From positions 2,441 to 66,440 of the forward strand of contig CAUHSG010000010.1 of assembly GCA_959608885.1 (NCBI GenBank): a DNA stretch of 64,000 bases. Reading direction: 5' to 3'. Position numbers and translations under genes: made by a program. This DNA is from an uncultured Coriobacteriia bacterium. GTDB lineage: Bacteria > Actinomycetota > Coriobacteriia > Coriobacteriales > QAMH01. Of the stretch, positions 1 through 64,000 are shown one piece after another. The stretch's first letter is position 1. Each line of letters begins with the position of its first letter. The notes beneath the pieces are model-generated. The model was not told where the DNA came from. It worked only from the letters and a program-made list of their open reading frames with translations, and ran no database searches.

Positions 1-585
1 CTCTGCGGGGACTACGCGCTTGTCCCCGATGCTCCACGCGGATTTCTTCCCCGCAGCTCCATCAGCACACCGGAGGGCCTTGCCACCTTCGCGGAAAGTG
101 CCCATAACTTCACGGGAGCCAAGGCGGCTCGCAAGGCGGCCCGACAAATCCTGCAAGGATCGCGTTCGCCCAGGGAAACGAAGGTCTGCATGCTCGCGCA
201 TCTTCCCCGACTGCAGGGAGGAATGGGGTGCAAGGCCCCTCTGCTCGGCCAGAAAATCGAGGCGCCCGATCCCGCCGCTCGCATTCTTGGCACGCGCACC
301 TTCAAACCCGACCTCTATTGGCCCGAATACCGCATGGCCGTCGAGTACAGCAGCCATACGTGGCCATCGGCACATGAGCGCCTGAATTACGACAAGCTCG
401 TGCGCAATGCATATCGCATGCTCGGAATCACCGCTATCTCGCTTGGTAAAGACGACCTGTCCGACGATGCAGGACTGCGAAAGCGATTCGAGCTCGTCAA
501 TCGCAAATGCGGACGGCGCTTGCAGGCGCCGAACGATCGGCATTTGGCTCGGCAGCTCGAATTACTCAGCTGGATGAGCAGCTAG
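1..585 (+). CDS. DUF559/Vsr-like endonuclease-fold protein, 5' partial (runs off window start)
   Basis: Frame 1 is open from base 1 to the stop at 583-585. The C-terminal half reads PDLYWPEYRMAVEYSSHTW..NYDKLVRNAYRMLGI, which resembles DUF559 proteins. Confidence 0.5.
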   Translation, partial: LCGDYALVPDAPRGFLPRSSISTPEGLATFAESAHNFTGAKAARKAARQILQGSRSPRETKVCMLAHLPRLQGGMGCKAPLLGQKIEAPDPAARILGTRTFKPDLYWPEYRMAVEYSSHTWPSAHERLNYDKLVRNAYRMLGITAISLGKDDLSDDAGLRKRFELVNRKCGRRLQAPNDRHLARQLELLSWMSS

Positions 586-697
586 CTCTTCCGGACGGTC
601 AGCCGCACCGCATTCGCTCTTTCGAGCTTCCCGTCTGGCTGTCTGTTCGCACATGCGCTACTATCGCTTGCAGTAACAACACGCGAAAGGATGCCCC

Positions 698-1054
698 ATG
701 GCCTCAGCATACGATGTCATCGTCGATACCCCCAAGTACCACCTCCAGGGAAAGGCAAAGCTTGAGCTCTTGGGCGAGACGGCGCGTGCGCATCTCGACA
801 TCACCGATGTGGGCTCGCTTGACGGAGAGGGAACCCGCAACGGCAAGGAATTCGACGTCTCTGGCATCGCGCACATTGACGGCAAGGACATCGAGTTTAC
901 CGCCCATGGCGCGACCTGGGCAAATAGCATCGATGTCAAGGCGCAGACGAGCATCGGCGAGGTCGTCATCTACGGAACGATGACCGGTTACTCCGCAGGT
1001 GACGTCGTTGGCAACGACGCCGGCTTTGCGGGCCGCTGGGCTGACGTGCAATAA
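698..1054 (+). CDS. hypothetical small protein
   Basis: 118-codon ATG ORF with GC-rich third positions. It is followed 6 nt later by palindromic repeat 1060-1090. I recognise no family. Confidence 0.35.
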   Translation: MASAYDVIVDTPKYHLQGKAKLELLGETARAHLDITDVGSLDGEGTRNGKEFDVSGIAHIDGKDIEFTAHGATWANSIDVKAQTSIGEVVIYGTMTGYSAGDVVGNDAGFAGRWADVQ

Positions 1055-1059
1055 ACGGC

Positions 1060-1090
1060 GTGACAAAAGGCGCCGGGGACGTTTTGTCAC
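1060..1090. repeat. REP-like palindromic element type 1 (GTGACA arm variant, orientation B)
   Basis: GTGACAAAAGGCGCCGGGGACGTTTTGTCAC: inverted arms GTGACAAAA/TTTTGTCAC around a CGCCGGGG core. Confidence 0.8.
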
Positions 1091-1200
1091 GTTATAGTTC
1101 CCGTAAGTTTTCCTCGTGTGCAAAAACGCGTGTTTTTCTTGCATAGCGCATGGTCGCGGTATATCCTCAACGACAATTCCACTCCAGAGAAAGGTCGATC

Positions 1201-1752
1201 ATGTCAACTGATTTCATCGCCATTGGCGAACGCATCCGCGGCATTCGCGAGGCCTGCGACGTCACGGTCGAGGACATGGCCGCCGACCTCGATGTCGATC
1301 TGGAAACCTATATCCAATGGGAGGAGACGGGTGCCGACGTACCCATCTCGGCCATCTATCACATGGCGAACCGCTTTGGCATCGAATTCACCGAAATCCT
1401 GACAGGCAAGTCCGGGCACCTCGACACCTTCCACCTCATCAAGGCGGGCGAAGGCCGCGAGGTCGACCGCCTTCCGGGCTATCACTTCGAGGACCTTGCC
1501 TGGCGCTTCACCCGGAAGGACTTCCAGCCCCTGCTCGTCACACTTGATCCCCATGACGAGCCCGCGGAGCTCGTCGACCACCGAGGCCAGGAGTTCAATT
1601 ACATCCTCGAGGGCTCTATCGTCTTCACCTTCGGTGACCGCGAGATAGTCCTCGATGCTGGAGACTCCATCTTCTTCAACCCGGAACACAGGCACGGGCA
1701 GCGCTGCAACGGTAACGTACCGGCCAAGTTCCTCACCATCATTAGCGAATAA
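1201..1752 (+). CDS. XRE-family HTH regulator with C-terminal cupin domain
   Basis: N-terminal HTH (IGERIRGIREACDVTVEDMAADLDVDLETYIQWE) and a cupin-like C-terminus (GQEFNYILEGSIVFTFGD..AGDSIFFNPEHRH). ATG 1201 is preceded by GAGAAAGG. Confidence 0.8.
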   Translation: MSTDFIAIGERIRGIREACDVTVEDMAADLDVDLETYIQWEETGADVPISAIYHMANRFGIEFTEILTGKSGHLDTFHLIKAGEGREVDRLPGYHFEDLAWRFTRKDFQPLLVTLDPHDEPAELVDHRGQEFNYILEGSIVFTFGDREIVLDAGDSIFFNPEHRHGQRCNGNVPAKFLTIISE

Positions 1753-1781
1753 GACAAAAGTGCCCCGGCGATTTTTGTCAC
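1751..1781. repeat. REP-like palindromic element type 1 (orientation A)
   Basis: AAGACAAAAGTGCCCCGGCGATTTTTGTCAC overlaps the stop codon of the XRE-cupin gene. Confidence 0.75.
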
Positions 1782-1804
1782 GTTATTAAGGAAAGCATAG
1801 AACC

Positions 1805-3478
1805 GTGGATTACATACTCAGCAAATATTGCCCCCGCATCGAATTCGACTCGTACGAGGATTTCTACGACAACTTCAAGATCGACGTGCCCGAGAACTTC
1901 AACTTCGCCTACGACGTCGTAGACGAGTGGGCGCGTGTCGAGCCCGAGAAGAAGGCTCTCGTGTGGATCAACGACGCTGGCGAAGAGCGCGAGTTTACCT
2001 TCACGGACATTTCGCTGCTCTCCAACCGCGCCGCCAACGCCTTTTGGAAGCTCGGCATCCGCAAGGGCGACGTCGTGATGATAATGCTGCGTCGTCGCTG
2101 GGAATACTGGGTGTGCGCCATGGCGTTGTGCAAGATCGGCGCCTCGATCATCCCGGCGACCATCCAGCTCACCTCGAAGGACATCGCGTACCGCGCAAAC
2201 TCCGCAGCCGTCAAGATGCTCATCTGCGTCGATGACGACTACGTGGTCGAGCAGGTGGAGGGCGCCCTTCCCAACTCGCCCAGCATCAAGGAGAAGGTGC
2301 TCGTCGCGGGCAAACGCGACGGCTGGCTGTCTTTCGACGAGCTCATCGAGGACGAGAGCGACCAGTGGGAGCGCCCCACGGGCGATGATGCCACGCAAAT
2401 CGACGACATCATGCTCATCTACTTCACGAGCGGCACCACGGGTAACGCCAAGGCCGTGGAGCACAGCTTCAAGCACCCGCTCGGACACATCCTCACCGCC
2501 AAGTACTGGCAGCAGGTGCGCGAGAACCGCCTGCACATGAGCGTCACCGACAGCGGCTGGGCCAAGTTCGGTTGGGGCAAGATCTACGGTCAGTGGATTG
2601 CCGGCGCCGCGATCTTCGCCTACGACATGGACAAGTTCGTACCCGCTAAGCTGCTGCAGGTTATGCAAGACTACGACCTCGCGACCTTCTGCGCGCCGCC
2701 GACCATGTACCGCTTCATGCTGCAAGAGGACGTCGCTGCCTACGACCTCTCGTCCATCGAGAACTTCGCGACTGCGGGCGAGCCGCTCAACGGCGAGGTG
2801 ACCATCCAGTGGGAGAAACTCACCGGCAAGAAGATTCGCGAGGGCTTTGGCCAGACCGAAGGCCCCGTGCTGCTGGCGACCTATCCGTGGATCGAGCCGC
2901 GTCCCGGTTCCATGGGAAAGCCAAGCCCGCTGCTCAACATCAAGCTGCTCGATGACGACGGCTACGAGGTAGACGACGGTAGCGAGGGTGCTATCTGCGT
3001 TACCAGCCTCAAGGAGGCCTATCCGCCGGGTCTGTTCGTCGGCTACTACAACGACCCCGAACGCACGGCCGAAGCCGTAGGTGGCGAGTATTACAACCTG
3101 CACGACATGGCCTGGCGCGACACGGAAGGGTACTGCTACTTCGTCGGCCGTAACGACGACGTCATCAAGTGCTCGGGCTACCGCATCGGGCCCTTCGAGG
3201 TGGAAAGTGCGCTTGTGGCGCATCCGGCCGTCGTCGAGTGCGCGGTGACCGCCGCTCCCGACCCCGTGCGTGGCAAGGTCGTGAAGGCCTCCATCATCCT
3301 GGCCAAGGGCTACGAGCCGAGCGACGAACTCACGAAGGAGCTGCAGGACCACGTCAAGCACACGACGGCGCCGTACAAGTACCCGCGCATCGTGGAGTAC
3401 GTCGATGATCTACCCAAGACCATCGGCGGCAAGATCAAGCGCAAGATGATCCGTAACGCTGACGGGGTCAACGACTAG
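1805..3478 (+). CDS. AMP-forming acyl-CoA synthetase (medium-chain/ACSM-like)
   Basis: AMP-binding motifs LIYFTSGTTGNAKAV, GYRIGPFEVESAL and PKTIGGKIKRK. GTG start; 557 aa. Confidence 0.9.
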   Translation: MDYILSKYCPRIEFDSYEDFYDNFKIDVPENFNFAYDVVDEWARVEPEKKALVWINDAGEEREFTFTDISLLSNRAANAFWKLGIRKGDVVMIMLRRRWEYWVCAMALCKIGASIIPATIQLTSKDIAYRANSAAVKMLICVDDDYVVEQVEGALPNSPSIKEKVLVAGKRDGWLSFDELIEDESDQWERPTGDDATQIDDIMLIYFTSGTTGNAKAVEHSFKHPLGHILTAKYWQQVRENRLHMSVTDSGWAKFGWGKIYGQWIAGAAIFAYDMDKFVPAKLLQVMQDYDLATFCAPPTMYRFMLQEDVAAYDLSSIENFATAGEPLNGEVTIQWEKLTGKKIREGFGQTEGPVLLATYPWIEPRPGSMGKPSPLLNIKLLDDDGYEVDDGSEGAICVTSLKEAYPPGLFVGYYNDPERTAEAVGGEYYNLHDMAWRDTEGYCYFVGRNDDVIKCSGYRIGPFEVESALVAHPAVVECAVTAAPDPVRGKVVKASIILAKGYEPSDELTKELQDHVKHTTAPYKYPRIVEYVDDLPKTIGGKIKRKMIRNADGVND

Positions 3479-3504
3479 CACCTAGCATCCGTGCAAAATC
3501 GCAG

Positions 3505-3978
3505 CTAGTCAGTTGCTAGCGCGACCTTGCCGGTACGAATCATTTCCCTGATGCCGTAGGGGCCAAGTAACGCCTCAAACGCCTCGATCCTCTCGGCGGT
3601 GTCCGTGAGCTCGATGATGAGCGAATCGGTTGCCCCGCCGTCGACGCGTGCGCCGAAGAGTCCCGCAAGCTCGATGATCTCGCCGCGCTTCTCGGGCTCG
3701 GCACTCACCTTGAAGAGCACGAGCTCGCGCTCGATGTGGTCCTTATCGGTGAGATCGGTCACCTTGTACACGTTGATGAGCTTGTGAAGCTGCTTGGTCA
3801 CCTGCTCGACGATGCGCTCGTCGGCATCGACCACCATCGTCACACGGCTGCGCACGTCCTCCTCGGTGATGCTGACGGCGAGGGACTCGATGTTGAAGCC
3901 GCGGCGCGCGATGAGGCCGGCGATGCGGGCGAGCACGCCCGGTTTGTTGTCCACCCATACGGAAAGAATGCGCGACAT
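3505..3978 (-). CDS. ilvN: acetolactate synthase small (regulatory) subunit
   Basis: ACT-domain start MSRILSVWVDNKPGVLARIAGLIARRGFNIESLAV. ATG at 3978 lies directly after the ilvB stop (3981-3983). Confidence 0.9.
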   Translation of the reverse strand: MSRILSVWVDNKPGVLARIAGLIARRGFNIESLAVSITEEDVRSRVTMVVDADERIVEQVTKQLHKLINVYKVTDLTDKDHIERELVLFKVSAEPEKRGEIIELAGLFGARVDGGATDSLIIELTDTAERIEAFEALLGPYGIREMIRTGKVALATD

Positions 3979-3980
3979 GG

Positions 3981-5699
3981 CTACTCCTCGTCTCGCAGGT
4001 CTGACACGCCCTTGGCCGAGCCATCGCATGCGTCCTTGGGGTATACGTCCTCGTCACTCGCAATGGGAATCCACAGCAGCGCCGGCCCCTCGCTTGCAAG
4101 CCACTGCCGCATTGCTGCCTCAAGCTCCGACGGGCTCTCGACCTTGCTTGCGCTCCACCCGTAGGCACGGGCGAGCGCGACGAAATCGGGATTCCCGGTG
4201 AATAGGGTCTGGCTGTATCGCCTGTCATGGAACTGCTCTTGCATCTGGCGCACCATTCCCAAACAGTTGTTGTCGAGAAGCAGCACCTTGACCGGTAGCC
4301 CGTTCTCGTGAATCGTCGCCATCTCCTGAATGTTCATCTGAATCGAACCGTCGCCCGTGATGCAGATGACGCGGCTGTCGGGCATGCCGAGCTGAGCGCC
4401 CATTGCCGCCGGTAACCCGAATCCCATCGTCCCCGCACCACCGCTCGACACGAAGGTGCGTGGCCTTGTGGTGTGAAAGAGCTGGCTTGCCCACATCTGG
4501 TGCTGGCCCACGTCGGTGGTGAGGATGGTGTCGTGGTCCTTTGTGAGCTCATCCAGGAGCATCATCACCTGCTCGGGGCGAATCGTGCCCTCCCCACGCA
4601 TGTTGCGGTGGGGCCTTTCCTGCTTCCACTGTGCGATATCCTCGAGCCATGCGGAGGTCTGCGGACGTGCATCGTTCTTGTGCAGTTCCTCGACGAGAGC
4701 GGCGAGCACCGTCTTCACGTCACCCACGATGGGAATGTCGGCATGGTGGTTCTTGCCGATCTCGGCGGGGTCGATGTCGATATGTATCACGCGCGCGTGC
4801 GGTGCGAATCCCTGCGCGTCACCCGTCGAGCGGTTCGCGAAGCGCGTGCCCACGGCAAGCACGAGGTCGCTCTCATGCATCGCCTCGTTTGCCGCCGGAA
4901 GACCGTACATTCCCAGCATTCCCAGGTTGAGTGGGCTGTCCTCGGGGAAACCCCCCTTGCCGGTGAGCGTCGTCGCAACGGAAATCTGCATCGACTCGGC
5001 AAGTTGCGTGAGCTCGGCCGTCGCACCCGAGGCGATGACACCGCCTCCCGCGTAGATGACGGGACGCTTCGCCTTCTCGATTGCGCGCGCCGCCTGCTTC
5101 ACCTGCTTGCTATTGCCCTTGTACGTGGGCTTGTACGACTGGAGCTTGACCTCGGCGGGATAGTCGTACGCAACGTCGAGCTCGCGCGCGAGGTTGCTCG
5201 GAATGTCGATGACCACGGGGCCCGGACGTCCGGTCGAGGCGATGTGATATGCCTGGGCGATGGTCGCGGGGATGTCGGCCGCATTCTTGACGAGATAGCT
5301 GTGCTTCACGATGGGAAGCGTGATACCCGTCATGTCCGACTCCTGAAACGCATCACTACCCAGCGCGTCGGTGGGAACCTGACCGGTGATGATGATGAGT
5401 GGGATGGAGTCCATGTACGCCGTGGCGATGCCCGTAACCGTGTTGGTGGCACCGGGGCCGCTCGTGACGATGACGGTGCCGACCTTGCCGGTTGCACGCG
5501 CGTAGCCATCAGCGGCATGCACCGCGCCTTGCTCGTGACGCACGAGGACGTGGTTGAGTTGCGAGCTATCGTAGAGCGCATCGTAGATGTCGAGGGCATG
5601 GCCACCGGGATAGCCGAAGACGGTTTCGACGCCGGCATCCTCGAGCGCCTGTATGAGGCATTGTGCGCCGTTCATCTTCGTTTCGTTGTGTTTGCTCAT
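3981..5699 (-). CDS. ilvB: acetolactate synthase large subunit (ThDP enzyme)
   Basis: GAQCLIQALEDAGVETVFGYPGG at the N-terminus and the ThDP motif GGAGTMGFGLPAAMGA..ITGDGSIQMNIQE. I chose start ATG 5699 (MSKHNETKMNGAQ); the longer ORF reads through REP 5729-5763. Confidence 0.9.
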   Translation of the reverse strand: MSKHNETKMNGAQCLIQALEDAGVETVFGYPGGHALDIYDALYDSSQLNHVLVRHEQGAVHAADGYARATGKVGTVIVTSGPGATNTVTGIATAYMDSIPLIIITGQVPTDALGSDAFQESDMTGITLPIVKHSYLVKNAADIPATIAQAYHIASTGRPGPVVIDIPSNLARELDVAYDYPAEVKLQSYKPTYKGNSKQVKQAARAIEKAKRPVIYAGGGVIASGATAELTQLAESMQISVATTLTGKGGFPEDSPLNLGMLGMYGLPAANEAMHESDLVLAVGTRFANRSTGDAQGFAPHARVIHIDIDPAEIGKNHHADIPIVGDVKTVLAALVEELHKNDARPQTSAWLEDIAQWKQERPHRNMRGEGTIRPEQVMMLLDELTKDHDTILTTDVGQHQMWASQLFHTTRPRTFVSSGGAGTMGFGLPAAMGAQLGMPDSRVICITGDGSIQMNIQEMATIHENGLPVKVLLLDNNCLGMVRQMQEQFHDRRYSQTLFTGNPDFVALARAYGWSASKVESPSELEAAMRQWLASEGPALLWIPIASDEDVYPKDACDGSAKGVSDLRDEE

Positions 5700-5728
5700 C
5701 GTGGTTTCGTCGTTTCCCTCGTCATTAA

Positions 5729-5763
5729 ACCAGACAAAAGTTGCCGGGGCGCTTTTGTCTGGT
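5729..5763. repeat. REP-like palindromic element type 1 (orientation B)
   Basis: ACCAGACAAAAGTTGCCGGGGCGCTTTTGTCTGGT lies between the TauE-like gene and ilvB. Confidence 0.85.
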
Positions 5764-5786
5764 TTTGATTCATGCATTATACGCAT

Positions 5787-6626
5787 TTACAGCAAGGCAA
5801 ACTCGTTTACCACGAGCATAACGGCAGCGATGGCAAGCAGGCCGGCGAAGATGAAGCGCAAAGTGCGCTCGGGGACACGTGGCACAAGCCAGGCACCGAG
5901 CACGGCGCCGGGAATGGCCCCCACACACAGCATGATGCCCGCAAGGTAATCGATATGACCGAGGAAAGCCTGCTGGATGACACCGGGGATGGCGAGGATG
6001 ATGATGGCGATGAGCGAAGTGCCCGAGGTGCGCTTCATGGGAATGCCGAGCCATGCCGTCATGAGCGGCACCATGATGAAACCACCGCCCACGCCCACGT
6101 AGCCCGAGGCGAAGCCGGCTATCAGGCCGATGATCACCGCAAGCACGACGTTTCTACGCGTGAAGCCGAAGGCGCAGGGCTCGGCGTCCGAAGAGGCAAC
6201 CGGGGCGTTTGCCCGCACGTTGCCGGATTCCGAAGAAGCGGGCTTCTTCCCCATTCGCAACGCTTTGCTCAGCATGGTAAATGCCGAGTAGGCGATGACG
6301 ATGGCAGCCACCACCATGATGAGCCACGTCGGAGAAACCGAACCCAGGTACACGCCCGCCGATGAGGTTGTGGCTCCGGCGACACCGAGGAGAATGCCTA
6401 GCTTGGGAAGGCAGCTACGTGCGCGAATATGCGCGATGGCTCCGGTAAGCGAGATGGGAATAATGGCGAAGAGCGAGGTCGCCGTGGACATGAAGGCGTT
6501 AAGGCCATATCCCAAGCGCAGGACGGGAATCATGATGGTTCCGCCGCCGATGCCGAGCATTCCGGAAAACACGCCGATACCGACGCCAACGAGCACGAGC
6601 CCTACAGATGTGATGATGATTTCCAT
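5787..6626 (-). CDS. TauE/SafE (DUF81) family anion exporter permease
   Basis: Polytopic membrane protein with duplicated motifs GMLGIGGGTIMIPVL and VGVGGGFIMVPLM. Confidence 0.8.
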   Translation of the reverse strand: MEIIITSVGLVLVGVGIGVFSGMLGIGGGTIMIPVLRLGYGLNAFMSTATSLFAIIPISLTGAIAHIRARSCLPKLGILLGVAGATTSSAGVYLGSVSPTWLIMVVAAIVIAYSAFTMLSKALRMGKKPASSESGNVRANAPVASSDAEPCAFGFTRRNVVLAVIIGLIAGFASGYVGVGGGFIMVPLMTAWLGIPMKRTSGTSLIAIIILAIPGVIQQAFLGHIDYLAGIMLCVGAIPGAVLGAWLVPRVPERTLRFIFAGLLAIAAVMLVVNEFALL

Positions 6627-6676
6627 GGACTACATGATAGGGGGAATATCTGCGGGGCAAGATGTCCCATCCGCTG

Positions 6677-7738
6677 CTAGATCATCGCCATTTGGGCGGC
6701 ACAGCTGTTGTACCAGTGATCCGCGTTGGAGGGGCAATAGGTAGCAGCAGCCTCGCGAGTCAGGTAGCCGCCGTATAGCGAGCCTCCGAGCGCACCAACG
6801 ACCCTGTTGATGCCTTCTTCCCACGAGCCGAAACTGTAACCTCCGTAGCCCCATGCGTTATAGGAGCGATAGCAGACAGCGCCCTTGCTGCTTTCGACGT
6901 ACGAGATTGCCGGAGCCCAACGCGGGTCGACGCCGTTGTCCCAGGCGGCCGCCGCATAAGCGACGCCCGTTCCGGACATGGGAGACCCCGAGAGATACGC
7001 GTTGATACGCGGTGCCCATTCGTTCACGAACTGCGACTTATCGGACGACCACCCGACGTTGGATGCATTTGCAGATGAGGCCGAGTTGTTTGCCTCGCTC
7101 GCAGCCTGCTTCTCCTCGGCGCTCGCCAAGGAGGAGTTGAGAATGTACTGGTTTGCCTGTTGCTCGGCAGCCTGAGCTGCGGCGGCGCGTGCCGCCATGC
7201 GCTCGCGGGCCTCACGAGCCTGCTGCAGGGAACTCAGCGCATCCTGTGCGGCCTTATCCACATCCGCCTTATTGGTCTCGAGCTGCTGTTTCGCACTCTT
7301 GAGCTCGTTCTCCATCTTGATGGCGCTTTGAATCTCGGCCGTGTTGTATTCGATGATCCAGTTGTAGGAGTCGACAATCGCGAGCATGTCGGTGACGCTC
7401 GTGGATTCGAGCAGCATCATGAGAACGCTCGATGAGTCGTACTCGTACTTGTAGAGCGCACGGATGCTCTCGTCGGAGCGCTCGCGCTGTGCCGGAAGCT
7501 TGGCCTCAAGCTCGGCGATGCGAGCATCGAGCTCGGCTATCTCGGCCGCAAGCTCCTCCTGTCGTGTAACGGCATCGTTATAGGCGTCAGCGCTTGATTT
7601 GACCTGAGCTTCGAGCTGATCTGCTTCCTCGTCGGCAAGAGATATCTGCACGAATCCGCCACCCGCGAGGAAAACCGTCAGCGCGAAGAAGAGCGCTAGC
7701 GTCGTGATGATGCCTCGGTTGAGTGCATGTTGTAGCAA
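6677..7738 (-). CDS. secreted coiled-coil protein with C-terminal putative peptidoglycan hydrolase (glucosaminidase/GH73-like) domain
   Basis: N-terminal TM/signal segment and a long heptad-like region (AELDARIAELEAKL). The C-terminus AISYVESSKGAVCYRSYNAWGYGG resembles the E-S..G..N.(F/W)G glucosaminidase pattern. The overall architecture is PcsB-like. Confidence 0.6.
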   Translation of the reverse strand: MLQHALNRGIITTLALFFALTVFLAGGGFVQISLADEEADQLEAQVKSSADAYNDAVTRQEELAAEIAELDARIAELEAKLPAQRERSDESIRALYKYEYDSSSVLMMLLESTSVTDMLAIVDSYNWIIEYNTAEIQSAIKMENELKSAKQQLETNKADVDKAAQDALSSLQQAREARERMAARAAAAQAAEQQANQYILNSSLASAEEKQAASEANNSASSANASNVGWSSDKSQFVNEWAPRINAYLSGSPMSGTGVAYAAAAWDNGVDPRWAPAISYVESSKGAVCYRSYNAWGYGGYSFGSWEEGINRVVGALGGSLYGGYLTREAAATYCPSNADHWYNSCAAQMAMI

Positions 7739-7940
7739 AAGCTAACCTCGTTTACGCTTCGTTTCGCGTGCATGTGGGGAAATACTTTAGCGTAAGGCCG
7801 CAACATGCTCAAAATCCATCACATTCCCTACATATCCCCTTCACAACTGCTGTTAAGGTGTTCACGAACATTCCCGTCCCATCAAATGGAGATGTGGCGC
7901 CGCGAAAATGAAGTCGCCAGGACATGACAAACGTTGCAGT

Positions 7941-8059
7941 GATGGGAAGTTTCGCGGACTATGGCAGATTGCAACGACCATAAGCCGCAAAACGTAGCGA
8001 TGGCGGGAAGTCTTGCGAGCTATGGCAGATTACAGCAGCCAGAAGCCGCAAAACGCAGC
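7941..8059. repeat. imperfect about 60-bp tandem duplication in the intergenic region
   Basis: GATGGGAAGTTTCGCGGACTATGGCAGATTGCAACGACCATAAGCCGCAAAACGTAGC is followed by GATGGCGGGAAGTCTTGCGAGCTATGGCAGATTACAGCAGCCAGAAGCCGCAAAACGCAGC. Confidence 0.7.
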
Positions 8060-8090
8060 AAGGGCATAGACCGTTGCTCGCACTGTCCAA

Positions 8091-8122
8091 ACAAAAAGGG
8101 CATCCGCCTATCGCGAATGCCC
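8091..8122 (-). terminator. intrinsic terminator downstream of serC
   Basis: The minus strand reads GGGCATTCGCGATAGGCGGATGCCC followed by TTTTTTG. Confidence 0.7.
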
Positions 8123-8144
8123 CAATGCGTGATACCTGGCCCGA

Positions 8145-8181
8145 AACCAGACAAAAGTGCCCCGGCAGCAATTGTCTGGTT
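8145..8181. repeat. REP-like palindromic element type 1 (orientation A)
   Basis: AACCAGACAAAAGTGCCCCGGCAGCAATTGTCTGGTT overlaps the serC stop codon. Confidence 0.85.
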
Positions 8182-9259
8182 ACTTGTTGTTGGCCTCGAA
8201 CTCGCCCATGAAGTCGACGAGTGCCCGCACACCCTCGATGGGCATGGCGTTGTAGATGCTCGCACGCATGCCACCCACGCTGCGATGGCCCTTGATGTTA
8301 GCCAGACCAGCGGCAGTCGCCTCGGCGATGAACTTCTTGTCGAGGTCTTCGTCGCCCGTAATGAACGGAACATTCATGATGGAGCGATCCTTGGGGTTGA
8401 CCGTGCTCGAGAACATGTCGCTCGCGTCAAGGAAGTCGTACAGGAGCTTGGCCTTGGCCTCGTTGCGCTCCTTCATGACCTCAAGACCGCCCAGCTCCTT
8501 GATCCACTTGAACACGAGACCGCACACGTAGATGCCGTAGCTCGGCGGCGTGTTGTAGAGGCTACCGCTATCGGCATGCGTCTTGAAGCGCAGCATGGTG
8601 GGCACGCCGGGAAGGTCGTCGGGAATAAGATCCTCGCGCACGATGACGATCTGGACGCCGGCCGGGCCGCAGTTCTTCTGCACGCCAGCGTGGATGAGAC
8701 CGTACTTGCTCACGTCAACCGGCTCGGAGAGGAACATGGAGCTCTGGTCGGACACGAGCACGTGACCCTTGGTGTTGGGCAGCGTGTAGATGCGGTTGCC
8801 GTAGACGGTCTCGTTCTCGCAGATGTAGACGAAGGACGCATCATCGCGAATGTCGAGGTCGGAGAGGTCGGGAATCCACGAGAAGTTGTCGCCCTCGCCG
8901 TTGACCAGCAACTTGGGATCACCGAGAATCTGGGCCTCCTTGTACGCCTTCTTGGACCAACCGCCGGTGACGATGTAATCGGCCTTGCCATTGGTGGCGA
9001 GGTTCATGAACACCGACGCGAAGAGCAGCGAGTCGCCACCCTGCAGGAAGAGCACCCTGTAGTTGTCCGGGATGGACAGCAGCTCGCGCAAATCCTGCTC
9101 GGCCTCGGTGATGATCTTCGTGAACGCAGCCGAACGATGGCTCATCTCCATGACGGACATGCCGGTGCCCTCGTAGTCGAGCATCTCGCCCGCCGTCTGC
9201 TTAAGGACCTCCTCGGGAAGAACCGCCGGACCGGCGGAGAAGTTGTACACGCGTGTCAT
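8180..9259 (-). CDS. serC: phosphoserine aminotransferase
   Basis: MTRVYNFSAGPAVLPEEVLKQ..MSVMEMSHRS is the typical SerC N-terminus; 359 aa. Confidence 0.95.
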   Translation of the reverse strand: MTRVYNFSAGPAVLPEEVLKQTAGEMLDYEGTGMSVMEMSHRSAAFTKIITEAEQDLRELLSIPDNYRVLFLQGGDSLLFASVFMNLATNGKADYIVTGGWSKKAYKEAQILGDPKLLVNGEGDNFSWIPDLSDLDIRDDASFVYICENETVYGNRIYTLPNTKGHVLVSDQSSMFLSEPVDVSKYGLIHAGVQKNCGPAGVQIVIVREDLIPDDLPGVPTMLRFKTHADSGSLYNTPPSYGIYVCGLVFKWIKELGGLEVMKERNEAKAKLLYDFLDASDMFSSTVNPKDRSIMNVPFITGDEDLDKKFIAEATAAGLANIKGHRSVGGMRASIYNAMPIEGVRALVDFMGEFEANNK

Positions 9260-9365
9260 GGTCTAATGTTCCTTTCGTCCTGCTACGACTGACAATCTGC
9301 ACATACTAGCACTTCAGCACATCCGGAAACGTGCAAAACACACGGAGTGGACAATGCGACATGAA

Positions 9366-9394
9366 AGAGGGGCCAGGCAGTGCCCGGCCCCTCT
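9366..9394 (-). terminator. hairpin downstream of hpf
   Basis: AGAGGGGCC..GGCCCCTCT is a 9-bp GC-rich stem. The U-tract is weak. Confidence 0.45.
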
Positions 9395-9423
9395 TGTTGG
9401 AAAGCGATGGCGTATCGCGATTA

Positions 9424-9999
9424 CTAGGCGTTGATAATCGGCCTGATGATGCCGTAGCCGCCATTCTTGCGATGGTAGATGACCTGAATCTGGTGTGCGT
9501 CCTGGTCGAAGTAGACGAAGAAGTCGTGGCCGAGCAGGTCGGTCTGCACGAGCGCATGCTCCTCGGTCATCGGCTCCATCTCGACTTCCTTCAAACGCAC
9601 AAGCAAATCGTCGTCCTCTTCGGGCTCGGTCGGGATGACATCGGGGATATCGAGCTCATCGGGCTGGAGATGGCGAATGCTACCCCTGCCACCACGACGC
9701 TCCACGATCCTCGTCTTGTACTTGCGCAGCTGACGGGCGACCTTGTCGGACGCCAGGTCGATGGCCGCGTACATGTCCTCCGCGGACTCGGCCACGCGAA
9801 TGACGGCACCCTTGGCGTTGACCGTGACCTCGCAAATGGCGTTGAGCGAAATCGCCGGGTTCTTCTCGGTGCGCAGCACAACCTCTGCGTCCATGGCGGC
9901 GCTGTCGAAGACCTCGAGCGAGCGGCCAATCTTCTCGTCGACATAATCCCTGATGGCGGGCGTAACGTTCATCTTACGTCCCGAAACTGTGATAGCCAT
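9424..9999 (-). CDS. hpf: ribosome hibernation promoting factor (long HPF)
   Basis: MAITVSGRKMNVTPAIRDYVDEKI start, long-form C-terminal domain, and a GGAGG RBS upstream. Confidence 0.9.
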   Translation of the reverse strand: MAITVSGRKMNVTPAIRDYVDEKIGRSLEVFDSAAMDAEVVLRTEKNPAISLNAICEVTVNAKGAVIRVAESAEDMYAAIDLASDKVARQLRKYKTRIVERRGGRGSIRHLQPDELDIPDVIPTEPEEDDDLLVRLKEVEMEPMTEEHALVQTDLLGHDFFVYFDQDAHQIQVIYHRKNGGYGIIRPIINA

Positions 10000-10032
10000 G
10001 ATGAAACCTCCTTGATCGTGGGCTGATACGTC

Positions 10033-11034
10033 TTATTCGTCGCCGGCTTGCTGACCCGCATCCTCCTCACCTGAGTCTTCCGGCGTGTCGGAATTCGGTT
10101 CGTCCGGGTTTGCCTGACCCTGCTGATCGCCGGCACCAAACGCCTTTGCCGGCAATGTTGCCAGGTCGGTCTTGCCCGCAAGCAGCGTATCCCCATCGGA
10201 ACCAAGCCACTTGGTCGCGATAACGCGCATGACACCATTCGCGTTAATCGTCTTGACGGCGGCATTGACCCCGCTGGAAAGCGCGGAGTTTTGCGTGAGG
10301 GTTACGGCGTAGATGGGCGTGACGCAATCGGCACCCAGAAAGCCCATGCGGATGATGTTCTCGTAGTTGCGTGCGAAGTAGTCACCGAGAACCGCATCGG
10401 TGACGAGGAACTTCTGCTCGCCATCGTTGAGCGCGTCGAACGCATCCTGCATAGTGGGCATGGCAACGACCTTATCGATGCCGAGAAGCTCCTGCACCTT
10501 GCTCGCCGCGGTCGTGTCTGCCTGCACGAGCACCTTGGCAGTGCCGGCATTGGCCTGTGCGGCAACGTCCTCGATGGAAACGGGCTTGTTGGTGCTCAGG
10601 CAGAAGAGCGAGAGACCATCAGTAAGGTAGGAGTCGCTATAGGAGACAAGGTCGCCCGTACCGGACTTGGTGAGCCCGAGCGCGACATCGACCTGCTTGT
10701 TGCTGAGGGCGAAGCGACCACTCGACCCCACATCGACGATCTGCATGCGCAGTCCAAGTTCCTGGGCGATGGCCGCGGCGACATCGACATCGATGCCAAC
10801 GGTCTGGTTGCTCGAATTGGTGCCACCGTACGGCGAGTTGCTCGCGTTGATGCCAACGGTGAGCACTCCCTCGGTGATGGTCGCCGAAGCATCGAGCTTG
10901 GGCGACAGATTGCTCTCAACCTGGGTATTGGTTTGGAGCTGGCATGCCGACAGGCCCATCACGGCAAACATGCAGGCAACGAGCGCCACGACGACTGCGG
11001 ATATTCCCTTGTGTTTGATTTGCTTTGCGAACAT
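10033..11034 (-). CDS. ABC transporter substrate-binding lipoprotein (amino-acid/SBP_bac_3-like) with acidic C-terminal tail
   Basis: I chose start MFAKQIKHKG. Lipobox-like GLSAC, then LTVGINASNSPYGG..QIVDVGSSGRF. The tail is D/E/Q-rich. Confidence 0.75.
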   Translation of the reverse strand: MFAKQIKHKGISAVVVALVACMFAVMGLSACQLQTNTQVESNLSPKLDASATITEGVLTVGINASNSPYGGTNSSNQTVGIDVDVAAAIAQELGLRMQIVDVGSSGRFALSNKQVDVALGLTKSGTGDLVSYSDSYLTDGLSLFCLSTNKPVSIEDVAAQANAGTAKVLVQADTTAASKVQELLGIDKVVAMPTMQDAFDALNDGEQKFLVTDAVLGDYFARNYENIIRMGFLGADCVTPIYAVTLTQNSALSSGVNAAVKTINANGVMRVIATKWLGSDGDTLLAGKTDLATLPAKAFGAGDQQGQANPDEPNSDTPEDSGEEDAGQQAGDE

Positions 11035-11347
11035 CTTGCTCCGTTTGTCATGTGCCAGTGGAAGCGCTCCTCCCAACTGACCTGGTTTTTGACCCCACAC
11101 TCGCATACAGAAACTTTTGCCTGATACTATCTCACTACTCATTTTCTCGCCCGGGACACCGTATGTGACCTTAACGGACGGTACGTCTTACCCCTAAGAT
11201 GCGCCATGCTCGCGACCAGGAAACCCTGCCCGTTTACGTGGATCCTTTCGACCGCATCTGCCTTGGACTAGAACTGTTTTACCAGCTCGCAACCACAGAC
11301 TTGGGAGGAGCGAGTCTAGTGTATCACGCGGCAGATAATCGCGTGCG

Positions 11348-13636
11348 CTAGATTCTCCTCAAAACGAAGCAATGGTGGACCTTGGCATGTCGCTCGAAAT
11401 CCAAGGGTATGGTCTTGTCGGTGATGTTCACGACCTGCACGCCCGCACGTTCGATCGTCTCGCGGTCGAGCTTGAATCCACGTAGATTACACGAGAACAC
11501 CGCAGCACCCCCACGTGTCAGCAAGCGGCTCACGCCGATGAGCAGCTCGGCGTGGTCGCGCTGGACATCCCAGCCACGTTGGCGCATCTTCGCGGAGTTC
11601 GAGAAGGTGGGCGGATCGACGAAGATGAGGTCCCAGCGCATCTTCGTATGACGCGTCTGCTGGACCCACTCGACGCAATCGGCGCGCACGAACTCCTGAT
11701 GCCCGTTCATGAGACCGTTGAGTTCCATGTTGCGCTCGCCCCATTGCAGGTAGGTGTTCGAGAGGTCCACGCTCGTCGTGAACTTCGCCCCGCGCGCAGC
11801 GGCGTAGACGCTCGCCGTGCAGGTGTAGGCGAAGAGGTTGAGGAAGCTCTTGCCCGCGGCAAGCTTGCCGACGAGCTCGCGCGTATCACGATGGTCGAGG
11901 AAGAGCCCTGTGTCGAGATAGCTCGCGAGGTCGACTTCGAACAGCAGGCCGTTCTCCTGCGTGACGAGATGCCCGACCGGGCTGGATGAGTCAGACTGGT
12001 CAGCCCAGAAATCTGTCGCCGGGGCTGTTTTGTCGGGTGTTTTGACAGGCATCTTGGAACCAGACAAAACTGCCCCGGCGACTTTTGTCTGGTTCGCGTA
12101 TTGCGAGCCACCTTTGGCGCGCACGCGGCGCTTCACGAAGACGTCGTCTGCGGAAACGCCGAGTACGACGCTTGCGATGTTGAGGGCATCGGTCATGCGA
12201 CGAGCAGCCTTGCCGGCATCGATGCTCTTGGGAGGCGCGTACTCGGCGACATGCACGAGCCACCTGCCCGCATCCTTGCCCGCCCCTTCATAGAGGTCGA
12301 TGGCCATGTTGTAATCGGGCAAATCGGCATCGTATACACGGTAGGCCGAGACCTTGTTCTTGGCGGCCCATTTACGACGCTGCTTGTAGACCTTGTTGAG
12401 ACGGTCGGCGAATTGCTGGGAACCCGCATCGTAAACGGCGATGTCGCAATCTCGCACGTTCACCTGCGCGCGACGCCCCGCATCACCATGCAGGTCGAAG
12501 AGCGCGATTTCGCAAGAAGCGGAACCGTTCATGCATGCGAAGCCCTCGCTGCGCTCCATGCCCAGGTACGCATCGGCATCTTTGCCACCCACAAGCATGA
12601 CAGCGCAATCGAGCTGCTCGCATCCGAGAAGCTGTCGCGCAAGCTGCGCATAGCTTGCGGGCAAGATCGCCTCGGGGACCTCCGTGCCAACAAAAAGACA
12701 GCTCGCAAACATACCGCGTGTATCGGCGTGACGAGCAAGAGCGTCATCCAGGGCATCCTGGCTCGGCGCGAACTCGATGAGCGAAGCAACGGCAGCGGCC
12801 CTAGCACGCGCTTGCGCACAGGCTATCTCGCGATCGCGATCATCCGTTGCGTATATCACGACCTCTTTCGAACCTTCCTGGGCTCGCATGTCAGCCGCAT
12901 CGAGCACGTCGGTCCACAGCTTCTCGTCATGCCCAGACCAGCTGGTGAATCCCCAGCTAGAACGCATGATACCAGGTGCCCTATCACCGGCTATCAGCGC
13001 CGCCTCGATGGCAAGCGTACCCGCGGCGCACATGCTATCTACGAGCAGCTCGCCATGGCGCGCACGCTCGGGCCAACCCGCCGCAAGCAACATGGCCGCC
13101 GCAAGCGTCTCGTGTATGAAGGGAGAGGTGCTCCGCATGGCATCACGATACCCGCGGTCCTCGAGCGAGGTACCCGAGAGGTCGATGTAGATGGTTGCGC
13201 GCCTGGCATGCAGGTTCACCTGGATGCGCAGATCGGGATGCTGCGTATCAACATCGGGGCGTACGCCACGAAGCTCGCGCAAGCGGTCGCAGACGGCGTC
13301 CTTCACGCGTAGCGCTGTAAAGCGCGTGTCTCGAAGCTCGTCATTCGCCCCTCGGGCGCTTACGGCGATGGTCGCGTCCGGGGCGACATGCTCTTCCCAG
13401 GCGATGCCACGCACGCCAACATAGAGGCTGTCGGAATCCCTCGCCTCGACACGCCCGACTACCAACAGGATGCGGCTCGCAACGCGTGACCACAACAGCG
13501 CCGTGTACGCCTGCTCTAACCCAGCCTTAAACGCGACGCCGCCGGTCAGAGGACGAACCTCGTCCATCCCCAGCTCGCGCAGCTCCTGGCCAAGAACCGC
13601 CTCGAGCCCCGTGCCACATGTCGCAAAGAGCTCCAT
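11348..13636 (-). CDS. rlmL: fused 23S rRNA methyltransferase RlmKL-like (THUMP + two SAM-MTase modules)
   Basis: N-terminus MELFATCGTGLEAVLGQELRELG..(THUMP), DSMCAAGTLAIEAAL, and C-terminal MTase motif IFVDPPTFSNS. The inter-domain linker is encoded by REP doublet 12004-12094. Confidence 0.85.
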   Translation of the reverse strand: MELFATCGTGLEAVLGQELRELGMDEVRPLTGGVAFKAGLEQAYTALLWSRVASRILLVVGRVEARDSDSLYVGVRGIAWEEHVAPDATIAVSARGANDELRDTRFTALRVKDAVCDRLRELRGVRPDVDTQHPDLRIQVNLHARRATIYIDLSGTSLEDRGYRDAMRSTSPFIHETLAAAMLLAAGWPERARHGELLVDSMCAAGTLAIEAALIAGDRAPGIMRSSWGFTSWSGHDEKLWTDVLDAADMRAQEGSKEVVIYATDDRDREIACAQARARAAAVASLIEFAPSQDALDDALARHADTRGMFASCLFVGTEVPEAILPASYAQLARQLLGCEQLDCAVMLVGGKDADAYLGMERSEGFACMNGSASCEIALFDLHGDAGRRAQVNVRDCDIAVYDAGSQQFADRLNKVYKQRRKWAAKNKVSAYRVYDADLPDYNMAIDLYEGAGKDAGRWLVHVAEYAPPKSIDAGKAARRMTDALNIASVVLGVSADDVFVKRRVRAKGGSQYANQTKVAGAVLSGSKMPVKTPDKTAPATDFWADQSDSSSPVGHLVTQENGLLFEVDLASYLDTGLFLDHRDTRELVGKLAAGKSFLNLFAYTCTASVYAAARGAKFTTSVDLSNTYLQWGERNMELNGLMNGHQEFVRADCVEWVQQTRHTKMRWDLIFVDPPTFSNSAKMRQRGWDVQRDHAELLIGVSRLLTRGGAAVFSCNLRGFKLDRETIERAGVQVVNITDKTIPLDFERHAKVHHCFVLRRI
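12004..12094. repeat. REP doublet (REPIN-like; copy B 12004-12037 degenerate, copy A 12058-12094) inside the rlmKL ORF
   Basis: CCCAGAAATCTGTCGCCGGGGCTGTTTTGTCGGG, a 20-nt spacer, then AACCAGACAAAACTGCCCCGGCGACTTTTGTCTGGTT. It is translated as QTKVAGAVLSGSKMPVKTPDKTAPATDFW. Confidence 0.85.
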
Positions 13637-13651
13637 GACAATCCGCTCCGC

Positions 13652-14707
13652 TTAGTTTTTCGAGAAGAAGCCGTCGATGGGCGGCGGACTTCCGTGCGAA
13701 CGGCCGGATGAACCCGGCGCGTCGTTATCATCGAAATAGTCCGAAGCGCCGAAGAATTCGTCGAGTCGCTCGCAGCGCTCGTTGAAACCGTCAGCTAACG
13801 CCCAGTCCAGGCCGTAATCGGCGCACGTCTGCTCGTCTTCGTAGAGCAGGGCGAGCGCCTGGATGTTCATTTCCTCCCCGCCAACGGCCTGCAACAGCTC
13901 ATAAAGCTGGTAAGCGGTCTCGGTCATGGGGATGGTCACCTCAAGCTCCTCGGCAGTATCGAGCGCCACGTCGAGCATGTCGAGAAAGGCAGCGATGTTG
14001 ATGCGTCCCGTGTAATCGTGCCCGAGCACCTGCGGGATGTAGTCGACAAGCGCTCGCGAGCCACCCGAGGTCGATGCGAGCACGTTGAGCGCGTTCTTCT
14101 CGGGAAAACCCGCGATGTGCGCAAGCGAAATCGCCTCGATGGCGCCCATGAGCGAGCCGGCGAGCGCGATGATGCTGACCATCGCCGCGAACTGCCCGTC
14201 ACCCGCCGTCTCCTGCGGCATGACGATGGGCGCGAGAAACGGGAACAGCGGCGAGAGCGTGTTCTTCGTCTGTGGATCCCCGCCCACGAATACGACGGCG
14301 CCCTCGCGCTCGCCCACGCAGACAATGGGAGCGTCGAGCACCTCGATGTCGGAGACGGCGGCAACCGCCTGAATCTCGCGCGCGAGACGCGGGCTCGATA
14401 CGCTCAGATCGATGCAGAACGTGCCAGGATCCATGAGCTCGAGCAGTCCCTCGTCACCCAAGTACAGGTTCTCGACATCGGCGGTGGTGTGCAGCGAGGT
14501 GATGACAACCTGGCTGCCGAGCAAGGCCTCCATGCGATCGTCGATGAAGGTCGCGCCCACTTCGCGCAGGGCCGGAGCTTCGCGCGGATCGTGACTTGCA
14601 ACGACGACATCGAAGCCGGTAATCTTGAGCTTGGCAATCGCCTCGATGACGGCGGGCTGCGCCGCTCCGCCAAAGAACGCGATGCGTGTGTCGAGCGGGC
14701 TGATCAT
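13652..14707 (-). CDS. beta-hydroxyacid dehydrogenase (HIBADH/6PGDH-like) family protein with degenerate NAD motif and C-terminal extension
   Basis: Overall NAD_binding_2-like layout (..VVITSLHTTADVENLY.., ..LDAPI..GG..). The N-terminal glycine motif reads IAFFGGAAQPAV rather than GxGxxG. Confidence 0.55.
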   Translation of the reverse strand: MISPLDTRIAFFGGAAQPAVIEAIAKLKITGFDVVVASHDPREAPALREVGATFIDDRMEALLGSQVVITSLHTTADVENLYLGDEGLLELMDPGTFCIDLSVSSPRLAREIQAVAAVSDIEVLDAPIVCVGEREGAVVFVGGDPQTKNTLSPLFPFLAPIVMPQETAGDGQFAAMVSIIALAGSLMGAIEAISLAHIAGFPEKNALNVLASTSGGSRALVDYIPQVLGHDYTGRINIAAFLDMLDVALDTAEELEVTIPMTETAYQLYELLQAVGGEEMNIQALALLYEDEQTCADYGLDWALADGFNERCERLDEFFGASDYFDDNDAPGSSGRSHGSPPPIDGFFSKN

Positions 14708-14710
14708 CGA

Positions 14711-15652
14711 CTACTCCCCACTGTTGATCTTGTTGGCGATACGGTCGGCAATGGAGATCTTCTCGCGACGATCGTCGCCCCAGAACACGACGGCGACCAT
14801 GCCCGGGCCGACATGCGATCCGATGACGGGGCCAATCTGGCTGCGGATGGCGGGGATGGCGCCCTCGGGACGATCGAGATGCTCCTCGACCCACTTGACG
14901 TCACCTTCCGCATCTGCGGAAGCCGTGAGCACGACGCCGTTTGACCCGTGGTCATCGGCATGGTTTTCGTCATAGCACTTCACCAACGCCTTGAGGGACT
15001 TCTTGCGACCACGGGCGACACCGGTGAGGGAAAGGGCACCATCGAGGTCGAAGTCGAGTAGCGGCTTGATGTTGAGCTTAGCGCCGATGGTCGCCGCAGC
15101 CGCGGGAATGCGGCCACCGCGACGCAGGTATTCGAGCTCGTCAACCGTGAACAGGCAGTTCACGAACCAACGGGCCTCCTCGGCCCACGCCGCGAGCTGC
15201 TTGGCCGTAAGACCGCGATTGCGCTGGTTGATGGCTTCGTAGGCAAGCAGGCCCTCAGCAATCGAGGCAAGCTTGGTATCGATCACGTATATCTCGAAGT
15301 CGGGATATTGCTCCCTGATATCACCGACGACCTGCTCGACAAGGCCGAAGGTACCCGAAAGCGCGGAGCTAAAGCCGAGGTACACCGTCGGGGTGCCCTC
15401 CTTGGCGTAGGCTTCGAAGCGCTCGGTGATCTCTGAGACGGGAACCTGAGCCGTTCCCGAGACCTCGCCCTTGCGCATGCGGTCGTAGAACTCCTTGGCG
15501 GTCATGCTCTTCCACATGTCGTCGAAGTGCTCGCCATCGTTCATGTTGAACGGGAACTCGAGGAGGTCGACCTTGGCGTTATCGATAACCTCGGCGGGAA
15601 GGTCGCAGCACGAGTCGAGAACCAGGCGGCATTGAATCTTGTCTTCTGTCAT
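14711..15652 (-). CDS. DegV family fatty-acid-binding protein
   Basis: LVLDSCCDLPAEV start region and IGPVIGSHVGPG near the C-terminus are typical of DegV. Confidence 0.85.
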   Translation of the reverse strand: MTEDKIQCRLVLDSCCDLPAEVIDNAKVDLLEFPFNMNDGEHFDDMWKSMTAKEFYDRMRKGEVSGTAQVPVSEITERFEAYAKEGTPTVYLGFSSALSGTFGLVEQVVGDIREQYPDFEIYVIDTKLASIAEGLLAYEAINQRNRGLTAKQLAAWAEEARWFVNCLFTVDELEYLRRGGRIPAAAATIGAKLNIKPLLDFDLDGALSLTGVARGRKKSLKALVKCYDENHADDHGSNGVVLTASADAEGDVKWVEEHLDRPEGAIPAIRSQIGPVIGSHVGPGMVAVVFWGDDRREKISIADRIANKINSGE

Positions 15653-15698
15653 CGGATGTCTCCTTATCGTCTACGGACGCATCTTCACGTGCCGTGTC

Positions 15699-17159
15699 CT
15701 AATCATACAGCGAGCTGTTCTTACCCGTCATGATTACGAGATCATCACGCTTCTTGAATAGCGTGCGCTCGATACCGCACGGATACTCATGCGGGTTCAT
15801 GAAGCGCTTGATCGAGTCATCCAGGCAGGCGAGCTGTTGGGTGCATCGCGCGCGGGCGGTGCGTGCGGAAAGATCGACATCCTCCAACTTGCCGGCCTTG
15901 ACCAGGGGCTTGAGAAGCGTCTCGAACTCGCCTTCCATCTTCCTACGTCGCATCGCGTCGAGTGGGTCGACGATGACGGCATCGGCGGGCACGTCGTCGT
16001 TCACGTCGAATATGAGGTCCCCGACGAGCATGCCGTCCCCATTGCGATAGCGACGCACGTCGAGCACGCCGGGAATGGTGCGCTTGTAGAGTTGCTCGGA
16101 TATCTTGAGGCGCGGCGTCCAATCCTCCTGACCCGGCTCGCGAATGGCCGAGAGCTTGTAGACGCCTCCGAGCGCGGGCTGCCCGTAGGCCGCGGCCAGA
16201 TGCGTGCCCACGCCCAGGGCCGTGTACTGGGCACGCTGCTCGTTGAGCGACGTGATCGTGTATTCGTCAAGGTCATTGGAGAGTACGATTCCCACGTCAT
16301 CGAAGCCAGCTTGATTGAGCATTGCACGGGTCATCTTCGAGAGCCATGCCAAGTCACCGGAATCGATGCGAACGGCCTTGAGCTGGTGGCCGTCGCGCTT
16401 GAGTTCCCGCGCAACGGTGATGGCGTTGCTCACACCTTGCTTCACATCATAGGTATCCACGAGCAGAATACAGTTGTCGGGCATGGCCCGGGCATAGGCG
16501 CGGAAAGCCGTCAGCTCATCGGGAAACGACATGACCCACGAATGGGCGTGCGTGCCGCTCACGGGGATATCGTAGAGCTTGCCCGCGAGCACGTTGGCAA
16601 CTGATGCACATCCACCAACATAGGCGGCCCGCGACGAGGAGAGCGCGCCATCTGGTCCCTGAGCGCGGCGCAACCCGAACTCAGAGACGGGACGGCCCTC
16701 GGCCGCCTGACATACGCGAGATGCCTTGGTCGCGATGAGCGTCTGGAAGTTGACGCCGTTGAGGATGGCGGGCTCGAGAAGCTGGCATTGCAGCAGGGGG
16801 CCCGTCACGCGCACGAGCGGTTCACGTGGAAACACGGGAGAGCCTTCGGGAACGATGCAGATGTCGACGGAGAGCTCGACTTCGCGCAGCCACGCGAGAA
16901 AGGCCGGATCGAACAACGGGGCCCCGCCCGGCGATTGCAGCGAGGCAAGGTACTCGATGTCATCATCGGTGAAGCCGAAGCCATCGACGAGCTCGGCAAT
17001 CTGGTTGGCACCGCAGAAGACGCCGTAACCTCCGCCAAAGGGATTGTCGCGATAGAACGAGTAGAAGCACGCCTCAGTATCGAGCTTGCCCTGCGACCAG
17101 TAGCCTTGGGCCATCGTGATCTCGTAGAGATCGGTCAACAACGTCATGTTGCGCGCCAT
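15699..17159 (-). CDS. pncB: nicotinate phosphoribosyltransferase
   Basis: LLTDLYEITMAQGYW N-terminal motif; 486 aa. Confidence 0.9.
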   Translation of the reverse strand: MARNMTLLTDLYEITMAQGYWSQGKLDTEACFYSFYRDNPFGGGYGVFCGANQIAELVDGFGFTDDDIEYLASLQSPGGAPLFDPAFLAWLREVELSVDICIVPEGSPVFPREPLVRVTGPLLQCQLLEPAILNGVNFQTLIATKASRVCQAAEGRPVSEFGLRRAQGPDGALSSSRAAYVGGCASVANVLAGKLYDIPVSGTHAHSWVMSFPDELTAFRAYARAMPDNCILLVDTYDVKQGVSNAITVARELKRDGHQLKAVRIDSGDLAWLSKMTRAMLNQAGFDDVGIVLSNDLDEYTITSLNEQRAQYTALGVGTHLAAAYGQPALGGVYKLSAIREPGQEDWTPRLKISEQLYKRTIPGVLDVRRYRNGDGMLVGDLIFDVNDDVPADAVIVDPLDAMRRRKMEGEFETLLKPLVKAGKLEDVDLSARTARARCTQQLACLDDSIKRFMNPHEYPCGIERTLFKKRDDLVIMTGKNSSLYD

Positions 17160-17182
17160 GTGCCTCTCCCGCCCCGTGCGAA

Positions 17183-18664
17183 TTACTCGCCGGCTTTGCC
17201 CTCGCTCGACTTGCCTGAGCCGTTACCTCCGCCGCCACGATGCCTACGACGACGCGGTTTGCTGCCCGAACCGTTCGAACCACCGTCATGGGACGCGTTT
17301 CCGCTGACTGTCGAGGAATGCTGGCCGGGACGCGGGCGTGATGAGGACTGGCCCTTGCCCTGCGATCCGTCCTTCGACGTGGCATTCTGGCTGCCCTGGC
17401 GACCCTTGTTGCCACCACTGCCGCCGCGACGGCGACGGCTGCGCGAGCGATTGCCGTTATTGCCGCCGGCAGACTGTCCATCCTTGGAATCCGGCGTATC
17501 CTTACGTGCGGAATCGTCATGCTTTATCTCGGTGCCGTCGGTTGCCGACACGGAACGGCGTCGTTTGCGCTCATCGCGCGGCTTGGGAGCCGATGACGAC
17601 GAGGAGCCCCGCTTGCGCGGCTTGCGTCCCGACTCACCCGACTGCTTGCTGCGCGACGTGTCACCCGATGAGTTGCGCCTACGACGGTGCACGCGCTCGA
17701 TGGAGCCTCCTTCGACCGTGGTGTCGGCAAGGTTGGGGTCATCGGAGAAGAGCTTCTCGCCCATCATCGCGAGATTGCTGTCGTTGCTCAGCTCCTCCAT
17801 GATCTTGTCGAAGTTCTCCTGCGAGATATGACAGGGACGTATGCGTTCGCCCTCGCGCGGCACCTTGTCACCCGTGTCGAGCGCCGAGACGGGAAGCGTC
17901 AGGCTCGAGCCGTCTTCCATACGCAGGCGCACGGTTTCGCGCGGGGTGTCGAACTCGACGACCTTGCCCATGCCCGCAGGCGTGTCGATGAGGGCGTTCT
18001 TCTTGGGTGCGCGACCCTTGAAGTCCTTGTACGCCTCGTACTCGTAGCGCAGGCAGCACATGAGCCTGCCGCACAGGCCCGAGATCTTCGTGGGGTTAAG
18101 CGGAAGGTCCTGCTCCTTGGCCATGCGAATGCTCACCGGCTGGAACTCTCCACCCAGACGCGCACAGCACAGCTCCTCGCCGCAGTGACCCAGACCACCG
18201 AGCATGCGCGCCTCATCACGCGGCCCAACCTGGCGCATGTCGACACGCGTATGGAACTCGGATGCCAGATCGCGGACAAGCCCGCGGAAATCGACGCGCT
18301 CCTCCGAGGTGAAGTAGAAGGTCGCATGGGACTCGTCGAACGAGAACTCGACTGCCGACGGACTCATGTCGAGGTGATTCTTCTCGACGAGGTCATGAAA
18401 AACCGCGAGCGCCTCCTGAGCGCGCGTGGCAAGCTCATCCCCCTTCGCGAGGTCTTCCTCGGTCGCGATGCGTATGACGGGCTTGAGCGGCTTGGTGACC
18501 TCGGATTCGTCGACCTCTTCGACATCGTGAGTGCACAGGCCGATCTCGCTACCCTTGCTCGTTTCGACCAGAACATGGTCGCCGACCTTTACGTCGAGGC
18601 CGGCGGGATCGAACCAATAGTCCTGGGACGCGTAGCGAAGTCGAACGGACGCTACTAGTGGCAT
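17183..18664 (-). CDS. PSP1 domain protein (YaaT/RicT-like) with about 200-aa basic low-complexity C-terminal tail
   Basis: PSP1 core (GLGHCGEELCCARLGGEFQPVSIRMAKEQDL, LCGRLMCCLRYE). The tail is rich in R, S, G and N (RRRGGSGGNKGRQGS..RRRRHRGGGGNG). Confidence 0.8.
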   Translation of the reverse strand: MPLVASVRLRYASQDYWFDPAGLDVKVGDHVLVETSKGSEIGLCTHDVEEVDESEVTKPLKPVIRIATEEDLAKGDELATRAQEALAVFHDLVEKNHLDMSPSAVEFSFDESHATFYFTSEERVDFRGLVRDLASEFHTRVDMRQVGPRDEARMLGGLGHCGEELCCARLGGEFQPVSIRMAKEQDLPLNPTKISGLCGRLMCCLRYEYEAYKDFKGRAPKKNALIDTPAGMGKVVEFDTPRETVRLRMEDGSSLTLPVSALDTGDKVPREGERIRPCHISQENFDKIMEELSNDSNLAMMGEKLFSDDPNLADTTVEGGSIERVHRRRRNSSGDTSRSKQSGESGRKPRKRGSSSSSAPKPRDERKRRRSVSATDGTEIKHDDSARKDTPDSKDGQSAGGNNGNRSRSRRRRGGSGGNKGRQGSQNATSKDGSQGKGQSSSRPRPGQHSSTVSGNASHDGGSNGSGSKPRRRRHRGGGGNGSGKSSEGKAGE

Positions 18665-19650
18665 AAAGCCTCCCTGATTTCTAAGAACATTGCGTCAATC
18701 GCAAGTTGCGGTGTCACATTATACGAGATGCGCGCCGCGGCCCTCTTGGCGGCATCGAGCGCGCTCAGCAAGCCTGCACTGCCCGTCGTCTGTGCGACAT
18801 ACGCGGTCTGACCGGCGCATTCGGGATATGCGAGCAGCTCGGAGCCCCCCTCACGCGTGACGAGGCAATCGCGCAGCCACGCACGCGTGAGCGCGCAGAA
18901 CTCGAATAGCGCCGCACGTTCATGTGCGGTTGCCTCGCGCTTGCCCGCGAGTTCGATTTGCTTCTTGGCACCTTGCGAGAGGTAATCGTCGTACTTCTCG
19001 ATATATGCCTCGACATCGAGGTCATCGTCGCCCATCTCCGCGGCTTTCTCACGCGCAAGCTCGACGAAGCGCTTGGAATTGCCGAGTAGCGTGCGATTGT
19101 TGCAATCGCGCGCAAGGGCGTAGAGCATGTCGAAGACCTGAGCGTTTCCGGCGCGTACGCCCGAAGCGGCATTGAGCACGAGTACCTCGCAGCGGCTGCG
19201 CAGCGTCTCGAGCACGGCAGATTCGCTGTTGGCGACGAGAATGCAGGTGACATCGTGCGGCGGCTCCTCAAGCGTCTTGAGGAAGGCGTTTGCCGGTGCC
19301 CCCGCCAGACGGTGGGCGTCCTGGATGATGTAGACCTTGTTCGCAGCACGGATGGGAGCAAGCTCGGCATCGTGCGTGAGCTCGCGGATCTGCTCGACGA
19401 GATAGCCATCCGCACCACCGGGCGTGCAAATGTGCAGGTCTGGATGGACGCGTCGCAGGGTCTCGTCTTGCGCCTGCGCATCACCGACCGCGATAAGCCC
19501 GGCGGCAAAGCGCAGCGCGATATCGGTGCCCAGCCTGTCGTCACCCCCGGCGATGAGATAGGCGTGCGTGGCGCTGCCCGTATCGTGCACGTGCTGCAGG
19601 TACGACGTCACCTGATCCTGCCCGACGATTCCCTCGAAGAGATCGCTCAT
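18655..19650 (-). CDS. holB: DNA polymerase III delta-prime subunit
   Basis: AYLIAGGD.. and FLKTLEEPPHDV motifs. ATG 19650 overlaps the tmk stop as ATGA. Confidence 0.8.
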   Translation of the reverse strand: MSDLFEGIVGQDQVTSYLQHVHDTGSATHAYLIAGGDDRLGTDIALRFAAGLIAVGDAQAQDETLRRVHPDLHICTPGGADGYLVEQIRELTHDAELAPIRAANKVYIIQDAHRLAGAPANAFLKTLEEPPHDVTCILVANSESAVLETLRSRCEVLVLNAASGVRAGNAQVFDMLYALARDCNNRTLLGNSKRFVELAREKAAEMGDDDLDVEAYIEKYDDYLSQGAKKQIELAGKREATAHERAALFEFCALTRAWLRDCLVTREGGSELLAYPECAGQTAYVAQTTGSAGLLSALDAAKRAAARISYNVTPQLAIDAMFLEIREALCH

Positions 19651-20375
19651 GAGCGCTCCTCCGCCCCGGAATCCGCCGAACAAGACAAATGTCGCCGGGG
19701 CAGTTTTGTCTGGTTTCGCAGGTTCAGGTCAAGCAAATCGACGATGCCATCGCGAATGCGCTCGTGCACCTGCTCGACGCTTCCGTTTGCGTCGACGATG
19801 CGCACACGCTCGGGCTCGGCGGCGGCGATCTCATCAAAGCCCGCGCGCAGACGTGTGCGAAACGCATCGCCGGCAGACTCCATGCGATCACCCGTGCCAT
19901 CGGCAGAGCGGCTCTCGACGCGCTCGCGCGCGACATCGTCATCGAGCACGAGCAACAGCGTGCGATCCGGATAGCGACCGCCGCAGGCAAGATCGTTCGT
20001 GGAGCGCACGAGGTTCGCGCCAAGCTCGCGGCCGTAGCCCTGGTAAGCGAGCGTGGAGTCGGTGAAGCGATCGCAGACGACGACCTCGCCGCGTGCAAGG
20101 GCGGGCTCGATGACCTCGTCCATCACCTGGGCGCGCGCCGCTTCGAAGAGCAGGAGCTCGGCGAGCGGTGTCATCGCGTCATCTTCCTTATCGAGGAGTA
20201 GCGCGCGGATCTTCTCGCCTAGGCGCGTACCGCCCGGCTCGTGCACGCGCAGCACCGTGCGACCCTGCTGCTCGAGCCAGCTGGCGAGAAGGTCGGCCTG
20301 CGTCGACTTGCCAACGCCGTCGTCGCCTTCGAGCGTGAGGAATATGCCCTCGGTGCTATCTGGTTTGCTATCCAT
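19647..20375 (-). CDS. tmk: thymidylate (dTMP) kinase with REP-encoded C-terminal extension
   Basis: P-loop LEGDDGVGKSTQ. The last ~26 residues (RNQTKLPRRHLSCSADSGAEERS) are read through REP 19681-19715. Confidence 0.9.
   Translation of the reverse strand: MDSKPDSTEGIFLTLEGDDGVGKSTQADLLASWLEQQGRTVLRVHEPGGTRLGEKIRALLLDKEDDAMTPLAELLLFEAARAQVMDEVIEPALARGEVVVCDRFTDSTLAYQGYGRELGANLVRSTNDLACGGRYPDRTLLLVLDDDVARERVESRSADGTGDRMESAGDAFRTRLRAGFDEIAAAEPERVRIVDANGSVEQVHERIRDGIVDLLDLNLRNQTKLPRRHLSCSADSGAEERS
19681..19715. repeat. REP-like palindromic element type 1 (orientation B) inside the tmk 3' end
   Basis: CAAGACAAATGTCGCCGGGGCAGTTTTGTCTGGTT. Confidence 0.85.
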
Positions 20376-20393
20376 GCGGATACGATGCTCCGT

Positions 20394-22943
20394 CTACTTC
20401 TTGGCGGTCTTCTTCTTGGCGGTCTTCTTCTTGGCCGTCGTCTTCTTTTTGGCCCCGCCGCTCGACTTCTTGGCCTTGTCGGCCTTCTCCTTTTCGCGCT
20501 TGGGGCAGTTCATGTTCACGCAGATACGCCACGGACCGCGTGCCGTCGACACGACGACCTCGGGCGCACCGCACTCGTCGCAGACCTCACCCGTGGCGGT
20601 GATATCGCCGCGCTGCGGCAGCGGGTAGCTCACGTCGCACTGCTCAAAGTTCTCGCAGCGGATAAAGCGCTTGAGCGTACGCGGGTTCTTCTGCGCGATG
20701 AGCTTGCCCTCGCGACCGGCCTCTTTGCAGACCGCGCACTCGCCGACGACAATTTCCTCCATCTTGTTGGTGGGGCACTCGGGGTCGAGACAGTGGTTGT
20801 ACGGCTTCTGCCTGAACGGCGTAACCTTGATCTGTGGGCCGCCGCAGGTGGAACACGGCTCCTCGAGCGCCTCGTAGCGGCCCTGCGGTAGCGGGTAGGT
20901 CACGTCACAATCCGGCCAGTTGTTGCAGCCGACGAAGCTCGAACGCGTCTTGGCCGAGGTCTTCACGCACAGGTCACCGCCGCACTTGGGGCAGACGCCC
21001 ACACGACTGTCGGCCGTGACCGCGTCGGAAATCATGTCGGCGATCGCGTCCTTCTCGGGGATGAGGGCGTCGATGATGCCGCCGAGCAGCTCGCGCGAGT
21101 GCAGCACAACCTCGTCACGCTGGCGCTTGCCATCGGCGACCTGCGTCATCTCGCCTTCGAGCTCGGCGGTCATGTCGGGCGTCGTGATGGTCTTGGCGAA
21201 CTTCTCGAGCGCGTCGATGATGGCGATGCCAAGCTGGGTGGGCTCGATGGGGTCATTCACGATGTAATGACGGCTGTAGAGGCGCTCGATCATGTCGTGG
21301 CGCGTGGCCTTCGTGCCCAGGCCCTTTGCTTCCATCTCCTGCACGAGCTTGCCCGACGAGAAGCGCGCGGGAGGCTCGGTCTGCTTGTGGGCGCAATCGG
21401 CATCCCAGAAGTCGAGCGTCTGGCCCTCAATGAGAGGCGGCATCTGCTCGTCCTTCTTGAGGCCGTACGGATACACGCTGCGATAACCCGGCTCGACGAG
21501 CACGTCACCGCGAGCGGTGAAGGGCTCGCCCTCGACATCGAGCGTAACCTTGGTGGATTCGAGGACGGCAGCCTCGGACAGCGTCGCCATGAAACGGCGG
21601 CAGATGAGGCTGTAGAGCTTCCACTCCTCAGGACGCAGCTTGTCGGGATCGGCAGCGCCCGTGGGATAGATGGGCGGGTGGTCGGTCGTCTCCTGCTTGC
21701 CGCGCGTGGCCGTGAGCTTGCCCTTGGCAAGCAGCATCTCGGCGCCCTCGCGGAAGTCGGGGACCTTGGCGAGGATGTTGAGCACCTCGCGCAAATCGAG
21801 GTTGTCGGGGTACACGGTGTTGTCAACGCGCGGATACGAGGTGTAGCCGTTCATGTAGAGCGACTCGGCGATGCGCATGGTGCGCGCCGGCTTGATGCCG
21901 ATGGAGCTTGCCGCCGCCATGAGCGAGGTGGTGTTGAACGGAGCCGGCGGGTTGGACTTGCGGCGCTTCTTCTCGATGGTGCCGACCGTCGCCTCGCTCG
22001 CGTTGGCGATGCGAGCCATGACGCCGTCCGCCTCGTCCTTATCCTTGAAACGCGCGGTGGCATGCGTGGCGGTGAAGGCATCGTCATGCTCGCCCTTGAG
22101 TGCGGCGGTGCCGGTGATGACCCAGTAGTCCTCGGGAATGAAGGCATCGCGCTCCTTCTCGCGCTCGACCACGAGGGCCAGCGTCGGGGTCTGGACGCGA
22201 CCGGCGGAGCGTGTGTTGCCGATGCCGCTGTACTTCACGCAGGTGAGGTAGCGCGTGAGCACGGCACCCCAGATGAGGTCAATGTACTGGCGTGTCTCGC
22301 CGGCATGCGCGAGGTCATAGTCGAGCGTCTGCAGCTTGGCGGGAGAGAACGCATCCTCGATCTCCTTCTTCACGAAGGCCGAGTAGCGGGCGCGCGTGAT
22401 GGGGGCGGTCTCGTTCACCTCGCGTACCACGGAGATGGCGTCGAGGCCGATGAGTTCGCCCTCGCGGTCGAAGTCGGTGGCGATGACGATATCGTCGGCC
22501 TTCTTCGCGAGGTTCTTGAGCGAGCGGATGATGTCCTTCTCGGCCGGAAGCTTGACGATGGGCGCGTAGGTGAGATAGGGCAACGAAGGAATCTTCCAGC
22601 CCTTGAGATTGATGCCCTCGGGAATGTAGGGACGACGTTTCGACTTCCACGGCGGCGTGGGAAGCGACTTGGGGACGTCCGGCGCGTCGATGACCTCGCC
22701 GTCTTCTTCGAGACCGACCCAGCCGTTCTTCTTCTTGTAGATGAGCTCCTGCGGGAAGTCGAGACCGAGGATGTGACCCTTGAGTCCGATGGCGACGCAC
22801 TCGTGACCATCGCGATTGAAGCGATATACAGGCGTGTTGTAGACCTTGTCGTCAACGGGCTTGCCGCCCTGGGCAAGGAGACGCGAGATCTGCTGCGCTG
22901 CGATGTTCTTCTCGGTAATGATCAGTTCCATGTTGTCCATCAC
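20394..22943 (-). CDS. topA: type IA DNA topoisomerase (TopA) with four C-terminal zinc ribbons and a Lys-rich tail
   Basis: TOPRIM (ELIITEK.., ATDFDREGELIG). Four Cys4 modules (CPKCGG..CNNWPDC, CSTCGG..CLDPEC, CAVC..CENFEQC, CDECG..CVNMNC). The tail is KKKTTAKKKTAKKKTAKK. Sits in the topA-tmk-holB neighbourhood. Confidence 0.9.
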   Translation of the reverse strand: MMDNMELIITEKNIAAQQISRLLAQGGKPVDDKVYNTPVYRFNRDGHECVAIGLKGHILGLDFPQELIYKKKNGWVGLEEDGEVIDAPDVPKSLPTPPWKSKRRPYIPEGINLKGWKIPSLPYLTYAPIVKLPAEKDIIRSLKNLAKKADDIVIATDFDREGELIGLDAISVVREVNETAPITRARYSAFVKKEIEDAFSPAKLQTLDYDLAHAGETRQYIDLIWGAVLTRYLTCVKYSGIGNTRSAGRVQTPTLALVVEREKERDAFIPEDYWVITGTAALKGEHDDAFTATHATARFKDKDEADGVMARIANASEATVGTIEKKRRKSNPPAPFNTTSLMAAASSIGIKPARTMRIAESLYMNGYTSYPRVDNTVYPDNLDLREVLNILAKVPDFREGAEMLLAKGKLTATRGKQETTDHPPIYPTGAADPDKLRPEEWKLYSLICRRFMATLSEAAVLESTKVTLDVEGEPFTARGDVLVEPGYRSVYPYGLKKDEQMPPLIEGQTLDFWDADCAHKQTEPPARFSSGKLVQEMEAKGLGTKATRHDMIERLYSRHYIVNDPIEPTQLGIAIIDALEKFAKTITTPDMTAELEGEMTQVADGKRQRDEVVLHSRELLGGIIDALIPEKDAIADMISDAVTADSRVGVCPKCGGDLCVKTSAKTRSSFVGCNNWPDCDVTYPLPQGRYEALEEPCSTCGGPQIKVTPFRQKPYNHCLDPECPTNKMEEIVVGECAVCKEAGREGKLIAQKNPRTLKRFIRCENFEQCDVSYPLPQRGDITATGEVCDECGAPEVVVSTARGPWRICVNMNCPKREKEKADKAKKSSGGAKKKTTAKKKTAKKKTAKK

Positions 22944-22976
22944 TCACTCGTTTTTGCTGCGTACTTGTAGACAGCT

Positions 22977-23957
22977 ATGGCTTACAATTACCCGCGGATA
23001 CAGGCGGGCGGGGCCGAAAGGCCTCAGTTGCTCGATTTTAACCATATATATAAGGTTCTGGCTACCTCCATTTTGGAAACGATTAGCCCCACGCGCTGTG
23101 TCGTATGCGACGAGCCCGGCGATGTCCTCTGCGCACGCTGCGCCGCCTCCCTCCCCTTCATCGACCTCGCGCTTGCGTGCTCGCGTTGCGGCGCACCCTA
23201 TGGGCATGCGCTGTGCACCGAGTGCCCCATGCCCGGCAGCGAGGCTGCGCTGCAGCATCCCGAAGAGGCGTTCCCGTTCACGCGCGCGCGGGCGGCACTT
23301 TCGTTCGAAGAAGGCGCGAAGAAGGTCATCCGTACCTACAAGGACGGTGACGAGCTGCGACTCGACGCAGTCATCGCGTCGATCATCTGCTCCGCGATCC
23401 GCATGAGACAAATGGACAGGTCACTTGTCTCACTATCGACAGGTACCAGTAATTTTTGGGACAAATGGACAGGTCATTTGTCTCAAAGCTTCAGCGAGGC
23501 AGAGCAGAGTCAAGAAATCGCCTCGCCCCCTCTTCGCGACTGGTCACAATGGGCAGGTGCGCTCGTGTACGTCCCGGCTTCGCCCGAAGCGTTGTTGAGA
23601 CGCGGGTTCGACCACATGGAGCGCGTGGCACGGATTGTTGCGCAACGCACGGGGCTGCCACTCGTGCGGGCACTCGAAAGCGGCAAGGGCGCGCAGGATC
23701 AACGCAATCTGGGGCGCAGCGAGCGATTGGCAAATCGCAGCGAAAGCTTTTCGCTGGCGGATAGCATGCGACCGGGAGCGCGGAGGACGGCTGACACGGG
23801 CAATCAGGCGGTGATGAGCGCGGATGTGGTGCCGCGGCGCATCATCCTCATCGATGACGTCTTCACGACAGGCGCGACGCTCTCGGCAGCAACGCGGGTG
23901 CTCCTCGGCGGTGGCGCTCACGAGGTCCGTGTCGTCACTTGCTGCCGCGTGTGGTGA
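22977..23957 (+). CDS. comF: ComF family protein (PRTase-like), start uncertain
   Basis: N-terminal CVVCDEPGDVLCARC..CSRCGAPYGHALCTEC and C-terminal PRT motif ILIDDVFTTGATL. The middle contains two type-2 hairpin repeats read in frame. Confidence 0.75.
   Translation: MAYNYPRIQAGGAERPQLLDFNHIYKVLATSILETISPTRCVVCDEPGDVLCARCAASLPFIDLALACSRCGAPYGHALCTECPMPGSEAALQHPEEAFPFTRARAALSFEEGAKKVIRTYKDGDELRLDAVIASIICSAIRMRQMDRSLVSLSTGTSNFWDKWTGHLSQSFSEAEQSQEIASPPLRDWSQWAGALVYVPASPEALLRRGFDHMERVARIVAQRTGLPLVRALESGKGAQDQRNLGRSERLANRSESFSLADSMRPGARRTADTGNQAVMSADVVPRRIILIDDVFTTGATLSAATRVLLGGGAHEVRVVTCCRVW
23404..23485. repeat. two type-2 hairpin repeats (23404-23432 and 23458-23485) inside comF
   Basis: TGAGACAAATGGACAGGTCACTTGTCTCA and GGGACAAATGGACAGGTCATTTGTCTCA. 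Confidence 0.8.
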
Positions 23958-23991
23958 CCAGACAATTGTCGCCGGGGCACTTTTGTCTTAT
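23957..23991. repeat. REP-like palindromic element type 1 (orientation B)
   Basis: ACCAGACAATTGTCGCCGGGGCACTTTTGTCTTAT starts at the last base of the comF stop codon. Confidence 0.85.
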
Positions 23992-24146
23992 TCGCCCGGT
24001 TACGAACCACTTGTCACATCAAGAAGAGCTTGGAACTCAGGGCAAGTCCGATATTGCTCGGTTATCAGTCTGCTATCAATCGGCTTTCATTCCATAATCG
24101 TCCAGATTGCTGGGGTAGATGTCTCGGCGCTCTCCCACATAGCATG

Positions 24147-24180
24147 GGACAAATGTCGCCGGGGCACTTTTGTCTGGTTT
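24147..24180. repeat. REP-like palindromic element type 1 (orientation B)
   Basis: GGGACAAATGTCGCCGGGGCACTTTTGTCTGGTT, 39 nt upstream of the RAYT ATG. Confidence 0.85.
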
Positions 24181-24218
24181 CGAGACATTTGCCACATTAC
24201 GATGAGATGGGAGTCCGC

Positions 24219-24971
24219 ATGTCCAAACATCGAATAAAAAGTGAGGGAGATATCTATCATGTAACCTCACGAGGAACAGGAAAACAGCTGATCTTTGAAG
24301 ATGACGATGACCGCCGGTTTTTTCTCCGCCTGCTTCACGAGACCCTTTCGAGTCACGCCGTCGATCTGTACGCCTGGTGCTTGATGGACAATCATTTTCA
24401 TTTGCTTCTTCATGGCGCGCTCGAAACCGTATCACTATGCATGCGTCATCTTTGCAGCAGCTATGCACGCCGATTCAACGAAAGAGCCGGTCGCACGGGA
24501 CATCTCTTTCAGGGGCGTTTCGGAAGTGAGGCAATCGATACCGACGCCTATTTGCTAATTGTCGTCAGGTACATTCACAAGAATCCCGAGAAGGCGGGGC
24601 TCGCGCACACTTCAGCGTATCGCTGGTCAAGCTACCGAGAGTATCTCGGGCATCCGACACTCTGTAAAACGCAGTTCGTCCTTGATGTATTTGGTGACAA
24701 GCAGGCGTTCGCAAGTTTTCATGCGCAGAATGACGAAGAGGCCGGATGTCTGGATGTTGACATGTCCAGAATGGCAAAGAGAAAAGCAATTGACGCACGG
24801 GCACTTCGCAAGGCGCAGAGAGTCATGGCTGGTATGAAATTGACCGACCTCAAGACGCTCCCGAAGAAAACCCGCGATGCACATCTTCGTGACATGAAAC
24901 GGTCCGGCCTTTCCATTCGCCAGATAGAGCGACTCACCGGAATAGGGCGCAATGTAGTCGCCAACGCATAA
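24219..24971 (+). CDS. rayT: REP-associated tyrosine transposase (RAYT; IS200/IS605-like Y1 HUH enzyme) with C-terminal DnaA_C-like HTH
   Basis: HUH motif CLMDNHFHLLLHG and Tyr motif VRYIHKNPEKAGL. The C-terminus SGLSIRQIERLTGIGRNVVANA is HTH-like. ATG 24219 is preceded by GATGGGAG. Confidence 0.85.
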   Translation: MSKHRIKSEGDIYHVTSRGTGKQLIFEDDDDRRFFLRLLHETLSSHAVDLYAWCLMDNHFHLLLHGALETVSLCMRHLCSSYARRFNERAGRTGHLFQGRFGSEAIDTDAYLLIVVRYIHKNPEKAGLAHTSAYRWSSYREYLGHPTLCKTQFVLDVFGDKQAFASFHAQNDEEAGCLDVDMSRMAKRKAIDARALRKAQRVMAGMKLTDLKTLPKKTRDAHLRDMKRSGLSIRQIERLTGIGRNVVANA

Positions 24972-25005
24972 TCAGACAAAACTGCTCCGGCGACTTTTGT
25001 CTCAT
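24971..25005. repeat. REP-like palindromic element type 1 (orientation A)
   Basis: ATCAGACAAAACTGCTCCGGCGACTTTTGTCTCAT overlaps the stop codons of both the RAYT gene and the convergent NhaC gene. Confidence 0.85.
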
Positions 25006-26300
25006 TTGCGGTTGAGGGCGATGCTGATGAGCACGCAGGCAAGCAACAGGAACTGGTAGAACAAGAACGGCATGATCTCGATGCTCGCGATGCCGGCGAG
25101 ACTCGCTGCGACGAGAAGCTGCGCGCCGTAGGGGATGATGCCCTGCCCGATGCAGCTGAAGATGTCGATGAGGCTCGCGACGCGCACGGGCTCGATACCG
25201 TACTCCTCGCCGATGTGCTTGGCGATGGGACCGGAAACCACGATGGCTACCGTATTGTTCGCGCAGGCTACGTCGAGCAGCAGCGTGAGCAGGCCACAGC
25301 CGAGCTCGCCACCGCGCTTGCCGGTGAAATGCCGCTTGATGAAGGCCAAAATGGACGCGAAGCCCCCGTGCTCCCGCATGAGCGCGCTGATCGATGCCAC
25401 CAGAATCGTGACGATCATCGTCTCGAACATGCCCGCCGTTCCCGTGCCCATGGCCGAGAACGCGCTCGCGAAATCGAGCGATCCCGTCACCGTGCCCACG
25501 ATGGCGAACAGCACGATGCCGCCGCCAAGCACGAGAAAGACGTTGATGCCGCACAACGCAGCGATGAGCACGACGAAGTACGGAATCGCCTGCCAGATGT
25601 TGTACTCGAAATCGTCGAGCGAGGGCGTGCCGGCCATAATCGCCATCACGATGAGAATGCCGAGCGTGATGAGCGCCGCCGGCAAGGCGATGTGGAAGTT
25701 GTTGAAGAACTTATCCTTCATGTTGACGCCCTGCGTGCGGGTCGCCGCGATCGTGGTATCCGAGATGAACGAGAGGTTGTCGCCGAACATCGCGCCGCCC
25801 ACGACGGTTCCCACGCACAGCGGCAGGTTGAAGCCCGCGCTGGCTGCGACCGTCACCGCAATGGGCGTGAGCACCGTGATAGTTCCCACGCTCGTGCCCA
25901 TGGCGAGCGAGATGATGCAGGCGATGACGAAGAGGCCGGGGATGGCCGCCTGGGCGGGCAGGATGTCGAGCAGCAGGTTCGCCGTGCTCTCGGCCCCGCC
26001 GGCCGCGCTCGCGATGCCGGAAAACGCACCGGCCATCAGGAAGATGAAGAGCATGATGACGATGTTGTCGTCACCGATGCCGCGTGCGCACACGTGAATC
26101 TTCTCGTCGAAGGACAGCGAACGGTTCTGCAGGAACGCGACGACGAGCGCGATAACGAAGGCCACGACGACGCTCACCACGTAGAAGCCCATCTGTCCTT
26201 CGGCGGGAGCGATGTACTCGAAATAGATGCCGCACCCGAGGTATAGCACCAGGAAGACGACGATGGGCAGCAATGCCTTTGCGTTTGGTTTCTTATCCAT
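25002..26300 (-). CDS. Na+/H+ antiporter NhaC family
   Basis: Polytopic membrane protein with NhaC-like segments (GDNLSFISDTTI, FSCIGQGIIPYGAQLL). I chose start MDKKPNAK; 26318 is an alternative. Confidence 0.8.
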   Translation of the reverse strand: MDKKPNAKALLPIVVFLVLYLGCGIYFEYIAPAEGQMGFYVVSVVVAFVIALVVAFLQNRSLSFDEKIHVCARGIGDDNIVIMLFIFLMAGAFSGIASAAGGAESTANLLLDILPAQAAIPGLFVIACIISLAMGTSVGTITVLTPIAVTVAASAGFNLPLCVGTVVGGAMFGDNLSFISDTTIAATRTQGVNMKDKFFNNFHIALPAALITLGILIVMAIMAGTPSLDDFEYNIWQAIPYFVVLIAALCGINVFLVLGGGIVLFAIVGTVTGSLDFASAFSAMGTGTAGMFETMIVTILVASISALMREHGGFASILAFIKRHFTGKRGGELGCGLLTLLLDVACANNTVAIVVSGPIAKHIGEEYGIEPVRVASLIDIFSCIGQGIIPYGAQLLVAASLAGIASIEIMPFLFYQFLLLACVLISIALNRK

Positions 26301-26405
26301 GTCGCACATAATAGCCAAAGTCTCATGCGGCGTGAACCCGCCGCATGCGGGCGCTTGGTGGTATCATCCGCCTAAGTGTTTTTAAGCGAAGGCGGTGCAA
26401 ACAGC

Positions 26406-27569
26406 ATGGTGGGAGAGAATCTTCCGCGTTCCCTGAAATGGCAGCCAGCGCTCGAGGGATGGGTTCCCAGCGCGTTGACCACGGCAAATCTTGATGATGC
26501 GGCAGCGCGGCTGACGGTGCTCGACCAGCGTCTCCTGCCACATTCGATTGATTACATCGACTGCTTCACCTCCAAGCAGGTGTGCGACGCAATCGAGGAG
26601 CTTGCGGTGCGCGGCGCCCCGGCTATCGGCATTGCCGGCGCGTTTGCCCTCGTGTTGTGGGCGAAGAACGAGTGGCCTGTCATCCGCGAGGCGAAGCGTC
26701 AGGCTAATCCCAAGAGCGATGTCGATTCCGTCACCGTGTTTGCGAGCAAGCTCGAGCAGCGTGGTCGAGAGATTGCGGCGGTGCGCCCGACGGCTGTCAA
26801 TCTCGCCTGGGCAATCAACGAGCTCGTGGCACCCGCGCGCATGGCGGCTTACCGAGGCGAAAGTGCTGACAGAATCACCGATGACCTCGAAGAGCATGCC
26901 TGCCAGCTCATGGAAGACGAGATCTACTCCTGCAAGCTCATCGGCGAGAACGGTGCCGTGATCATCTCCACGCTCGCCCAGCGCCTGGGCCGCCCTCTGC
27001 GCATCGAAACGCATTGCAATGCCGGTGCGCTCGCGACGGCTGCTTGGGGCACGGCGACGTCCATCATCTACCATGCTTTCGAGAACGGCGATGTAGAGAA
27101 GGTTTGGGTCGACGAGACCCGTCCCATTGAGCAAGGCGCGCGTCTTACCGCATGGGAGCTCGAGCAAGCCGGCGTGCCCTACACGCTCATCAGCGACAAC
27201 ATGGCCGGCTCCATCATGGGCCAGGGGCTCGTGGATGCCGTCATCGTTGGTGCCGACCGCGTCTGTGCCAACGGCGATGTGGCGAACAAGATCGGCACGT
27301 ATCCGCTGGCCATCGTGGCGAGCTATCATGGCGTGCCGTTCTTCGTGGCAGCTCCGCACTCGACCTTCGACAAGTCGCTCGTCACGGGCGATGAAGTCGT
27401 CATCGAGCAACGCGATGCCACCGAGGTGCGCTGCATGCCCTACGGTCACCAATGGCTTCCCATAGCGCCGACCGAGTGCGACGTGTTCAATCCCGCATTC
27501 GACATCACGCCGAACGAGCTCATCACCGGTGTCATCACCGAAACCGGCATCGAATTTGCCGGCGAGTAA
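26406..27569 (+). CDS. mtnA: S-methyl-5-thioribose-1-phosphate isomerase
   Basis: LDQRLLP, VRGAPAIGIAGAFAL, HCNAGALAT and VGADRVCANGDVANKIGTY motifs. Confidence 0.9.
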   Translation: MVGENLPRSLKWQPALEGWVPSALTTANLDDAAARLTVLDQRLLPHSIDYIDCFTSKQVCDAIEELAVRGAPAIGIAGAFALVLWAKNEWPVIREAKRQANPKSDVDSVTVFASKLEQRGREIAAVRPTAVNLAWAINELVAPARMAAYRGESADRITDDLEEHACQLMEDEIYSCKLIGENGAVIISTLAQRLGRPLRIETHCNAGALATAAWGTATSIIYHAFENGDVEKVWVDETRPIEQGARLTAWELEQAGVPYTLISDNMAGSIMGQGLVDAVIVGADRVCANGDVANKIGTYPLAIVASYHGVPFFVAAPHSTFDKSLVTGDEVVIEQRDATEVRCMPYGHQWLPIAPTECDVFNPAFDITPNELITGVITETGIEFAGE

Positions 27570-27571
27570 AC

Positions 27572-27602
27572 TGAGACAAAGTGGTCTGACCAACCTGTCT
27601 CA
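27572..27602. repeat. type-2 hairpin repeat
   Basis: TGAGACAAAGTGGTCTGACCAACCTGTCTCA, 3 nt after the mtnA stop. Confidence 0.8.
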
Positions 27603-27709
27603 TCGAGCCACTTGCCCGCAGGTACGAGCGGGCGCATCCTCCCCGCCCTGCATGTGGTAAAGTAGCGAGCTTGCAGGGAATCGAACGTAGGCATGCAAAG
27701 GACGTTTTC

Positions 27710-28264
27710 GTGTTCGGAATAAGTGGCACGGAACTGGTGATTATCCTGTTCTTCGGTTTCCTCATCTTCGGGCCGGAGAAGCTGCCCCAGATGGGGCGCA
27801 CCGTAGGACGGGCAATCAGGCAGTTCAGAAACGCCTCGGAGGCGGCGAACAAGAAATTCAAGGAAGAGGTCGCCGACCCCTTCCAGGAGGCCATTGCTCC
27901 CTACAAGGACCAGGTCGAAGAGTCGACCAAGCCCATTCAAGAAGACATCTCCGCCATCAACGACACGCTCAACGAGACGAAGAGCATGTTCACCGACCCA
28001 TTCAAGGACATGTTCGGCAGCTCAACGAGCGCTCCCGCGAGCAAGCCCGGTGCGGCGATTTCCGGTGGCGTTGCAAGCGAAGCGACCGCTCCCACGCCGG
28101 CAGCCAACGAGTCGGCATCCGATGACCCATTCGCGTCGGTTCTCGATAACGCGTCCGCCGAAAAGCCCGAGGGCAAACCCATCCCCGAAGCGGGTGGCAC
28201 CGTCAAGAAGAAGAGCATGGCGGCGAGTCTCTACGATCTCGATGACGAGAAGGGCGGTGAGTGA
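27710..28264 (+). CDS. tatA: twin-arginine translocase TatA/TatB-type subunit with long C-terminal tail
   Basis: GTG start gives (M)FGISGTELVIILFFGFLIFGPEKLPQMGR. Confidence 0.75.
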   Translation: MFGISGTELVIILFFGFLIFGPEKLPQMGRTVGRAIRQFRNASEAANKKFKEEVADPFQEAIAPYKDQVEESTKPIQEDISAINDTLNETKSMFTDPFKDMFGSSTSAPASKPGAAISGGVASEATAPTPAANESASDDPFASVLDNASAEKPEGKPIPEAGGTVKKKSMAASLYDLDDEKGGE

Positions 28265-28286
28265 CGTGCCCATCGGTCCCGCACGT

Positions 28287-29027
28287 ATGCCGCTCATGGA
28301 CCATATCGGCGAACTGCGCCGTCGCATCGTCATCATCGTCGTCGCGATCGCGGTTACGGTCTGTTTCATGTACCTGCTCGCGCCCTACCTCATCGACTTT
28401 CTCATCCTTCCCGTGAGCGACTACGTGACCGATGTTTACGTGACCGGCGCGTTCGAGGGTTTCTCTCTGAAGTTCCGCGTAGCGCTCTTCATGTCGGTTC
28501 TCGTCTGCAGCCCGCTCATCTTCTGGGAGCTACTCGCATTCTTCCTGCCCGCGCTGCGTCCCAACGAGCGCCGTTACGTGCTGCCCACGTTCTTCGTGGC
28601 CGTCGCGCTCTACGTGCTGGGCATGGTGTTCTGCTATTGCTTCTGCCTCAACCCCGCGTTCCAGTTCCTCACGACCGAGAGCATGTCCATCGGCCAGATT
28701 CTTCCGCAGGCAACCGACTACCTGCACTACATCATCCTGTTCGAGCTAGCTTTCGGCCTGGCCTTCGAGCTGCCTCTCGTGGTGTTCTTCCTCATCTTGT
28801 TCAACATCGTTCCCTATAAGAAGATGCGCGCCAGCTGGCGTGGCATTTACGTGGGGCTGCTCGTGCTCGCCGCTGTCGTGACACCGGATGCGTCGCCTGT
28901 GACGATGGGCATCATGTTCGCCGCGCTGCTCGCACTCTACGAGGTATCGCTCGCGGCTGCACGCATCGCGCTCGCGCGCAAGATCAAGCGCCAGCGCGAG
29001 GAAGAGGAAGCGGAGATGGCCGCATAA
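28287..29027 (+). CDS. tatC: twin-arginine translocase subunit TatC
   Basis: MPLMDHIGELRRRIV start and six predicted TM segments. The stop overlaps the hypA ATG (TAATG). Confidence 0.85.
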   Translation: MPLMDHIGELRRRIVIIVVAIAVTVCFMYLLAPYLIDFLILPVSDYVTDVYVTGAFEGFSLKFRVALFMSVLVCSPLIFWELLAFFLPALRPNERRYVLPTFFVAVALYVLGMVFCYCFCLNPAFQFLTTESMSIGQILPQATDYLHYIILFELAFGLAFELPLVVFFLILFNIVPYKKMRASWRGIYVGLLVLAAVVTPDASPVTMGIMFAALLALYEVSLAAARIALARKIKRQREEEEAEMAA

Positions 29028-29398
29028 TGCACGAGTTATCGCTGGTACAGGGCATCTTCGACTCGGTCGTTCCCGTTGCGCGGCAAAACGGCGCGACCAA
29101 GATCACGGGCATCAGGCTCACCATCGGCGAGATGACGATGGTCGTACCCGAGGCAATGGAGTTTGCGTTCGAGGCGCTTTCCGAGGATGATCCGCTGCTT
29201 GCTGGCTGCGTGCTCGAGATGGACTTCGTGGCGCCGAAATCGCGCTGCCTGGACTGCGGCAACGAGTTCGAGCATGATCGCTTCCATAGCCACTGCCCCG
29301 CGTGTGATTCGGCTGCGACCGTCCTGATTGCGGGACGCGAGCTCGACATCGCTTCCATGGAGATCGAAACGCCCGATGACGAGGATGAGCCTGCGTAG
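29027..29398 (+). CDS. hypA: hydrogenase nickel-insertion protein HypA
   Basis: MHELSLVQGI start and CLDCG..CPACDS zinc site. Confidence 0.9.
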   Translation: MHELSLVQGIFDSVVPVARQNGATKITGIRLTIGEMTMVVPEAMEFAFEALSEDDPLLAGCVLEMDFVAPKSRCLDCGNEFEHDRFHSHCPACDSAATVLIAGRELDIASMEIETPDDEDEPA

Positions 29399-29460
29399 GG
29401 CTCAACGTATGGTGCGCCATGGGGCCGATTCCCTCTGGCGCATCGAGAGAGAAGGACGAC

Positions 29461-30111
29461 ATGGCTCACATCGACCTGGAAACCAAGATTCTGAACAAGA
29501 ATGACGAAGGCGCTGCGGCAAATCGCGCCCTGCTCGACGAGAAGGGCATCTACATGGTCAACGTGCTGGCGAGCCCCGGGTCGGGCAAGACCTCGACCAT
29601 CGTGGCGACCATCAATGCGCTGCGCGACAAATACAACATTGCCGTCATCGAGGGCGATATCGCGAGCGACGTCGATTCGCAGACCATCAAGGCCCTGGGT
29701 ATTCCCGCGGTGCAGATCAACACTGCCGGTGCCTGTCATCTCGAGAGCGACATGCTGCGTCGCGCCCTTGACGTGCTCGACTTGGACGACATCGACCTCA
29801 TCTTCATCGAAAACGTGGGGAACCTCGTATGCCCGGCGGACTTCTACCTGGGCGAGAATATCAAGATGATGATCCTGTCGGTGCCCGAAGGCGATGACAA
29901 GCCACTCAAGTACCCCGGCATGTTCCAGGTGGCCGATGCCATCATCCTCAACAAGGTCGACGTGATGCCGGCCTTCACCTTTGACAAGGCGCTTTTCGAC
30001 GAGCACATCGAGCGCCTCAACCCTGGCGCGCCGAGCTTTGCCATCGCCGCAACCAAGGGTGACGGCGTTGACGAGTGGGCCGACTGGCACTCTGCCCAGA
30101 TCCACAAATGA
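29461..30111 (+). CDS. hypB: hydrogenase nickel-incorporation GTPase HypB
   Basis: ASPGSGKTS P-loop, IEGDIAS and IENVGNLVCP motifs. ATG 29461 follows GAGAGAGAAGGA. Confidence 0.9.
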   Translation: MAHIDLETKILNKNDEGAAANRALLDEKGIYMVNVLASPGSGKTSTIVATINALRDKYNIAVIEGDIASDVDSQTIKALGIPAVQINTAGACHLESDMLRRALDVLDLDDIDLIFIENVGNLVCPADFYLGENIKMMILSVPEGDDKPLKYPGMFQVADAIILNKVDVMPAFTFDKALFDEHIERLNPGAPSFAIAATKGDGVDEWADWHSAQIHK

Positions 30112-30198
30112 GACAAAGGCCGCCGGGGCGCTTTTGTCTGGTTGTGGGACCGGCGTCTCGAAACCAGACAAAAGCGCCCCGGCGGCATTTGTCTGGTT
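30109..30198. repeat. REP doublet (REPIN-like; B copy 30109-30143, A copy 30162-30198)
   Basis: TGAGACAAAGGCCGCCGGGGCGCTTTTGTCTGGTT, an 18-nt spacer, then AACCAGACAAAAGCGCCCCGGCGGCATTTGTCTGGTT. It lies between convergent hypB and ahcY. Confidence 0.9.
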
Positions 30199-30218
30199 TC
30201 CCCTTATTGCGGCCCGGC

Positions 30219-31478
<1,260 letters not shown>

Positions 31479-31541
31479 GGGTTCCTCCTCGATGAAATGA
31501 CACGCTGCACATACTATCACGGGTGGAGATACCAGCAGCAA

Positions 31542-31577
31542 ATAAGACAAAGTTGCCCCGGCGATATTTGTCTGGTT
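31542..31577. repeat. REP-like palindromic element type 1 (orientation A)
   Basis: ATAAGACAAAGTTGCCCCGGCGATATTTGTCTGGTT. Confidence 0.85.
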
Positions 31578-31602
31578 TGTTAGAATATGCTAACATTTGG
31601 GT

Positions 31603-31863
31603 ATGAACATAGCGAGTTGGATCATACTCATCATCGTTGCCGTATGGATTGGCGTCGCCATCAAGGTCGCCTTCTTCGGCGGCTTTGGCAAGAAGGGGCG
31701 CTCATGCCACGGCGCACGCCACGATGCCAGCCTGCCGAGCGACGAAGACCTCAGGCTTCCGAGCGCCTGTATTGGTTGCAACAAGGGAAGCTGCGCGGAC
31801 TGTGCAAGCGCATCCGGCAAACGCGACATCCCCACACCCACCGTCCGCGAATCGCGAGGATAA
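31603..31863 (+). CDS. small membrane protein with Cys-rich tail (possibly FeoB-associated Cys-rich type)
   Basis: MNIASWIILIIVAVWIGVAIKVAFF TM segment, then KKGRSCHG..CIGCNKGSCADC. An extended -10 (TGTTAGAAT) sits at 31578-31586. It lies in the feo/dtxR neighbourhood. Confidence 0.4.
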   Translation: MNIASWIILIIVAVWIGVAIKVAFFGGFGKKGRSCHGARHDASLPSDEDLRLPSACIGCNKGSCADCASASGKRDIPTPTVRESRG

Positions 31864-31938
31864 ATGTGGGGCAGGGACACTATGCTGCGTCCCCGGTGTT
31901 CCCGTCTTTGCCTCATTACCGAATGGTCCCTTTCGGTA

Positions 31939-31969
31939 ATGAGGCAAATGACCTGTCCATTTGTCTCAT
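31939..31969. repeat. type-2 hairpin repeat (inner loop is the reverse complement of the comF copies)
   Basis: ATGAGGCAAATGACCTGTCCATTTGTCTCAT. Confidence 0.8.
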
Positions 31970-32086
31970 GTCTCGCGCATGATTGCATCGTCTGCATTAT
32001 CCACAAATCAAGATAAAGAGGCGCATGTTTATTCGCACGTAGTATAATGAGCTCACTTTCATTCCCCAAAGCGAGCGGAGCTGCGC

Positions 32087-32506
32087 GTGGCAATCGGCGA
32101 TCTTACCCCCTCATACGAGGACTACATCGAGGCCATCTACGACCTCGCCCTGCACGGCGATGGGTCGGTGCGCTCTACCGACGTGGCCGATGCCCTCGGC
32201 TTTTCGAAGGCGAGCGTCGCCCGTGCAACCAAGAATCTGCGCGAGATGGGCTACATCGAACAGGAGCGCTACGGGGAAATCACGCTTACGCCTGCAGGCA
32301 AGGAATACGGCGAGCACATCCTCATGCGCCATCGCGTGCTGCGCGCCTTCCTCATCGATGCCCTCGGCGTGGACGAAGAAGCGGCCAATCGCGAGGCGTG
32401 CATGATGGAACACGCCATCAGCGAGGACACGATGGATAAGTGGATCGCCTGGTACGAGGAAAACTACGGCCCTGTCTCCGAGACGCCCGCAAGCACAAGA
32501 ATGTAG
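32087..32506 (+). CDS. DtxR/IdeR/MntR-family metal-dependent transcriptional repressor
   Basis: YEDYIEAIYDL..VRSTDVADALGFSKASVARATKNLREMGYI..LTPAGKEYGEHILMRHRVLRAFL. GTG start. TATAAT at 32043-32048. Confidence 0.85.
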   Translation: MAIGDLTPSYEDYIEAIYDLALHGDGSVRSTDVADALGFSKASVARATKNLREMGYIEQERYGEITLTPAGKEYGEHILMRHRVLRAFLIDALGVDEEAANREACMMEHAISEDTMDKWIAWYEENYGPVSETPASTRM

Positions 32507-32524
32507 ACTCCCAAACGCAGGAAA

Positions 32525-32540
32525 CGCCCCGTGAGGGGCG
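32525..32540 (+). terminator. short GC hairpin after the dtxR-like gene
   Basis: CGCCCC-GTGA-GGGGCG with no clear U-tract. Confidence 0.35.
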
Positions 32541-32574
32541 CTTCCCGGAGAGAGGGAGGGCATGTTTGAGATGG

Positions 32575-32611
32575 AACCAGACAAAAGTCGCCGGGGCAGT
32601 TTTGTCTGGTT
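32575..32611. repeat. REP-like palindromic element type 1 (orientation B)
   Basis: AACCAGACAAAAGTCGCCGGGGCAGTTTTGTCTGGTT abuts the feoB stop. Confidence 0.9.
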
Positions 32612-35301
32612 TACGTGGCTACCTTTACGGCCGTGTCCACATGGGCGGGCGCGGCGGGCTTGCTGGCCGGGCGGAAGAGCGCCCATAGCAGCGCCGCGAC
32701 AAACACGATGGCAACGATGGTTCCCAGACTGAAGACACCGGTGACGACCCATGCGCCAACCTGGAAGATGATGAGCGAAATCACGTAGGCAAATCCGCAC
32801 TCCCAGCCGATGGCAGCCCAGAACCACTTGTTGAAGCCACCCATCTCGCGCTTGATGGCGCCCATGGCCGCGAAGCACGGCGCGCAGAGCAGCTGGAAGG
32901 TCATGAAGGCGAAGGCCGCGACCGGCACGAGCAGGGCAGAACCAGTCGTCGCCGCGAGCGACGCCATGTAGGCACTGGTCCACGCGACGTTGGGATCGCC
33001 ACCGTACACCACGGCCATGGTCGAGATGACGTTCTCCTTTGCGATGAGACCGGTGATGACGGTGGACGCGCATTCCCAGTTGTTGAAGCCGAGCGGCGCG
33101 AATATCCACGCGAAGGCATTGCCGAAGTAGGCGAGGAACGAGTAATCCATCAGATCCTCGCCGACCCACATGAACTGGCCCTCGTAGATACCGTAACCTG
33201 ACAGGAACCAGACCACGATGGTGGCGAGCAGGATGATGGTGCCCGCCTTCTTGATGAAGGCCCAGGCGCGATCCCACATACTGCGCAACAGGTCGACGAA
33301 GCGCGGCAGGCGGTATTCAGGCAGCTCCATGACATAGGGGGTGACCTTGCCCATGAAGGGCCTGGTCTTGCGCAGGATGATGCCCGAGATAATGATGGCG
33401 GCGATGCCCATGAAGTACGCCAGCGGGGCGACCCACCACACGCCACCGAAAATGGCTGTCGCGATGAGGGCGATAATCGGTAGCTTGGCCGAGCACGGCA
33501 TGAAGGTCGTGGTCATGACCGTAAGGCGACGGGCACTCTCGGACTCGATGGTACGCGAGGCCATGATACCCGGCACACCGCAACCGGTGCCGACGATCAT
33601 GGGCACGAAGGTCTTGCCCGACAGGCCGAAGCGGCGGAAGAGGCGGTCGAGGATGAAGGTGACGCGGGCCATGTAGCCGCAGGCTTCGAGAATCGCCAGC
33701 AGGAAGAACAGGATCATGATCTGCGGCACGAAGCCGAGCACGGCCCCCACGCCGGCGACGACGCCGTCCATGATTAGGTCGTAGAGCCAGCCGGCGCATC
33801 CGACGGCCTCGAGCGCTGTGCCGATGAGAACGGGGATGCCGGGAATCCAGATGCCGTAGGCGCTCGGATCCTCGGGCGCGGGCACGCCGACGCCCTGGGT
33901 GATGACCTCACTGGTCTCCTCATCGGCGGATTCGCTGTCAAAGCTGTAGACGACGGCCTCGGCCGATCCCTCGCGACCCTCGGCGGCGATTTGCTCGTTA
34001 CGCGCATCGGCGAGGGCCTGCGCCTGTGCCTCACCCGCTTCGCCGTAGTACACGAAGTAGTCGGTCTCCATGGCGGATTCCTCGTCAACCGAGGTGTATT
34101 CGGCCACGAAGCCGGAGCTGGCAGCGTCTTGCTCGAACTCGGCAAGGGCAGCCCGGAATTCCGGAGACTCGAGGTCAGCGCCCTCTTCGGCTTCCTCACC
34201 GATGAACGCCGCTATCGTATCAGTGTTGACGCCCGCCTCGCCGGCTTGCGTCAGGTACTCGCTGATGGCAGTTTGCGCCTCGTCATAAGGCTCGGTCGCG
34301 GCATCAAGGGCAGATTGTGCTGTGCCCTCGGTTGACACGATTGCCACCGGGTCGAGGTACCACCCGTCACCGAAGACGCCGTCGTTGGCCCAGTCGGTCG
34401 CGTAGGTACCGACGGTGCTGATGGAGATGTAGTAGATGAACGTGATGATCACGACGAAAATCGGCAGCGCGAGGATGCGGTTGGTGAGCACGCTGTCGAC
34501 CTTCTCGGAGATGGTCGCACCGGAAACAGCGCGCTTGTGGACGCGCTTGATGAAGCCCTCGATATAGCGATAGCGCTCATTGGTGATGATGGCATCCGAC
34601 GAGTCGTCGAAGAGCACCTCGGCCTCAAGGATGATGTCATCGCAGTTGACCTTCGTGCCGATTTCCTCGACAGCTTCCTTGTCGCGCTCGAAGAGCTTGA
34701 TGGCGTAGTAGCGGCGCATGTTGTTGGGCATGACGCTGGGAAGCTTGTTCTCGATCTTGGTGAGGGCGGCTTCGAGCTCGGGAGTGAAACGGACGGACTG
34801 CGGGACAACGCCCTCGCGCGCCGCCTTCACGGCAGTGGTGACCAGGTCTTCGAGACCGTCGCCCTTGAGTGCCGAAATCTCGACGACCGGCACCTGAAGC
34901 TGCTCGGAGAGCTCCTTGGACTTGATGGTATAGCCGCGCTTCTTCACGATATCCATCTGGTTGAGCGCGACCACCACGGGCACGCCGAATTCCATGAGCT
35001 GCGTGGTCAGGTAGAGATTACGCTCGAGGTTGGACGCATCGACGATGTCGATGATGACGTCGGGGCGGCCGTCGACCAGATAATTGCGCGAGATGACCTC
35101 CTCGCTCGAGTACGGGGATAGCGAGTAGATGCCCGGCAGGTCGACGAACTGGACGTTCTTGTCGCTCTTGAGATGGCCGGTCTTTCGTTCCACCGTCACG
35201 CCGGGCCAGTTGCCCACGTATTGATGGTTGCCGGTAAGTTGGTTGAACAGCGTCGTCTTACCTGAGTTGGGGTTGCCCACCAGCGCAATGGTCGTTTCCA
35301 T
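32611..35301 (-). CDS. feoB: ferrous iron transporter FeoB with a large acidic insertion
   Basis: G-domain GNPNSGKTTLFN and DLPGIYSL, followed by the polytopic membrane domain. An about 180-aa D/E/A-rich insert (GDGWYLDP..PEDPSAYGIW) follows the first TM region. Confidence 0.95.
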   Translation of the reverse strand: METTIALVGNPNSGKTTLFNQLTGNHQYVGNWPGVTVERKTGHLKSDKNVQFVDLPGIYSLSPYSSEEVISRNYLVDGRPDVIIDIVDASNLERNLYLTTQLMEFGVPVVVALNQMDIVKKRGYTIKSKELSEQLQVPVVEISALKGDGLEDLVTTAVKAAREGVVPQSVRFTPELEAALTKIENKLPSVMPNNMRRYYAIKLFERDKEAVEEIGTKVNCDDIILEAEVLFDDSSDAIITNERYRYIEGFIKRVHKRAVSGATISEKVDSVLTNRILALPIFVVIITFIYYISISTVGTYATDWANDGVFGDGWYLDPVAIVSTEGTAQSALDAATEPYDEAQTAISEYLTQAGEAGVNTDTIAAFIGEEAEEGADLESPEFRAALAEFEQDAASSGFVAEYTSVDEESAMETDYFVYYGEAGEAQAQALADARNEQIAAEGREGSAEAVVYSFDSESADEETSEVITQGVGVPAPEDPSAYGIWIPGIPVLIGTALEAVGCAGWLYDLIMDGVVAGVGAVLGFVPQIMILFFLLAILEACGYMARVTFILDRLFRRFGLSGKTFVPMIVGTGCGVPGIMASRTIESESARRLTVMTTTFMPCSAKLPIIALIATAIFGGVWWVAPLAYFMGIAAIIISGIILRKTRPFMGKVTPYVMELPEYRLPRFVDLLRSMWDRAWAFIKKAGTIILLATIVVWFLSGYGIYEGQFMWVGEDLMDYSFLAYFGNAFAWIFAPLGFNNWECASTVITGLIAKENVISTMAVVYGGDPNVAWTSAYMASLAATTGSALLVPVAAFAFMTFQLLCAPCFAAMGAIKREMGGFNKWFWAAIGWECGFAYVISLIIFQVGAWVVTGVFSLGTIVAIVFVAALLWALFRPASKPAAPAHVDTAVKVAT

Positions 35302-35337
35302 GTCGTGCTTTCTTCCTCTCCGCGCCTTTGATTCCGA

Positions 35338-35368
35338 ATGAGACAGATGCTCTGAGCAGCTGTCTCAT
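35338..35368. repeat. type-2 hairpin repeat between feoA and feoB
   Basis: ATGAGACAGATGCTCTGAGCAGCTGTCTCAT. Confidence 0.8.
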
Positions 35369-35446
35369 TTGTTAGCAACAACTAACAGCAGTGCAAAAAG
35401 ATGGCCTGGCATAAGGGGGTAGCCAGCCCATCGTCTTACCGAGTGG

Positions 35447-35671
35447 TTAGACCGCCTGGACCTCGATCTTTTCGAGGTCGGACTTGCGTAGCGACAGGTG
35501 ATAGCCGCGCACGGTCAAGTCGACGGGATCTCCCAACGGGGCGACCTTATCCACCCTGATTTGCGCGCCCTTGGTAATGCCCATGTCCATGATGCGACGA
35601 CGGGTGGCGCCCTCGTCGCGCAAACGCACAACCGTACACGTTGACCCGGGCTCGATATCAGACAGCGTCAT
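35447..35671 (-). CDS. feoA: FeoA family protein
   Basis: MTLSDIEPGSTCTVVRL..RRRIMDMGITKGAQI..(SH3-like FeoA). ATG 35671 lies 7 nt after GGAGG. Confidence 0.85.
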   Translation of the reverse strand: MTLSDIEPGSTCTVVRLRDEGATRRRIMDMGITKGAQIRVDKVAPLGDPVDLTVRGYHLSLRKSDLEKIEVQAV

Positions 35672-35682
35672 AACAACCTCCA

Positions 35683-35726
35683 TAGTTAGCAAATGTTAAC
35701 TATATATTAGACTTAGCTAACTTATT
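35683..35726. promoter_or_regulatory. palindromic operator-like sites upstream of feoA
   Basis: TAGTTAGCAAATGTTAACTA has inverted arms TAGTTA/TAACTA. TTAGACTTAGCTAACTTATT contains the perfect palindrome TTAGCTAA and resembles the TTAGG..CCTAA-type DtxR/IdeR box. Confidence 0.35.
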
Positions 35727-35844
35727 GTCAATGCACATTTTGGGATTATTTTGCGGAGTGGGACAGACGGCCTATCCATTTGCTCCGCTTTGTCCCCCCC
35801 TGTCCCGGCCCATTAATCCGCATGTGGCCGAACACATGCACGAT

Positions 35845-36054
35845 TTACACGGCGACTTCGAGAACAACCTCATTCTCGCCGCTGTCGAGACAAGCAAGGC
35901 CGATTATTTCGGCACTGACGGCGATGAAGGAACCGGCAGCCTGGGCGCACTGCGCGAGTTCGCGGAAAGTAATCTCGTCACGCTCGTTTGCGAACGCGAC
36001 CTTGTCCGGCATCTCGCAGACCTTAGCCTCGAGCCATTCGAGTACGTTAGTCAT
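35845..36054 (-). pseudogene. possible remnant of an AMP-dependent ligase N-terminus
   Basis: The 69-aa ORF MTNVLEWLEAKVCEMPDKVAFANERDEITFRELAQCAQAAGSFI resembles the first ~45 aa of adenylate-forming enzymes and then ends. REP 36081-36114 lies immediately upstream. Confidence 0.3.
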
Positions 36055-36080
36055 GCCAGCTCTCCCCTGGCCGCCGCGGG

Positions 36081-36114
36081 ACCAGACAATTCCGCCCCGG
36101 CGGCTTTTGTCTGG
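36081..36114. repeat. REP-like palindromic element type 1 (orientation A)
   Basis: ACCAGACAATTCCGCCCCGGCGGCTTTTGTCTGG. Confidence 0.85.
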
Positions 36115-36144
36115 CCGCTGTTTCGTTGCGCGACGGCATCTGTC

Positions 36145-37701
36145 TTATTCGGTGACGCGCTTGCCAGCGGTCTTGCGCAGGACGAAGAGCGCGGCAACCA
36201 CCAGCACGATGCCGATGATCAGGCAAATAACCCAGTTCTGCACGAAACCGGCGATGACGAAGCACACGAACGAGATGACCGCGACTGTGAGCACGTAGGG
36301 CAGCTGCGTCTGCACGTGCACGATGTGGTTCACGTTCGCGCCGGCAGACGCCATGATCGTCGTGTCCGAGATGGGCGAGCAGTGATCGCCGCAAACGGCA
36401 CCAGCCAGACACGCCGAAATGCCAATCGTGAGCAGCTCGGGCTGGGACGCGAAGATTGGGATGACGATTGGAATGAGAATGCCGAAGGTGCCCCAACTCG
36501 TACCCGTCGCAAACGCCAGGCCCAGCGCGACGAGGAAGATGATCGCCGGCAGCATGCTATACAGGCCGGCAGCGGCACCTTCCATGAGACCGGCAACGAA
36601 GACGTCGGCGCCAAGCGCGCTCGTCGCGAGCTTGAGCGTGAGCGCGAAGGTAAGGATGAGCAGTGCCGGAACCATCGCCCTGAAACCGTCGACGATGCAG
36701 ACGGCCGCATCGCCGAAGCTGATGACGCGACGGCACAGCAGGTAGACGAAGGTAAAGACAAGCGCGATGATCGAACCCCATGGCAAGCCAACCGACGCAT
36801 CGGTATTGCCAAACGCCAGGGCAAGGTCGCCGTAACCCTCGGCTTCCGGATCCCAGAACCCGCCAACGAACATCATGCCGATGACGCAGCAGATGATGAG
36901 GATGACGATGGGGATGAGCATGTCAATGAGCTTGGCGCGCGGGTTATCGAGCTTCTCCTCGTTACCCAACGAGCCGAGCATGCCATCGCGATACGCCTCG
37001 AGCTCGGCGCGAGCCATGGGGCCGTAATCGAAGCCCATGACCACGATGACGATGATGAACACAATCGTGAGCAGCGAGTAGAAGTTGTAGGGAATCGCCT
37101 GGATGAAGAGCTGGATGCCCGTGACGCCGGAGTCCAGGTCGGCCGCCGTGGCCGAGACAGCCGCAGCCCACGACGAGATGGGGGCGATCATGCAGATGGG
37201 CGCCGCCGTCGCATCGATGATGTAGGACAGCTTGGCACGCGAAATCTTCTGCTCGTCGGTCACGGGACGCATGACCGCGCCAACCGTGAGACAGTTGAAG
37301 TAGTCGTCGATGAAGATGAGCACGCCAAGGGCGAAGGTGGCGAGCTGCGCGCCGACGCGCGTCTTGATGTGCTTGGCCGCCCAGGCGCCGAAAGCCGCCG
37401 AGCCGCCCGCTTTGTTGACGAGCGCAACCATGATGCCGAGCATCACGAGGAAGACGAAGATACCCGCGTTCCACGGGTCACTTATGGCGTTGAGGAAGCC
37501 GACCGCCATGGCGTCCTCCCCTTCGCCGATCTCGCCGACGATGATGTAGTTGATAGTGTTAATCGGGTCGAAGCCCGCAAGCAACAACGCGCCCACGACA
37601 ATGCCGACGAACAGCGACGTATAGGTTTCCTTGGTAATGAGCGCCAGCACGATGGCGACGATGGGCGGCACGAGCGCCCAGAAGGTTCCGACAAACTCCA
37701 T
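36145..37701 (-). CDS. Na+/H+ antiporter NhaC-family membrane transporter
   Basis: I chose start MEFVGTFWALVPPIVAIVLALITKE. Polytopic, with DDYFNCLTVGAVMRPV and GDHCSPISDTTI motifs. Confidence 0.8.
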   Translation of the reverse strand: MEFVGTFWALVPPIVAIVLALITKETYTSLFVGIVVGALLLAGFDPINTINYIIVGEIGEGEDAMAVGFLNAISDPWNAGIFVFLVMLGIMVALVNKAGGSAAFGAWAAKHIKTRVGAQLATFALGVLIFIDDYFNCLTVGAVMRPVTDEQKISRAKLSYIIDATAAPICMIAPISSWAAAVSATAADLDSGVTGIQLFIQAIPYNFYSLLTIVFIIVIVVMGFDYGPMARAELEAYRDGMLGSLGNEEKLDNPRAKLIDMLIPIVILIICCVIGMMFVGGFWDPEAEGYGDLALAFGNTDASVGLPWGSIIALVFTFVYLLCRRVISFGDAAVCIVDGFRAMVPALLILTFALTLKLATSALGADVFVAGLMEGAAAGLYSMLPAIIFLVALGLAFATGTSWGTFGILIPIVIPIFASQPELLTIGISACLAGAVCGDHCSPISDTTIMASAGANVNHIVHVQTQLPYVLTVAVISFVCFVIAGFVQNWVICLIIGIVLVVAALFVLRKTAGKRVTE

Positions 37702-37833
37702 GATCTCCCCAATGCATGTCAACGTGACAATCGCGCATATTATAGGCATCTTTGCGCGAAATTCGCGGCGCAAAGCCCATGATAGAATTGAGAGGCAGTA
37801 TACGAACCGCCGATTAACCTCGGGAGAGATGCC

Positions 37834-39351
37834 ATGTTCGAACAAGACCACATCTGGGTTGGACAGGGCGAAGTCCCCTGTAACCTGCTCCTCAACCAGG
37901 CAAACCGCCATGGAATCATCGCCGGAGCATCCGGCACCGGCAAGACCGTGACCCTCAAGGTGCTCGCCGAAGGCTTCTCGAAAGCCGGCGTCCCCGTCTT
38001 CATGGCCGACGTAAAGGGCGACGTCACCGGCATCGCACAACCGGGAGACGATACCGAGAACATCGCCAAGCGCGTCGAGAAGTTCGGCATCGAGAACTGG
38101 CAGCTCGAGGGTTGCCCCACGCGTCTATGGGATATGCTAGGCGACCGCGGCGCGGTCGTGCGCATCACCATCTCGGACATAGGCCCCACCATGCTCGCAC
38201 GCCTGTTGGGCCTGACCGACGTGCAGGAAGGCGTGCTGGACATCGTCTTCCGCGTTGCAGACGACCAGCAAATGCTGCTCATCGACCTCAAGGACCTGCG
38301 CGCCATGCTCAACTACGTCTCCGAGCACGCCAAGGAGTTCGAGACCACCTATGGCAAGGTCTCGTCACAGTCGGTCGGCGCGATCCTACGCTCCCTCATC
38401 TCCATCGAGGACCAAGGTGGCGACATCTTCTTCGGCGAGCCCGACCTCGACCTCAACGACTGGTTCGCAACCGACGAGAACGGCCAGGGGTATGTCAACG
38501 TGCTCAACGCGGCGCGCCTCATCAACAGCCCGCAAATCTACGCGATGTTCCTGCTGTGGATGCTCAGCGAGCTGTTCGAGACGCTGCCCGAGGTGGGTGA
38601 TGCCGACAAGCCCAAGTTCGTCTTCTTCTTCGACGAGGCTCACCTGCTGTTCAGCGGCATGCCGAAGGAGCTGCTCGACAAGATCGTGCAGGTCGTGAAG
38701 CTCATCCGCTCCAAAGGCGTGGGCGTGTACTTCATCACGCAGTCACCGTCTGATATCCCCGACGAGGTGCTCGCGCAACTCTCGAACCGCATCCAGCACG
38801 GACTGCGCGCATACACCCCAGCCGAGCAGAAAGCCGTGAAGGCCGCCGCGCAATCCTTCCGCGAGAACCCGGCGTTCAACGCGAAGGACAAGATTCTCGA
38901 GCTTGGCACGGGCGAAGCGCTCGTCTCGTTTCTGGATGAAGAAGGCAAGCCCTCCATCGTCGAGTACGCAAAGATATTGCCGCCGCAGTGCCGCATGGCT
39001 GCCGCCGACCCCGAAGTCATCGACCGGATGCTTGCCGCACAGGAAGCGCTCATGAGCAAGTACGGCGAGGCAATCGACCGTGAATCAGCTTATGAGCTCA
39101 TCGGCAAGCAGGCCGAAGCGCTCGATGAGGAAGCCAGGCAAGCAGCCGAGCAGGCGCAAGCCGACATAGAGGCTGCCGAGGCCGAGAAACGGAAGGCGAA
39201 GGAGGCCGAAAAGGCCGCCGCAGCCGAGGAGAAGCGCGCCCAGAAAGCACAGCAAGAGGCCGTCAAGCAGGTGGGAAGCGTGCTCGGGCAGATTGGTCGC
39301 GAGGCGTCACGGCAGATCATCCGCGGCATCTTCGGCGCGCTCAAGAAGTGA
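37834..39351 (+). CDS. HerA-like/DUF853 (YjgR-type) P-loop ATPase with Lys/Ala/Glu-rich C-terminal coiled coil
   Basis: Walker A GASGTGKT and Walker B-like FVFFFDEAHLLF. The tail is AEAEKRKAKEAEKAAAAEEKRAQKAQQE. Confidence 0.8.
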   Translation: MFEQDHIWVGQGEVPCNLLLNQANRHGIIAGASGTGKTVTLKVLAEGFSKAGVPVFMADVKGDVTGIAQPGDDTENIAKRVEKFGIENWQLEGCPTRLWDMLGDRGAVVRITISDIGPTMLARLLGLTDVQEGVLDIVFRVADDQQMLLIDLKDLRAMLNYVSEHAKEFETTYGKVSSQSVGAILRSLISIEDQGGDIFFGEPDLDLNDWFATDENGQGYVNVLNAARLINSPQIYAMFLLWMLSELFETLPEVGDADKPKFVFFFDEAHLLFSGMPKELLDKIVQVVKLIRSKGVGVYFITQSPSDIPDEVLAQLSNRIQHGLRAYTPAEQKAVKAAAQSFRENPAFNAKDKILELGTGEALVSFLDEEGKPSIVEYAKILPPQCRMAAADPEVIDRMLAAQEALMSKYGEAIDRESAYELIGKQAEALDEEARQAAEQAQADIEAAEAEKRKAKEAEKAAAAEEKRAQKAQQEAVKQVGSVLGQIGREASRQIIRGIFGALKK

Positions 39352-39353
39352 GC

Positions 39354-40256
39354 ATGCGCCAACATCGCAAGAATGAGACAAATGCCCTGGGCAAATGTCT
39401 CATTTTGCTGCTCGTCGCAGCGCTCGCGCTGTTGCCGGGATGCTCATCGGCGCTGTCATCGCTGCCAACGACGGGACTCCCCTCGGGCGTCGAGTACACC
39501 GATCTTGGCACCCCCAACTTTGGCGAGCTTGCCGGACAAACCGAATCCTTCGAGGAGTACAGCCCGCTTGACGCGCTGGGGCGCTGTGGTGCGGCGACCG
39601 CGTGCATCGGTCGTGACCTCATGCCCACCAAGGAGCGGGGGCAGATCAGCTCCATCAAGCCCACGGGCTGGCAGCGCGCCGAGTACGACTTCATCGACGG
39701 CGGCCTGCTCTACAATCGCTGCCACCTCATCGCCTACAGCCTCACCGCCGAAGACCTCAACGAGCGAAACCTCATCACTGGCACGCGGCAGATGAACCTC
39801 GCGATGACCGAGTTCGAGAAACTCGTGTGCGACTACGTGGAAGACACCGGCAATCACGTGCTATACCGGGTCACGCCCGTATTCGAGGGCGTCGAGCTCG
39901 TCGCGCGGGGCGTGCAGATGGAGGCACTTTCCATGGAGGATAACGGCGAGGCTATCTGCTTCAACGTCTTCATCCCCAACGAACAAGACGGCGTTGGCAT
40001 TGACTATCTAACAGGGTATAGCTGGCTAGCTGGAGAGAGTGGAGGCACGGGCTCGAAGAACGGCGAAGGCGCTGCCGGGAGAAGTGGCGACGAGACCACG
40101 TGCGTCTACGTGCTCAACACGAGCAGTAAGCGCTTCCACCTCCCCACCTGCGATTCCGTCCCCACCATCAGCGCGAAGAACAAAGCCGAAAGTGATAAGT
40201 CCCGTGACGAATTGATAGCCGAGAGCTACAAGCCCTGCGGCAGCTGCAAGCCGTAG
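39354..40256 (+). CDS. secreted lipoprotein DNA/RNA nuclease (EndA/DNA-entry-nuclease-like) with C-terminal Cys motif domain
   Basis: Lipobox LLPGC, nuclease core YNRCHLIAYSL..ITGTRQMN, and C-terminus RFHLPTCDS..YKPCGSCKP. The signal n-region is encoded by type-2 repeat 39373-39403. Confidence 0.8.
   Translation: MRQHRKNETNALGKCLILLLVAALALLPGCSSALSSLPTTGLPSGVEYTDLGTPNFGELAGQTESFEEYSPLDALGRCGAATACIGRDLMPTKERGQISSIKPTGWQRAEYDFIDGGLLYNRCHLIAYSLTAEDLNERNLITGTRQMNLAMTEFEKLVCDYVEDTGNHVLYRVTPVFEGVELVARGVQMEALSMEDNGEAICFNVFIPNEQDGVGIDYLTGYSWLAGESGGTGSKNGEGAAGRSGDETTCVYVLNTSSKRFHLPTCDSVPTISAKNKAESDKSRDELIAESYKPCGSCKP
39373..39403. repeat. type-2 hairpin repeat inside the nuclease signal-peptide coding region
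   Basis: ATGAGACAAATGCCCTGGGCAAATGTCTCAT, translated as NETNALGKCLI. Confidence 0.8.
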
Positions 40257-40446
40257 GCGGGGCGCTGCCCCAGGAGCAAGCTTCCTCCCGATATCCCATA
40301 TATGACCAAATTAATACGGGACTTTCTCGGTTTTCTGTCGCAAGTATCTCGAAATTTGCCCGATTTCAGTCGGCGAAACTGTTGGATTCGCTCGTTAGCA
40401 TAGCTAGGGAGTGAAGACGAGTGCCGCATCCTTATCGTTTCGCATA

Positions 40447-40476
40447 TTGCTAGTAGATACCTATTGGACTTATAAT
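40447..40476 (+). promoter_or_regulatory. sigma-70-like promoter of brnTA-1
   Basis: TTGCTA, 18 nt, TATAAT, followed by GAAAGGTGG and ATG 40499. Confidence 0.5.
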
Positions 40477-40498
40477 AGACACTTGAAAGGTGGTTCGT

Positions 40499-40774
40499 AT
40501 GGAGTTCGAATACGATCCAGCTAAGAGCACGACAAACCTCCTCAAGCATGGCATTGATTTCGAGGAGGCGCAGTCGCTATGGGAGGACCCAAACCTAGTT
40601 CGATTTCCCATTGATTGTGGCGGAGAAAAACGCTGGGGTGTTATATCGCACTACTCTGGGAGCCGATGGGTTGCGGTCTGCACAACACGGGGCAACAACA
40701 CGCGAATCATTTCAGTACGTCGGGCAACCAGAAAAGAGGCTGCATTTTATGACAAGAAAAACAATGACCGATGA
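40499..40774 (+). CDS. brnT: BrnT-family (DUF497) toxin
   Basis: MEFEYDPAKSTTNLLKHGIDFEEA..RIISVRRATRKE is the typical DUF497 pattern. Confidence 0.8.
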   Translation: MEFEYDPAKSTTNLLKHGIDFEEAQSLWEDPNLVRFPIDCGGEKRWGVISHYSGSRWVAVCTTRGNNTRIISVRRATRKEAAFYDKKNNDR

Positions 40775-41009
40775 GGAGTTTGACGAGTACTTCGACAATG
40801 GTGGCGACATTACTCCCTTTATCGTCGAGGATTCTGTCGAATTTCCCAATCGCGATGACAGGGCCCGCAAGGTAAACATCAGCATGCCGGAGTGGATGAT
40901 TGAAGAGCTTGACGCCACGGCACGTCACTTCGCGACCACACGACAAGGCGTCATTAACATGTGGATTGGCGAACGCCTGGAGAACGAGCGCCGCAAAACC
41001 ATGACCTAG
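40749..41009 (+). CDS. brnA: BrnA-type antitoxin (RHH/CopG-like C-terminus)
   Basis: Overlaps the brnT 3' end. KVNISMPEWMIEELDATARHFATTRQGVINMWIGERL is RHH-like. ATG 40764 is an alternative start. Confidence 0.65.
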   Translation: MTRKTMTDEEFDEYFDNGGDITPFIVEDSVEFPNRDDRARKVNISMPEWMIEELDATARHFATTRQGVINMWIGERLENERRKTMT

Positions 41010-41012
41010 TAA

Positions 41013-41048
41013 AACCAGACAAAAGTGCCCCGGCGACAACTGTCTGGG
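41013..41048. repeat. REP-like palindromic element type 1 (orientation A)
   Basis: AACCAGACAAAAGTGCCCCGGCGACAACTGTCTGGG. Confidence 0.85.
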
Positions 41049-41125
41049 CACAATGAAAAGCGGGGCGGTTGCTCGAGGCAACCGTCCCGCTCGTTTTTGC
41101 TACTAAGCTGCCGCGCTTTGGGATG

Positions 41126-41674
41126 CTACACGGCCTGGGAGGAAAGGATCTTAGAAAGCTCCTGGGCGCTATTGAAGGGAAGCGAGTCGCGCGGACCGCT
41201 CACCTGGACCACGTCGCCTTCCCACACCCTGCCTTCATCGGAGAACTTGGGAGAATGCACGATGTAGCTGAAGCGCAGGCGCTTCTGGCTTGCATCGGGG
41301 CTCACGTTAGGGTCGTAGTTGAGATTGTCCAGCAGCTCGCGCATGCCGTCGACATAGGCCTGCGGATCGTTGGAGTCGAGACGCACCACGCCGACCTCGG
41401 GGTTGTAGAGCACGCCGTCGGAAATGAATATGGTGCGCATGCGCTCGCGGCGCCTCTTCTCGGCGATGTGAATGGCGATGCACAGGCCAATGGTTATGAT
41501 CCACCAAAGAATAGTGATGACCAGGTCGCGCATGTCAATGAGGTGGAAACCGAGGTAGTTCCAGAGCCACAGGAAGGCAACCGAGGCTACCATCAGAATC
41601 GCGATAATGATTACGTTGCTTTTTCGCACCGCTTCACCTTCTTCCTGCATCGCGTTCCCATCCAGCGGAATCAT
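41126..41674 (-). CDS. hypothetical membrane protein (two N-terminal TM segments plus a soluble domain)
   Basis: NVIIIAILMVASVAFLWLW and ITILWWIITIGLCIAIHI TM segments. I recognise no family. Confidence 0.5.
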   Translation of the reverse strand: MIPLDGNAMQEEGEAVRKSNVIIIAILMVASVAFLWLWNYLGFHLIDMRDLVITILWWIITIGLCIAIHIAEKRRRERMRTIFISDGVLYNPEVGVVRLDSNDPQAYVDGMRELLDNLNYDPNVSPDASQKRLRFSYIVHSPKFSDEGRVWEGDVVQVSGPRDSLPFNSAQELSKILSSQAV

Positions 41675-41744
41675 ATAACATTCAAACGAATAATTACCCT
41701 GTCAAACTGCTAAACGTAATGACGTGCAAGGGAACAGGATGCGC

Positions 41745-41780
41745 AAAAACGAGGAGGGTGGTTCATGAACCACCCTCCTC
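41745..41780 (-). terminator. intrinsic terminator after surface gene S1
   Basis: The minus strand reads GAGGAGGGTGGTT-CATG-AACCACCCTCCTC followed by GTTTTTG. Confidence 0.7.
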
Positions 41781-41806
41781 TTGTTGTCTGCCTGCGAATA
41801 TCTAGA

Positions 41807-44278
41807 TTACATCGCCTGGAAGGCGCCGTTGCTCACGCGGGATTCCGCCACCTGCTCATCGCGCTTCCTTCCCATGATGTGGTCCTCGAAGTCGTCCATG
41901 TCGCGGGCGCTGTGGCGACGGGCGTACAGAACGCCCAGGCCGTAGACGATGGTGACGAGCGCGCCGAAGATCATCAGCCAGTGCGTCCAGCAGTGGATCT
42001 CCTCGAAGGCGGCCAGCGCGTTGGCGTCATCGTCGATGGTGGTGATGTCGGCCAGCGGGTTCTCGGCATCGCCGATGGCCTCGACGGCCGCAACAGCAGC
42101 TGCGGCTGCCGCAGGAGCGACGGCGTCAGCGGGGGTCGCAACTGCGGGAGCAACTGCGGGACCGGCGGGAGTATCGGTCGTGGCGGTGCCATCACCCGGC
42201 GTAGTCGGGGTCACGGGGTTGGTGGGGTCGGTCGGATTCGTCGGGTCGGTCGGAACGACCGGCACGGTCGGATTGTCGGGTTGCACGGCCGTCCACAGAG
42301 CCGTGAAGGTGATGTTGCCGGCCTCGTCGACGGCAGGCTCGCTCCAACCGGCAAAGTCATAGCCCTCGCGGGTGGGGTTGGCCGGGTTGCCGCCGGTATA
42401 GCCATTCACCTTGTAAGCAGTGGTGGAGTCAATCACGGGATCCGTGCCGTCGTCGTAGCCCTTGAGCCAGGTCACGGTAATCATCTTGGGGACGGGGGTG
42501 TACTCGGCCCTGTAGGTGACATCACCGTCTTCAACAGACTTAGTCCAGCTGTTGAAGGCATAGGTGAAATTGTCATCTTCGGGTCGTGTCGGATCATTTT
42601 GAGTATCTGCTGCAGGAATATTCTCTTCGCCAACAGCAATGGTCGTATGGAGTTCATCGCCATTCCAATTAACCCATGTTACGGTGTACTTGGGAATTGC
42701 TGTATAGGTTGCCTTGTAGGTTATATCGCCGGCATCAGTCTTGCTGTCAACAACCCATCCGGCAAACTTGTAGGTGTTGTCGTCGTCCTCGGCCTTTGTC
42801 GGAACAGCGCCAGGGTATTCGGGCTCGCTAGCAGTCAGGCCATCGTCGCTCAGCTTGAAATCCGCCTTGGCGAGCACGGTGGCACCGTCTTCGTCTATCC
42901 AGCAAGCGGTGAGAAGCCTCCACGCGGCGGTGATGGTAACGCTGTCCTTATCGTAGACGGGCAGTCCCCATCCAAGGAACTCGTAGCCAGCGCGCGACGG
43001 GTTGGCGGGATTTGCCAAGGCCTTCGCGTTATCTTCGGTATCACTGGACGTACCGCCCTTCAGGACCTTGCCCTTTTGAAGCACCTGGGAAGTATAGCCA
43101 TCGAACCAGTAGACAGGGCAGCTGGGAAGCATGGGGATGGGCCTCTTTTGCACATAACCGCAATCAACGCAGCTACGCGACTCGAGACCTTCGGAATCGA
43201 TCGTGGGCTCGGTCACGACTTTCCACCCGGTGAAATCGTGTGCGGCATATTCAACACCGCCCTCCTCTTCGCCATTGCACCACTCGCACGCTTTCTTGTG
43301 CTGCGCATCGTCAGCAAAGATCCACTCGACCTTTTCAAAACTGTGTCCATGGGCCGGAGTCTCGGTCTTCGAAATGATCGTTTTGCAAACCGGGCAGCTC
43401 TTCGTGTAGGCACCGGGTTTCGTGCAGGTGGCAGTGGCAACATCCTCGTACACCCAGTGACCGTCGTTTTCCGCCCAGTCCTCATGCTCGCAGTAGACCG
43501 TCAGGATGCCAAACTCTTCATTAACAACTCGATAGTCGTTCTCGATGAAAGACGACTTATAGGCGACCGTGTATTCCATATTGGCTGACGTTCCAACCTC
43601 CGTTTGGGATGAAGTGGTCGTCACTGTTACAGTCCCGGTGTCATCAGAATCATGGTTCATGAGCAGGCCCTCAACGTGACCAGGCGCCGTGAGTGGAGTG
43701 CCATCGTATTTCTTCTTGGCAGAATCGGTCACAACAGTGAGAGGAGCGGGGGAGATGTTGTATTCGAGACTCGCGATTTCCTTGCCGTCGACAAAAACAT
43801 GGCAATTGTATTTTCCGGCGTGGAACCATAGCTTGTCGTGCCCGTCTTCGGAAGACCATGTGTATGTGTAGTCCTTCGATTCGAGTTGCTGGCCGTTCTT
43901 GGTGACGATAACTTCAGGTTCCTGCTGAAGAGCGTTATAGGTTGCGGAACTTGACGAAAGCCTCGCCGCGAATCCCGTAACAGGATCCTCTTGACCTTCG
44001 TTTTGCTTCTGCTGCTCGTCCTTCTCGTTCTCGAGTGCGAGCGTGGTGATTTCGGCCTTCTCTATGACCTTGGCGCTATCCTCCTGGCCGGAAGACTTCT
44101 CCTTCTTCTCCTTCTCCGCCTCCTGCATCAACTCGGAGTCGGTGCTCGAACCGAGCGCGGCGCTCGCAATGGGAATGATAGTGAGAGTCGACACGGCAAA
44201 CACGATGGCGATAAAGCCCGAGAGGCACTTGCCCCATACCGTATCCTTTGGCTCCCTGTACTTTCTCTGTTGCTTCAT
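41807..44278 (-). CDS. giant surface protein S1 (824 aa): shared signal region, MBG-like and Cys/His modules, Listeria-Bacteroides (Flg_new)-type repeats, Pro/Thr stalk, shared C-terminal TM tail
   Basis: I chose start ATG 44278 (MKQQRKYREPKDTVWGKCL..PIASA) by analogy with S2 and S3. Repeats include SRAGYEFLGWG, YKFAGWVV..YKATYTA and REGYDFAGWSE..FTALWTA. The tail is ENPLADITTIDDDANALAAFEEIHCWTHWLMIFGALVTIVYGLGVLYARRH..DMDDFE..NGAFQAM. Confidence 0.85.
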   Translation of the reverse strand: MKQQRKYREPKDTVWGKCLSGFIAIVFAVSTLTIIPIASAALGSSTDSELMQEAEKEKKEKSSGQEDSAKVIEKAEITTLALENEKDEQQKQNEGQEDPVTGFAARLSSSSATYNALQQEPEVIVTKNGQQLESKDYTYTWSSEDGHDKLWFHAGKYNCHVFVDGKEIASLEYNISPAPLTVVTDSAKKKYDGTPLTAPGHVEGLLMNHDSDDTGTVTVTTTSSQTEVGTSANMEYTVAYKSSFIENDYRVVNEEFGILTVYCEHEDWAENDGHWVYEDVATATCTKPGAYTKSCPVCKTIISKTETPAHGHSFEKVEWIFADDAQHKKACEWCNGEEEGGVEYAAHDFTGWKVVTEPTIDSEGLESRSCVDCGYVQKRPIPMLPSCPVYWFDGYTSQVLQKGKVLKGGTSSDTEDNAKALANPANPSRAGYEFLGWGLPVYDKDSVTITAAWRLLTACWIDEDGATVLAKADFKLSDDGLTASEPEYPGAVPTKAEDDDNTYKFAGWVVDSKTDAGDITYKATYTAIPKYTVTWVNWNGDELHTTIAVGEENIPAADTQNDPTRPEDDNFTYAFNSWTKSVEDGDVTYRAEYTPVPKMITVTWLKGYDDGTDPVIDSTTAYKVNGYTGGNPANPTREGYDFAGWSEPAVDEAGNITFTALWTAVQPDNPTVPVVPTDPTNPTDPTNPVTPTTPGDGTATTDTPAGPAVAPAVATPADAVAPAAAAAAVAAVEAIGDAENPLADITTIDDDANALAAFEEIHCWTHWLMIFGALVTIVYGLGVLYARRHSARDMDDFEDHIMGRKRDEQVAESRVSNGAFQAM

Positions 44279-44382
44279 GTGCTTCACCGGCCTTCCCTCG
44301 GTCCCCTGCTTCTCTCCTCGCGCCAACGGCATTGCGGAGCATGCGCCCACGCGTACGACGCGTATGTAAACGGGATGGCCGT

Positions 44383-44388
44383 AGTATA
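44383..44388 (-). promoter_or_regulatory. candidate -10 (TATACT) of the S1 promoter
   Basis: The minus strand reads GGAAATTGCCCCGTCAATATACT, 105 nt upstream of the S1 ATG. The same arrangement sits 106 nt upstream of S2. Confidence 0.45.
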
Positions 44389-44657
44389 TTGACGGGGCAA
44401 TTTCCGCGCTGAGCTGGGATTTCTCCGAAAGACGCCAATATGGCTCCAGGGTTATGACAGGGTAAATGACCCCTGCTCTGACCTGCGAATTTCGGTAACT
44501 GGCCAGATAATCAGTGATGGGCACATTCACTAAATGAACGTCATTTGACATTGTATTGATTGTGTATTGAGAGGAAAAAGGGCGTACTATTGACCGTGTT
44601 CCTCTCCCGGGCACCCGTGGAGACAGGGAAAGGCACCGGACAGCAAGGACGGCGCAC

Positions 44658-46155
44658 ATGCAGACGCAAAGCTCACCCATAGTAGCGTATCGCGACCACT
44701 GGACTTCCGAGTGCATTGCGCTCATCTGCGGAATCGCCAATGCGGGCGGCGGAACCCTTGTCATAGAGTCGAGTGAGAAAGCCTACACGACCGGTCGGCG
44801 CAAGCTGAGGCGTCCGTTCGAGCAGATCCCCAAGCTTGTCGAAAAGGAGCTGGGCCTGCAATGCACAACCGAACCCGTGCTCGACGGCACGGCGCTGTGC
44901 CTGGAAACGACCGTTCCGGCAGCGGCAAAACCCCTCGCCTATGACGGCACGTACTGGCTCTACGCCGGCAACGCGAACATTCGCTCGACCCGCAAGACAA
45001 TCGAAGGGGTCCTGTCAAACGCCCCTGGCGACACCGAATCATTCGATACGCCCTGGGAGATGCGACCCCAGGCCGGAGTCAAGCTCGAGGATCTGAACGC
45101 CCGGGTGTTCCTCACGGTCGCGGCGCTGAAGACCGAAACATCTGACTTGCCCATGGACCCACTGGGAGCCGTGTTCGAGCATCGCCTGGCCCACCTGAAC
45201 CTGGAAAACCCACAGACCCAGGCCATAACGAACGCCGGCGTTCTGCTCCTGCACAACCAGCCCGATGCGATCATACCCGGTGCCCTGGTGCAGTTGCGAC
45301 TCCTCGCGCAGGACGAGCGGGTCGTGTTGCACGACGAGGTGAGCGGCCCCCTGCTCCGTCAAATCAAGGAGACGTCGCGTCTGCTCTTCGAGCAGTACCT
45401 GCCCATGGCGATCGCCGCCTCCGGATCGATGAACGATCCCGCCGCGGGTCTGAACTTTCCATCCCGCGAAGCCGTGCGCGAGGCCCTGTTGGGGGCACTG
45501 GCGCACAAGGACTACGCATGCGGCCAGCCGGTAAGCGTCGACGTCTTTCCCAGCCGCATGATCATACGAAATCCCACGGAGGCAGGCGTGCCCAGCCTTG
45601 CAGCTGGCGAGGATTCCGAAGTCCCGGCCATTGTCGCAAATCCCGTTCTCACCAGGGCCATGCGTCTCGTCGGCATCATGGATGACCGGGACGTCGATTA
45701 CGAGCGAATCAGCCAGAAGAACCTCGAGGTCGGACTCGATGCTCCCCTTCTCGAACAGGATGACGGCGAGACGTCAATCACCTTTCCCTTGGATTCGGAG
45801 AAAAGGCGGCAAATGAGCACCCCCCCCCCCTGCGCATGATTTTGACTCCGAATCCCCGGCACCTGCTAGCCGCGTGACCAACGTTTCCAATATCGAGAAC
45901 CCCGAATCCAAACCCAGGTACACGCCCTTCTCGGCACGCTCCATCGCGGCTGCCAACGAGCTCGATCTCACCTCGACCGACGAGTACGTCTTGCGCGTGC
46001 TGCACACCAACGGCCGTGCGACGGCGGTGCGCATAGCAAACGTGCTGGGCGTGAGCGAGAGCACCGTGCGACGGGCGTTCAGGAAGCTGAAGAAGCACGG
46101 CCTCATCGACCGCATAGGGTCGGACAAGGCCGGCTACTGGCACGTGAACGTGTAG
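44658..46155 (+). pseudogene. regulator R1 (COG2865-type AlbA_2 / HATPase_c_4 / wHTH) split by a +1 frameshift in a C11 tract
   Basis: ORF 44658-45839 (393 aa) ends MSTPPPCA* and ORF 45874-46155 carries the wHTH. Removing one C from 45819-45829 fuses them into a 498-aa protein colinear with R2 (491 aa). Confidence 0.75.
45819..45829 (+). repeat. homopolymeric C11 tract in the R1 linker
   Basis: Counted directly: gcaCCCCCCCCCCCtgcgca. Confidence 0.95.
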
Positions 46156-46319
46156 GAGGCGAGGGTCAGCCCCCTTGCCGCCTGCTAGAGCAAGGGGTGC
46201 TGGGAGAACGCGGGCGCGATTACGTCGGATTCAAGCTCCTCGTGTTCCGTGAGTGTCTTATCGAGCGGCTATAGCAGGCGCTGGCGCGTAAGCATATAAG
46301 AGCGTGGTATACTACACAG

Positions 46320-46412
46320 CCAGCGGATGCCCGCGACTGTTGCGTCGGGCAACGCCGTTTTCAGAATTGACCGCTTCCGCGCCTACGGGCGCGGGCGGTC
46401 ATCCTTTTTCCG
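46320..46412 (+). ncRNA. candidate small RNA, copy A (own extended -10 promoter and intrinsic terminator)
   Basis: TGGTATACT at 46306-46314. Stem-loop GCCCGCGAC..GTCGGGC. Terminator GACCGCTTCCGCGCC-TACG-GGCGCGGGCGGTC followed by ATCCTTTTTCC. A near-identical unit lies at 52211-52300, with an indel that breaks any shared ORF. Confidence 0.5.
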
Positions 46413-46466
46413 AGCGCCGCTCGGAGTCTTGATCACCAGTCTGATTCTGTCCCCCTATAACGCGAG

Positions 46467-46492
46467 GGAGGCGGCCCGAAGGCCGCCTCCCG
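46467..46492. terminator. strong GC hairpin after S2 (shared with the S3 downstream region)
   Basis: GGGAGGCGGCC-CGAA-GGCCGCCTCCC. The same sequence occurs at 52951-52976. Confidence 0.6.
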
Positions 46493-46531
46493 GTGGAGCT
46501 ATGTCGCTTGCGCGTCGCTAATTAGCTTGCG

Positions 46532-49500
46532 CTACATCGCCTGGAAGGCGTTGCCGGCTGCGGGGTTCTTCTCCGCGGCGGCGTCGTACTTCCTGCCACC
46601 CATGATGTCGCCCTCGAAGTCGTCCATGTCACGGATACCATGGCGGCGGCGGTAGAGCACCGCGAGGCCGTAGACGATGGTGACCAGGGCGCCGAAGATC
46701 ATCAGCCAGTGGGTCCAGCAGTGGATCTCCTCGAAGGCGGCGAGGGCGTTCTCGTCGTCATCGATGGTCGCCAGAGGCACACCGTCGTCGAGGATGGTGG
46801 CGGCGGCAGCTGCGGCAGCCGCGGGAGCGGCGGCGGCAACCGGCGCCAGCGGGGCAGCGGCGGCAGGTGCAGGCGTGGCATCAGGCGTAGCCGTGGGGAG
46901 CGCGGTGAAGGCAATGACGAAGGCCGTGTCATCGGTGAGCTCCATGTTGGCGAGCGGCTCGTTGTTCCACATGCCGTTGCCGTAACCGTCGTCGGCGGTC
47001 GCGCCGGGGATCTGAGCCGCGGTCAGGACGGCCACGCCGTCCTCGGCCAGGTTGCCGGCGGCGTCGTACTTGTTGAGCACGTAGCGGGCAGGACCGTCGA
47101 TGGTGCCAGCGATGGCCGCATAGGTCACGACGAGCTGGTACTTGTCAGCAATGCCATCGGGGACGTTGTTGCCGGGGTCGGTCGGATCCGTTCCGATGAC
47201 ATCCAGCGCCCAGTTGGCGGTGAAGGTGTACTCGGTGTTGCCCTGGAGCTCGCGAGTCAGGTTGGAGGCAACTGCGTTGCCGTCCTCGGTCCATCCGTCG
47301 AAGACAAAGCCGGCAGTCGGGTTAGTGGCCACACCGTCGAAGATGTTAACGGTGCCAGAGGTCGCGTTGTTGGCGAAGGTGACAACCTTCTGCGCAAGGT
47401 TAACGGTGCCCTGAGCGTTGTTAGCCGAGACATAGTTGACGACGGCCTGGTACTTGTCGGGGATGCCGTCACCAGGGTTCTCGCCATTGCCATCGTTGTT
47501 GGGGTCGGTGATGACGTCAACAGCGTAGGTCAGGGTGATAACGTTATCGTCCGCATTGGCCCCAATGGTTAGCTGCTCCGTGTTAGCACGCTCGAAGATA
47601 TATCCCTCGATGGCAATAACCTCGTCGGAGGAGCTAATGACGCTCTCAAACTCCTGGGGAGCACCGGTCTTGGGATCGAGCAGGGTGTTTCCATCCTCGT
47701 CAACATAGTTAACGGTGTAGGGGAAAGAGTCCTTGACGTAGGTGACGGTGACCTCGGCGCCGTTGGCGACCTGGGTGCCCGCCGTCACGTCCGTGCCGTC
47801 TGCGAGCTTGACGGTGGAGAGCTTGTAGCCGGCGTACTTCTGGTCGGCCACGTCGGCGGCCTTGAGCTCGAGGGTCTGCGGGTCGTTGACCCACACGCCC
47901 TTGGCCTCGCCGGTGAAGGTCGCGCGGGGGGCGTCCTCGCCGTCGACCACGTGCTTGACGGTGTAGGCCAGGTCGTTTGCCTGGGAGTCGTCCTTGACGT
48001 AGGTGACGGTGACCTCGGCGCCGTTGGCGACCTGGGTGCCCGCCGTCACGTCCGTGCCGTCTGCGAGCTTGACGGTGGAGAGCTTGTAGCCGGCGTACTT
48101 CTGGTCGGCCACGTCGGCGGCCTTGAGCTCGAGGGTCTGCGGGTCGTTGACCCACACGCCCTTGGCCTCGCCGGTGAAGGTCGCGCGGGGGGCGTCCTCG
48201 CCGTCGACCACGTGCTTGACGGTGTAGGCCAGGTCGTTTGCCTGGGAGTCGTCCTTGACGTAGGTCAGCGTGATGGTGGTGCCGCTCTCGACCTTGGTGG
48301 TGCCCTCGGCGACCGAGATGGAGTCGAACTTGTAGCCGGGATAAGTATTCTGGTCGAGGCTACCTGTAACGATGGCAATCATCGCTGGGATATCGGTAGA
48401 AGTGGAAGTGTAGGTCTTGGTATCGGCGGTCTGCTCGACGCCGGCGACCACGTGCTTGACGGTGTAGCTGGTTTCTGTGGCAATGGGCTTCCACTGGGCG
48501 ACATAGATGACATCATCAGTCACAGTCTCTGCAACTGCCGGATTCCAGCCAGTAAACTCATATCCAGTTCGTTCTGGAGTGCCTTTAAAAGCAGGCGTGA
48601 ACTTACCAGCTTCCACGGTATACGATTGGTCCGCAAAGACTTCCTCTCCATCTACGCCATCGACGTACTGAATAGTGTAATCTTTCACTTTTTCAACAAT
48701 TGACACGACAAAGATATCGCAGATTCCAGAAGGAGCCATATGAAGCACATATGTTGTTGCTCCGATAGCTTCACTTGCGGTGATAGTGTTTTTAGCATTA
48801 GTATTATCTTCAATTTGGACATTCGAATTGGTTGAACGCCATACATGATCGTTCTTCGAGTCGTCTGTGCCCTCTAATCTGATCTTTCCTCCACTTTTTA
48901 CAGCAGTTTCATGAATTACGGCGTTGGGATACTCTTTCGTCAGCCGCTCTAGCGTCCAACCTGTGATATTGATATCGGTAGCATAGCTTCCTGTTCCAGA
49001 GTTATTTCCATTCCCGTTGCCGACGGCAGCAAACGTCGTGGCGCCACCAAGCTTCTCGATGAAGTTGCTGATAGCATTCTTCACCTTGTTGGCTTTTTCA
49101 CCCAGCTCGGTGGAGGGAGCGGGGGTGGAAGGCTCGGCAGCGTCAGTATTGGCGGAACCCGTGGCGGCCTCGGCGGTCACGACGATGGTGGCACCGTCCG
49201 CGACCCTATCGGCAGCGACAGTGTACTCGCCGGCGTTGGGGGTGAGCGTCGTCTCGCCCTTGGCATCAGCTAGCTTGACGGCAGCCGCGCCCAGCGTAAA
49301 GCCATCGGCGGCCTTTACCGTGAACTTCATATCCTTGCCAGCCGGAACGACGAGCTCGGTCGCGGCATCCTTGCCGTTGTAGGTGACCGTGGCGTTCTGT
49401 GCCTTCACCTTGAGCGTCACATCGGCCGGAGTGGCGTCATCGGCATCGTCTTCGTCCTCGACGCTGGCAATGCTGAGCAGCTCGACGGGCTCGAGCTTCT

Positions 49501-49723
49501 GCTCGTCGGCAGCGGGCTCGGCGGCCTTCTCGTCCTTGCCGGAGGTCTGGTCGGCCAGCTCCTCCTGCTGCTGAACCTGCGCCTCGTTGGGCTCACCGTT
49601 GATCGCGCTCGCGATCGGAATGAGGGTGAGAGTCGACATGGCGAACACCACCGCCATGAAACCCGACAGGAACTTACCCCAGAGGGTATCCTGTGGCTCC
49701 TTATACCTACGTTGTTGCTTCAT
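46532..49723 (-). CDS. giant surface protein S2 (1063 aa): shared signal region, Ig-like/MucBP-like repeats, Flg_new-type repeat, shared C-terminal TM tail
   Basis: MKQQRRYKEPQDTLWGKFLSGFMAVVFAMSTLTLIPIASA start, RTGYEFTGWNPAV..VIYVAQWKP, and YTVKHVV..VTVTYVKD modules. The tail is VPLATIDDDENALAAFEEIHCWTHWLMIFGALVTIVYGLAVLYRRRH..DMDDFE..GNAFQAM. Confidence 0.9.
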   Translation of the reverse strand: MKQQRRYKEPQDTLWGKFLSGFMAVVFAMSTLTLIPIASAINGEPNEAQVQQQEELADQTSGKDEKAAEPAADEQKLEPVELLSIASVEDEDDADDATPADVTLKVKAQNATVTYNGKDAATELVVPAGKDMKFTVKAADGFTLGAAAVKLADAKGETTLTPNAGEYTVAADRVADGATIVVTAEAATGSANTDAAEPSTPAPSTELGEKANKVKNAISNFIEKLGGATTFAAVGNGNGNNSGTGSYATDINITGWTLERLTKEYPNAVIHETAVKSGGKIRLEGTDDSKNDHVWRSTNSNVQIEDNTNAKNTITASEAIGATTYVLHMAPSGICDIFVVSIVEKVKDYTIQYVDGVDGEEVFADQSYTVEAGKFTPAFKGTPERTGYEFTGWNPAVAETVTDDVIYVAQWKPIATETSYTVKHVVAGVEQTADTKTYTSTSTDIPAMIAIVTGSLDQNTYPGYKFDSISVAEGTTKVESGTTITLTYVKDDSQANDLAYTVKHVVDGEDAPRATFTGEAKGVWVNDPQTLELKAADVADQKYAGYKLSTVKLADGTDVTAGTQVANGAEVTVTYVKDDSQANDLAYTVKHVVDGEDAPRATFTGEAKGVWVNDPQTLELKAADVADQKYAGYKLSTVKLADGTDVTAGTQVANGAEVTVTYVKDSFPYTVNYVDEDGNTLLDPKTGAPQEFESVISSSDEVIAIEGYIFERANTEQLTIGANADDNVITLTYAVDVITDPNNDGNGENPGDGIPDKYQAVVNYVSANNAQGTVNLAQKVVTFANNATSGTVNIFDGVATNPTAGFVFDGWTEDGNAVASNLTRELQGNTEYTFTANWALDVIGTDPTDPGNNVPDGIADKYQLVVTYAAIAGTIDGPARYVLNKYDAAGNLAEDGVAVLTAAQIPGATADDGYGNGMWNNEPLANMELTDDTAFVIAFTALPTATPDATPAPAAAAPLAPVAAAAPAAAAAAAATILDDGVPLATIDDDENALAAFEEIHCWTHWLMIFGALVTIVYGLAVLYRRRHGIRDMDDFEGDIMGGRKYDAAAEKNPAAGNAFQAM
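47730..48265. repeat. perfect 261-bp tandem duplication (about 2.05 copies) inside S2
   Basis: 47730-47990 and 47991-48251 are identical by direct comparison. Each encodes the 87-aa unit DSQANDLAYTVKHVVDGEDAPRATFTGEAKGVWVNDPQTLELKAADVADQKYAGYKLSTVKLADGTDVTAGTQVANGAEVTVTYVKD. Confidence 0.9.
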
Positions 49724-49828
49724 GTGACTCCACCAACCTTCCCTTTGCCCTACTCACAGCTACACATGTTGCGTCACCCGCGCGAACGGCTTACGCGCGC
49801 ATGACATGTATAAAAATGGAATGGCAGA

Positions 49829-49834
49829 AGTATA
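49829..49834 (-). promoter_or_regulatory. candidate -10 (TATACT) of the S2 promoter
   Basis: The minus strand reads GGAAATTCGCACATTTATATACT, 106 nt upstream of the S2 ATG. Confidence 0.45.
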
Positions 49835-50099
49835 TAAATGTGCGAATTTCCTTGCTGACCTTGGGTTTTAGATATCTTAGTCACTCTGGGAAGATAATGC
49901 GGAGATGCCGGTAAGCGAGTGCTTTGACCGGGGGCTTCGCGTTACCCCATCAAGGCCCCATTCATAACATGCTGCGGCAAATGCTAGGTATATGCTAGGG
50001 CATTAGGTGGGTATCGAGCGGATAAGGGGCGGTATCCTGCAAACGCTCTCGCATCACCCGCGAGGATAATACGATTCCGAGGACGAAGGCGCTAAGCCC

Positions 50100-51575
50100 A
50101 TGGACACGCAGGAAACACCCCTGGTGGTCTATCGCGACCACTGGACCCCCGAGTACATCACCCTCATCTGCGGAATTGCCAATGCTGGCGGCGGTACGCT
50201 GGTCATAGAGTCAAACGACAACATATACACCACCGGACACCGCAAGATGCGGCGCCCCTTCGAGCAGATTCCCCGTATCATCGAGCGCGACCTGGGGATT
50301 CAGTGCACCACCGAGCCGGTGCTCGATGGAATCAATCTGTACCTGGAGATTCTCGTTCCGGCTGTTGCCGAGCCGCTGACCTACGAGGGCGAGTACTGGC
50401 TGTACTCGGAAGGCCACAACACGCGCTCGACCCGCGAGACCGTCTGGGCCTCCCTCAACGGCGCCGCCTCCCAACAGGATACGGAGGCAGGCGACACCCT
50501 TTCCTGGGAGATGCGCCCCCAACCCTACGTCGAGCAAGGGCAGTTGAACGCCCGCCAGTTCCTGGCACTCGGACTGCTCAAGATCGATGCGCCCGACCCA
50601 CCCACGAGCAGCGTCGAGACGGCGATCTTGCGACGTCTCGACTACCTGAACCTACGTGGCACGCGGGGCGACGGCATAACGAACGCCGCCATCGTGCTCC
50701 TGCACAACCATCCCGAAAGCATCATCCCCGGAGCGACGGTGCAATTGGAACTCGTAGCCCAGGACGATCACGCATTGCTGCGCAACGAGATAGGCGGCGG
50801 CATAAGCTGTCAGGTGGAGGAGTCGCTGCGCCTGCTCTTCGAGCAATACCTGCCCATGGCGGTGGCAACGTCCACCACCACGGAAAACCCTGTCATCGCA
50901 CTCAACTTCCCACCACAGGAGGCCGTCCACGACGTGCTGCTCGATGCCATTGTGGGCAAGAACTACGAAACCGGTCAGCCCGTGCGTGTGAGCGTGCACC
51001 CGGACAAGCTCATCATCTCGATGCCGTGTGGCGGCGTCGAAGCACCCGGCGGGGCAAACCCCGTCCTCGCGCGGGCGTTGCACCTCATGGGCTACCTGGA
51101 CAGCCAGAACGTGAACTTCGAGCGCGCCGTGCTGCGCTGTGGCGACATGGGGGCGGCACTGCCGGTCATCGAGCATGGTTCCCGTGAGACAACGGTGACA
51201 TTCTCGTTGGATTCGCAGAAAACGTGGCAAATGAGCACCCCCCCCCCTGCGCAAAATTTGGCCCGCAAGCCGCTGCCGGGCAACTTCTCGTCGACGCCGG
51301 AAAGCGGAATCGTCGGACTTGGCGAGGCGGCGCCCAAGGACGCCCCCTTCTCGGCACGATCCATCGCCGCGGCAAACAATCTGGACTTCACGTCGACCGA
51401 CGAGTACGTGCTGCGCGTGCTGCACACCAACGGCCGCGCGACGGCGGTGCGCATTGCCGGCGTGCTCGGCGTGAGCGAGAGCACGATACGTCGCTCGTTC
51501 CGCAAGCTGCGCGAGTACGGGCTCATCGAACGCGTGGGGTCAGACAAGGCCGGCTACTGGCGCGTGAATTCGTGA
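50100..51575 (+). CDS. regulator R2 (COG2865-type: AlbA_2-like N-terminus, HATPase_c_4-like middle, C-terminal wHTH), intact
   Basis: YRDHWTPEYITLICGIANAGGGTLVIES, AVHDVLLDAIVGKNYETGQPVRV, and TDEYVLRVLHTNGRATAVRIAGVLGVSESTIRRSFRKLREYGLIERVGSDKAGYW. It contains an in-frame C10 tract. Confidence 0.85.
   Translation: MDTQETPLVVYRDHWTPEYITLICGIANAGGGTLVIESNDNIYTTGHRKMRRPFEQIPRIIERDLGIQCTTEPVLDGINLYLEILVPAVAEPLTYEGEYWLYSEGHNTRSTRETVWASLNGAASQQDTEAGDTLSWEMRPQPYVEQGQLNARQFLALGLLKIDAPDPPTSSVETAILRRLDYLNLRGTRGDGITNAAIVLLHNHPESIIPGATVQLELVAQDDHALLRNEIGGGISCQVEESLRLLFEQYLPMAVATSTTTENPVIALNFPPQEAVHDVLLDAIVGKNYETGQPVRVSVHPDKLIISMPCGGVEAPGGANPVLARALHLMGYLDSQNVNFERAVLRCGDMGAALPVIEHGSRETTVTFSLDSQKTWQMSTPPPAQNLARKPLPGNFSSTPESGIVGLGEAAPKDAPFSARSIAAANNLDFTSTDEYVLRVLHTNGRATAVRIAGVLGVSESTIRRSFRKLREYGLIERVGSDKAGYWRVNS
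51238..51247 (+). repeat. homopolymeric C10 tract in the R2 linker (in frame)
   Basis: Counted directly: gcaCCCCCCCCCCtgcgca, encoding TPPP. Confidence 0.95.
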
Positions 51576-51596
51576 GGGTTGGGTTGTTCGCGGTGC

Positions 51597-52016
51597 CTAG
51601 CGGCCGCTGATGTGGCTTTCGAAGCAGTCGAGCCTGCGAACCTCGTCACGACGACGCTTGACCACGGTCAGGCCGCATGCGGCGACCACGGCGAGCACGG
51701 CGACGAGAACCGCCCCCTGCGCCCAGCTAAACTGGCTTTCCTCCTTGGCGAAGGAGGCGAGCGGGGTCTCCTCGTCGGCTATCGCCTCTGCGGCCGACGT
51801 GCTAGCGGACACGGTCATGTTCTCGATGGGCACGGCCGGGCCCGTTGGCGTGCTAGCGGTCTGGATTGGCGCGACGGTGCCCTCGACGGCATGTGCGCTC
51901 GGGATGATGGCGATGACGAACGTCAGAGTGAGCGCCATGACCAGCGCGAGAATCACCGTGACGAATTGGTTGTACGTCGTGGGGCGTGCTTGTGCCGCGT
52001 TTTCCGTTTTCTTCAT
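51597..52016 (-). CDS. small secreted/anchored protein (139 aa) with signal peptide and the same type of C-terminal tail as S1-S3
   Basis: MKKTENAAQARPTTYNQFVTVILALVMALTLTFVIAIIPSAHA signal. The tail is DEETPLASFAKEESQFSWAQGAVLVAVLAVVAACGLTVVKRRRDEVRRLDCFESHISGR. Confidence 0.6.
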   Translation of the reverse strand: MKKTENAAQARPTTYNQFVTVILALVMALTLTFVIAIIPSAHAVEGTVAPIQTASTPTGPAVPIENMTVSASTSAAEAIADEETPLASFAKEESQFSWAQGAVLVAVLAVVAACGLTVVKRRRDEVRRLDCFESHISGR

Positions 52017-52131
52017 GGCTTCCCCTGCCCTTCCTGGTCAACCTGCGTTGCGAGAAAGCGACTCGCAAACAGGACATTCGCAAGATGACGAGCACATTGT
52101 ACTTGCCGACGACCGGAATGTCATCATTTAC

Positions 52132-52162
52132 GTGACAAAAGTCGCCGGGGCAGTTTTGTCAC
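52132..52162. repeat. REP-like palindromic element type 1 (GTGACA arm variant, orientation B)
   Basis: GTGACAAAAGTCGCCGGGGCAGTTTTGTCAC. Confidence 0.85.
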
Positions 52163-52210
52163 GCTTGGGACGATGATGTATGGCCGAATATGGTGCATGG
52201 TATACTACAG

Positions 52211-52300
52211 CCAGCGGATGCCCGCGACGTGGATGTCGGGCAACGCCGTTGGTTTGAATGACCGCCTAACGCCTACGGGCGCTGGCGGTCATCCTTTTTC
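52211..52300 (+). ncRNA. candidate small RNA, copy B
   Basis: TGGTATACT at 52198-52206. Stem-loop GCCCGCGAC..GTCGGGC has a different loop from copy A. Terminator GACCGCCTAACGCC-TACG-GGCGCTGGCGGTC followed by ATCCTTTTTCC. Confidence 0.5.
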
Positions 52301-52341
52301 CGAGCGTCGCTCGGAGTCTTGGACAGTGGGCAAGCGCTTCG

Positions 52342-52572
52342 TTACGTAAACGCGAGATGCTTCTCTTGATCGCGGCATTCCGCAAGGTACATGTTGATAA
52401 TGTTTTGATAGGGCACGCCAGTACGAAGCGCCTCGGCCTTGAAATAGTCGATCGTCTCGCTGTCGATGTTAATCGTCACACGGCGACGCGTCTTGCCGAC
52501 ATAGGGGTTCGGAAGGCTGTCCGAAAAATCCACCTCGGCAGGCATGTCCATGATTTCCGCAACGTCACTCAT
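52342..52572 (-). CDS. brnA: BrnA-type antitoxin (second copy)
   Basis: SLPNPYVGKTRRRVTINIDSETIDYFKAEALRTGVPYQNIINMYL is the typical BrnA/CopG-like pattern. It overlaps the brnT-2 3' end by 8 nt. Confidence 0.75.
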   Translation of the reverse strand: MSDVAEIMDMPAEVDFSDSLPNPYVGKTRRRVTINIDSETIDYFKAEALRTGVPYQNIINMYLAECRDQEKHLAFT

Positions 52573-52864
52573 TCCGATACCTCCAATACTGTCGTTCTTC
52601 CGTCTTCGTCGACTTCCTAGCCGAAATTATCCTAATCTTTGAACCGTCAGCCCTTTCGCAATGGCATACCGTAAGCACCCGTGCCTTGAGATCCATTCTC
52701 ATGAGAAAGAACCTCTCCTCTTGATCCGAGTGCTTTTTGTCTGGAACGATGCGCGCATAAGGGTCTGAGAACGCATCCGCTGCCGATTCGAAGCTCACGC
52801 CATGCTTGTCGAGATTGATGACGGCCTTCTGGTCATCCCACTCGAAATCTATGCAGTCTTCCAT
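52565..52864 (-). CDS. brnT: BrnT-family (DUF497) toxin (second copy)
   Basis: MEDCIDFEWDDQKAVINLDKHGVSFESAADAF..IRIISARKSTKTE. The minus strand has TATAAT 4 nt before this ATG, so the mRNA may be leaderless. ATG 52870 is an alternative start. Confidence 0.75.
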   Translation of the reverse strand: MEDCIDFEWDDQKAVINLDKHGVSFESAADAFSDPYARIVPDKKHSDQEERFFLMRMDLKARVLTVCHCERADGSKIRIISARKSTKTEERQYWRYRNE

Positions 52865-52950
52865 ACTCATTATATGCATATGATACATATATAATGCATA
52901 TACATCAAGGAGCAACGCATCATCGAGTGGGATTTGTCCCCATGACGCGA

Positions 52951-52976
52951 GGGAGGCGGCCCGAAGGCCGCCTCCC
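52951..52976. terminator. strong GC hairpin after S3
   Basis: GGGAGGCGGCC-CGAA-GGCCGCCTCCC, identical to 46467-46492. Confidence 0.6.
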
Positions 52977-53015
52977 GGTGGAGCTATGCCGCTTGCCGTC
53001 GCTAGCTAGCTAGCG

Positions 53016-56000
53016 CTACATCGCCTGGAAGGCTCCGTTTGCGGCAGAATCGGATGCCTGGCGGGTACTGTAGCGCCTGCTGCCATCCATGATGTCGCCC
53101 TCGAAATCGTCCATATCGCGCACATCGTGACGGCGTCGGTACAGCACGCCGAGGCCGTAGACGATGGTAACGAGTGCGCCGAAGATCATCAGCCAGTGCG
53201 TCCAGCAGTGGATCTCCTCGAAGGCGGCCAGCGCGTTGGCGTCATCGTCGATGGTGGTGATGTCGGCCAGCGGGTTCTCGGCATCGCCGATGGCCTCGAC
53301 GGCCGCAACAGCAGCTGCGGCTGCCGCAGGAGCGACGGCGTCAGCGGGTGTCGTAACAGCGGGCGTGGGGCCAGGTATCGGTGTCGGTGTCGGGGTCGGG
53401 GTCGGAGTCGGCGGAATCACCGGAGCGGGAACGTAGGTAACCACGATGGTGTGTCCCCTGGTCACGGCATTGAAGGTGAAGGTGCCGTCAGCCGACAGCG
53501 CCACGGGATTGCCATCAACCGTCACGCTCTCGAGGACGTAGCCGTCATTGGGGGTGAAGGTGTAGGTGGCGTCACCACCATAGTTCACCGTAGTGCCCGC
53601 AGTGGCTGCGTCGCTCGTGCCGTTGACGACCTGCACGTCGATGTCGAAGGTGACCGGCGTCCACTGTGCGACGTAGGTAACGTCACCAGTCACGGTATCA
53701 GTGACCTCGGGGGTCCAACCGGCAAAGATATAGCCGGCGCGAGCCGGGTCATCGATGGTCGGCGTGGTGTCGCCGTGCCTGATACCCTCGAACTGCGTCT
53801 GGACATCCTCGCCGACCGTACCGCCATTGAGGTCGTAGCTCACCGTGTAGGTATTGCGATCGTAGTAGACACTCAGGACCGTGCTGCCATTACCGGCAAC
53901 GGTAGCCGAGAGGAGCGTGCCCTCGACGGCGGGATTGTGGGTGAATCCCTCGTACTGCTTAACGCTGGCATTCACGGTGCTATCAGTCGCCCCGGTCAGG
54001 TTCTCGGTCTCGGCGAGCACATACGTGCCATCAAGCTGCTGCTGGTAGTGATGAACCGTATATGCGGTGTCGCCGTTTGCATTCCACGTAGCTGTGTACT
54101 CGCGGTTACCCGTGCTGCCCTTGGCGATGGTAACGGGGTTGGTGGCACCCGTCAGCCCCGTGCCCGTCCAGCCGGCGAAGGTGTAGCCCTCGCGGGCCGG
54201 GTTGGTGAGCGTAATGTCATCGCTCTCCACGGTATAGATGACGGGGTTAGTGCCGTCCACGGTTCCACCGTCGAGATCGTAGGTGATGGCGTACGTGATC
54301 AGCTTGTAGGTGTACGTGTACTCGGCATCGCTCGAAATCGTAGTATCCGAGGCAGGCGTCTCGTTCCAACTGCCAGCCTCGTATCCGGCTGCAGGCTTGT
54401 CACCCACAGCGGGGATGGTGTCGCCCAGAGTGGCGATGCCACCGGCAGCCATAGTGCCATTCGTGTACTTTTCAAGATACGTCACCACATCGGTGGTGGA
54501 TTCATTGTTCCAAGCACCGTTAACAACCTGATAAGTCACCTTGACCTGATACTTATCAGGAATGCCATCAAAGGTATCGGTACCATCCGGGTTGATGGTG
54601 CCCTTCGTATCCAGAGAGTAGATGATGTCGGCAACGATGTCGGCTGTGATGTTCTGCGCGGCAGCGAGCTTCGCAAGACCCTCGGCACTGGCAACCTCAT
54701 CGAGAACGTACTCGTTGTTTGCGCCCAGGCGCTGGGGAATCACGACGGCGTTAACATCGGAGCCCGTTGTACTCGCGGCACGGACCATGCGAGCAGCCGT
54801 CTGCCCCATGCTGTAATTGAAGTCAGCGCCTTCATCGACCGTAGTCTTGCTGGGATCTTGCAGAACTGCACCACCATCAGTCGTGAAATTGATGATGACG
54901 TTGTACTGCTTCTTGGCACCAGCCTCACCAGATGCTTCGCCATTGTCGGGGCCGGTGGTGTTGTTATCGTTGCTCTCGAGCGTGGCGTTGTTGACAAGCT
55001 TGCCGTTGGCAACGTCACCCTTGGTGAAAGTCTTGGTCACGTAGATGACGGCCTCGGTCTTACCATCGGCGATGGTGCCCACCAGCGGATCACCGCCGAC
55101 CCACGTTGCGTTCTCGTCAGTCACCTTGTATGCAGCACCCTCGGTACCAGTAACGGTAAGTTTGTAGAGCAAGGTCACGTTGGAGGCGTTGTCACCCACG
55201 AAAACAACGGTGTTGTCGTAATTTATGCCCTCGGGAACCGTCATGCCATCGGGAGCTTCAGTCAGACGCTGCTTCTGCAGGCTGGAGAGACTGGGCGTGA
55301 CGGGCGGGGTCACATTACGATCATATCGCAGGACGATGATATTACCGTCTTTCCCCAGGGTCAGCTCGGTGATCACATCGCCGATCGTGTAGCCATTCGG
55401 GCTGTTGTTGGCGGTGCCTTTATTGGCCTGGGTGTAGGCGTAGGTGTTCTCTACACCGTTCTTCGTGTACTTGAGGATCTTGTCGATATCATCAACCTTA
55501 ACAACGTCGCCCACATTCTTGCCAGAAATGTTCTCTTGCTTGGTGAAGCCATCCCGCTCTCCGTTAGTGTAGTACTCGTGAATCACTGTATAGGTGGTGG
55601 AGACAGGGTCAGGATTCTTCGCCGTCACGGTAGTGTTACCACTGGTCGTGTTGATTTCACATTCAATCTTGGCCTCGTTGTAGATTTTGCCGGCCGCGTT
55701 GGCCTTGACGGTGACTTTCACGTACTTGCTGCCGTTGGCGGGGACATAGACATTGTCCCAGGTCACGGTGCGGGTGTCCTCGTTGTATCTGCCACCGTCG
55801 CTGATTCCGTACATTTCATATTCGGCGTCCCACACAACGTCAAGCATCTCGTTCAGCACATCGGTGACCTTCACATAAATCCCATCGCTGTTGGGATTAG
55901 TCACCGTAATGGTGTAGGAGAACTCCTCGCCCACAACAGGGTACTCTTCACTGGGGCTCTTGCTGACAGTCAAATCCTTCAGGTTCTTTTTCCAAGTGGC

Positions 56001-57599
56001 GGTGTAGACGATTTCTCCATTTTCGTCTGCATCATCCGCGCTCACAACGGGGTTGACCGCAGGGCTCCAGCCTTGGAAGGTGTAGCCTTCGCGGCTTGGG
56101 GTACCCACAAAAGCGGGGGTATTGTCCCCCTCCTTGAGACCCTCGTAGCCTTGGTCGGGAAAGACGGTGGCGCCCGCAACACCATCGGTGTAGGTGACGG
56201 TATAGGTTTTGTTAGGCGTCCACTTTGCATAGAGAGTCTTGGAGACAGGATTGGCGGTGCTTCCATAGCCCTCAGACCAGTTCAGCGTGTAGCTGGTCTT
56301 CGCTGGGTTTGTGCATTCCTGATCCTCATACCAACCGGCAAAAGTGTATCCTTCGCGAGTGGGAACGTTTCCGGTAACAGAAAGGGCGGCCGACGTGTCA
56401 GCCTTATCCTCAACAGTCGGGAAAACAATGGAACCGCCGTTTGAGTTGTAATTCAACTCATAGCGAGCGTTAACGGTGATGTTGAGGGTTTCCTTGTCTT
56501 CAACCCAACCGCTGAAGGAAACACTCTGACCGAGGTATGCATCGCAATCGGGGCAAGTGTAACCGTAGGAGCTGAAGAAGTTGTAGTAGTACTCTTGCCA
56601 CGTGCTGAATTTGAGGGTCGTATTGCCGGGAGTTTTTCCGGTAAATCCGATATTCAGGGCTGGATAGCCACCATACCCGGCATCTGAGTAATCTTCTTCA
56701 ACATAACCTTTCAGACTCCAGGTCATATCCTTCACAGTGTTGGGATTGGAATCTTTAAAATAGGCAGATTTGTTGGGTTCTACAGCAATCCATTCAGGAG
56801 TCTCCTCGTGAACAATATGACCGTATGTGCATGAATGTGAATGGGTGTAAAGTCTTTGCGTGCTCTCGCTTTCTCCTACCCAAACAGTCAGATACTCGGC
56901 GGGATTCGTCCAGGACTCTTTAGGGCTGTTGGGGTGAATGTTGAGGTAGAGATAGCACTCTGGAGAACCGTTGGAATAAAACGTGCTCGCCGCATCATAT
57001 CCATCCAGGGGTTCGGTGTAATAAACCTCTGCATCCTCCACGTTCTCAACCGCGAGCACGGCCTCGAGCACCGCATATGCCTCCTCGAGCGCGGCGTTCA
57101 CATCTTCACGCTCGCCGTTCTCGACGCTCATGGCATCCCACATGTCCAGTACGGCGTTCACCTGCTCGCCGATCCCTTCGGCGTTTTCCGCCGTCACGGT
57201 ATCAACAGCAGGGAGCTTCTTGACTGCATCCAGGAAGGCTTGCACCTCAGCGGGAACAGCCTCCGTAGCGTCGTTTTCGCCGCTCGATTGAACACCGAGA
57301 ACGTTCTCCACGGTATCGAGGGTCTCGCCCTTCTTATTCTCGTTGATGAGATTCTCGATAGGCTTGGGCGTCTCTTCAGTGAGTGTCGCACCCGTCTTGC
57401 CTTCTGCCTCATTGGCCGCTTCCTTCGCGGCAGCGGCTGCAGCAGCATCAGCCTGCTCATTGGCGGGATTATCCAATGCTCCCGCAAGAGGAATGATGGT
57501 GAGAGTCGACATGGCAAACACGATGGCGATAAACGTCGTCAGACATTTACCCCATAGCGTGTCTTTCGGTTCTCTGTACTTCTTTCTTTGTTGGTCCAT
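53016..57599 (-). CDS. giant surface protein S3 (1527 aa): shared signal region, multiple Flg_new-type repeats, PT stalk, shared C-terminal TM tail
   Basis: I chose start ATG 57599 (MDQQRKKYREPKDTLWGKCLTTFIAIVFAMSTLTIIPLAGA). Repeats include REGYTFAGWYEDQ..TLYAKWTP, REGYTFQGWSP..YTATWKK, REGYTFAGWTG..YTATWNA and RAGYIFAGWTP..YVAQWTP. PPTPTPTPTPTPIPGPTP stalk. The tail is nearly identical to that of S1. Confidence 0.9.
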   Translation of the reverse strand: MDQQRKKYREPKDTLWGKCLTTFIAIVFAMSTLTIIPLAGALDNPANEQADAAAAAAAKEAANEAEGKTGATLTEETPKPIENLINENKKGETLDTVENVLGVQSSGENDATEAVPAEVQAFLDAVKKLPAVDTVTAENAEGIGEQVNAVLDMWDAMSVENGEREDVNAALEEAYAVLEAVLAVENVEDAEVYYTEPLDGYDAASTFYSNGSPECYLYLNIHPNSPKESWTNPAEYLTVWVGESESTQRLYTHSHSCTYGHIVHEETPEWIAVEPNKSAYFKDSNPNTVKDMTWSLKGYVEEDYSDAGYGGYPALNIGFTGKTPGNTTLKFSTWQEYYYNFFSSYGYTCPDCDAYLGQSVSFSGWVEDKETLNITVNARYELNYNSNGGSIVFPTVEDKADTSAALSVTGNVPTREGYTFAGWYEDQECTNPAKTSYTLNWSEGYGSTANPVSKTLYAKWTPNKTYTVTYTDGVAGATVFPDQGYEGLKEGDNTPAFVGTPSREGYTFQGWSPAVNPVVSADDADENGEIVYTATWKKNLKDLTVSKSPSEEYPVVGEEFSYTITVTNPNSDGIYVKVTDVLNEMLDVVWDAEYEMYGISDGGRYNEDTRTVTWDNVYVPANGSKYVKVTVKANAAGKIYNEAKIECEINTTSGNTTVTAKNPDPVSTTYTVIHEYYTNGERDGFTKQENISGKNVGDVVKVDDIDKILKYTKNGVENTYAYTQANKGTANNSPNGYTIGDVITELTLGKDGNIIVLRYDRNVTPPVTPSLSSLQKQRLTEAPDGMTVPEGINYDNTVVFVGDNASNVTLLYKLTVTGTEGAAYKVTDENATWVGGDPLVGTIADGKTEAVIYVTKTFTKGDVANGKLVNNATLESNDNNTTGPDNGEASGEAGAKKQYNVIINFTTDGGAVLQDPSKTTVDEGADFNYSMGQTAARMVRAASTTGSDVNAVVIPQRLGANNEYVLDEVASAEGLAKLAAAQNITADIVADIIYSLDTKGTINPDGTDTFDGIPDKYQVKVTYQVVNGAWNNESTTDVVTYLEKYTNGTMAAGGIATLGDTIPAVGDKPAAGYEAGSWNETPASDTTISSDAEYTYTYKLITYAITYDLDGGTVDGTNPVIYTVESDDITLTNPAREGYTFAGWTGTGLTGATNPVTIAKGSTGNREYTATWNANGDTAYTVHHYQQQLDGTYVLAETENLTGATDSTVNASVKQYEGFTHNPAVEGTLLSATVAGNGSTVLSVYYDRNTYTVSYDLNGGTVGEDVQTQFEGIRHGDTTPTIDDPARAGYIFAGWTPEVTDTVTGDVTYVAQWTPVTFDIDVQVVNGTSDAATAGTTVNYGGDATYTFTPNDGYVLESVTVDGNPVALSADGTFTFNAVTRGHTIVVTYVPAPVIPPTPTPTPTPTPIPGPTPAVTTPADAVAPAAAAAAVAAVEAIGDAENPLADITTIDDDANALAAFEEIHCWTHWLMIFGALVTIVYGLGVLYRRRHDVRDMDDFEGDIMDGSRRYSTRQASDSAANGAFQAM

Positions 57600-57687
57600 G
57601 CGCCTCCACCAGCCTTTCCTCGTACTCATTTGCGGCGACGCCACTATATAAGAAGGTTTGACTGGGTAAAAATCGGCGTTTGCGCTC

Positions 57688-57693
57688 GATATA
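57688..57693 (-). promoter_or_regulatory. candidate -10 (TATATC) of the S3 promoter
   Basis: The minus strand reads GCATATATCGAGCGCAAACGCCGATTTTTAC, which parallels the S2 arrangement TATACT..TTTTTA. It lies 89 nt upstream of the ATG. Confidence 0.3.
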
Positions 57694-57910
57694 TGCTCTG
57701 ACCGTGTATTATTCGCAAAATTAACCTCCTGACCAGTGGTTTTTTATGGCACTTGTCCTGTCATATCTGCATACCTATCCGAAAATTGTCCTTCATTTGT
57801 CGTGCTTTTGACATGGTAACGCCATGCTATTAAAATGAACGCGCTGGTTGCTGAAGGAACCTTCTGAATAGAAAAAACAAACAGGTACCGTACGCACTAC
57901 GGAGGTCGCC

Positions 57911-59290
57911 ATGGAGAGCAAGAGCATCACCGTGAATACCCCCCGATGGGAAGCGGACTCCCTGGAGCTGGTCTGCGGCATCGCGAATGCCGGCGGCGGG
58001 TATATGCTCCTCCCTGTCTCTCAGAAGGACTATTCCTCGGGCCTGCGACGTACCAGGCGCAAGTTCGACAGCATCCCCGACTCCATAACGCAGGAGCTTG
58101 GCCTCATGTGTCCCATCACCCCCGTGATGGAGGGTAACGAGTTCTTCCTCGAGATAGACATCCCGGCCGCGCAGGAACCTCTGGGGCTACACGGCGTTTA
58201 CTGGCTCTACGAAGATGGCGTCAACACGCGCCAAACCTACGAGTCGATATCGCGCAGCTGGCGTGACGAGGCAACCACGCCGTGGGAGCTCAAGACGCTG
58301 CCCTACGTCGAGGACGAGGACCTGTCCGGCGAGGCGCTGGTTGCCATCGCGGGCATACCGCTCTCGAACATAGACGAGACGAGCGGATCCCTGACGGACA
58401 CCGTCAAGAGCAGGCTCGACCATCTGGGGCTCACGCATCCGCGTACGGGAAAGGTCAACAATGCCGCCGCGGCCCTGCTCTGCGCGAATCCCGCCCGCTT
58501 CGTGCCGGGCGCCACGGTGCACATCGAGTCCTTTAAGGCCGATGGGTCGCCGGTAGGGCTCGAAGACGAGGTAATCGGACCGCTCCCGCAGCAGATAGAC
58601 GACACGGTGCGGCTCATCATGGACAAGTACCTGCCGTCCATCTCGGTGGCACGGGCGTTCGCCAGCGGCGTGCCCGTGCGCATCACGGTCTCGCCCCAGC
58701 GAATCGTCATACAGAACGTCGGTGCCGTCCCCGCCGGTTGGACCGAAGACGATTTCGTGCGCGAGCATGCCCCGCGGTTTCGCAATCCGGTGCTCGCGAC
58801 CGCGGCGCGCTTGCTGGAAATCACCCCGGGTTGGGGAGAGGGCGTGAGGACAATGCGCGAGGGGTGTATCCAGGCGGGAGCCGAGCTCCCCAGCTTCGAT
58901 CTATCGCCTGAACACACCGCCGTGGTGTTTCCGCTACCTGCGACGAAGCGCGGTGTGGGCGCCGTGCGCGCGGGAACGGGGAGTAAGGCAAGGGATGAAG
59001 GCGGTCGTGGCCATAAGGCAGCGGCTCCGCAGTCTGCTGGCGATGGAACACGGCGGGCGACGTTCGCCGAGCGCTCCCTGGCGGCGGCGTACAAGCTCGA
59101 CATGACGCAGACCGACGAGTACGTGCTGCAGGTGCTCACTACCAACGGTCGCGCGACGGCCGTGCGTATCGCGCAGGCCCTCGGGGTGAGCGAGCGCACG
59201 GTGAGACGATCCTTCAAGAAGCTGCGCGAGTACGGGTTCATCGAGCGCATCGGATCCGACAAGGCCGGCTACTGGAGCGTCACCGGGTAG
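57911..59290 (+). CDS. regulator R3 (COG2865-type AlbA_2 / HATPase_c_4-like / wHTH), divergent paralog without a poly-C tract
   Basis: WEADSLELVCGIANAGGGYMLLPVS, GVYWLYEDGVNTRQT, and TDEYVLQVLTTNGRATAVRIAQALGVSERTVRRSFKKLREYGFIERIGSDKAGYW. Confidence 0.85.
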   Translation: MESKSITVNTPRWEADSLELVCGIANAGGGYMLLPVSQKDYSSGLRRTRRKFDSIPDSITQELGLMCPITPVMEGNEFFLEIDIPAAQEPLGLHGVYWLYEDGVNTRQTYESISRSWRDEATTPWELKTLPYVEDEDLSGEALVAIAGIPLSNIDETSGSLTDTVKSRLDHLGLTHPRTGKVNNAAAALLCANPARFVPGATVHIESFKADGSPVGLEDEVIGPLPQQIDDTVRLIMDKYLPSISVARAFASGVPVRITVSPQRIVIQNVGAVPAGWTEDDFVREHAPRFRNPVLATAARLLEITPGWGEGVRTMREGCIQAGAELPSFDLSPEHTAVVFPLPATKRGVGAVRAGTGSKARDEGGRGHKAAAPQSAGDGTRRATFAERSLAAAYKLDMTQTDEYVLQVLTTNGRATAVRIAQALGVSERTVRRSFKKLREYGFIERIGSDKAGYWSVTG

Positions 59291-59304
59291 TGGGCAAAAG
59301 AAAA

Positions 59305-59321
59305 GGGGCCATGAAGGCCCC
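59305..59321 (+). terminator. hairpin after R3
   Basis: GGGGCC-ATGAA-GGCCCC. Confidence 0.4.
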
Positions 59322-59330
59322 GGTTAGTCT

Positions 59331-59406
<76 letters not shown>

Positions 59407-59428
59407 GTTTTCAAAACACGTGTCACGT

Positions 59429-59464
59429 AACCAGACAAAAGCGCTCCGGCGACATTTGTCTGGT
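59429..59464. repeat. REP-like palindromic element type 1 (orientation A) between the two tRNAs
   Basis: AACCAGACAAAAGCGCTCCGGCGACATTTGTCTGGT. Confidence 0.85.
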
Positions 59465-59488
59465 GCGCATTTGCCTCCAAGTATCAAT

Positions 59489-59527
59489 AAACGCCCCGGC
59501 GGCGACTCGGCCCACGCCGGGGCGTTT
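59489..59527 (-). terminator. long GC hairpin downstream of tRNA-Ile
   Basis: AAACGCCCCGGCG..CGCCGGGGCGTTT, followed on the minus strand by ATTGAT. Confidence 0.55.
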
Positions 59528-59538
59528 ATTACCTAGAA

Positions 59539-59615
59539 TGGTGGGCCTTACAAGATTCGAACTTGTGACCTCACGATTATCAGTCGTGCGCTCTAGCCAA
59601 CTGAGCTAAAGGCCC
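59539..59615 (-). tRNA. tRNA-Ile (anticodon GAU)
   Basis: The reverse complement is GGGCCTTTAGCTCAGTTGGCTAGAGCGCACGACTGATAATCGTGAGGTCACAAGTTCGAATCTTGTAAGGCCCACCA. Acceptor stem GGGCCTT/AAGGCCC, anticodon loop CT-GAT-AA, and an encoded CCA. Confidence 0.9.
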
Positions 59616-59729
59616 GCGCAAATACGCGAGCATGTATGTTGCCACAATCTTAGTGCCTTGGGAAGCGTTTATTCGAGAAAGTTTGCTTCGTTTCCGTGGA
59701 AGTGCCCCGCAAACAACACGAGTGGCCCG

Positions 59730-59762
59730 ATGAGACAGCTTGGTCAGACCAAACTGTCTCAT
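59730..59762. repeat. type-2 hairpin repeat downstream of gyrA
   Basis: ATGAGACAGCTTGGTCAGACCAAACTGTCTCAT is a nearly perfect 15-bp hairpin. Confidence 0.85.
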
Positions 59763-59783
59763 CCATTTGCTTCTACCGTCCGT

Positions 59784-62495
59784 CTAGTCGGTGGTGTCGA
59801 TCTCGTCTTCCTCGATGTCATCCTCGACGTCGGCAGGGACCTCGGTCTTCATCTGGCCGGATATCTCCTCGGTCAGAAGCTCGGTCTGTCCCTCGATGAT
59901 CTCCTTCTTCTTTTTCTTGCCGGCGGCAACACGCGCCACGGCAACGACTCGGTCATCGGCAGAGACATTCATGACCTTGACGCCCTGGGTCGCACGTGAG
60001 AGCAGGGCGATGTCGCTCGCCTTCACGCGAATCACGACACCTTCCTCGGACACAATCATCATCTCGTGCTTCTCGTTGATGATCTTCATGGCGGCGATCA
60101 TGCCCTTTTTCTCGGTCATCTTGATCGTCGACATGCCGCCACCGCCACGATGGTGCTCGGTGTACTCGGTAACCTTGGTGCGCTTGCCGTAACCACGCTC
60201 GGTGATGACGAACAGGTCGCTGTCATCGGGCGCGATCTCCATGCCGAGCACGCGATCGCCGCCCGCGACGTCGATGCGGATGCCGTGGACACCCGTCGTG
60301 TCGCGGCCCATCGGACGTGCCTCGGCCTCGTCGAATCGGATGGCCTTGCCGGCGCTGCTCACCATCATGACCTTCATGCCGGGAGCCACACGACGCACGG
60401 CGATGAGTTCGTCGGCATCGCGCAGATTGATGGCGATGAGGCCGTTGGATCGCACGTTCTTGTACGCGTCGAACGCCGTCTTCTTGACCATGCCATGCGC
60501 AGTCGCGAACAGCAGGTACTCGTCAGCCGGAAAATCGCGCGTGTTGATGACGGTCGCAACCTTCTCGTCGTCCTCGATGGGAAGCAGGTTGACCACGGGC
60601 GTGCCCTTGGCCTGGCGGCTGCCGAGCGGAATCTGGTGCACCTTCTGGCGATAGACCTTGCCCTTGTTCGTGAAGAAGAGCATGTAATCATGCGTCGAGG
60701 CAATGAAGAGCTGCTCGACAAAGTCGTTTTCCTTGAGCTTCACGCCGCTCATGCCCTTACCGCCGCGCTTCTGCTGGCGGTACGTGGCCACGGGCAGGCG
60801 CTTGATGTAGCCGCTGCGCGTGATCGTGACGACCATGTCCTCGTCGGCAATGAGATCCTCGATGTCAAGGTCACGCGCCTCGTCGGCGATCTCGGTACGG
60901 CGCTTGTCAGCGTAACGGCGCTTGATCTCGAGCATCTCGTCGCGGATGATCTCCTTGACGAGGTTCTCATCGTCCAGGACACGCTTGTAGTAGGCAATCT
61001 TCTCGCGCAACTCGGCGAGCTCGGTCTCGATCTTCTCGCGCTCGAGGCCGGTCAGGCGGCGCAGGCGCATCTCGAGGATGTGGTTGGACTGGACCTCGGA
61101 AAGCCCGAAGCGCTCGATGAGTCGCGCACGCGCCTCCGCATCGTCGCGCGAGGAGCGGATGATGGAAATGACCTCGTCGATATTGTCGAGGGCGATGACG
61201 AGACCCTCGAGGATGTGAGCGCGTTCCTCGGCCTTGCGCAGCTCGTAGCGCGTGCGGCGCTGGATGACGTCGACCTGGTGGTCGATGTAGTTGTAGAGCA
61301 TGTCCTTGAGGCCCAGGACGTGCGGCACGCCGTTGACCAGCGCAAGGTTGTTGATGCCGAAACCCGTCTGCAGCTGTGTGTGCTTGTAGAGCTTGTTGAG
61401 CACGACCTGCGGCTCCTCGCCGCGCTTGAGGTCGATGACGATGCGCATGCCCTTGCGGTCGGACTCGTCGTTGAGGCCGGAGATCTCGGTGACTGTCTTC
61501 TGCTTGACCAGGTCGGCAATCTTCTCGATGAGCTTTGCCTTGTTGACCTGATATGGAATCTCGGTCACGACGATGCGGTTGCGGCCAGACGTGCTCTTTT
61601 CCACGTGCGCCTTGGCGCGAATGGTGATGGAGCCGCGACCGGTCTCGTAGGCCTCGCGGATGCCGCTGCGACCCATGATGGTCGCACCGGTCGGGAAGTC
61701 CGGGCCGGGAATGATCTGCAGCAACTCGTCGAGCGAGATGTCCGGGTTCTCCATGATGGCAATTGTCGCGTCGATGGCCTCGGCGAGGTTGTGCGGCGGA
61801 ATGTTCGTCGCCATGCCGACGGCGATGCCGGCAGAGCCGTTGACGAGCAGATTGGGGAAGCGCGCGGGCAGTACCTTGGGCTCCTGCATCGACTCGTCGT
61901 AGTTGGGCTGCCAGTCGACGGTCTCCTTCTCGAGGTCGGCGAGCAGCTCCATGGCCGGCTTGTTGAGGCGGGCCTCGGTGTAACGCATAGCGGCAGCCGA
62001 GTCGCCGTCGATGGAACCGAAGTTGCCGTGGCCGTCGATGAGCGGGACGCGCATGGAGAAGTCCTGCGCGAGACGCACGAGCGTGTCGTAGATGGCGGCG
62101 TCGCCGTGCGGGTGATACTTACCCATGCAATCGCCGACGGGACGCGCCGACTTGACATGCGGCTTGTTCGGCGTGATGCCGCTCTCGCTCATCGCGTAGA
62201 GAATGCGGCGATGGACGGGTTTGAGGCCGTCGCGCACGTCAGGCAGCGCGCGAGCCACGATGACGGACATCGAGTACTCGAGGAACGAGGTGCGCATCTC
62301 GCGCGCGAAGTCGGTCTCGGAGACCTTGCCGACGTTGATGTCGAGCGTGCCGATGCCATGGTTGATCTTGGCCTCGAGACTCTCCTCCTGCTCGCCTTCG
62401 TCGCCTTCCTCAATCACGGTCGCCTCGACCTCGGTGAATTCGTCGTCACCCATGAGGGATTCCTGGTTATCGTTGTTGAAGGTATCGTCTGCCAT
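59784..62495 (-). CDS. gyrA: DNA gyrase subunit A with acidic N- and C-terminal extensions
   Basis: [22 protein letters not shown] and the active-site region [10 protein letters not shown]. The first ~55 aa and last ~40 aa are D/E-rich. Confidence 0.97.
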
Positions 62496-62508
62496 TGTTC
62501 ATCCCTCC

Positions 62509-64000
<1,492 letters not shown>

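Follow-up and report, generated by a model that had tools for sequence, protein, structure and literature searches.

Poly-C tracts in two paralogous regulator genes as a probable slipped-strand switch in an uncultured Coriobacteriia bacterium

In this study, we describe two paralogous regulator genes of an uncultured Coriobacteriia bacterium, R1 and R2, in which a poly-C tract probably acts as a slipped-strand switch, with C10 as the ON state, the other frames as OFF states and the adjoining surface protein (S) genes as putative targets. Most likely, the tracts represent a contingency locus of the classical slipped-strand type, in a gene family and a taxon that are new for it. All positions refer to the window, i.e., the whole 64 kb stretch of DNA that was analysed (Table 1).

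An uninterrupted run of C encodes the linker (ACC CCC CCC CCT, TPPP). According to the proposed mechanism, replication slippage, the presumed source of the length changes, would add or remove a C. At C10, and also at C7 and C13, the winged helix-turn-helix (wHTH) would be joined to the remaining protein (ON). At C9, C11 and C8, translation would stop in or soon after the linker, and the product would lack the DNA-binding domain (OFF). In the state captured by the window, R1 (C11) would be OFF and R2 (C10) would be ON. The two switches would be independent, so that four regulator states would be possible in one population. Each regulator putatively acts on the divergent intergenic region common to it and the paralogous, strain-variable S1 or S2 gene, and the tract would provide heritable, reversible and stochastic control over which surface proteins are made. 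As to the switching rate within a clone, and to activation as against repression of S by R, we infer rather than observe.

Table 1. Regulator genes, surface protein genes, spacers and poly-C tracts in the window.
Feature	Position	Strand	Remarks
S1, surface protein gene divergent from R1	41807..44279	-	True start ATG 44279, giving MKQQRKYREPKDTVWGK...
S1-R1 divergent intergenic region, 378 bp	44280..44657	.	Presumed shared control region; alignable with the S2-R2 spacer
R1 5' ORF, 393 aa	44658..45839	+	N-terminal domain and HATPase_c_4; ends MSTPPPCA*
Island of ~48 nt	45789..45836	+	TTGGATTCG..GGCAAATGAGCA-Cn-TGCGCA; R1 and R2 more alike here than in surrounding DNA
R1 poly-C tract, C11	45820..45830	+	Out of frame (+1, one C more than C10); read directly
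R1 3' ORF, 93 aa, GTG start	45874..46155	+	Carries the wHTH, in the frame given by C10
S2, paralogous surface protein gene divergent from R2	46532..49723	-	
S2-R2 divergent intergenic region, 376 bp	49724..50099	.	
R2, intact regulator, 491 aa	50100..51575	+	N-terminal domain, central domain, disordered linker, wHTH; layout supported by AF2 and Foldseek
R2 poly-C tract, C10	51238..51247	+	In frame; read directly
S3, paralogous surface protein gene divergent from R3	53016..57599	-	
R3, third paralog, 459 aa	57911..59290	+	No tract; 69 nt (23 aa of the HATPase_c_4 motif) missing relative to other strains

The tracts, the regulators and their neighbours

The R1 junction was read directly as ...CAA ATG AGC A, C11 and TGC GCA TGA, with the 5' ORF ending 9 nt past the tract, and the R2 junction as ATG AGC A, C10 and TGC GCA AAA, which is translated as MSTPPPAQNL. 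A preliminary description of this DNA had claimed that C11 splits R1 into a product of 393 aa and a second ORF (45874-46155), that C10 leaves R2 readable throughout and that R3 has no tract, and direct reading bore out all three statements. Its coordinates were right for R2 (51238-51247), but the R1 tract had been placed at 45819-45829, one nucleotide off its actual position at 45820-45830. The further claim that deletion of one C from R1 yields a 498-aa protein colinear with R2 was reproduced in silico, and the public proteins P0001 and P0103 have the same length and junction (MSTPPPAHDF) and are ~98% identical to the repaired R1. An exact copy of the window's 393-aa product is available as public protein P0101, on a single contig, and the exact 93-aa protein is found on 109 public contigs.

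Besides these two tracts, the 64 kb window contains no homopolymer of at least 8 nt. Dinucleotide-preserving shuffles gave an expectation of 0.06 C10 matches per window, and the three overlapping matches observed are the R1 and R2 tracts. That both occupy the same position is due to paralogy and not to chance. In 60-nt windows, the identity between R1 and R2 is 0.72-0.85 in the island around the tract and 0.43-0.50 in the flanking windows. Codon choice was also considered as a sign of selection for the tract and was uninformative: Pro is preferentially encoded by CCC (49%) and Thr by ACC (51%), and an unbroken run is ~12% likely given T-P-P.

R3 (54 bits) and the repaired R1 (26.4 bits) match HATPase_c_4 (PF13749) above the Pfam cutoff of 26, and R2 on its own has no Pfam match in this region. 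The R family profile (alignment A1) matches PDB 3lmm across the HATPase_c_4 region with an E value of 8e-13 (Foldseek, 1e-15). The C-terminal wHTH of R1, R2 and R3 was recognised by TrmB, HTH_24, MarR_2 and AsnC-type matches above cutoff, in agreement with MarR/ZitR-like fold matches in Foldseek. For the N-terminal domain, Pfam gave no AlbA_2 (PF04326) match at E 0.01 or better, and the Foldseek matches to Schlafen proteins were weak (E about 0.01-0.03). The R family possesses an invariant CGIANAGGG motif, which we take to resemble the AlbA_2 signature. In the AF2 model of R2, the tract codons (residues 380-383) fall within a segment of 40 residues (373-412) for which pLDDT is below 50. This fits the earlier placement of the tract in a linker just ahead of the wHTH, and the tract is predicted to encode a disordered linker in front of the wHTH of a HATPase_c_4/wHTH regulator.

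The three surface proteins S1-S3 have common N- and C-terminal modules. The R-S pairing recurs across Coriobacteriia with conserved gene linkage, as judged from 43 loci in other genomes, 23 of which have the C-terminal S module next to an R relative. From this conserved linkage, R is the putative regulator of its neighbouring S gene. When the three R-S spacers were aligned, common blocks were found in S1-R1 and S2-R2, and no clear operator. A promoter and terminator scan of 44200-46600 gave no sigma-70-like site and terminator-like matches at background level, and thus pointed to no promoter of R or S, nor to one inside R1 that could serve the wHTH ORF. An Rfam scan of the window returned nothing at the R or S loci; its only matches were one raiA motif and two tRNAs.

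The preliminary description had also suggested that the wHTH could be translated separately from GTG 45874. In such a functional split gene, the N-terminal half of the OFF state and a separate wHTH, started at this GTG or at an ATG before the tract, would act as two proteins. In favour of this reading, the 93-aa ORF has remained undisrupted and is conserved, short R relatives without the central domain occur naturally, and the island contains an in-frame ATG immediately 5' of the R1 tract that is preceded by a purine-rich stretch (GGAGAAAAGG). However, inspection found no purine-rich Shine-Dalgarno sequence ahead of GTG 45874, the purine-rich stretch before the ATG is not conserved in R2, and this ATG lies upstream of the frameshift, so that it would yield the wHTH only at C10. 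We regard a functional split gene as extremely improbable. Independent translation from GTG 45874 was rejected as the main reading because of the missing ribosome-binding sequence, and gene callers list this ORF merely because the gene is split.

Tract lengths and alleles in public assemblies

Public assemblies were found to differ in tract length for both regulators, the outcome of a comparison across strains that the preliminary description had proposed. C9, C10 and C11 were all seen in DNA for R1 as well as for R2. For R2, C8 is represented by one protein (P0142), and C7 was deduced from P0012, an in-frame product that is one proline shorter. The R1 protein cluster (527 members) contains forms of 498 aa (C10), 393 aa (C11) and 405/458 aa (C9), and the R2 cluster (533 members) contains forms of 491 (C10), 457 (C9), 482 (C11) and 481 aa (C8). 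In an in silico series from C6 to C15, full-length protein was obtained at C7, C10 and C13 and a truncated product at every other length. C10 is thus the in-frame state, as had been predicted, and public data contain products that match the series.

Contigs found through the 93-aa ORF carry C9 at seven R1 loci and C11 at three, and those found through the 498-aa form carry C10 at ten. ERZ27953938, ERZ27296978 and ERZ27242327 are among the public contigs with C9, C10 or C11. An unselected pattern scan of metagenomes gave 13 loci, 12 of them scorable, with C9 in six and C10 in three of the nine R2 sites, and with C9 in two R1 sites and C10 in one. R2 is also out of frame in many strains, including the GTDB species representative (L011, C9). 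Among the listed R1 forms, C9 is found on more contigs than C10, and the out-of-frame forms together occur on about twice as many contigs as the in-frame form. An attempt at unbiased sampling of R2 states via the neighbouring 139-aa gene gave only three contigs, all of the window's own rare haplotype.

Different lengths were found on nearly or fully identical DNA. Loci L001, L003 and L010 (C9) do not differ from L004 (C11) over 1490 bp, L006 (C11) and L007 (C9) differ at one site, and C9, C10 and C11 of R1 all occur on one identical downstream haplotype. On a single contig, L078 combines C9 in R1 with C11 in R2, which argues against a one-directional calling bias. Further alleles changed the tract or its surroundings. 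In R2 of L077 (P0009), the frameshift of C11 is compensated by a 7-nt deletion ~20 nt downstream. In P0017 the tract is deleted in frame, in L013 it is interrupted (C5TC4), and P0020 (ON) and P0055 (OFF) have a diverged 'MNIPPP' allele in common.

The public data are consensus sequences, many of them at 2-11x coverage, and long homopolymers may be miscalled. Potentially, C10 is the true length everywhere, or at least in the window, so that C9 and C11 would be errors and R1 an ordinary intact gene. Many contigs do have low coverage (e.g., 2.3-4x), L007 and L057, two long contigs with names of the form contig_NNNN, may stem from long-read assemblies, and the exact 393-aa product of the window occurs on only one contig. 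In addition, Illumina artefacts at G/C tracts have been described, together with a warning on annotated tract lengths (PMC9187656). However, out-of-frame calls come from dozens of independent contigs with varied naming styles and also occur at 8-11x (L006, L066/L071), +1 and -1 states stand side by side in L078, the compensated C11 allele of L077 cannot be a homopolymer miscall, and tract-deleted and interrupted alleles exist. Miscalling throughout is therefore clearly unlikely, and these comparisons indicate that the length variation in public assemblies is real. Of the earlier claim of a slipped-strand contingency locus, the part that stands is a length-variable, frame-toggling site with several lengths in independent assemblies and on identical haplotypes; the poly-C of R1 and R2 combines the homopolymer of slippable length (about 8 or more G/C), the frame switching and the between-strain length variation of a simple-sequence-repeat contingency locus.

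Selection on the regulator genes

In the wHTH codons past the tract, haplotypes differ by 2-7 synonymous and no nonsynonymous changes, and this includes pairs in which both are OFF. Upstream of the tract, synonymous differences are well above nonsynonymous ones (e.g., 38:5). By this pattern of substitutions, the frame downstream of the tract is under purifying selection. The tract itself is retained in nearly all members of both protein clusters and in both paralogs.

Alternatively, R1, and in many strains also R2 and R3, might be dispensable and in decay, with the poly-C as their most mutable site and no adaptive switching. The excess of contigs with out-of-frame R1 among the listed forms and the presence of other inactivating lesions fit relaxed selection as well as they fit a switch: R1 of L013 carries the nonsense mutation W100*, R3 has a 1-nt deletion in L078 and the 69-nt deletion in the window, and all three regulators are disrupted in L078. 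On the other hand, the absence of nonsynonymous changes from the wHTH codons even between OFF lineages speaks against decay, as do the occurrence of C9, C10 and C11 on the same haplotype, which points to recent changes in both directions, the restoration of the frame by a second-site deletion in L077, and the maintenance of the tract within a locally conserved island of DNA. We therefore consider decay unlikely.

The purifying selection seen on the wHTH frame of OFF lineages would also agree with continued expression. RNA polymerase slippage or ribosomal frameshifting could produce some full-length protein from C9 or C11, and the DNA length would then set the dose. Long homopolymers are established slippage sites, but efficient transcriptional slippage is known mostly at A/T runs. 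Neither R1 nor R2 has the fixed, conserved out-of-frame arrangement of genes with programmed recoding; C10 is common, and +1 and -1 both occur. Rescue at the RNA level consequently has a low probability. A review on homopolymer slippage is cited as ref. 44 in PMC9187656.

Related regulators and known phase-variable systems

A switch of the kind proposed for R1 and R2 may not be limited to them. L051, a mouse-gut Eggerthellaceae MAG, encodes a short R relative with its own C9 in the linker and a truncated product. Public proteins of this relative match the frames of C8 (288 aa, 25 members), C7 (226 aa) and C9 (163 aa), and a tract-deleted allele exists here, too. The comparison indicates that the poly-C linker arose independently in this relative, in another species. 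Across the 43 loci, 11 of 14 G/C tracts of at least 8 nt lie in a regulator gene or within 400 nt of one, a zone (gene +/-400 nt) that makes up 17% of the DNA (binomial P ~1e-6, with coding and non-coding DNA and related loci pooled). Non-coding tracts are present in L032, L039, L040, L046, L048, L049 and L050. Because of the L051 case and this clustering, it is tempting to speculate that a Coriobacteriia-specific regulator family evolved slippable poly-C proline linkers more than once, and that other members have G/C tracts in promoter/RBS regions, which together would amount to lineage-wide combinatorial phase variation of surface proteins. We put this forward tentatively; if true, combinatorial phase variation would operate in gut commensals for which phase variation by simple repeats had not been known.

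For mucosal pathogens, phase variation through repeats is textbook knowledge; in gut commensals, it is barely documented beyond the invertons of Bacteroides and the pilus tracts of Bifidobacterium. If the proposed switch is real, an abundant uncultured human-gut lineage of Coriobacteriia varies large surface proteins stochastically through regulators, and this would matter for colonisation, for the evasion of immunity and phages and for the persistence of strains. Since metagenomes show the tract state directly, in vivo selection for ON or OFF is testable in existing cohorts. Annotation pipelines will call R genes pseudogenes or split ORFs, as illustrated by the 93-aa ORF on more than 100 contigs. 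In the literature, we found nothing on phase variation in Collinsella or Coriobacteriia at the R locus, nor on the function of the AlbA_2/HATPase_c_4 family. The R regulators are a family without a characterised member, and the natural series of ON and OFF alleles beside a candidate target offers a route to function.

The best sequence and fold match of the R proteins (E values above) is DIP2311 of Corynebacterium diphtheriae, the protein of PDB 3lmm and a member of the COG2865-like HATPase_c_4/wHTH putative regulators, which has a HATPase_c_4-type central domain, a similar overall architecture and likewise an actinobacterial host. As to differences, the N-terminal domain of R lacks a Pfam AlbA_2 match; no homopolymer switch is known for DIP2311, and as an uncharacterised protein it is uninformative on function. 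Regulators with homopolymeric tracts are known from several Gram-negative pathogens. In Bordetella pertussis bvgS, gain or loss of one C in a poly-C run cuts the regulator short, and surface and virulence genes are switched as a set. Like R1 and R2, bvgS has the poly-C run inside the regulator gene. However, bvgS encodes a two-component sensor kinase, its tract is shorter (C6/C7), and it has neither a paralogous partner nor a cognate surface gene beside it. A survey of homopolymeric tracts has been cited alongside bvgS (PMC1891110). In Campylobacter jejuni, indels in homopolymeric tracts of flgR and flgS lead to reversible loss of a surface organelle (PMC8355987). There, too, two regulator genes bear tracts, and second-site and compensating mutations occur, but flgR/flgS form one sigma-54 two-component pathway with mostly A/T or short tracts, and R1 and R2 would belong to two parallel regulator-target modules. 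A poly-G repeat in the ORF of rmpA toggles a surface phenotype of Klebsiella pneumoniae (bioRxiv 10.1101/2025.09.12.675794); it resembles the R tracts as a poly-G/C repeat within a transcriptional regulator and differs from them as a single locus, encoding a LuxR-type capsule regulator in a Gram-negative pathogen.

In Bifidobacterium breve UCC2003, the sortase-dependent pilus loci bbr_0113 and bbr_1889 contain G10/G11 tracts, for which a length heterogeneity of 10-60% has been reported in cultures from single colonies (PMC9187656). Both organisms are high-GC actinobacterial gut commensals in which a gene appears as two ORFs in the reference because of a G/C run of about 10 within its coding sequence, and related strains carry similar tracts. 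In B. breve, slippage fuses the ORFs and the target is a surface structure, as proposed here. The proof is experimental in B. breve and the evidence comparative in our case. Furthermore, the B. breve tract lies in the first structural pilus gene, whereas the tract described here divides the DNA-binding domain of a regulator from the rest of the protein and is present in two paralogous copies.

Poly-C tracts in the paralogous regulators R1 and R2

The window carries three paralogous regulator genes, R1, R2 and R3, each divergent from a surface-protein gene (S1, S2 and S3, respectively). Direct reading confirmed the preliminary description of R1 as a split gene: a run of eleven C's (C11) is followed by TGC GCA TGA, and therefore the 5' ORF stops after 393 aa, while the C-terminal winged helix-turn-helix (wHTH) lies in a separate 93-aa ORF. 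The existence and the length of this tract stood, but its coordinates had been placed one base off and are corrected in the table. R2 is intact with C10, R3 lacks a tract, and deletion of one C from R1 in silico reproduced the claimed 498-aa protein colinear with R2. Both tracts are the only homopolymers of at least 8 nt in the window, and shuffles of the window give an expectation of 0.06 C10 runs.

Coordinates of genes, tracts and other features (window positions unless a contig is named)
Feature	Position	Strand	Remark
raiA RNA motif	11068-11309	-	155 bits
HerA-like helicase gene (PF05872, E 1e-204) and Endonuclease_NS_2 gene	37834-40256	+	overlap of 4 nt; just upstream of S1-R1
HicB-like antitoxin fragment	40611-41009
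S1	41807-44279		divergent from R1
R1 5' ORF	44658-45839		393 aa, end …MSTPPPCA*; direct read
R1 poly-C tract	45820-45830		C11, between CAA ATG AGC A and TGC GCA TGA; direct read
R1 3' ORF with wHTH	45874-46155		93 aa, frame that ten C's would give; direct read
S2	46532-49723		divergent from R2
R2	50100-51575		491 aa, reads through
R2 poly-C tract	51238-51247		C10, same ATG AGC A context
BrnT-type toxin (PF04365) and adjacent small ORF	52357-52915		between R2 and S3
S3	53016-57599		divergent from R3
R3	57911-59290		no tract
tRNA genes (two)	59334-59406; 59542-59615	-	between R3 and gyrA
Non-coding G/C runs, other contigs	L039 136 and 5622; L050 2136; L049 5698; L040 5686; L032 5968; L046 6910; L048 2345

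Repaired R1, R2 and R3 all end in a wHTH (TrmB, HTH_24, MarR_2 and AsnC-type matches), and R1 and R3 also match HATPase_c_4 (PF13749). A profile of 18 homologues had a sole solved multi-domain match, the uncharacterised C. diphtheriae protein DIP2311 (3lmm, E 8e-13). Foldseek with the AlphaFold model of R2 (mean pLDDT 75.5) also ranked 3lmm first (E 1e-15), followed by MarR-type wHTH proteins, and Schlafen matches were weak. In this model the stretch of residues 373-412 lacks secondary structure and has pLDDT <50. The tract codes for residues 380-383 (TPPP), which places it in an interdomain linker ahead of the wHTH, as had been proposed, and one that is predicted to be disordered.

The best explanation is that slippage in the poly-C run during replication changes tract length and would thereby connect or disconnect the wHTH and the remainder of each regulator. 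This would make R1 and R2 two independent ON/OFF switches, with C10 as the in-frame state, and the neighbouring surface-protein gene is the presumed target of each. RNA-level slippage is a rival that would make the OFF state leaky. The suggestion that R1 is a functional split gene, with the wHTH translated separately from GTG 45874, is weak, since a ribosome-binding sequence is absent ahead of this codon. Programmed recoding was ruled out, as no single frameshifted arrangement is conserved.

Tract length in public assemblies

A comparison across strains had been proposed, and in public assemblies the lengths indeed differ (C9, C10 and C11 in R1, several in R2). The public 90%-identity clusters with R1 and R2 comprise 527 and 533 members, respectively. 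R1 forms of 498 aa (…MSTPPPAHDF…) represent C10, those of 393 aa (…MSTPPPCA*) C11, and those of 405 and 458 aa (…MSTPPLRMIL…) C9, in agreement with an in-silico series from C6 to C15. R2 forms have 491 (C10), 457 (C9), 482 (C11) or 481 aa (C8). At the DNA level, R1 was C9 (n=7) or C11 (n=3) in ten contigs found via the 93-aa ORF, and always C10 in ten found via a 498-aa form. An any-length pattern scan of metagenome contigs yielded 13 loci, 12 of them scorable (R2: six C9, three C10; R1: two C9, one C10). In L011 (96% to R2), which among GTDB species representatives is nearest to the window, R2 has C9.

It is possible that C11 in R1 of the window is a homopolymer miscall. The 675-kb contig L078 combines C9 in R1 with C11 in R2, and the data thus cannot be put down to a calling bias in one direction. 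Contigs L001, L003 and L010 (C9) show 0 differences from L004 (C11) across 1490 bp of R1, L006 (C11) is a single site apart from L007 (C9), and C9, C10 and C11 all occur on one downstream haplotype. In L077 (P0009), C11 is followed ~20 nt on by a 7-nt deletion that returns the wHTH to frame (MSTPPPCAKFGPLPGNF…); such an allele presupposes that its ancestor truly had C11 and that selection favoured the full-length protein. Together, the same-haplotype lengths, L078 and L077 argue that the length differences exist in the DNA itself and arise on a fast clock.

Further escape alleles are P0012 (in frame with one proline fewer, as C7 would give), P0017 (whole tract deleted in frame), the interrupted C5TC4 tracts of P0113 and L013, and an ON/OFF pair (P0020/P0055) on a diverged MNIPPP allele. 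The chimeric 490-aa regulator P0003 joins an R2-type N-terminal part to an R1-type linker and wHTH with the junction at the tract, which suggests that the paralogs have recombined there or close by.

Switching and gene decay

Several findings fit decay of the regulators under relaxed selection. Out-of-frame forms of R1 outnumber in-frame ones (61 C9 and 10 C11 against ~34 ON contigs), although these counts cover the 15 of 527 members listed and are not frequencies. The R1 orthologue of L013 (MGYG-HGUT-02686, 6001-7600; 94% nt) has an in-frame C5TC4 and the nonsense codon W100*; here the switch is locked, but the gene has been inactivated by other means. In L078 (13201-14512) the R3 linker run has lost 1 nt (G5 versus the G6 implied by the R3-orthologue protein P0037), resulting in a frameshift, and R3 of the window lacks 69 nt present in other strains (23 aa, SACPPESAVREAVTNALLHKDYA, start of the HATPase_c_4 motif). 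R1, R2 and R3 are all disrupted in L078.

However, the 79 wHTH codons 3' of the tract differ between haplotypes by 2-7 synonymous and 0 nonsynonymous changes, pairs with both members out of frame included, and upstream of the tract synonymous differences are well over nonsynonymous ones (e.g., 38:5). Moreover, nucleotide identity between R1 and R2 peaks locally at the tract and its flanks (0.72-0.85 in 60-nt windows versus 0.43-0.50 flanking), within an otherwise unconserved protein segment. Codon choice was uninformative on selection for the tract, as CCC and ACC are preferred codons. On balance, the downstream frame is in use over evolutionary time and out-of-frame states are short-lived, matching the prediction for a contingency locus.

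Related tracts, surface genes and known parallels

In 43 loci from other genomes of Coriobacteriia, Adlercreutzia and many Eggerthellaceae MAGs among them, 11 of 14 G/C runs of at least 8 nt and 8 of 9 of at least 9 nt lie inside or <=400 nt from the regulator gene, a zone of 17% of the DNA (binomial P ~1e-6, uncorrected for coding versus non-coding DNA or related loci). In L051 (mouse-gut Eggerthellaceae MAG MGBC165015), a short regulator relative consisting of N-domain, linker and wHTH has C9 in its linker (6385-6393) and ends prematurely at 163 aa, compared with 288 or 289 aa expected from C8 or C11. Its public proteins match the C8 (288 aa, …GGPLPPPRDP…; 25 members), C7 (226 aa; 14 members on 11 contigs) and C9 (163 aa) frames, and a 261-aa allele has lost the tract region in frame. 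The central domain is missing from this short form, and P0004 and P0005, relatives of R1 and R2 at the orthologue level, have no tract; the linker tracts are therefore most simply seen as independent inventions, with L051 as the second example of the switch. Beside short regulator relatives of other Eggerthellaceae, non-coding G/C runs of 8-10 also occur. A common motif, GGGCTAAAT(T/C)AGAAG-Cn, located ~300 nt 5' of the gene, is found in three of them. In L032, G9 stands 3 nt ahead of the GTG start, and L046 and L048 have G8/G9 7 nt ahead of the next gene's ATG.

S1, S2 and S3 carry Listeria-Bacteroides repeats. Their variable middles are enclosed by a common N-terminal signal-anchor (MKQQRKYREPKDTLWGK…) and a common C-terminal membrane-anchor module (…HCWTHWLMIFGALVTIVYG…NGAFQAM). 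The S1-R1 spacer (378 bp) can be aligned with the S2-R2 spacer (376 bp). By tblastn, the C-terminal module lies beside regulator relatives in 23 of the 43 loci, and the N-terminal module beside the closest relatives (L011, L013, L014 and L015). Given that the pairing is conserved and that the window holds three such modules in tandem, each regulator is presumed to act on its adjacent surface gene. S2-position alleles are very different between strains (409 to >1400 aa; Big_2, MBG_2 or Flg_new domains), and therefore the region is hypervariable. Comparison of the R1-S2 gap (46156-46531) with L001-L010 and L054-L063 revealed a 200-aa Zeta_toxin/AAA_33-like gene and a 54- or 82-aa gene there, absent from the window. 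Toxin-antitoxin genes are scattered among the modules, the helicase and endonuclease genes may be a defence-type pair, and the array adjoins gyrA and gyrB.

Our literature search found no report of repeat-mediated phase variation in Collinsella or Coriobacteriia, nor on the function of the R1/R2 family. The slippage mechanism is classical; new are the family of genes and the taxon that carry it, the pairing of two paralogous switches, and its apparent recurrence within the family. Direct follow-up is possible in existing metagenomes. A tract borne by a regulator gene is known from Bordetella bvgS. Further examples are Campylobacter flgR/flgS (PMC8355987) and Klebsiella rmpA (bioRxiv 10.1101/2025.09.12.675794). 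The closest experimentally proven parallel is found in the pilus genes of Bifidobacterium breve with their G10/G11 tracts, where 10-60% of a single-colony culture is off the reference tract length and the in-frame length is enriched in mice (PMC9187656).

What the first reader, a model, noticed from the sequence alone, without database searches (positions are those of the whole stretch)
46306..46425. Candidate novel small RNA present in two copies, each with its own extended -10 promoter and intrinsic terminator
Units at 46306-46412 and 52198-52300 share four elements:
- an extended -10, TGGTATACT
- a 5' segment CCAGCGGATG
- a stem-loop GCCCGCGAC-loop-GTCGGGC whose loop differs between copies (TGTTGC versus GTGGAT)
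- a long GC terminator hairpin whose stems are kept while internal loops differ (TTCC/G versus CTAA/CT), followed by ATCCTTTTTCC

Sequence upstream of the -10 is unrelated between the copies. That argues for a self-contained unit rather than a duplicated flank.

The ORF through copy A (46327-46521) is not conserved in copy B, because a 1-nt indel shifts the frame. This favours a non-coding function.

Both copies lie convergent to the 3' end of an S gene, inside the surface-protein island. I could not match the sequence to any riboswitch or sRNA family I know.
Basis: partly seen in the sequence, partly recalled or inferred. Interest (0 to 1): 0.65.

Follow-up and report, generated by a model that had tools for sequence, protein, structure and literature searches.

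The report
Orphan antitoxin RNAs, type I toxin-antitoxin
The two repeated units are real small-RNA genes, most likely the antisense "antitoxin" halves of an undescribed type I toxin-antitoxin module of gut Coriobacteriia, and in this genome both copies have lost the 41-residue membrane-toxin gene they pair with in other strains.

Summary
The repeat is real. The units at 46305-46431 and 52198-52321 share an extended -10 box, a 5' hairpin, a long terminator hairpin with a U-run, and a third hairpin. All differences fall in loops and linkers. Rfam has no match.

They are not self-contained. In about 20 related gut-metagenome and MAG loci the same unit continues downstream. The opposite strand there carries a promoter, a 5'UTR with a sequestered Shine-Dalgarno, and a 41-aa ORF: MDLLIQILKLATMLAGLAGTIIRFVSKTPSDARKKDDRQRP. 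This peptide has a hydrophobic helix and a charged tail. Its last ~17 codons and stop codon lie inside the unit.

That layout is a convergent, 3'-overlapping type I toxin-antitoxin module, like TxpA/RatA and BsrG/SR4. The peptide family (39-44 aa) reaches other Coriobacteriia. It keeps the convergent two-hairpin RNA even where the sequence has diverged.

In this window both toxin genes are destroyed. A deletion fuses copy A to the S-gene terminator. A BrnT/BrnA cassette replaces the toxin next to copy B. Only C-terminal remnants remain.

No pairing with S or R 5' regions stands out.

Verdict: a new family of a known kind, present here as orphan antitoxin RNAs. Transcription and toxicity are untested.

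The parts
46305..46313 (+). Extended -10 promoter of sRNA copy A (TGGTATACT)
   Evidence: The same position carries TGGTACAAT in L038 and TGGTAGAAT in L042.
46317..46411 (+). sRNA copy A core: 5' hairpin at 46318-46363, terminator hairpin at 46368-46401, then AUCCUUUUUCC
   Evidence: Fold at -47.2 kcal/mol, z = -4.3. Consensus structure. CM R1 scores 127 bits.
46408..46431 (+). Third hairpin of copy A (CCGAGCGCCGCTCGG) plus AGTCTTG. It is conserved with the unit. On the minus strand it encodes the toxin residues KTPSGARK.
46383..46454 (-). Remnant of toxin ORF A (GDRIRLVIKTPSGARKKDDRPRP plus stop). The N-terminal transmembrane part, the Shine-Dalgarno, the 5'UTR and the promoter are all deleted.
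   Evidence: tblastn. The alignment with intact alleles places the deletion junction after ...TCTGAT (about 46445).
46466..46491 (.). Terminator hairpin of the S2 gene, now fused to the remnant of copy A by the deletion
   Evidence: (D19)
52198..52206 (+). Extended -10 promoter of sRNA copy B (TGGTATACT)
52208..52301 (+). sRNA copy B core: 5' hairpin at 52209-52254, terminator hairpin at 52259-52291, then the U-run
   Evidence: Fold at -48.8 kcal/mol, z = -5.2. CM R1 scores 139 bits.
52298..52321 (+). Third hairpin of copy B (CCGAGCGTCGCTCGG) plus AGTCTTG
52273..52326 (-). Remnant of toxin ORF B (LSKTPSDARKKDDRQRP plus stop). The rest has been replaced.
   Evidence: tblastn. Comparison with L007.
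52342..52915 (-). BrnA/BrnT type II toxin-antitoxin cassette, sitting where the type I toxin gene lies in other strains
   Evidence: Pfam BrnT_toxin at 2e-26, with weaker BrnA and CopG antitoxin hits. The same allele occurs in L001 and L021.
52128..52166 (.). Palindromic terminator-like element (family D1) just upstream of copy B. It is a possible 3' end for the toxin transcript in intact B-type loci.

Best explanation
**What it is.** Each unit is the gene for a ~90-115-nt antisense RNA. The RNA starts about 7 nt after an extended -10 box. It folds into a 5' hairpin and a long terminator hairpin with a U-run, with a third hairpin just beyond. It belongs to a previously undescribed type I toxin-antitoxin-like module of gut Coriobacteriia.

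**The intact module, seen in other strains.**
- The opposite strand carries its own extended -10 promoter (TGGTATGAT).
- It has a ~60-nt 5'UTR whose Shine-Dalgarno sits in a local hairpin.
- It encodes a 41-aa peptide with one hydrophobic helix and a charged tail.
- The two genes converge. The RNA is perfectly complementary to the last ~17 codons, the stop codon and the 3'UTR of the toxin mRNA.

**Inferred mechanism, by analogy with RatA, SR4, SR5 and SR6.** The RNA pairs with the 3' part of the toxin mRNA, probably starting at the hairpin loops. The duplex is cleaved, with RNase III as the likely enzyme, so the toxin is not made. The different loops of copies A and B would give each RNA a preference for its own partner.

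**This window.** Both toxin genes are gone. Copy A lost the promoter, the 5'UTR and about 19 codons through a deletion. Next to copy B the toxin gene is replaced by a BrnTA cassette. The two RNAs are therefore orphan antitoxins. Either they are recent relics, or they are kept because they can still neutralise related toxin mRNAs made elsewhere or newly acquired.

**Shown versus inferred.**
- Shown: the sequence architecture, its conservation across lineages, the loss of the ORFs here, and the absence from Rfam, Pfam and NCBIfam.
- Inferred: transcription, toxicity, RNase dependence, and any present-day function of the orphans.
For: **The toxin gene in other strains**
- About 20 loci continue downstream of the unit into a conserved minus-strand ORF with a strong Shine-Dalgarno (AAGGAGGGAGGTGGTGCCC-ATG). 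Gene callers independently called it as 41 aa.
- The peptide has Kyte-Doolittle hydropathy +1.58 over residues 1-25 and -2.68 over residues 26-41.
- The peptide family reaches 45-76%-identical members of 39-44 aa. The reading frame stays open while synonymous sites differ by 50-70%. pN/pS is about 0.4-0.7 in the part outside the RNA overlap.

**The convergent RNA in diverged loci**
- CM R1 finds the convergent RNA in L038 (127 bits) and L042 (99 bits). L042 carries a compensatory C-G to U-A change.
- L040 and L043 have no sequence match. They still have an opposite-strand -10 box, a 5' hairpin, and a terminator hairpin that spans the toxin stop codon, followed by a U-rich tail.
- Five pairs alternate between G-C and G-U, which fits the + strand only.

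**Toxin mRNA features**
- The Shine-Dalgarno hairpin shows a compensatory U-A to C-G change between the A and B types.
- Pairing between the 5' and 3' ends of the toxin mRNA is predicted in five lineages.

**Loss in this window**
- Only C-terminal remnants are found, and no toxin promoter or 5'UTR.
- The same orphan alleles appear in independent assemblies: L006 and L022 for copy A, L001 and L021 for copy B.
- In copy A the 14 nt just outside the unit carry 4 substitutions, against 0 in the 115-nt unit.

**Layout compared with known families**
- The layout matches the Gram-positive 3'-overlapping families listed in PMC8594479.
- The known mechanism of those families is described in PMC5848175.
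Against: - There are no expression data for either RNA, and no toxicity data.
- Covariation is thin. Only 2 of 37 pairs show double changes, and most stems are invariant.
- Part of the conservation, in the terminator and the third hairpin, could come from the overlapping coding sequence rather than from RNA structure.
- The -10 motif is not enriched in the window (4 found, 5.2 expected).
- The U-run is broken in L014.
- The third hairpin lies beyond the U-run yet is conserved in the orphans, so the 3' end of the RNA is uncertain.
- The toxin mRNA has no obvious terminator of its own.
- The peptide matches no known toxin family.
- Blocking the 3' end in silico did not change predicted Shine-Dalgarno accessibility. 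No translational switch is therefore supported.
Confidence: 0.72

Rival explanations
1. A free-standing trans-acting sRNA that regulates the neighbouring surface-protein (S) or regulator (R) genes.
For: It has its own promoter and terminator, lies inside the S/R island, and occurs in two copies.
Against: - The S and R 5' regions rank at 0.20-0.99 of the background in duplex prediction.
- The unit is absent from the third R/S module and from more distant R/S loci L016-L020.
- In L038, L040, L042 and L043 the RNA travels with the small ORF, not with R/S genes.
Confidence: 0.06
2. In this genome the units are inert relics. They may serve as terminators for the R gene or for convergent transcription, and they carry no RNA function any more.
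For: - Both toxin partners are deleted.
- In L015, L032 and L035 the unit starts 7 nt after the R stop codon, so its terminator hairpin would also end the R transcript.
- The units are identical to those of intact loci, which fits a recent loss.
Against: - The promoter box and all stems are intact in both orphans and in independent assemblies.
- The toxin remnant next to copy A has decayed, with 4 substitutions in 14 nt across two steps (L022 to L006 to the window). The 115-nt unit has none.
- Non-cognate RNA-toxin duplexes are still very strong (about -167 against a background of -66 in RNAduplex units, with 21-nt perfect stretches). A trans role therefore remains possible.
Confidence: 0.15
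3. The small ORF encodes a harmless small membrane protein whose level is tuned by a cis-antisense RNA. It would then be an antisense-regulated gene pair, not a toxin-antitoxin system.
For: - Toxicity is untested.
- The peptide matches no known toxin family.
- The ORF is lost repeatedly without obvious harm.
Against: - The architecture has the hallmarks of type I systems: a single hydrophobic helix with a charged tail, a sequestered Shine-Dalgarno, a convergent structured RNA, duplicated copies, and a location among swapped type II TA cassettes.
- Loss always removes the ORF and keeps the RNA, as expected if the ORF alone is dangerous. No locus was seen with the ORF and without the RNA.
Confidence: 0.1
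4. A DNA-level site, such as a recombination or attachment site for the small TA cassettes that come and go on either side of it.
For: - BrnTA, zeta-like and ParE cassettes abut the unit on either side in different strains.
- Copy B contains GCCTAAC, which resembles an integron attC core.
Against: - No integrase or recombinase lies nearby, and the motif is absent from copy A.
- The junctions differ from case to case.
- The deletion in copy A looks like microhomology-mediated loss.
- G-U-compatible changes point to RNA-level constraint.
Confidence: 0.03

Closest known systems
[quoted passage not shown]
   Same: - Convergent genes.
- The antisense RNA (~100 nt) lies on the 3' side of the toxin mRNA and overlaps the end of the ORF.
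- The toxin is a peptide of fewer than 60 aa with one hydrophobic helix.
- The toxin Shine-Dalgarno is sequestered.
- The expected action is duplex formation followed by RNase III cleavage (PMC8594479, PMC5848175).
   Different: - No sequence similarity in either the peptide or the RNA.
- The host is a high-GC Coriobacteriia (Actinomycetota), not Bacillota.
- The terminator hairpin of the RNA spans the toxin stop codon.
- The 5' domain of the RNA resembles the toxin's own 5'UTR.
- Both copies here lack the toxin.
Enterococcus par locus, Fst/RNAII
   Same: - A small toxin with a hydrophobic helix and a charged C-terminal tail.
- Convergent transcription with a shared terminator region.
- Repeated sequence blocks in the 5' parts of both RNAs.
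   Different: - In par the repeats are direct in the DNA, so the two RNAs pair at their 5' parts. The overlap does not include the ORF.
- Here the blocks are inverted in the DNA. The two RNAs therefore share the sequence rather than being complementary in it, and the overlap includes the ORF end.
- Pfam did not match the peptide to any family.
hok/Sok and Helicobacter AapA1/IsoA1 (toxin mRNAs locked by 5'-3' long-distance pairing)
   Same: Pairing between the 5' end and the 3' end of the full-length toxin mRNA is predicted in all five lineages examined. In those known systems such pairing keeps the primary transcript inert.
   Different: - In hok/Sok and AapA1/IsoA1 the antisense RNA acts at the 5' side of the toxin mRNA. 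Here it overlaps the 3' end.
- The pairing here is only predicted.
- No 3' processing is known.

Membership tests
Type I toxin-antitoxin system (general definition) | A small ORF (fewer than about 60 aa) encoding a hydrophobic, membrane-directed peptide | tested here: met
   Met in related loci, which carry a 39-44-aa ORF. The Kyte-Doolittle 19-residue window peaks at 1.83, and the tail is charged. In the window itself only C-terminal remnants remain.
Type I toxin-antitoxin system (general definition) | An antisense RNA gene complementary to the toxin mRNA | tested here: met
   Met by sequence. A convergent promoter, hairpins and a terminator overlap the last ~17 codons and the 3'UTR. The arrangement is conserved in L038 and L042 and is analogous in L040 and L043. 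Transcription has not been measured.
Type I toxin-antitoxin system (general definition) | The peptide is toxic when expressed, and the RNA prevents its synthesis | not testable with these tools
   This needs expression experiments.
Known type I toxin families (Fst, Ldr, Hok, TxpA, Ibs, TisB and others, as far as Pfam and NCBIfam model them) | Sequence match to a curated toxin family model | tested here: not met
   No hit at E <= 10 in Pfam or NCBIfam. No hit at E <= 1 in PADLOC, and only a chance-level PHROG hit at E = 0.18.
Known antitoxin RNA families in Rfam | Covariance-model match at or near the gathering score | tested here: not met
   No gathering-level hit in the window. With E <= 10, copy A gives only chance-level hits and copy B gives none.
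Gram-positive 3'-overlapping layout (TxpA/RatA, BsrG/SR4 class) | [quoted passage not shown] | tested here: met
   The toxin stop codon and about 17 codons lie inside the RNA gene. The layout definition is taken from PMC8594479.
hok-like fold-back inhibition | The 5' end of the full-length toxin mRNA pairs with its 3' end | tested here: inconclusive
   - The pairing is predicted in the MFE structures of 5 lineages.
- Similarity between the toxin 5'UTR and the 5' part of the RNA gives z = 9.3 in L043, 3.1 in L007, 1.9 in L040 and 0.6 in L038.
- The 3' end of the toxin mRNA is unknown.
Independent trans-acting sRNA of the S/R island | Preferential pairing with S or R mRNA leaders, and co-occurrence with S/R modules | tested here: not met
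   Duplex energies lie within the background. The unit is absent from the third module and from L016-L020.

The most novel reading that the evidence does not exclude
A type I toxin-antitoxin family native to Coriobacteriia. I found no paper in the searched library describing a type I system in Actinobacteria or Coriobacteriia. Two unusual properties would distinguish it.
1. The 5' domain of the antitoxin RNA copies the toxin's own 5'UTR. The toxin mRNA would then close on itself by 5'-3' pairing, and the RNA would compete for that same 3' site.
2. Antitoxin genes without a toxin are kept under selection as immunity (anti-addiction) genes, at a site where type I and type II TA cassettes replace one another.
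Probability: 0.25. Interest if true: 0.7.

Novelty: new member of a known kind. Interest (0 to 1): 0.5.

Why it matters
[quoted passage not shown] The known families are narrowly distributed, mostly in Bacillota and Gammaproteobacteria (PMC5367252, PMC8594479). Full-text searches of the held paper library found no paper describing a type I system in Actinobacteria or Coriobacteriia. A well-defined family in abundant human-gut Coriobacteriia would widen that picture.
- **Annotation.** The family provides a peptide profile and an RNA covariance model that could be used to annotate these genomes.
- **Evolution of TA loci.** This window shows a natural series: intact module, toxin deleted, toxin replaced by a type II cassette. 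That series bears on how TA loci decay, and on whether orphan antitoxin RNAs act as immunity genes.
- **Limit.** For this genome alone the practical consequence is modest. It has two small RNA genes that currently lack their partner.

Tried and rejected
- **Rfam.** Searches at gathering and at permissive thresholds gave nothing relevant.
- **Genome-collection scan.** The 5'-hairpin pattern hit only the organism's own species, plus four chance hits in unrelated phyla that lie inside coding sequence.
- **Viral-contig and plasmid searches.** No match.
- **CM search of distant R/S loci L016-L020.** No copy, so the RNA is not a feature of R/S modules as such.
- **A + strand small protein.** Rejected, because 1-nt indels separate the copies.
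- **An attC-like or other recombination site.** Rejected, because the motif occurs in one copy only and no recombinase lies nearby.
- **The RNA frees or blocks the toxin Shine-Dalgarno by displacing the 5'UTR from the 3'UTR.** Constraining the 3' region in silico gave no consistent change in Shine-Dalgarno accessibility, so I do not claim this.
- **Targeting of S or R leaders.** Not supported.
- **The simple terminator scan.** It misses the RNA terminators because the hairpin is bipartite.
- **A 14-nt match between the toxin 5'UTR block and the 3' end of S2 (46543-46556, E = 0.019).** It is not conserved in S1 or S3, so I treated it as chance.

Full report
**The observation**

The two units exist as described.
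- TGGTATACT lies at 46305-46313 and 52198-52206.
- An 18-mer and a 23-mer of the unit are exact in both copies and occur nowhere else in the window. Chance expectations are 0.28 and 0.
- In the pairwise alignment every difference falls in one of four places: the loop of the 5' hairpin, the linker, the internal loops of the long hairpin, or one loop base of a third hairpin.
- Both units fold much better than shuffled sequence, with z = -4.3 and -5.2.
- The conserved block is longer than reported. It runs to 46431 and 52321, taking in a third hairpin (CCGAGCGYCGCTCGG) and AGTCTTG beyond the U-run.
- Rfam gives no match at gathering thresholds. At E <= 10 it gives only chance-level hits for copy A and none for copy B.

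**Context in the window**

The region holds three paralogous modules.
- Each module has a large surface protein gene on the minus strand (S: 41807-44764, 46532-49723, 53016-57644).
- Each also has a divergent regulator gene on the plus strand (R: 44658-46155, 50100-51575, 57911-59290). R combines an HATPase_c_4 domain with a winged helix. The first R gene is split at a poly-C tract.

The units sit in the gap between the 3' end of an R gene and the 3' end of the next S gene.
- Copy A is followed after about 20 nt by the S2 terminator hairpin.
- Copy B is followed by a BrnT/BrnA type II cassette (52342-52915). Only after that comes a sequence 95% identical to the terminator seen after copy A (46453-46511 versus 52938-52996).
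- The third module has no unit.

The organism is a human-gut Coriobacteriia. The only true hit of a pattern scan over 185,579 species representatives was MAG MGYG-HGUT-02686.

**Related sequences change the picture**

I collected loci in two ways.
- R-protein homologues led to loci L001 and L007-L020.
- A metagenome pattern scan gave 17 loci.

In most strains the unit is followed by about 200 further conserved bases. Read on the minus strand, these bases contain:
- an extended -10 box, TGGTATGAT;
- a ~60-nt leader;
- a strong Shine-Dalgarno, AAGGAGGGAGGTGGTGCCC-ATG;
- a 41-codon ORF, MDLLIQILKLATMLAGLAGTIIRFVSKTPSDARKKDDRQRP.

Gene callers had already called this ORF independently. Its last ~17 codons and its stop codon lie inside the unit.
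- The third hairpin encodes TPSD/GAR.
- The U-run of the RNA is the complement of the RKK codons.
- The stop codon sits in the terminator hairpin.

This explains why conservation runs past the U-run.

The peptide has one hydrophobic helix (Kyte-Doolittle +1.58 over residues 1-25) and a charged tail (-2.68).

**The family is wider than the species**

A profile search of 1.84 billion representatives, followed by a profile search of the clustered collection, found about 30 peptides of 39-44 aa. Their identity to the query goes down to about 45%. One comes from a Coriobacteriales MAG with a 2-Mb contig.

Across these peptides the frame, the start (MDLL) and the length are kept, while synonymous sites differ by 50-70%. 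pN/pS is about 0.4-0.7 in the 25 codons outside the RNA overlap. The ORF is therefore a real gene.

The covariance model built from the units (R1) finds the convergent RNA next to two diverged members.
- The 76%-identical member (L038) scores 127 bits.
- The 53%-identical member (L042) scores 99 bits and carries a compensatory C-G to U-A change in the 5' hairpin.

In the most distant loci (L040, L043) the sequence no longer matches, but the design is the same:
- a -10 box on the opposite strand;
- a 5' hairpin;
- a long hairpin spanning the toxin stop codon;
- a U-rich tail made from the complement of lysine, arginine and glutamate codons.

Covariation is thin overall. Only 2 of 37 pairs show double changes. 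However, five pairs alternate between G-C and G-U, which fits the plus strand only.

**What it resembles**

This is the layout of the Gram-positive type I toxin-antitoxin families. [quoted passage not shown] The RNA pairs with the 3' part of the mRNA and RNase III cleaves the duplex. SR4 additionally tightens the structure around the ribosome-binding site (PMC5848175).

By sequence this is none of the known families.
- Pfam, NCBIfam, PADLOC and PHROGs give nothing for the peptide.
- Rfam gives nothing for the RNA.
- No paper in the searched library describes a type I system in Coriobacteriia or Actinobacteria.

**Further features of the intact module**

- The toxin Shine-Dalgarno is predicted to sit in a local hairpin in all lineages. 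The hairpin shows a compensatory U-A to C-G change between the A and B types.
- The toxin leader shares ordered blocks with the 5' part of the RNA. In this family the blocks are CAGCGG, CCCGCGA and GTCGG(G)CAACGCC. In L043 they are CTGACGGCAC and GGGTCGCGCCC, with z = 9.3.
- Because the 3'UTR of the toxin mRNA is the complement of the RNA, the toxin leader is complementary to its own 3'UTR. Folding predicts 5'-3' closure in five lineages. This recalls hok and AapA1 mRNAs, but it is only a prediction.
- I tested whether occupying the 3' region would change Shine-Dalgarno accessibility. It did not do so consistently.

**This window has lost both toxin genes**

A tblastn search with the peptides finds only two remnants: GDRIRLVIKTPSGARKKDDRPRP at 46454-46386 and LSKTPSDARKKDDRQRP at 52326-52276. 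There is no hydrophobic N-terminal part, and no toxin promoter or leader.
- **Copy A.** The alignment with intact A-type alleles shows a clean deletion after ...AATCTGAT. It joins the remnant to the S2 terminator. L006 and L022 share this allele.
- **Copy B.** Beyond GGAGTCTTGGACA the sequence is replaced by the BrnTA cassette. L001 and L021 share this allele.

Other strains carry zeta-like or ParE cassettes on one or the other side of the unit, so this gap is a site of TA turnover.

No locus was seen with the ORF and without the RNA.

In the window's copy A, the 14 nt of toxin remnant just outside the unit have collected 4 substitutions in at least two steps. The 115-nt unit has none. This hints that the orphan RNA is still constrained.

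Non-cognate RNA-toxin duplexes remain strong, with 21-nt perfect stretches. An orphan could therefore still neutralise a related toxin mRNA.

The S and R 5' regions are ordinary in duplex prediction, ranking at 0.20-0.99 of the background. The RNA follows the small ORF into loci that have no S or R genes. I therefore reject a dedicated S/R regulator.

**Verdict**

- These are very likely small-RNA genes and are new to Rfam.
- They are not self-contained. They are the antitoxin halves of an undescribed type I toxin-antitoxin-like family, present here as orphans.
- Transcription, toxicity and the nuclease step are inferred, not shown.

I rate it as a new member of a known kind, of moderate interest.

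Noticed in passing
window 11068-11309 (-): A full-length raiA RNA motif (Rfam RF03072, 155 bits).
   Followed up: no
window, 18 sites (for example 5727-5765, 19678-19716, 32574-32612, 52128-52166): A family of 39-nt palindromes (AAACCAGACAAAAGTGCCCCGGCGACTTTTGTCTGGTTT) in intergenic gaps (D1). It looks like a bidirectional terminator or a REP-like element. One copy lies directly upstream of unit B.
   Followed up: partly
window 23403-23432, 23456-23485, 31939-31968, 35338-35367, 39373-39402: A second family of 30-nt palindromes (ATGAGACAAATGGACAGGTCACTTGTCTCA) of unknown role (D12).
   Followed up: no
window 45820-45829 and 51238-51247: Poly-C tracts of about 10 inside the R regulator genes. 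R_A is split into 393 + 93 aa here and in L007, is intact at 498 aa in L008, and is split 405 + 93 aa in L010. This suggests phase-variable expression of the regulator that sits next to each surface-protein gene.
   Followed up: partly
window 47729-48250: A perfect 261-bp tandem duplication inside surface-protein gene S2 (D5).
   Followed up: no
window 52342-52915; L007/L008/L015 (zeta-like), L014 (ParE), L038 3405-3969 (Phd/ParE): The gap between the R and S genes is a swap site for small toxin-antitoxin cassettes of different types. In L038 a type II cassette again lies next to the type I locus.
   Followed up: partly
window 51597-52016 (-); L016 5293-5799, L019 3067-3567, L020 9533-10030: A 139-168-aa ORF without a Pfam match recurs just downstream of R genes, on the opposite strand, in distant loci. 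The window's copy gave only weak membrane-protein hits in PHROGs.
   Followed up: no
window 46157-46277: A ~120-nt segment between the R_A stop codon and unit A is absent from the otherwise near-identical L006. The sequence just upstream of unit A (GCTGGCGCGTAAGCATATAAGAGCGTGG) is a degraded duplicate of the 3' end of R.
   Followed up: partly
window 50100-51575 (+): The R regulator gives a weak PADLOC hit to the middle part of an Aga SIR2-PNTD model (E = 2.5e-9), and its winged helix matches CasR/Csa3-type regulators. The meaning is unclear.
   Followed up: no
L014 6155-6170: In one strain the U-run of the RNA terminator is broken (GGTCGCTCTTATTCC), and the overlapping toxin tail changes from RKKDD to RNKSD. 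The U-run and the lysine codons are therefore coupled.
   Followed up: partly
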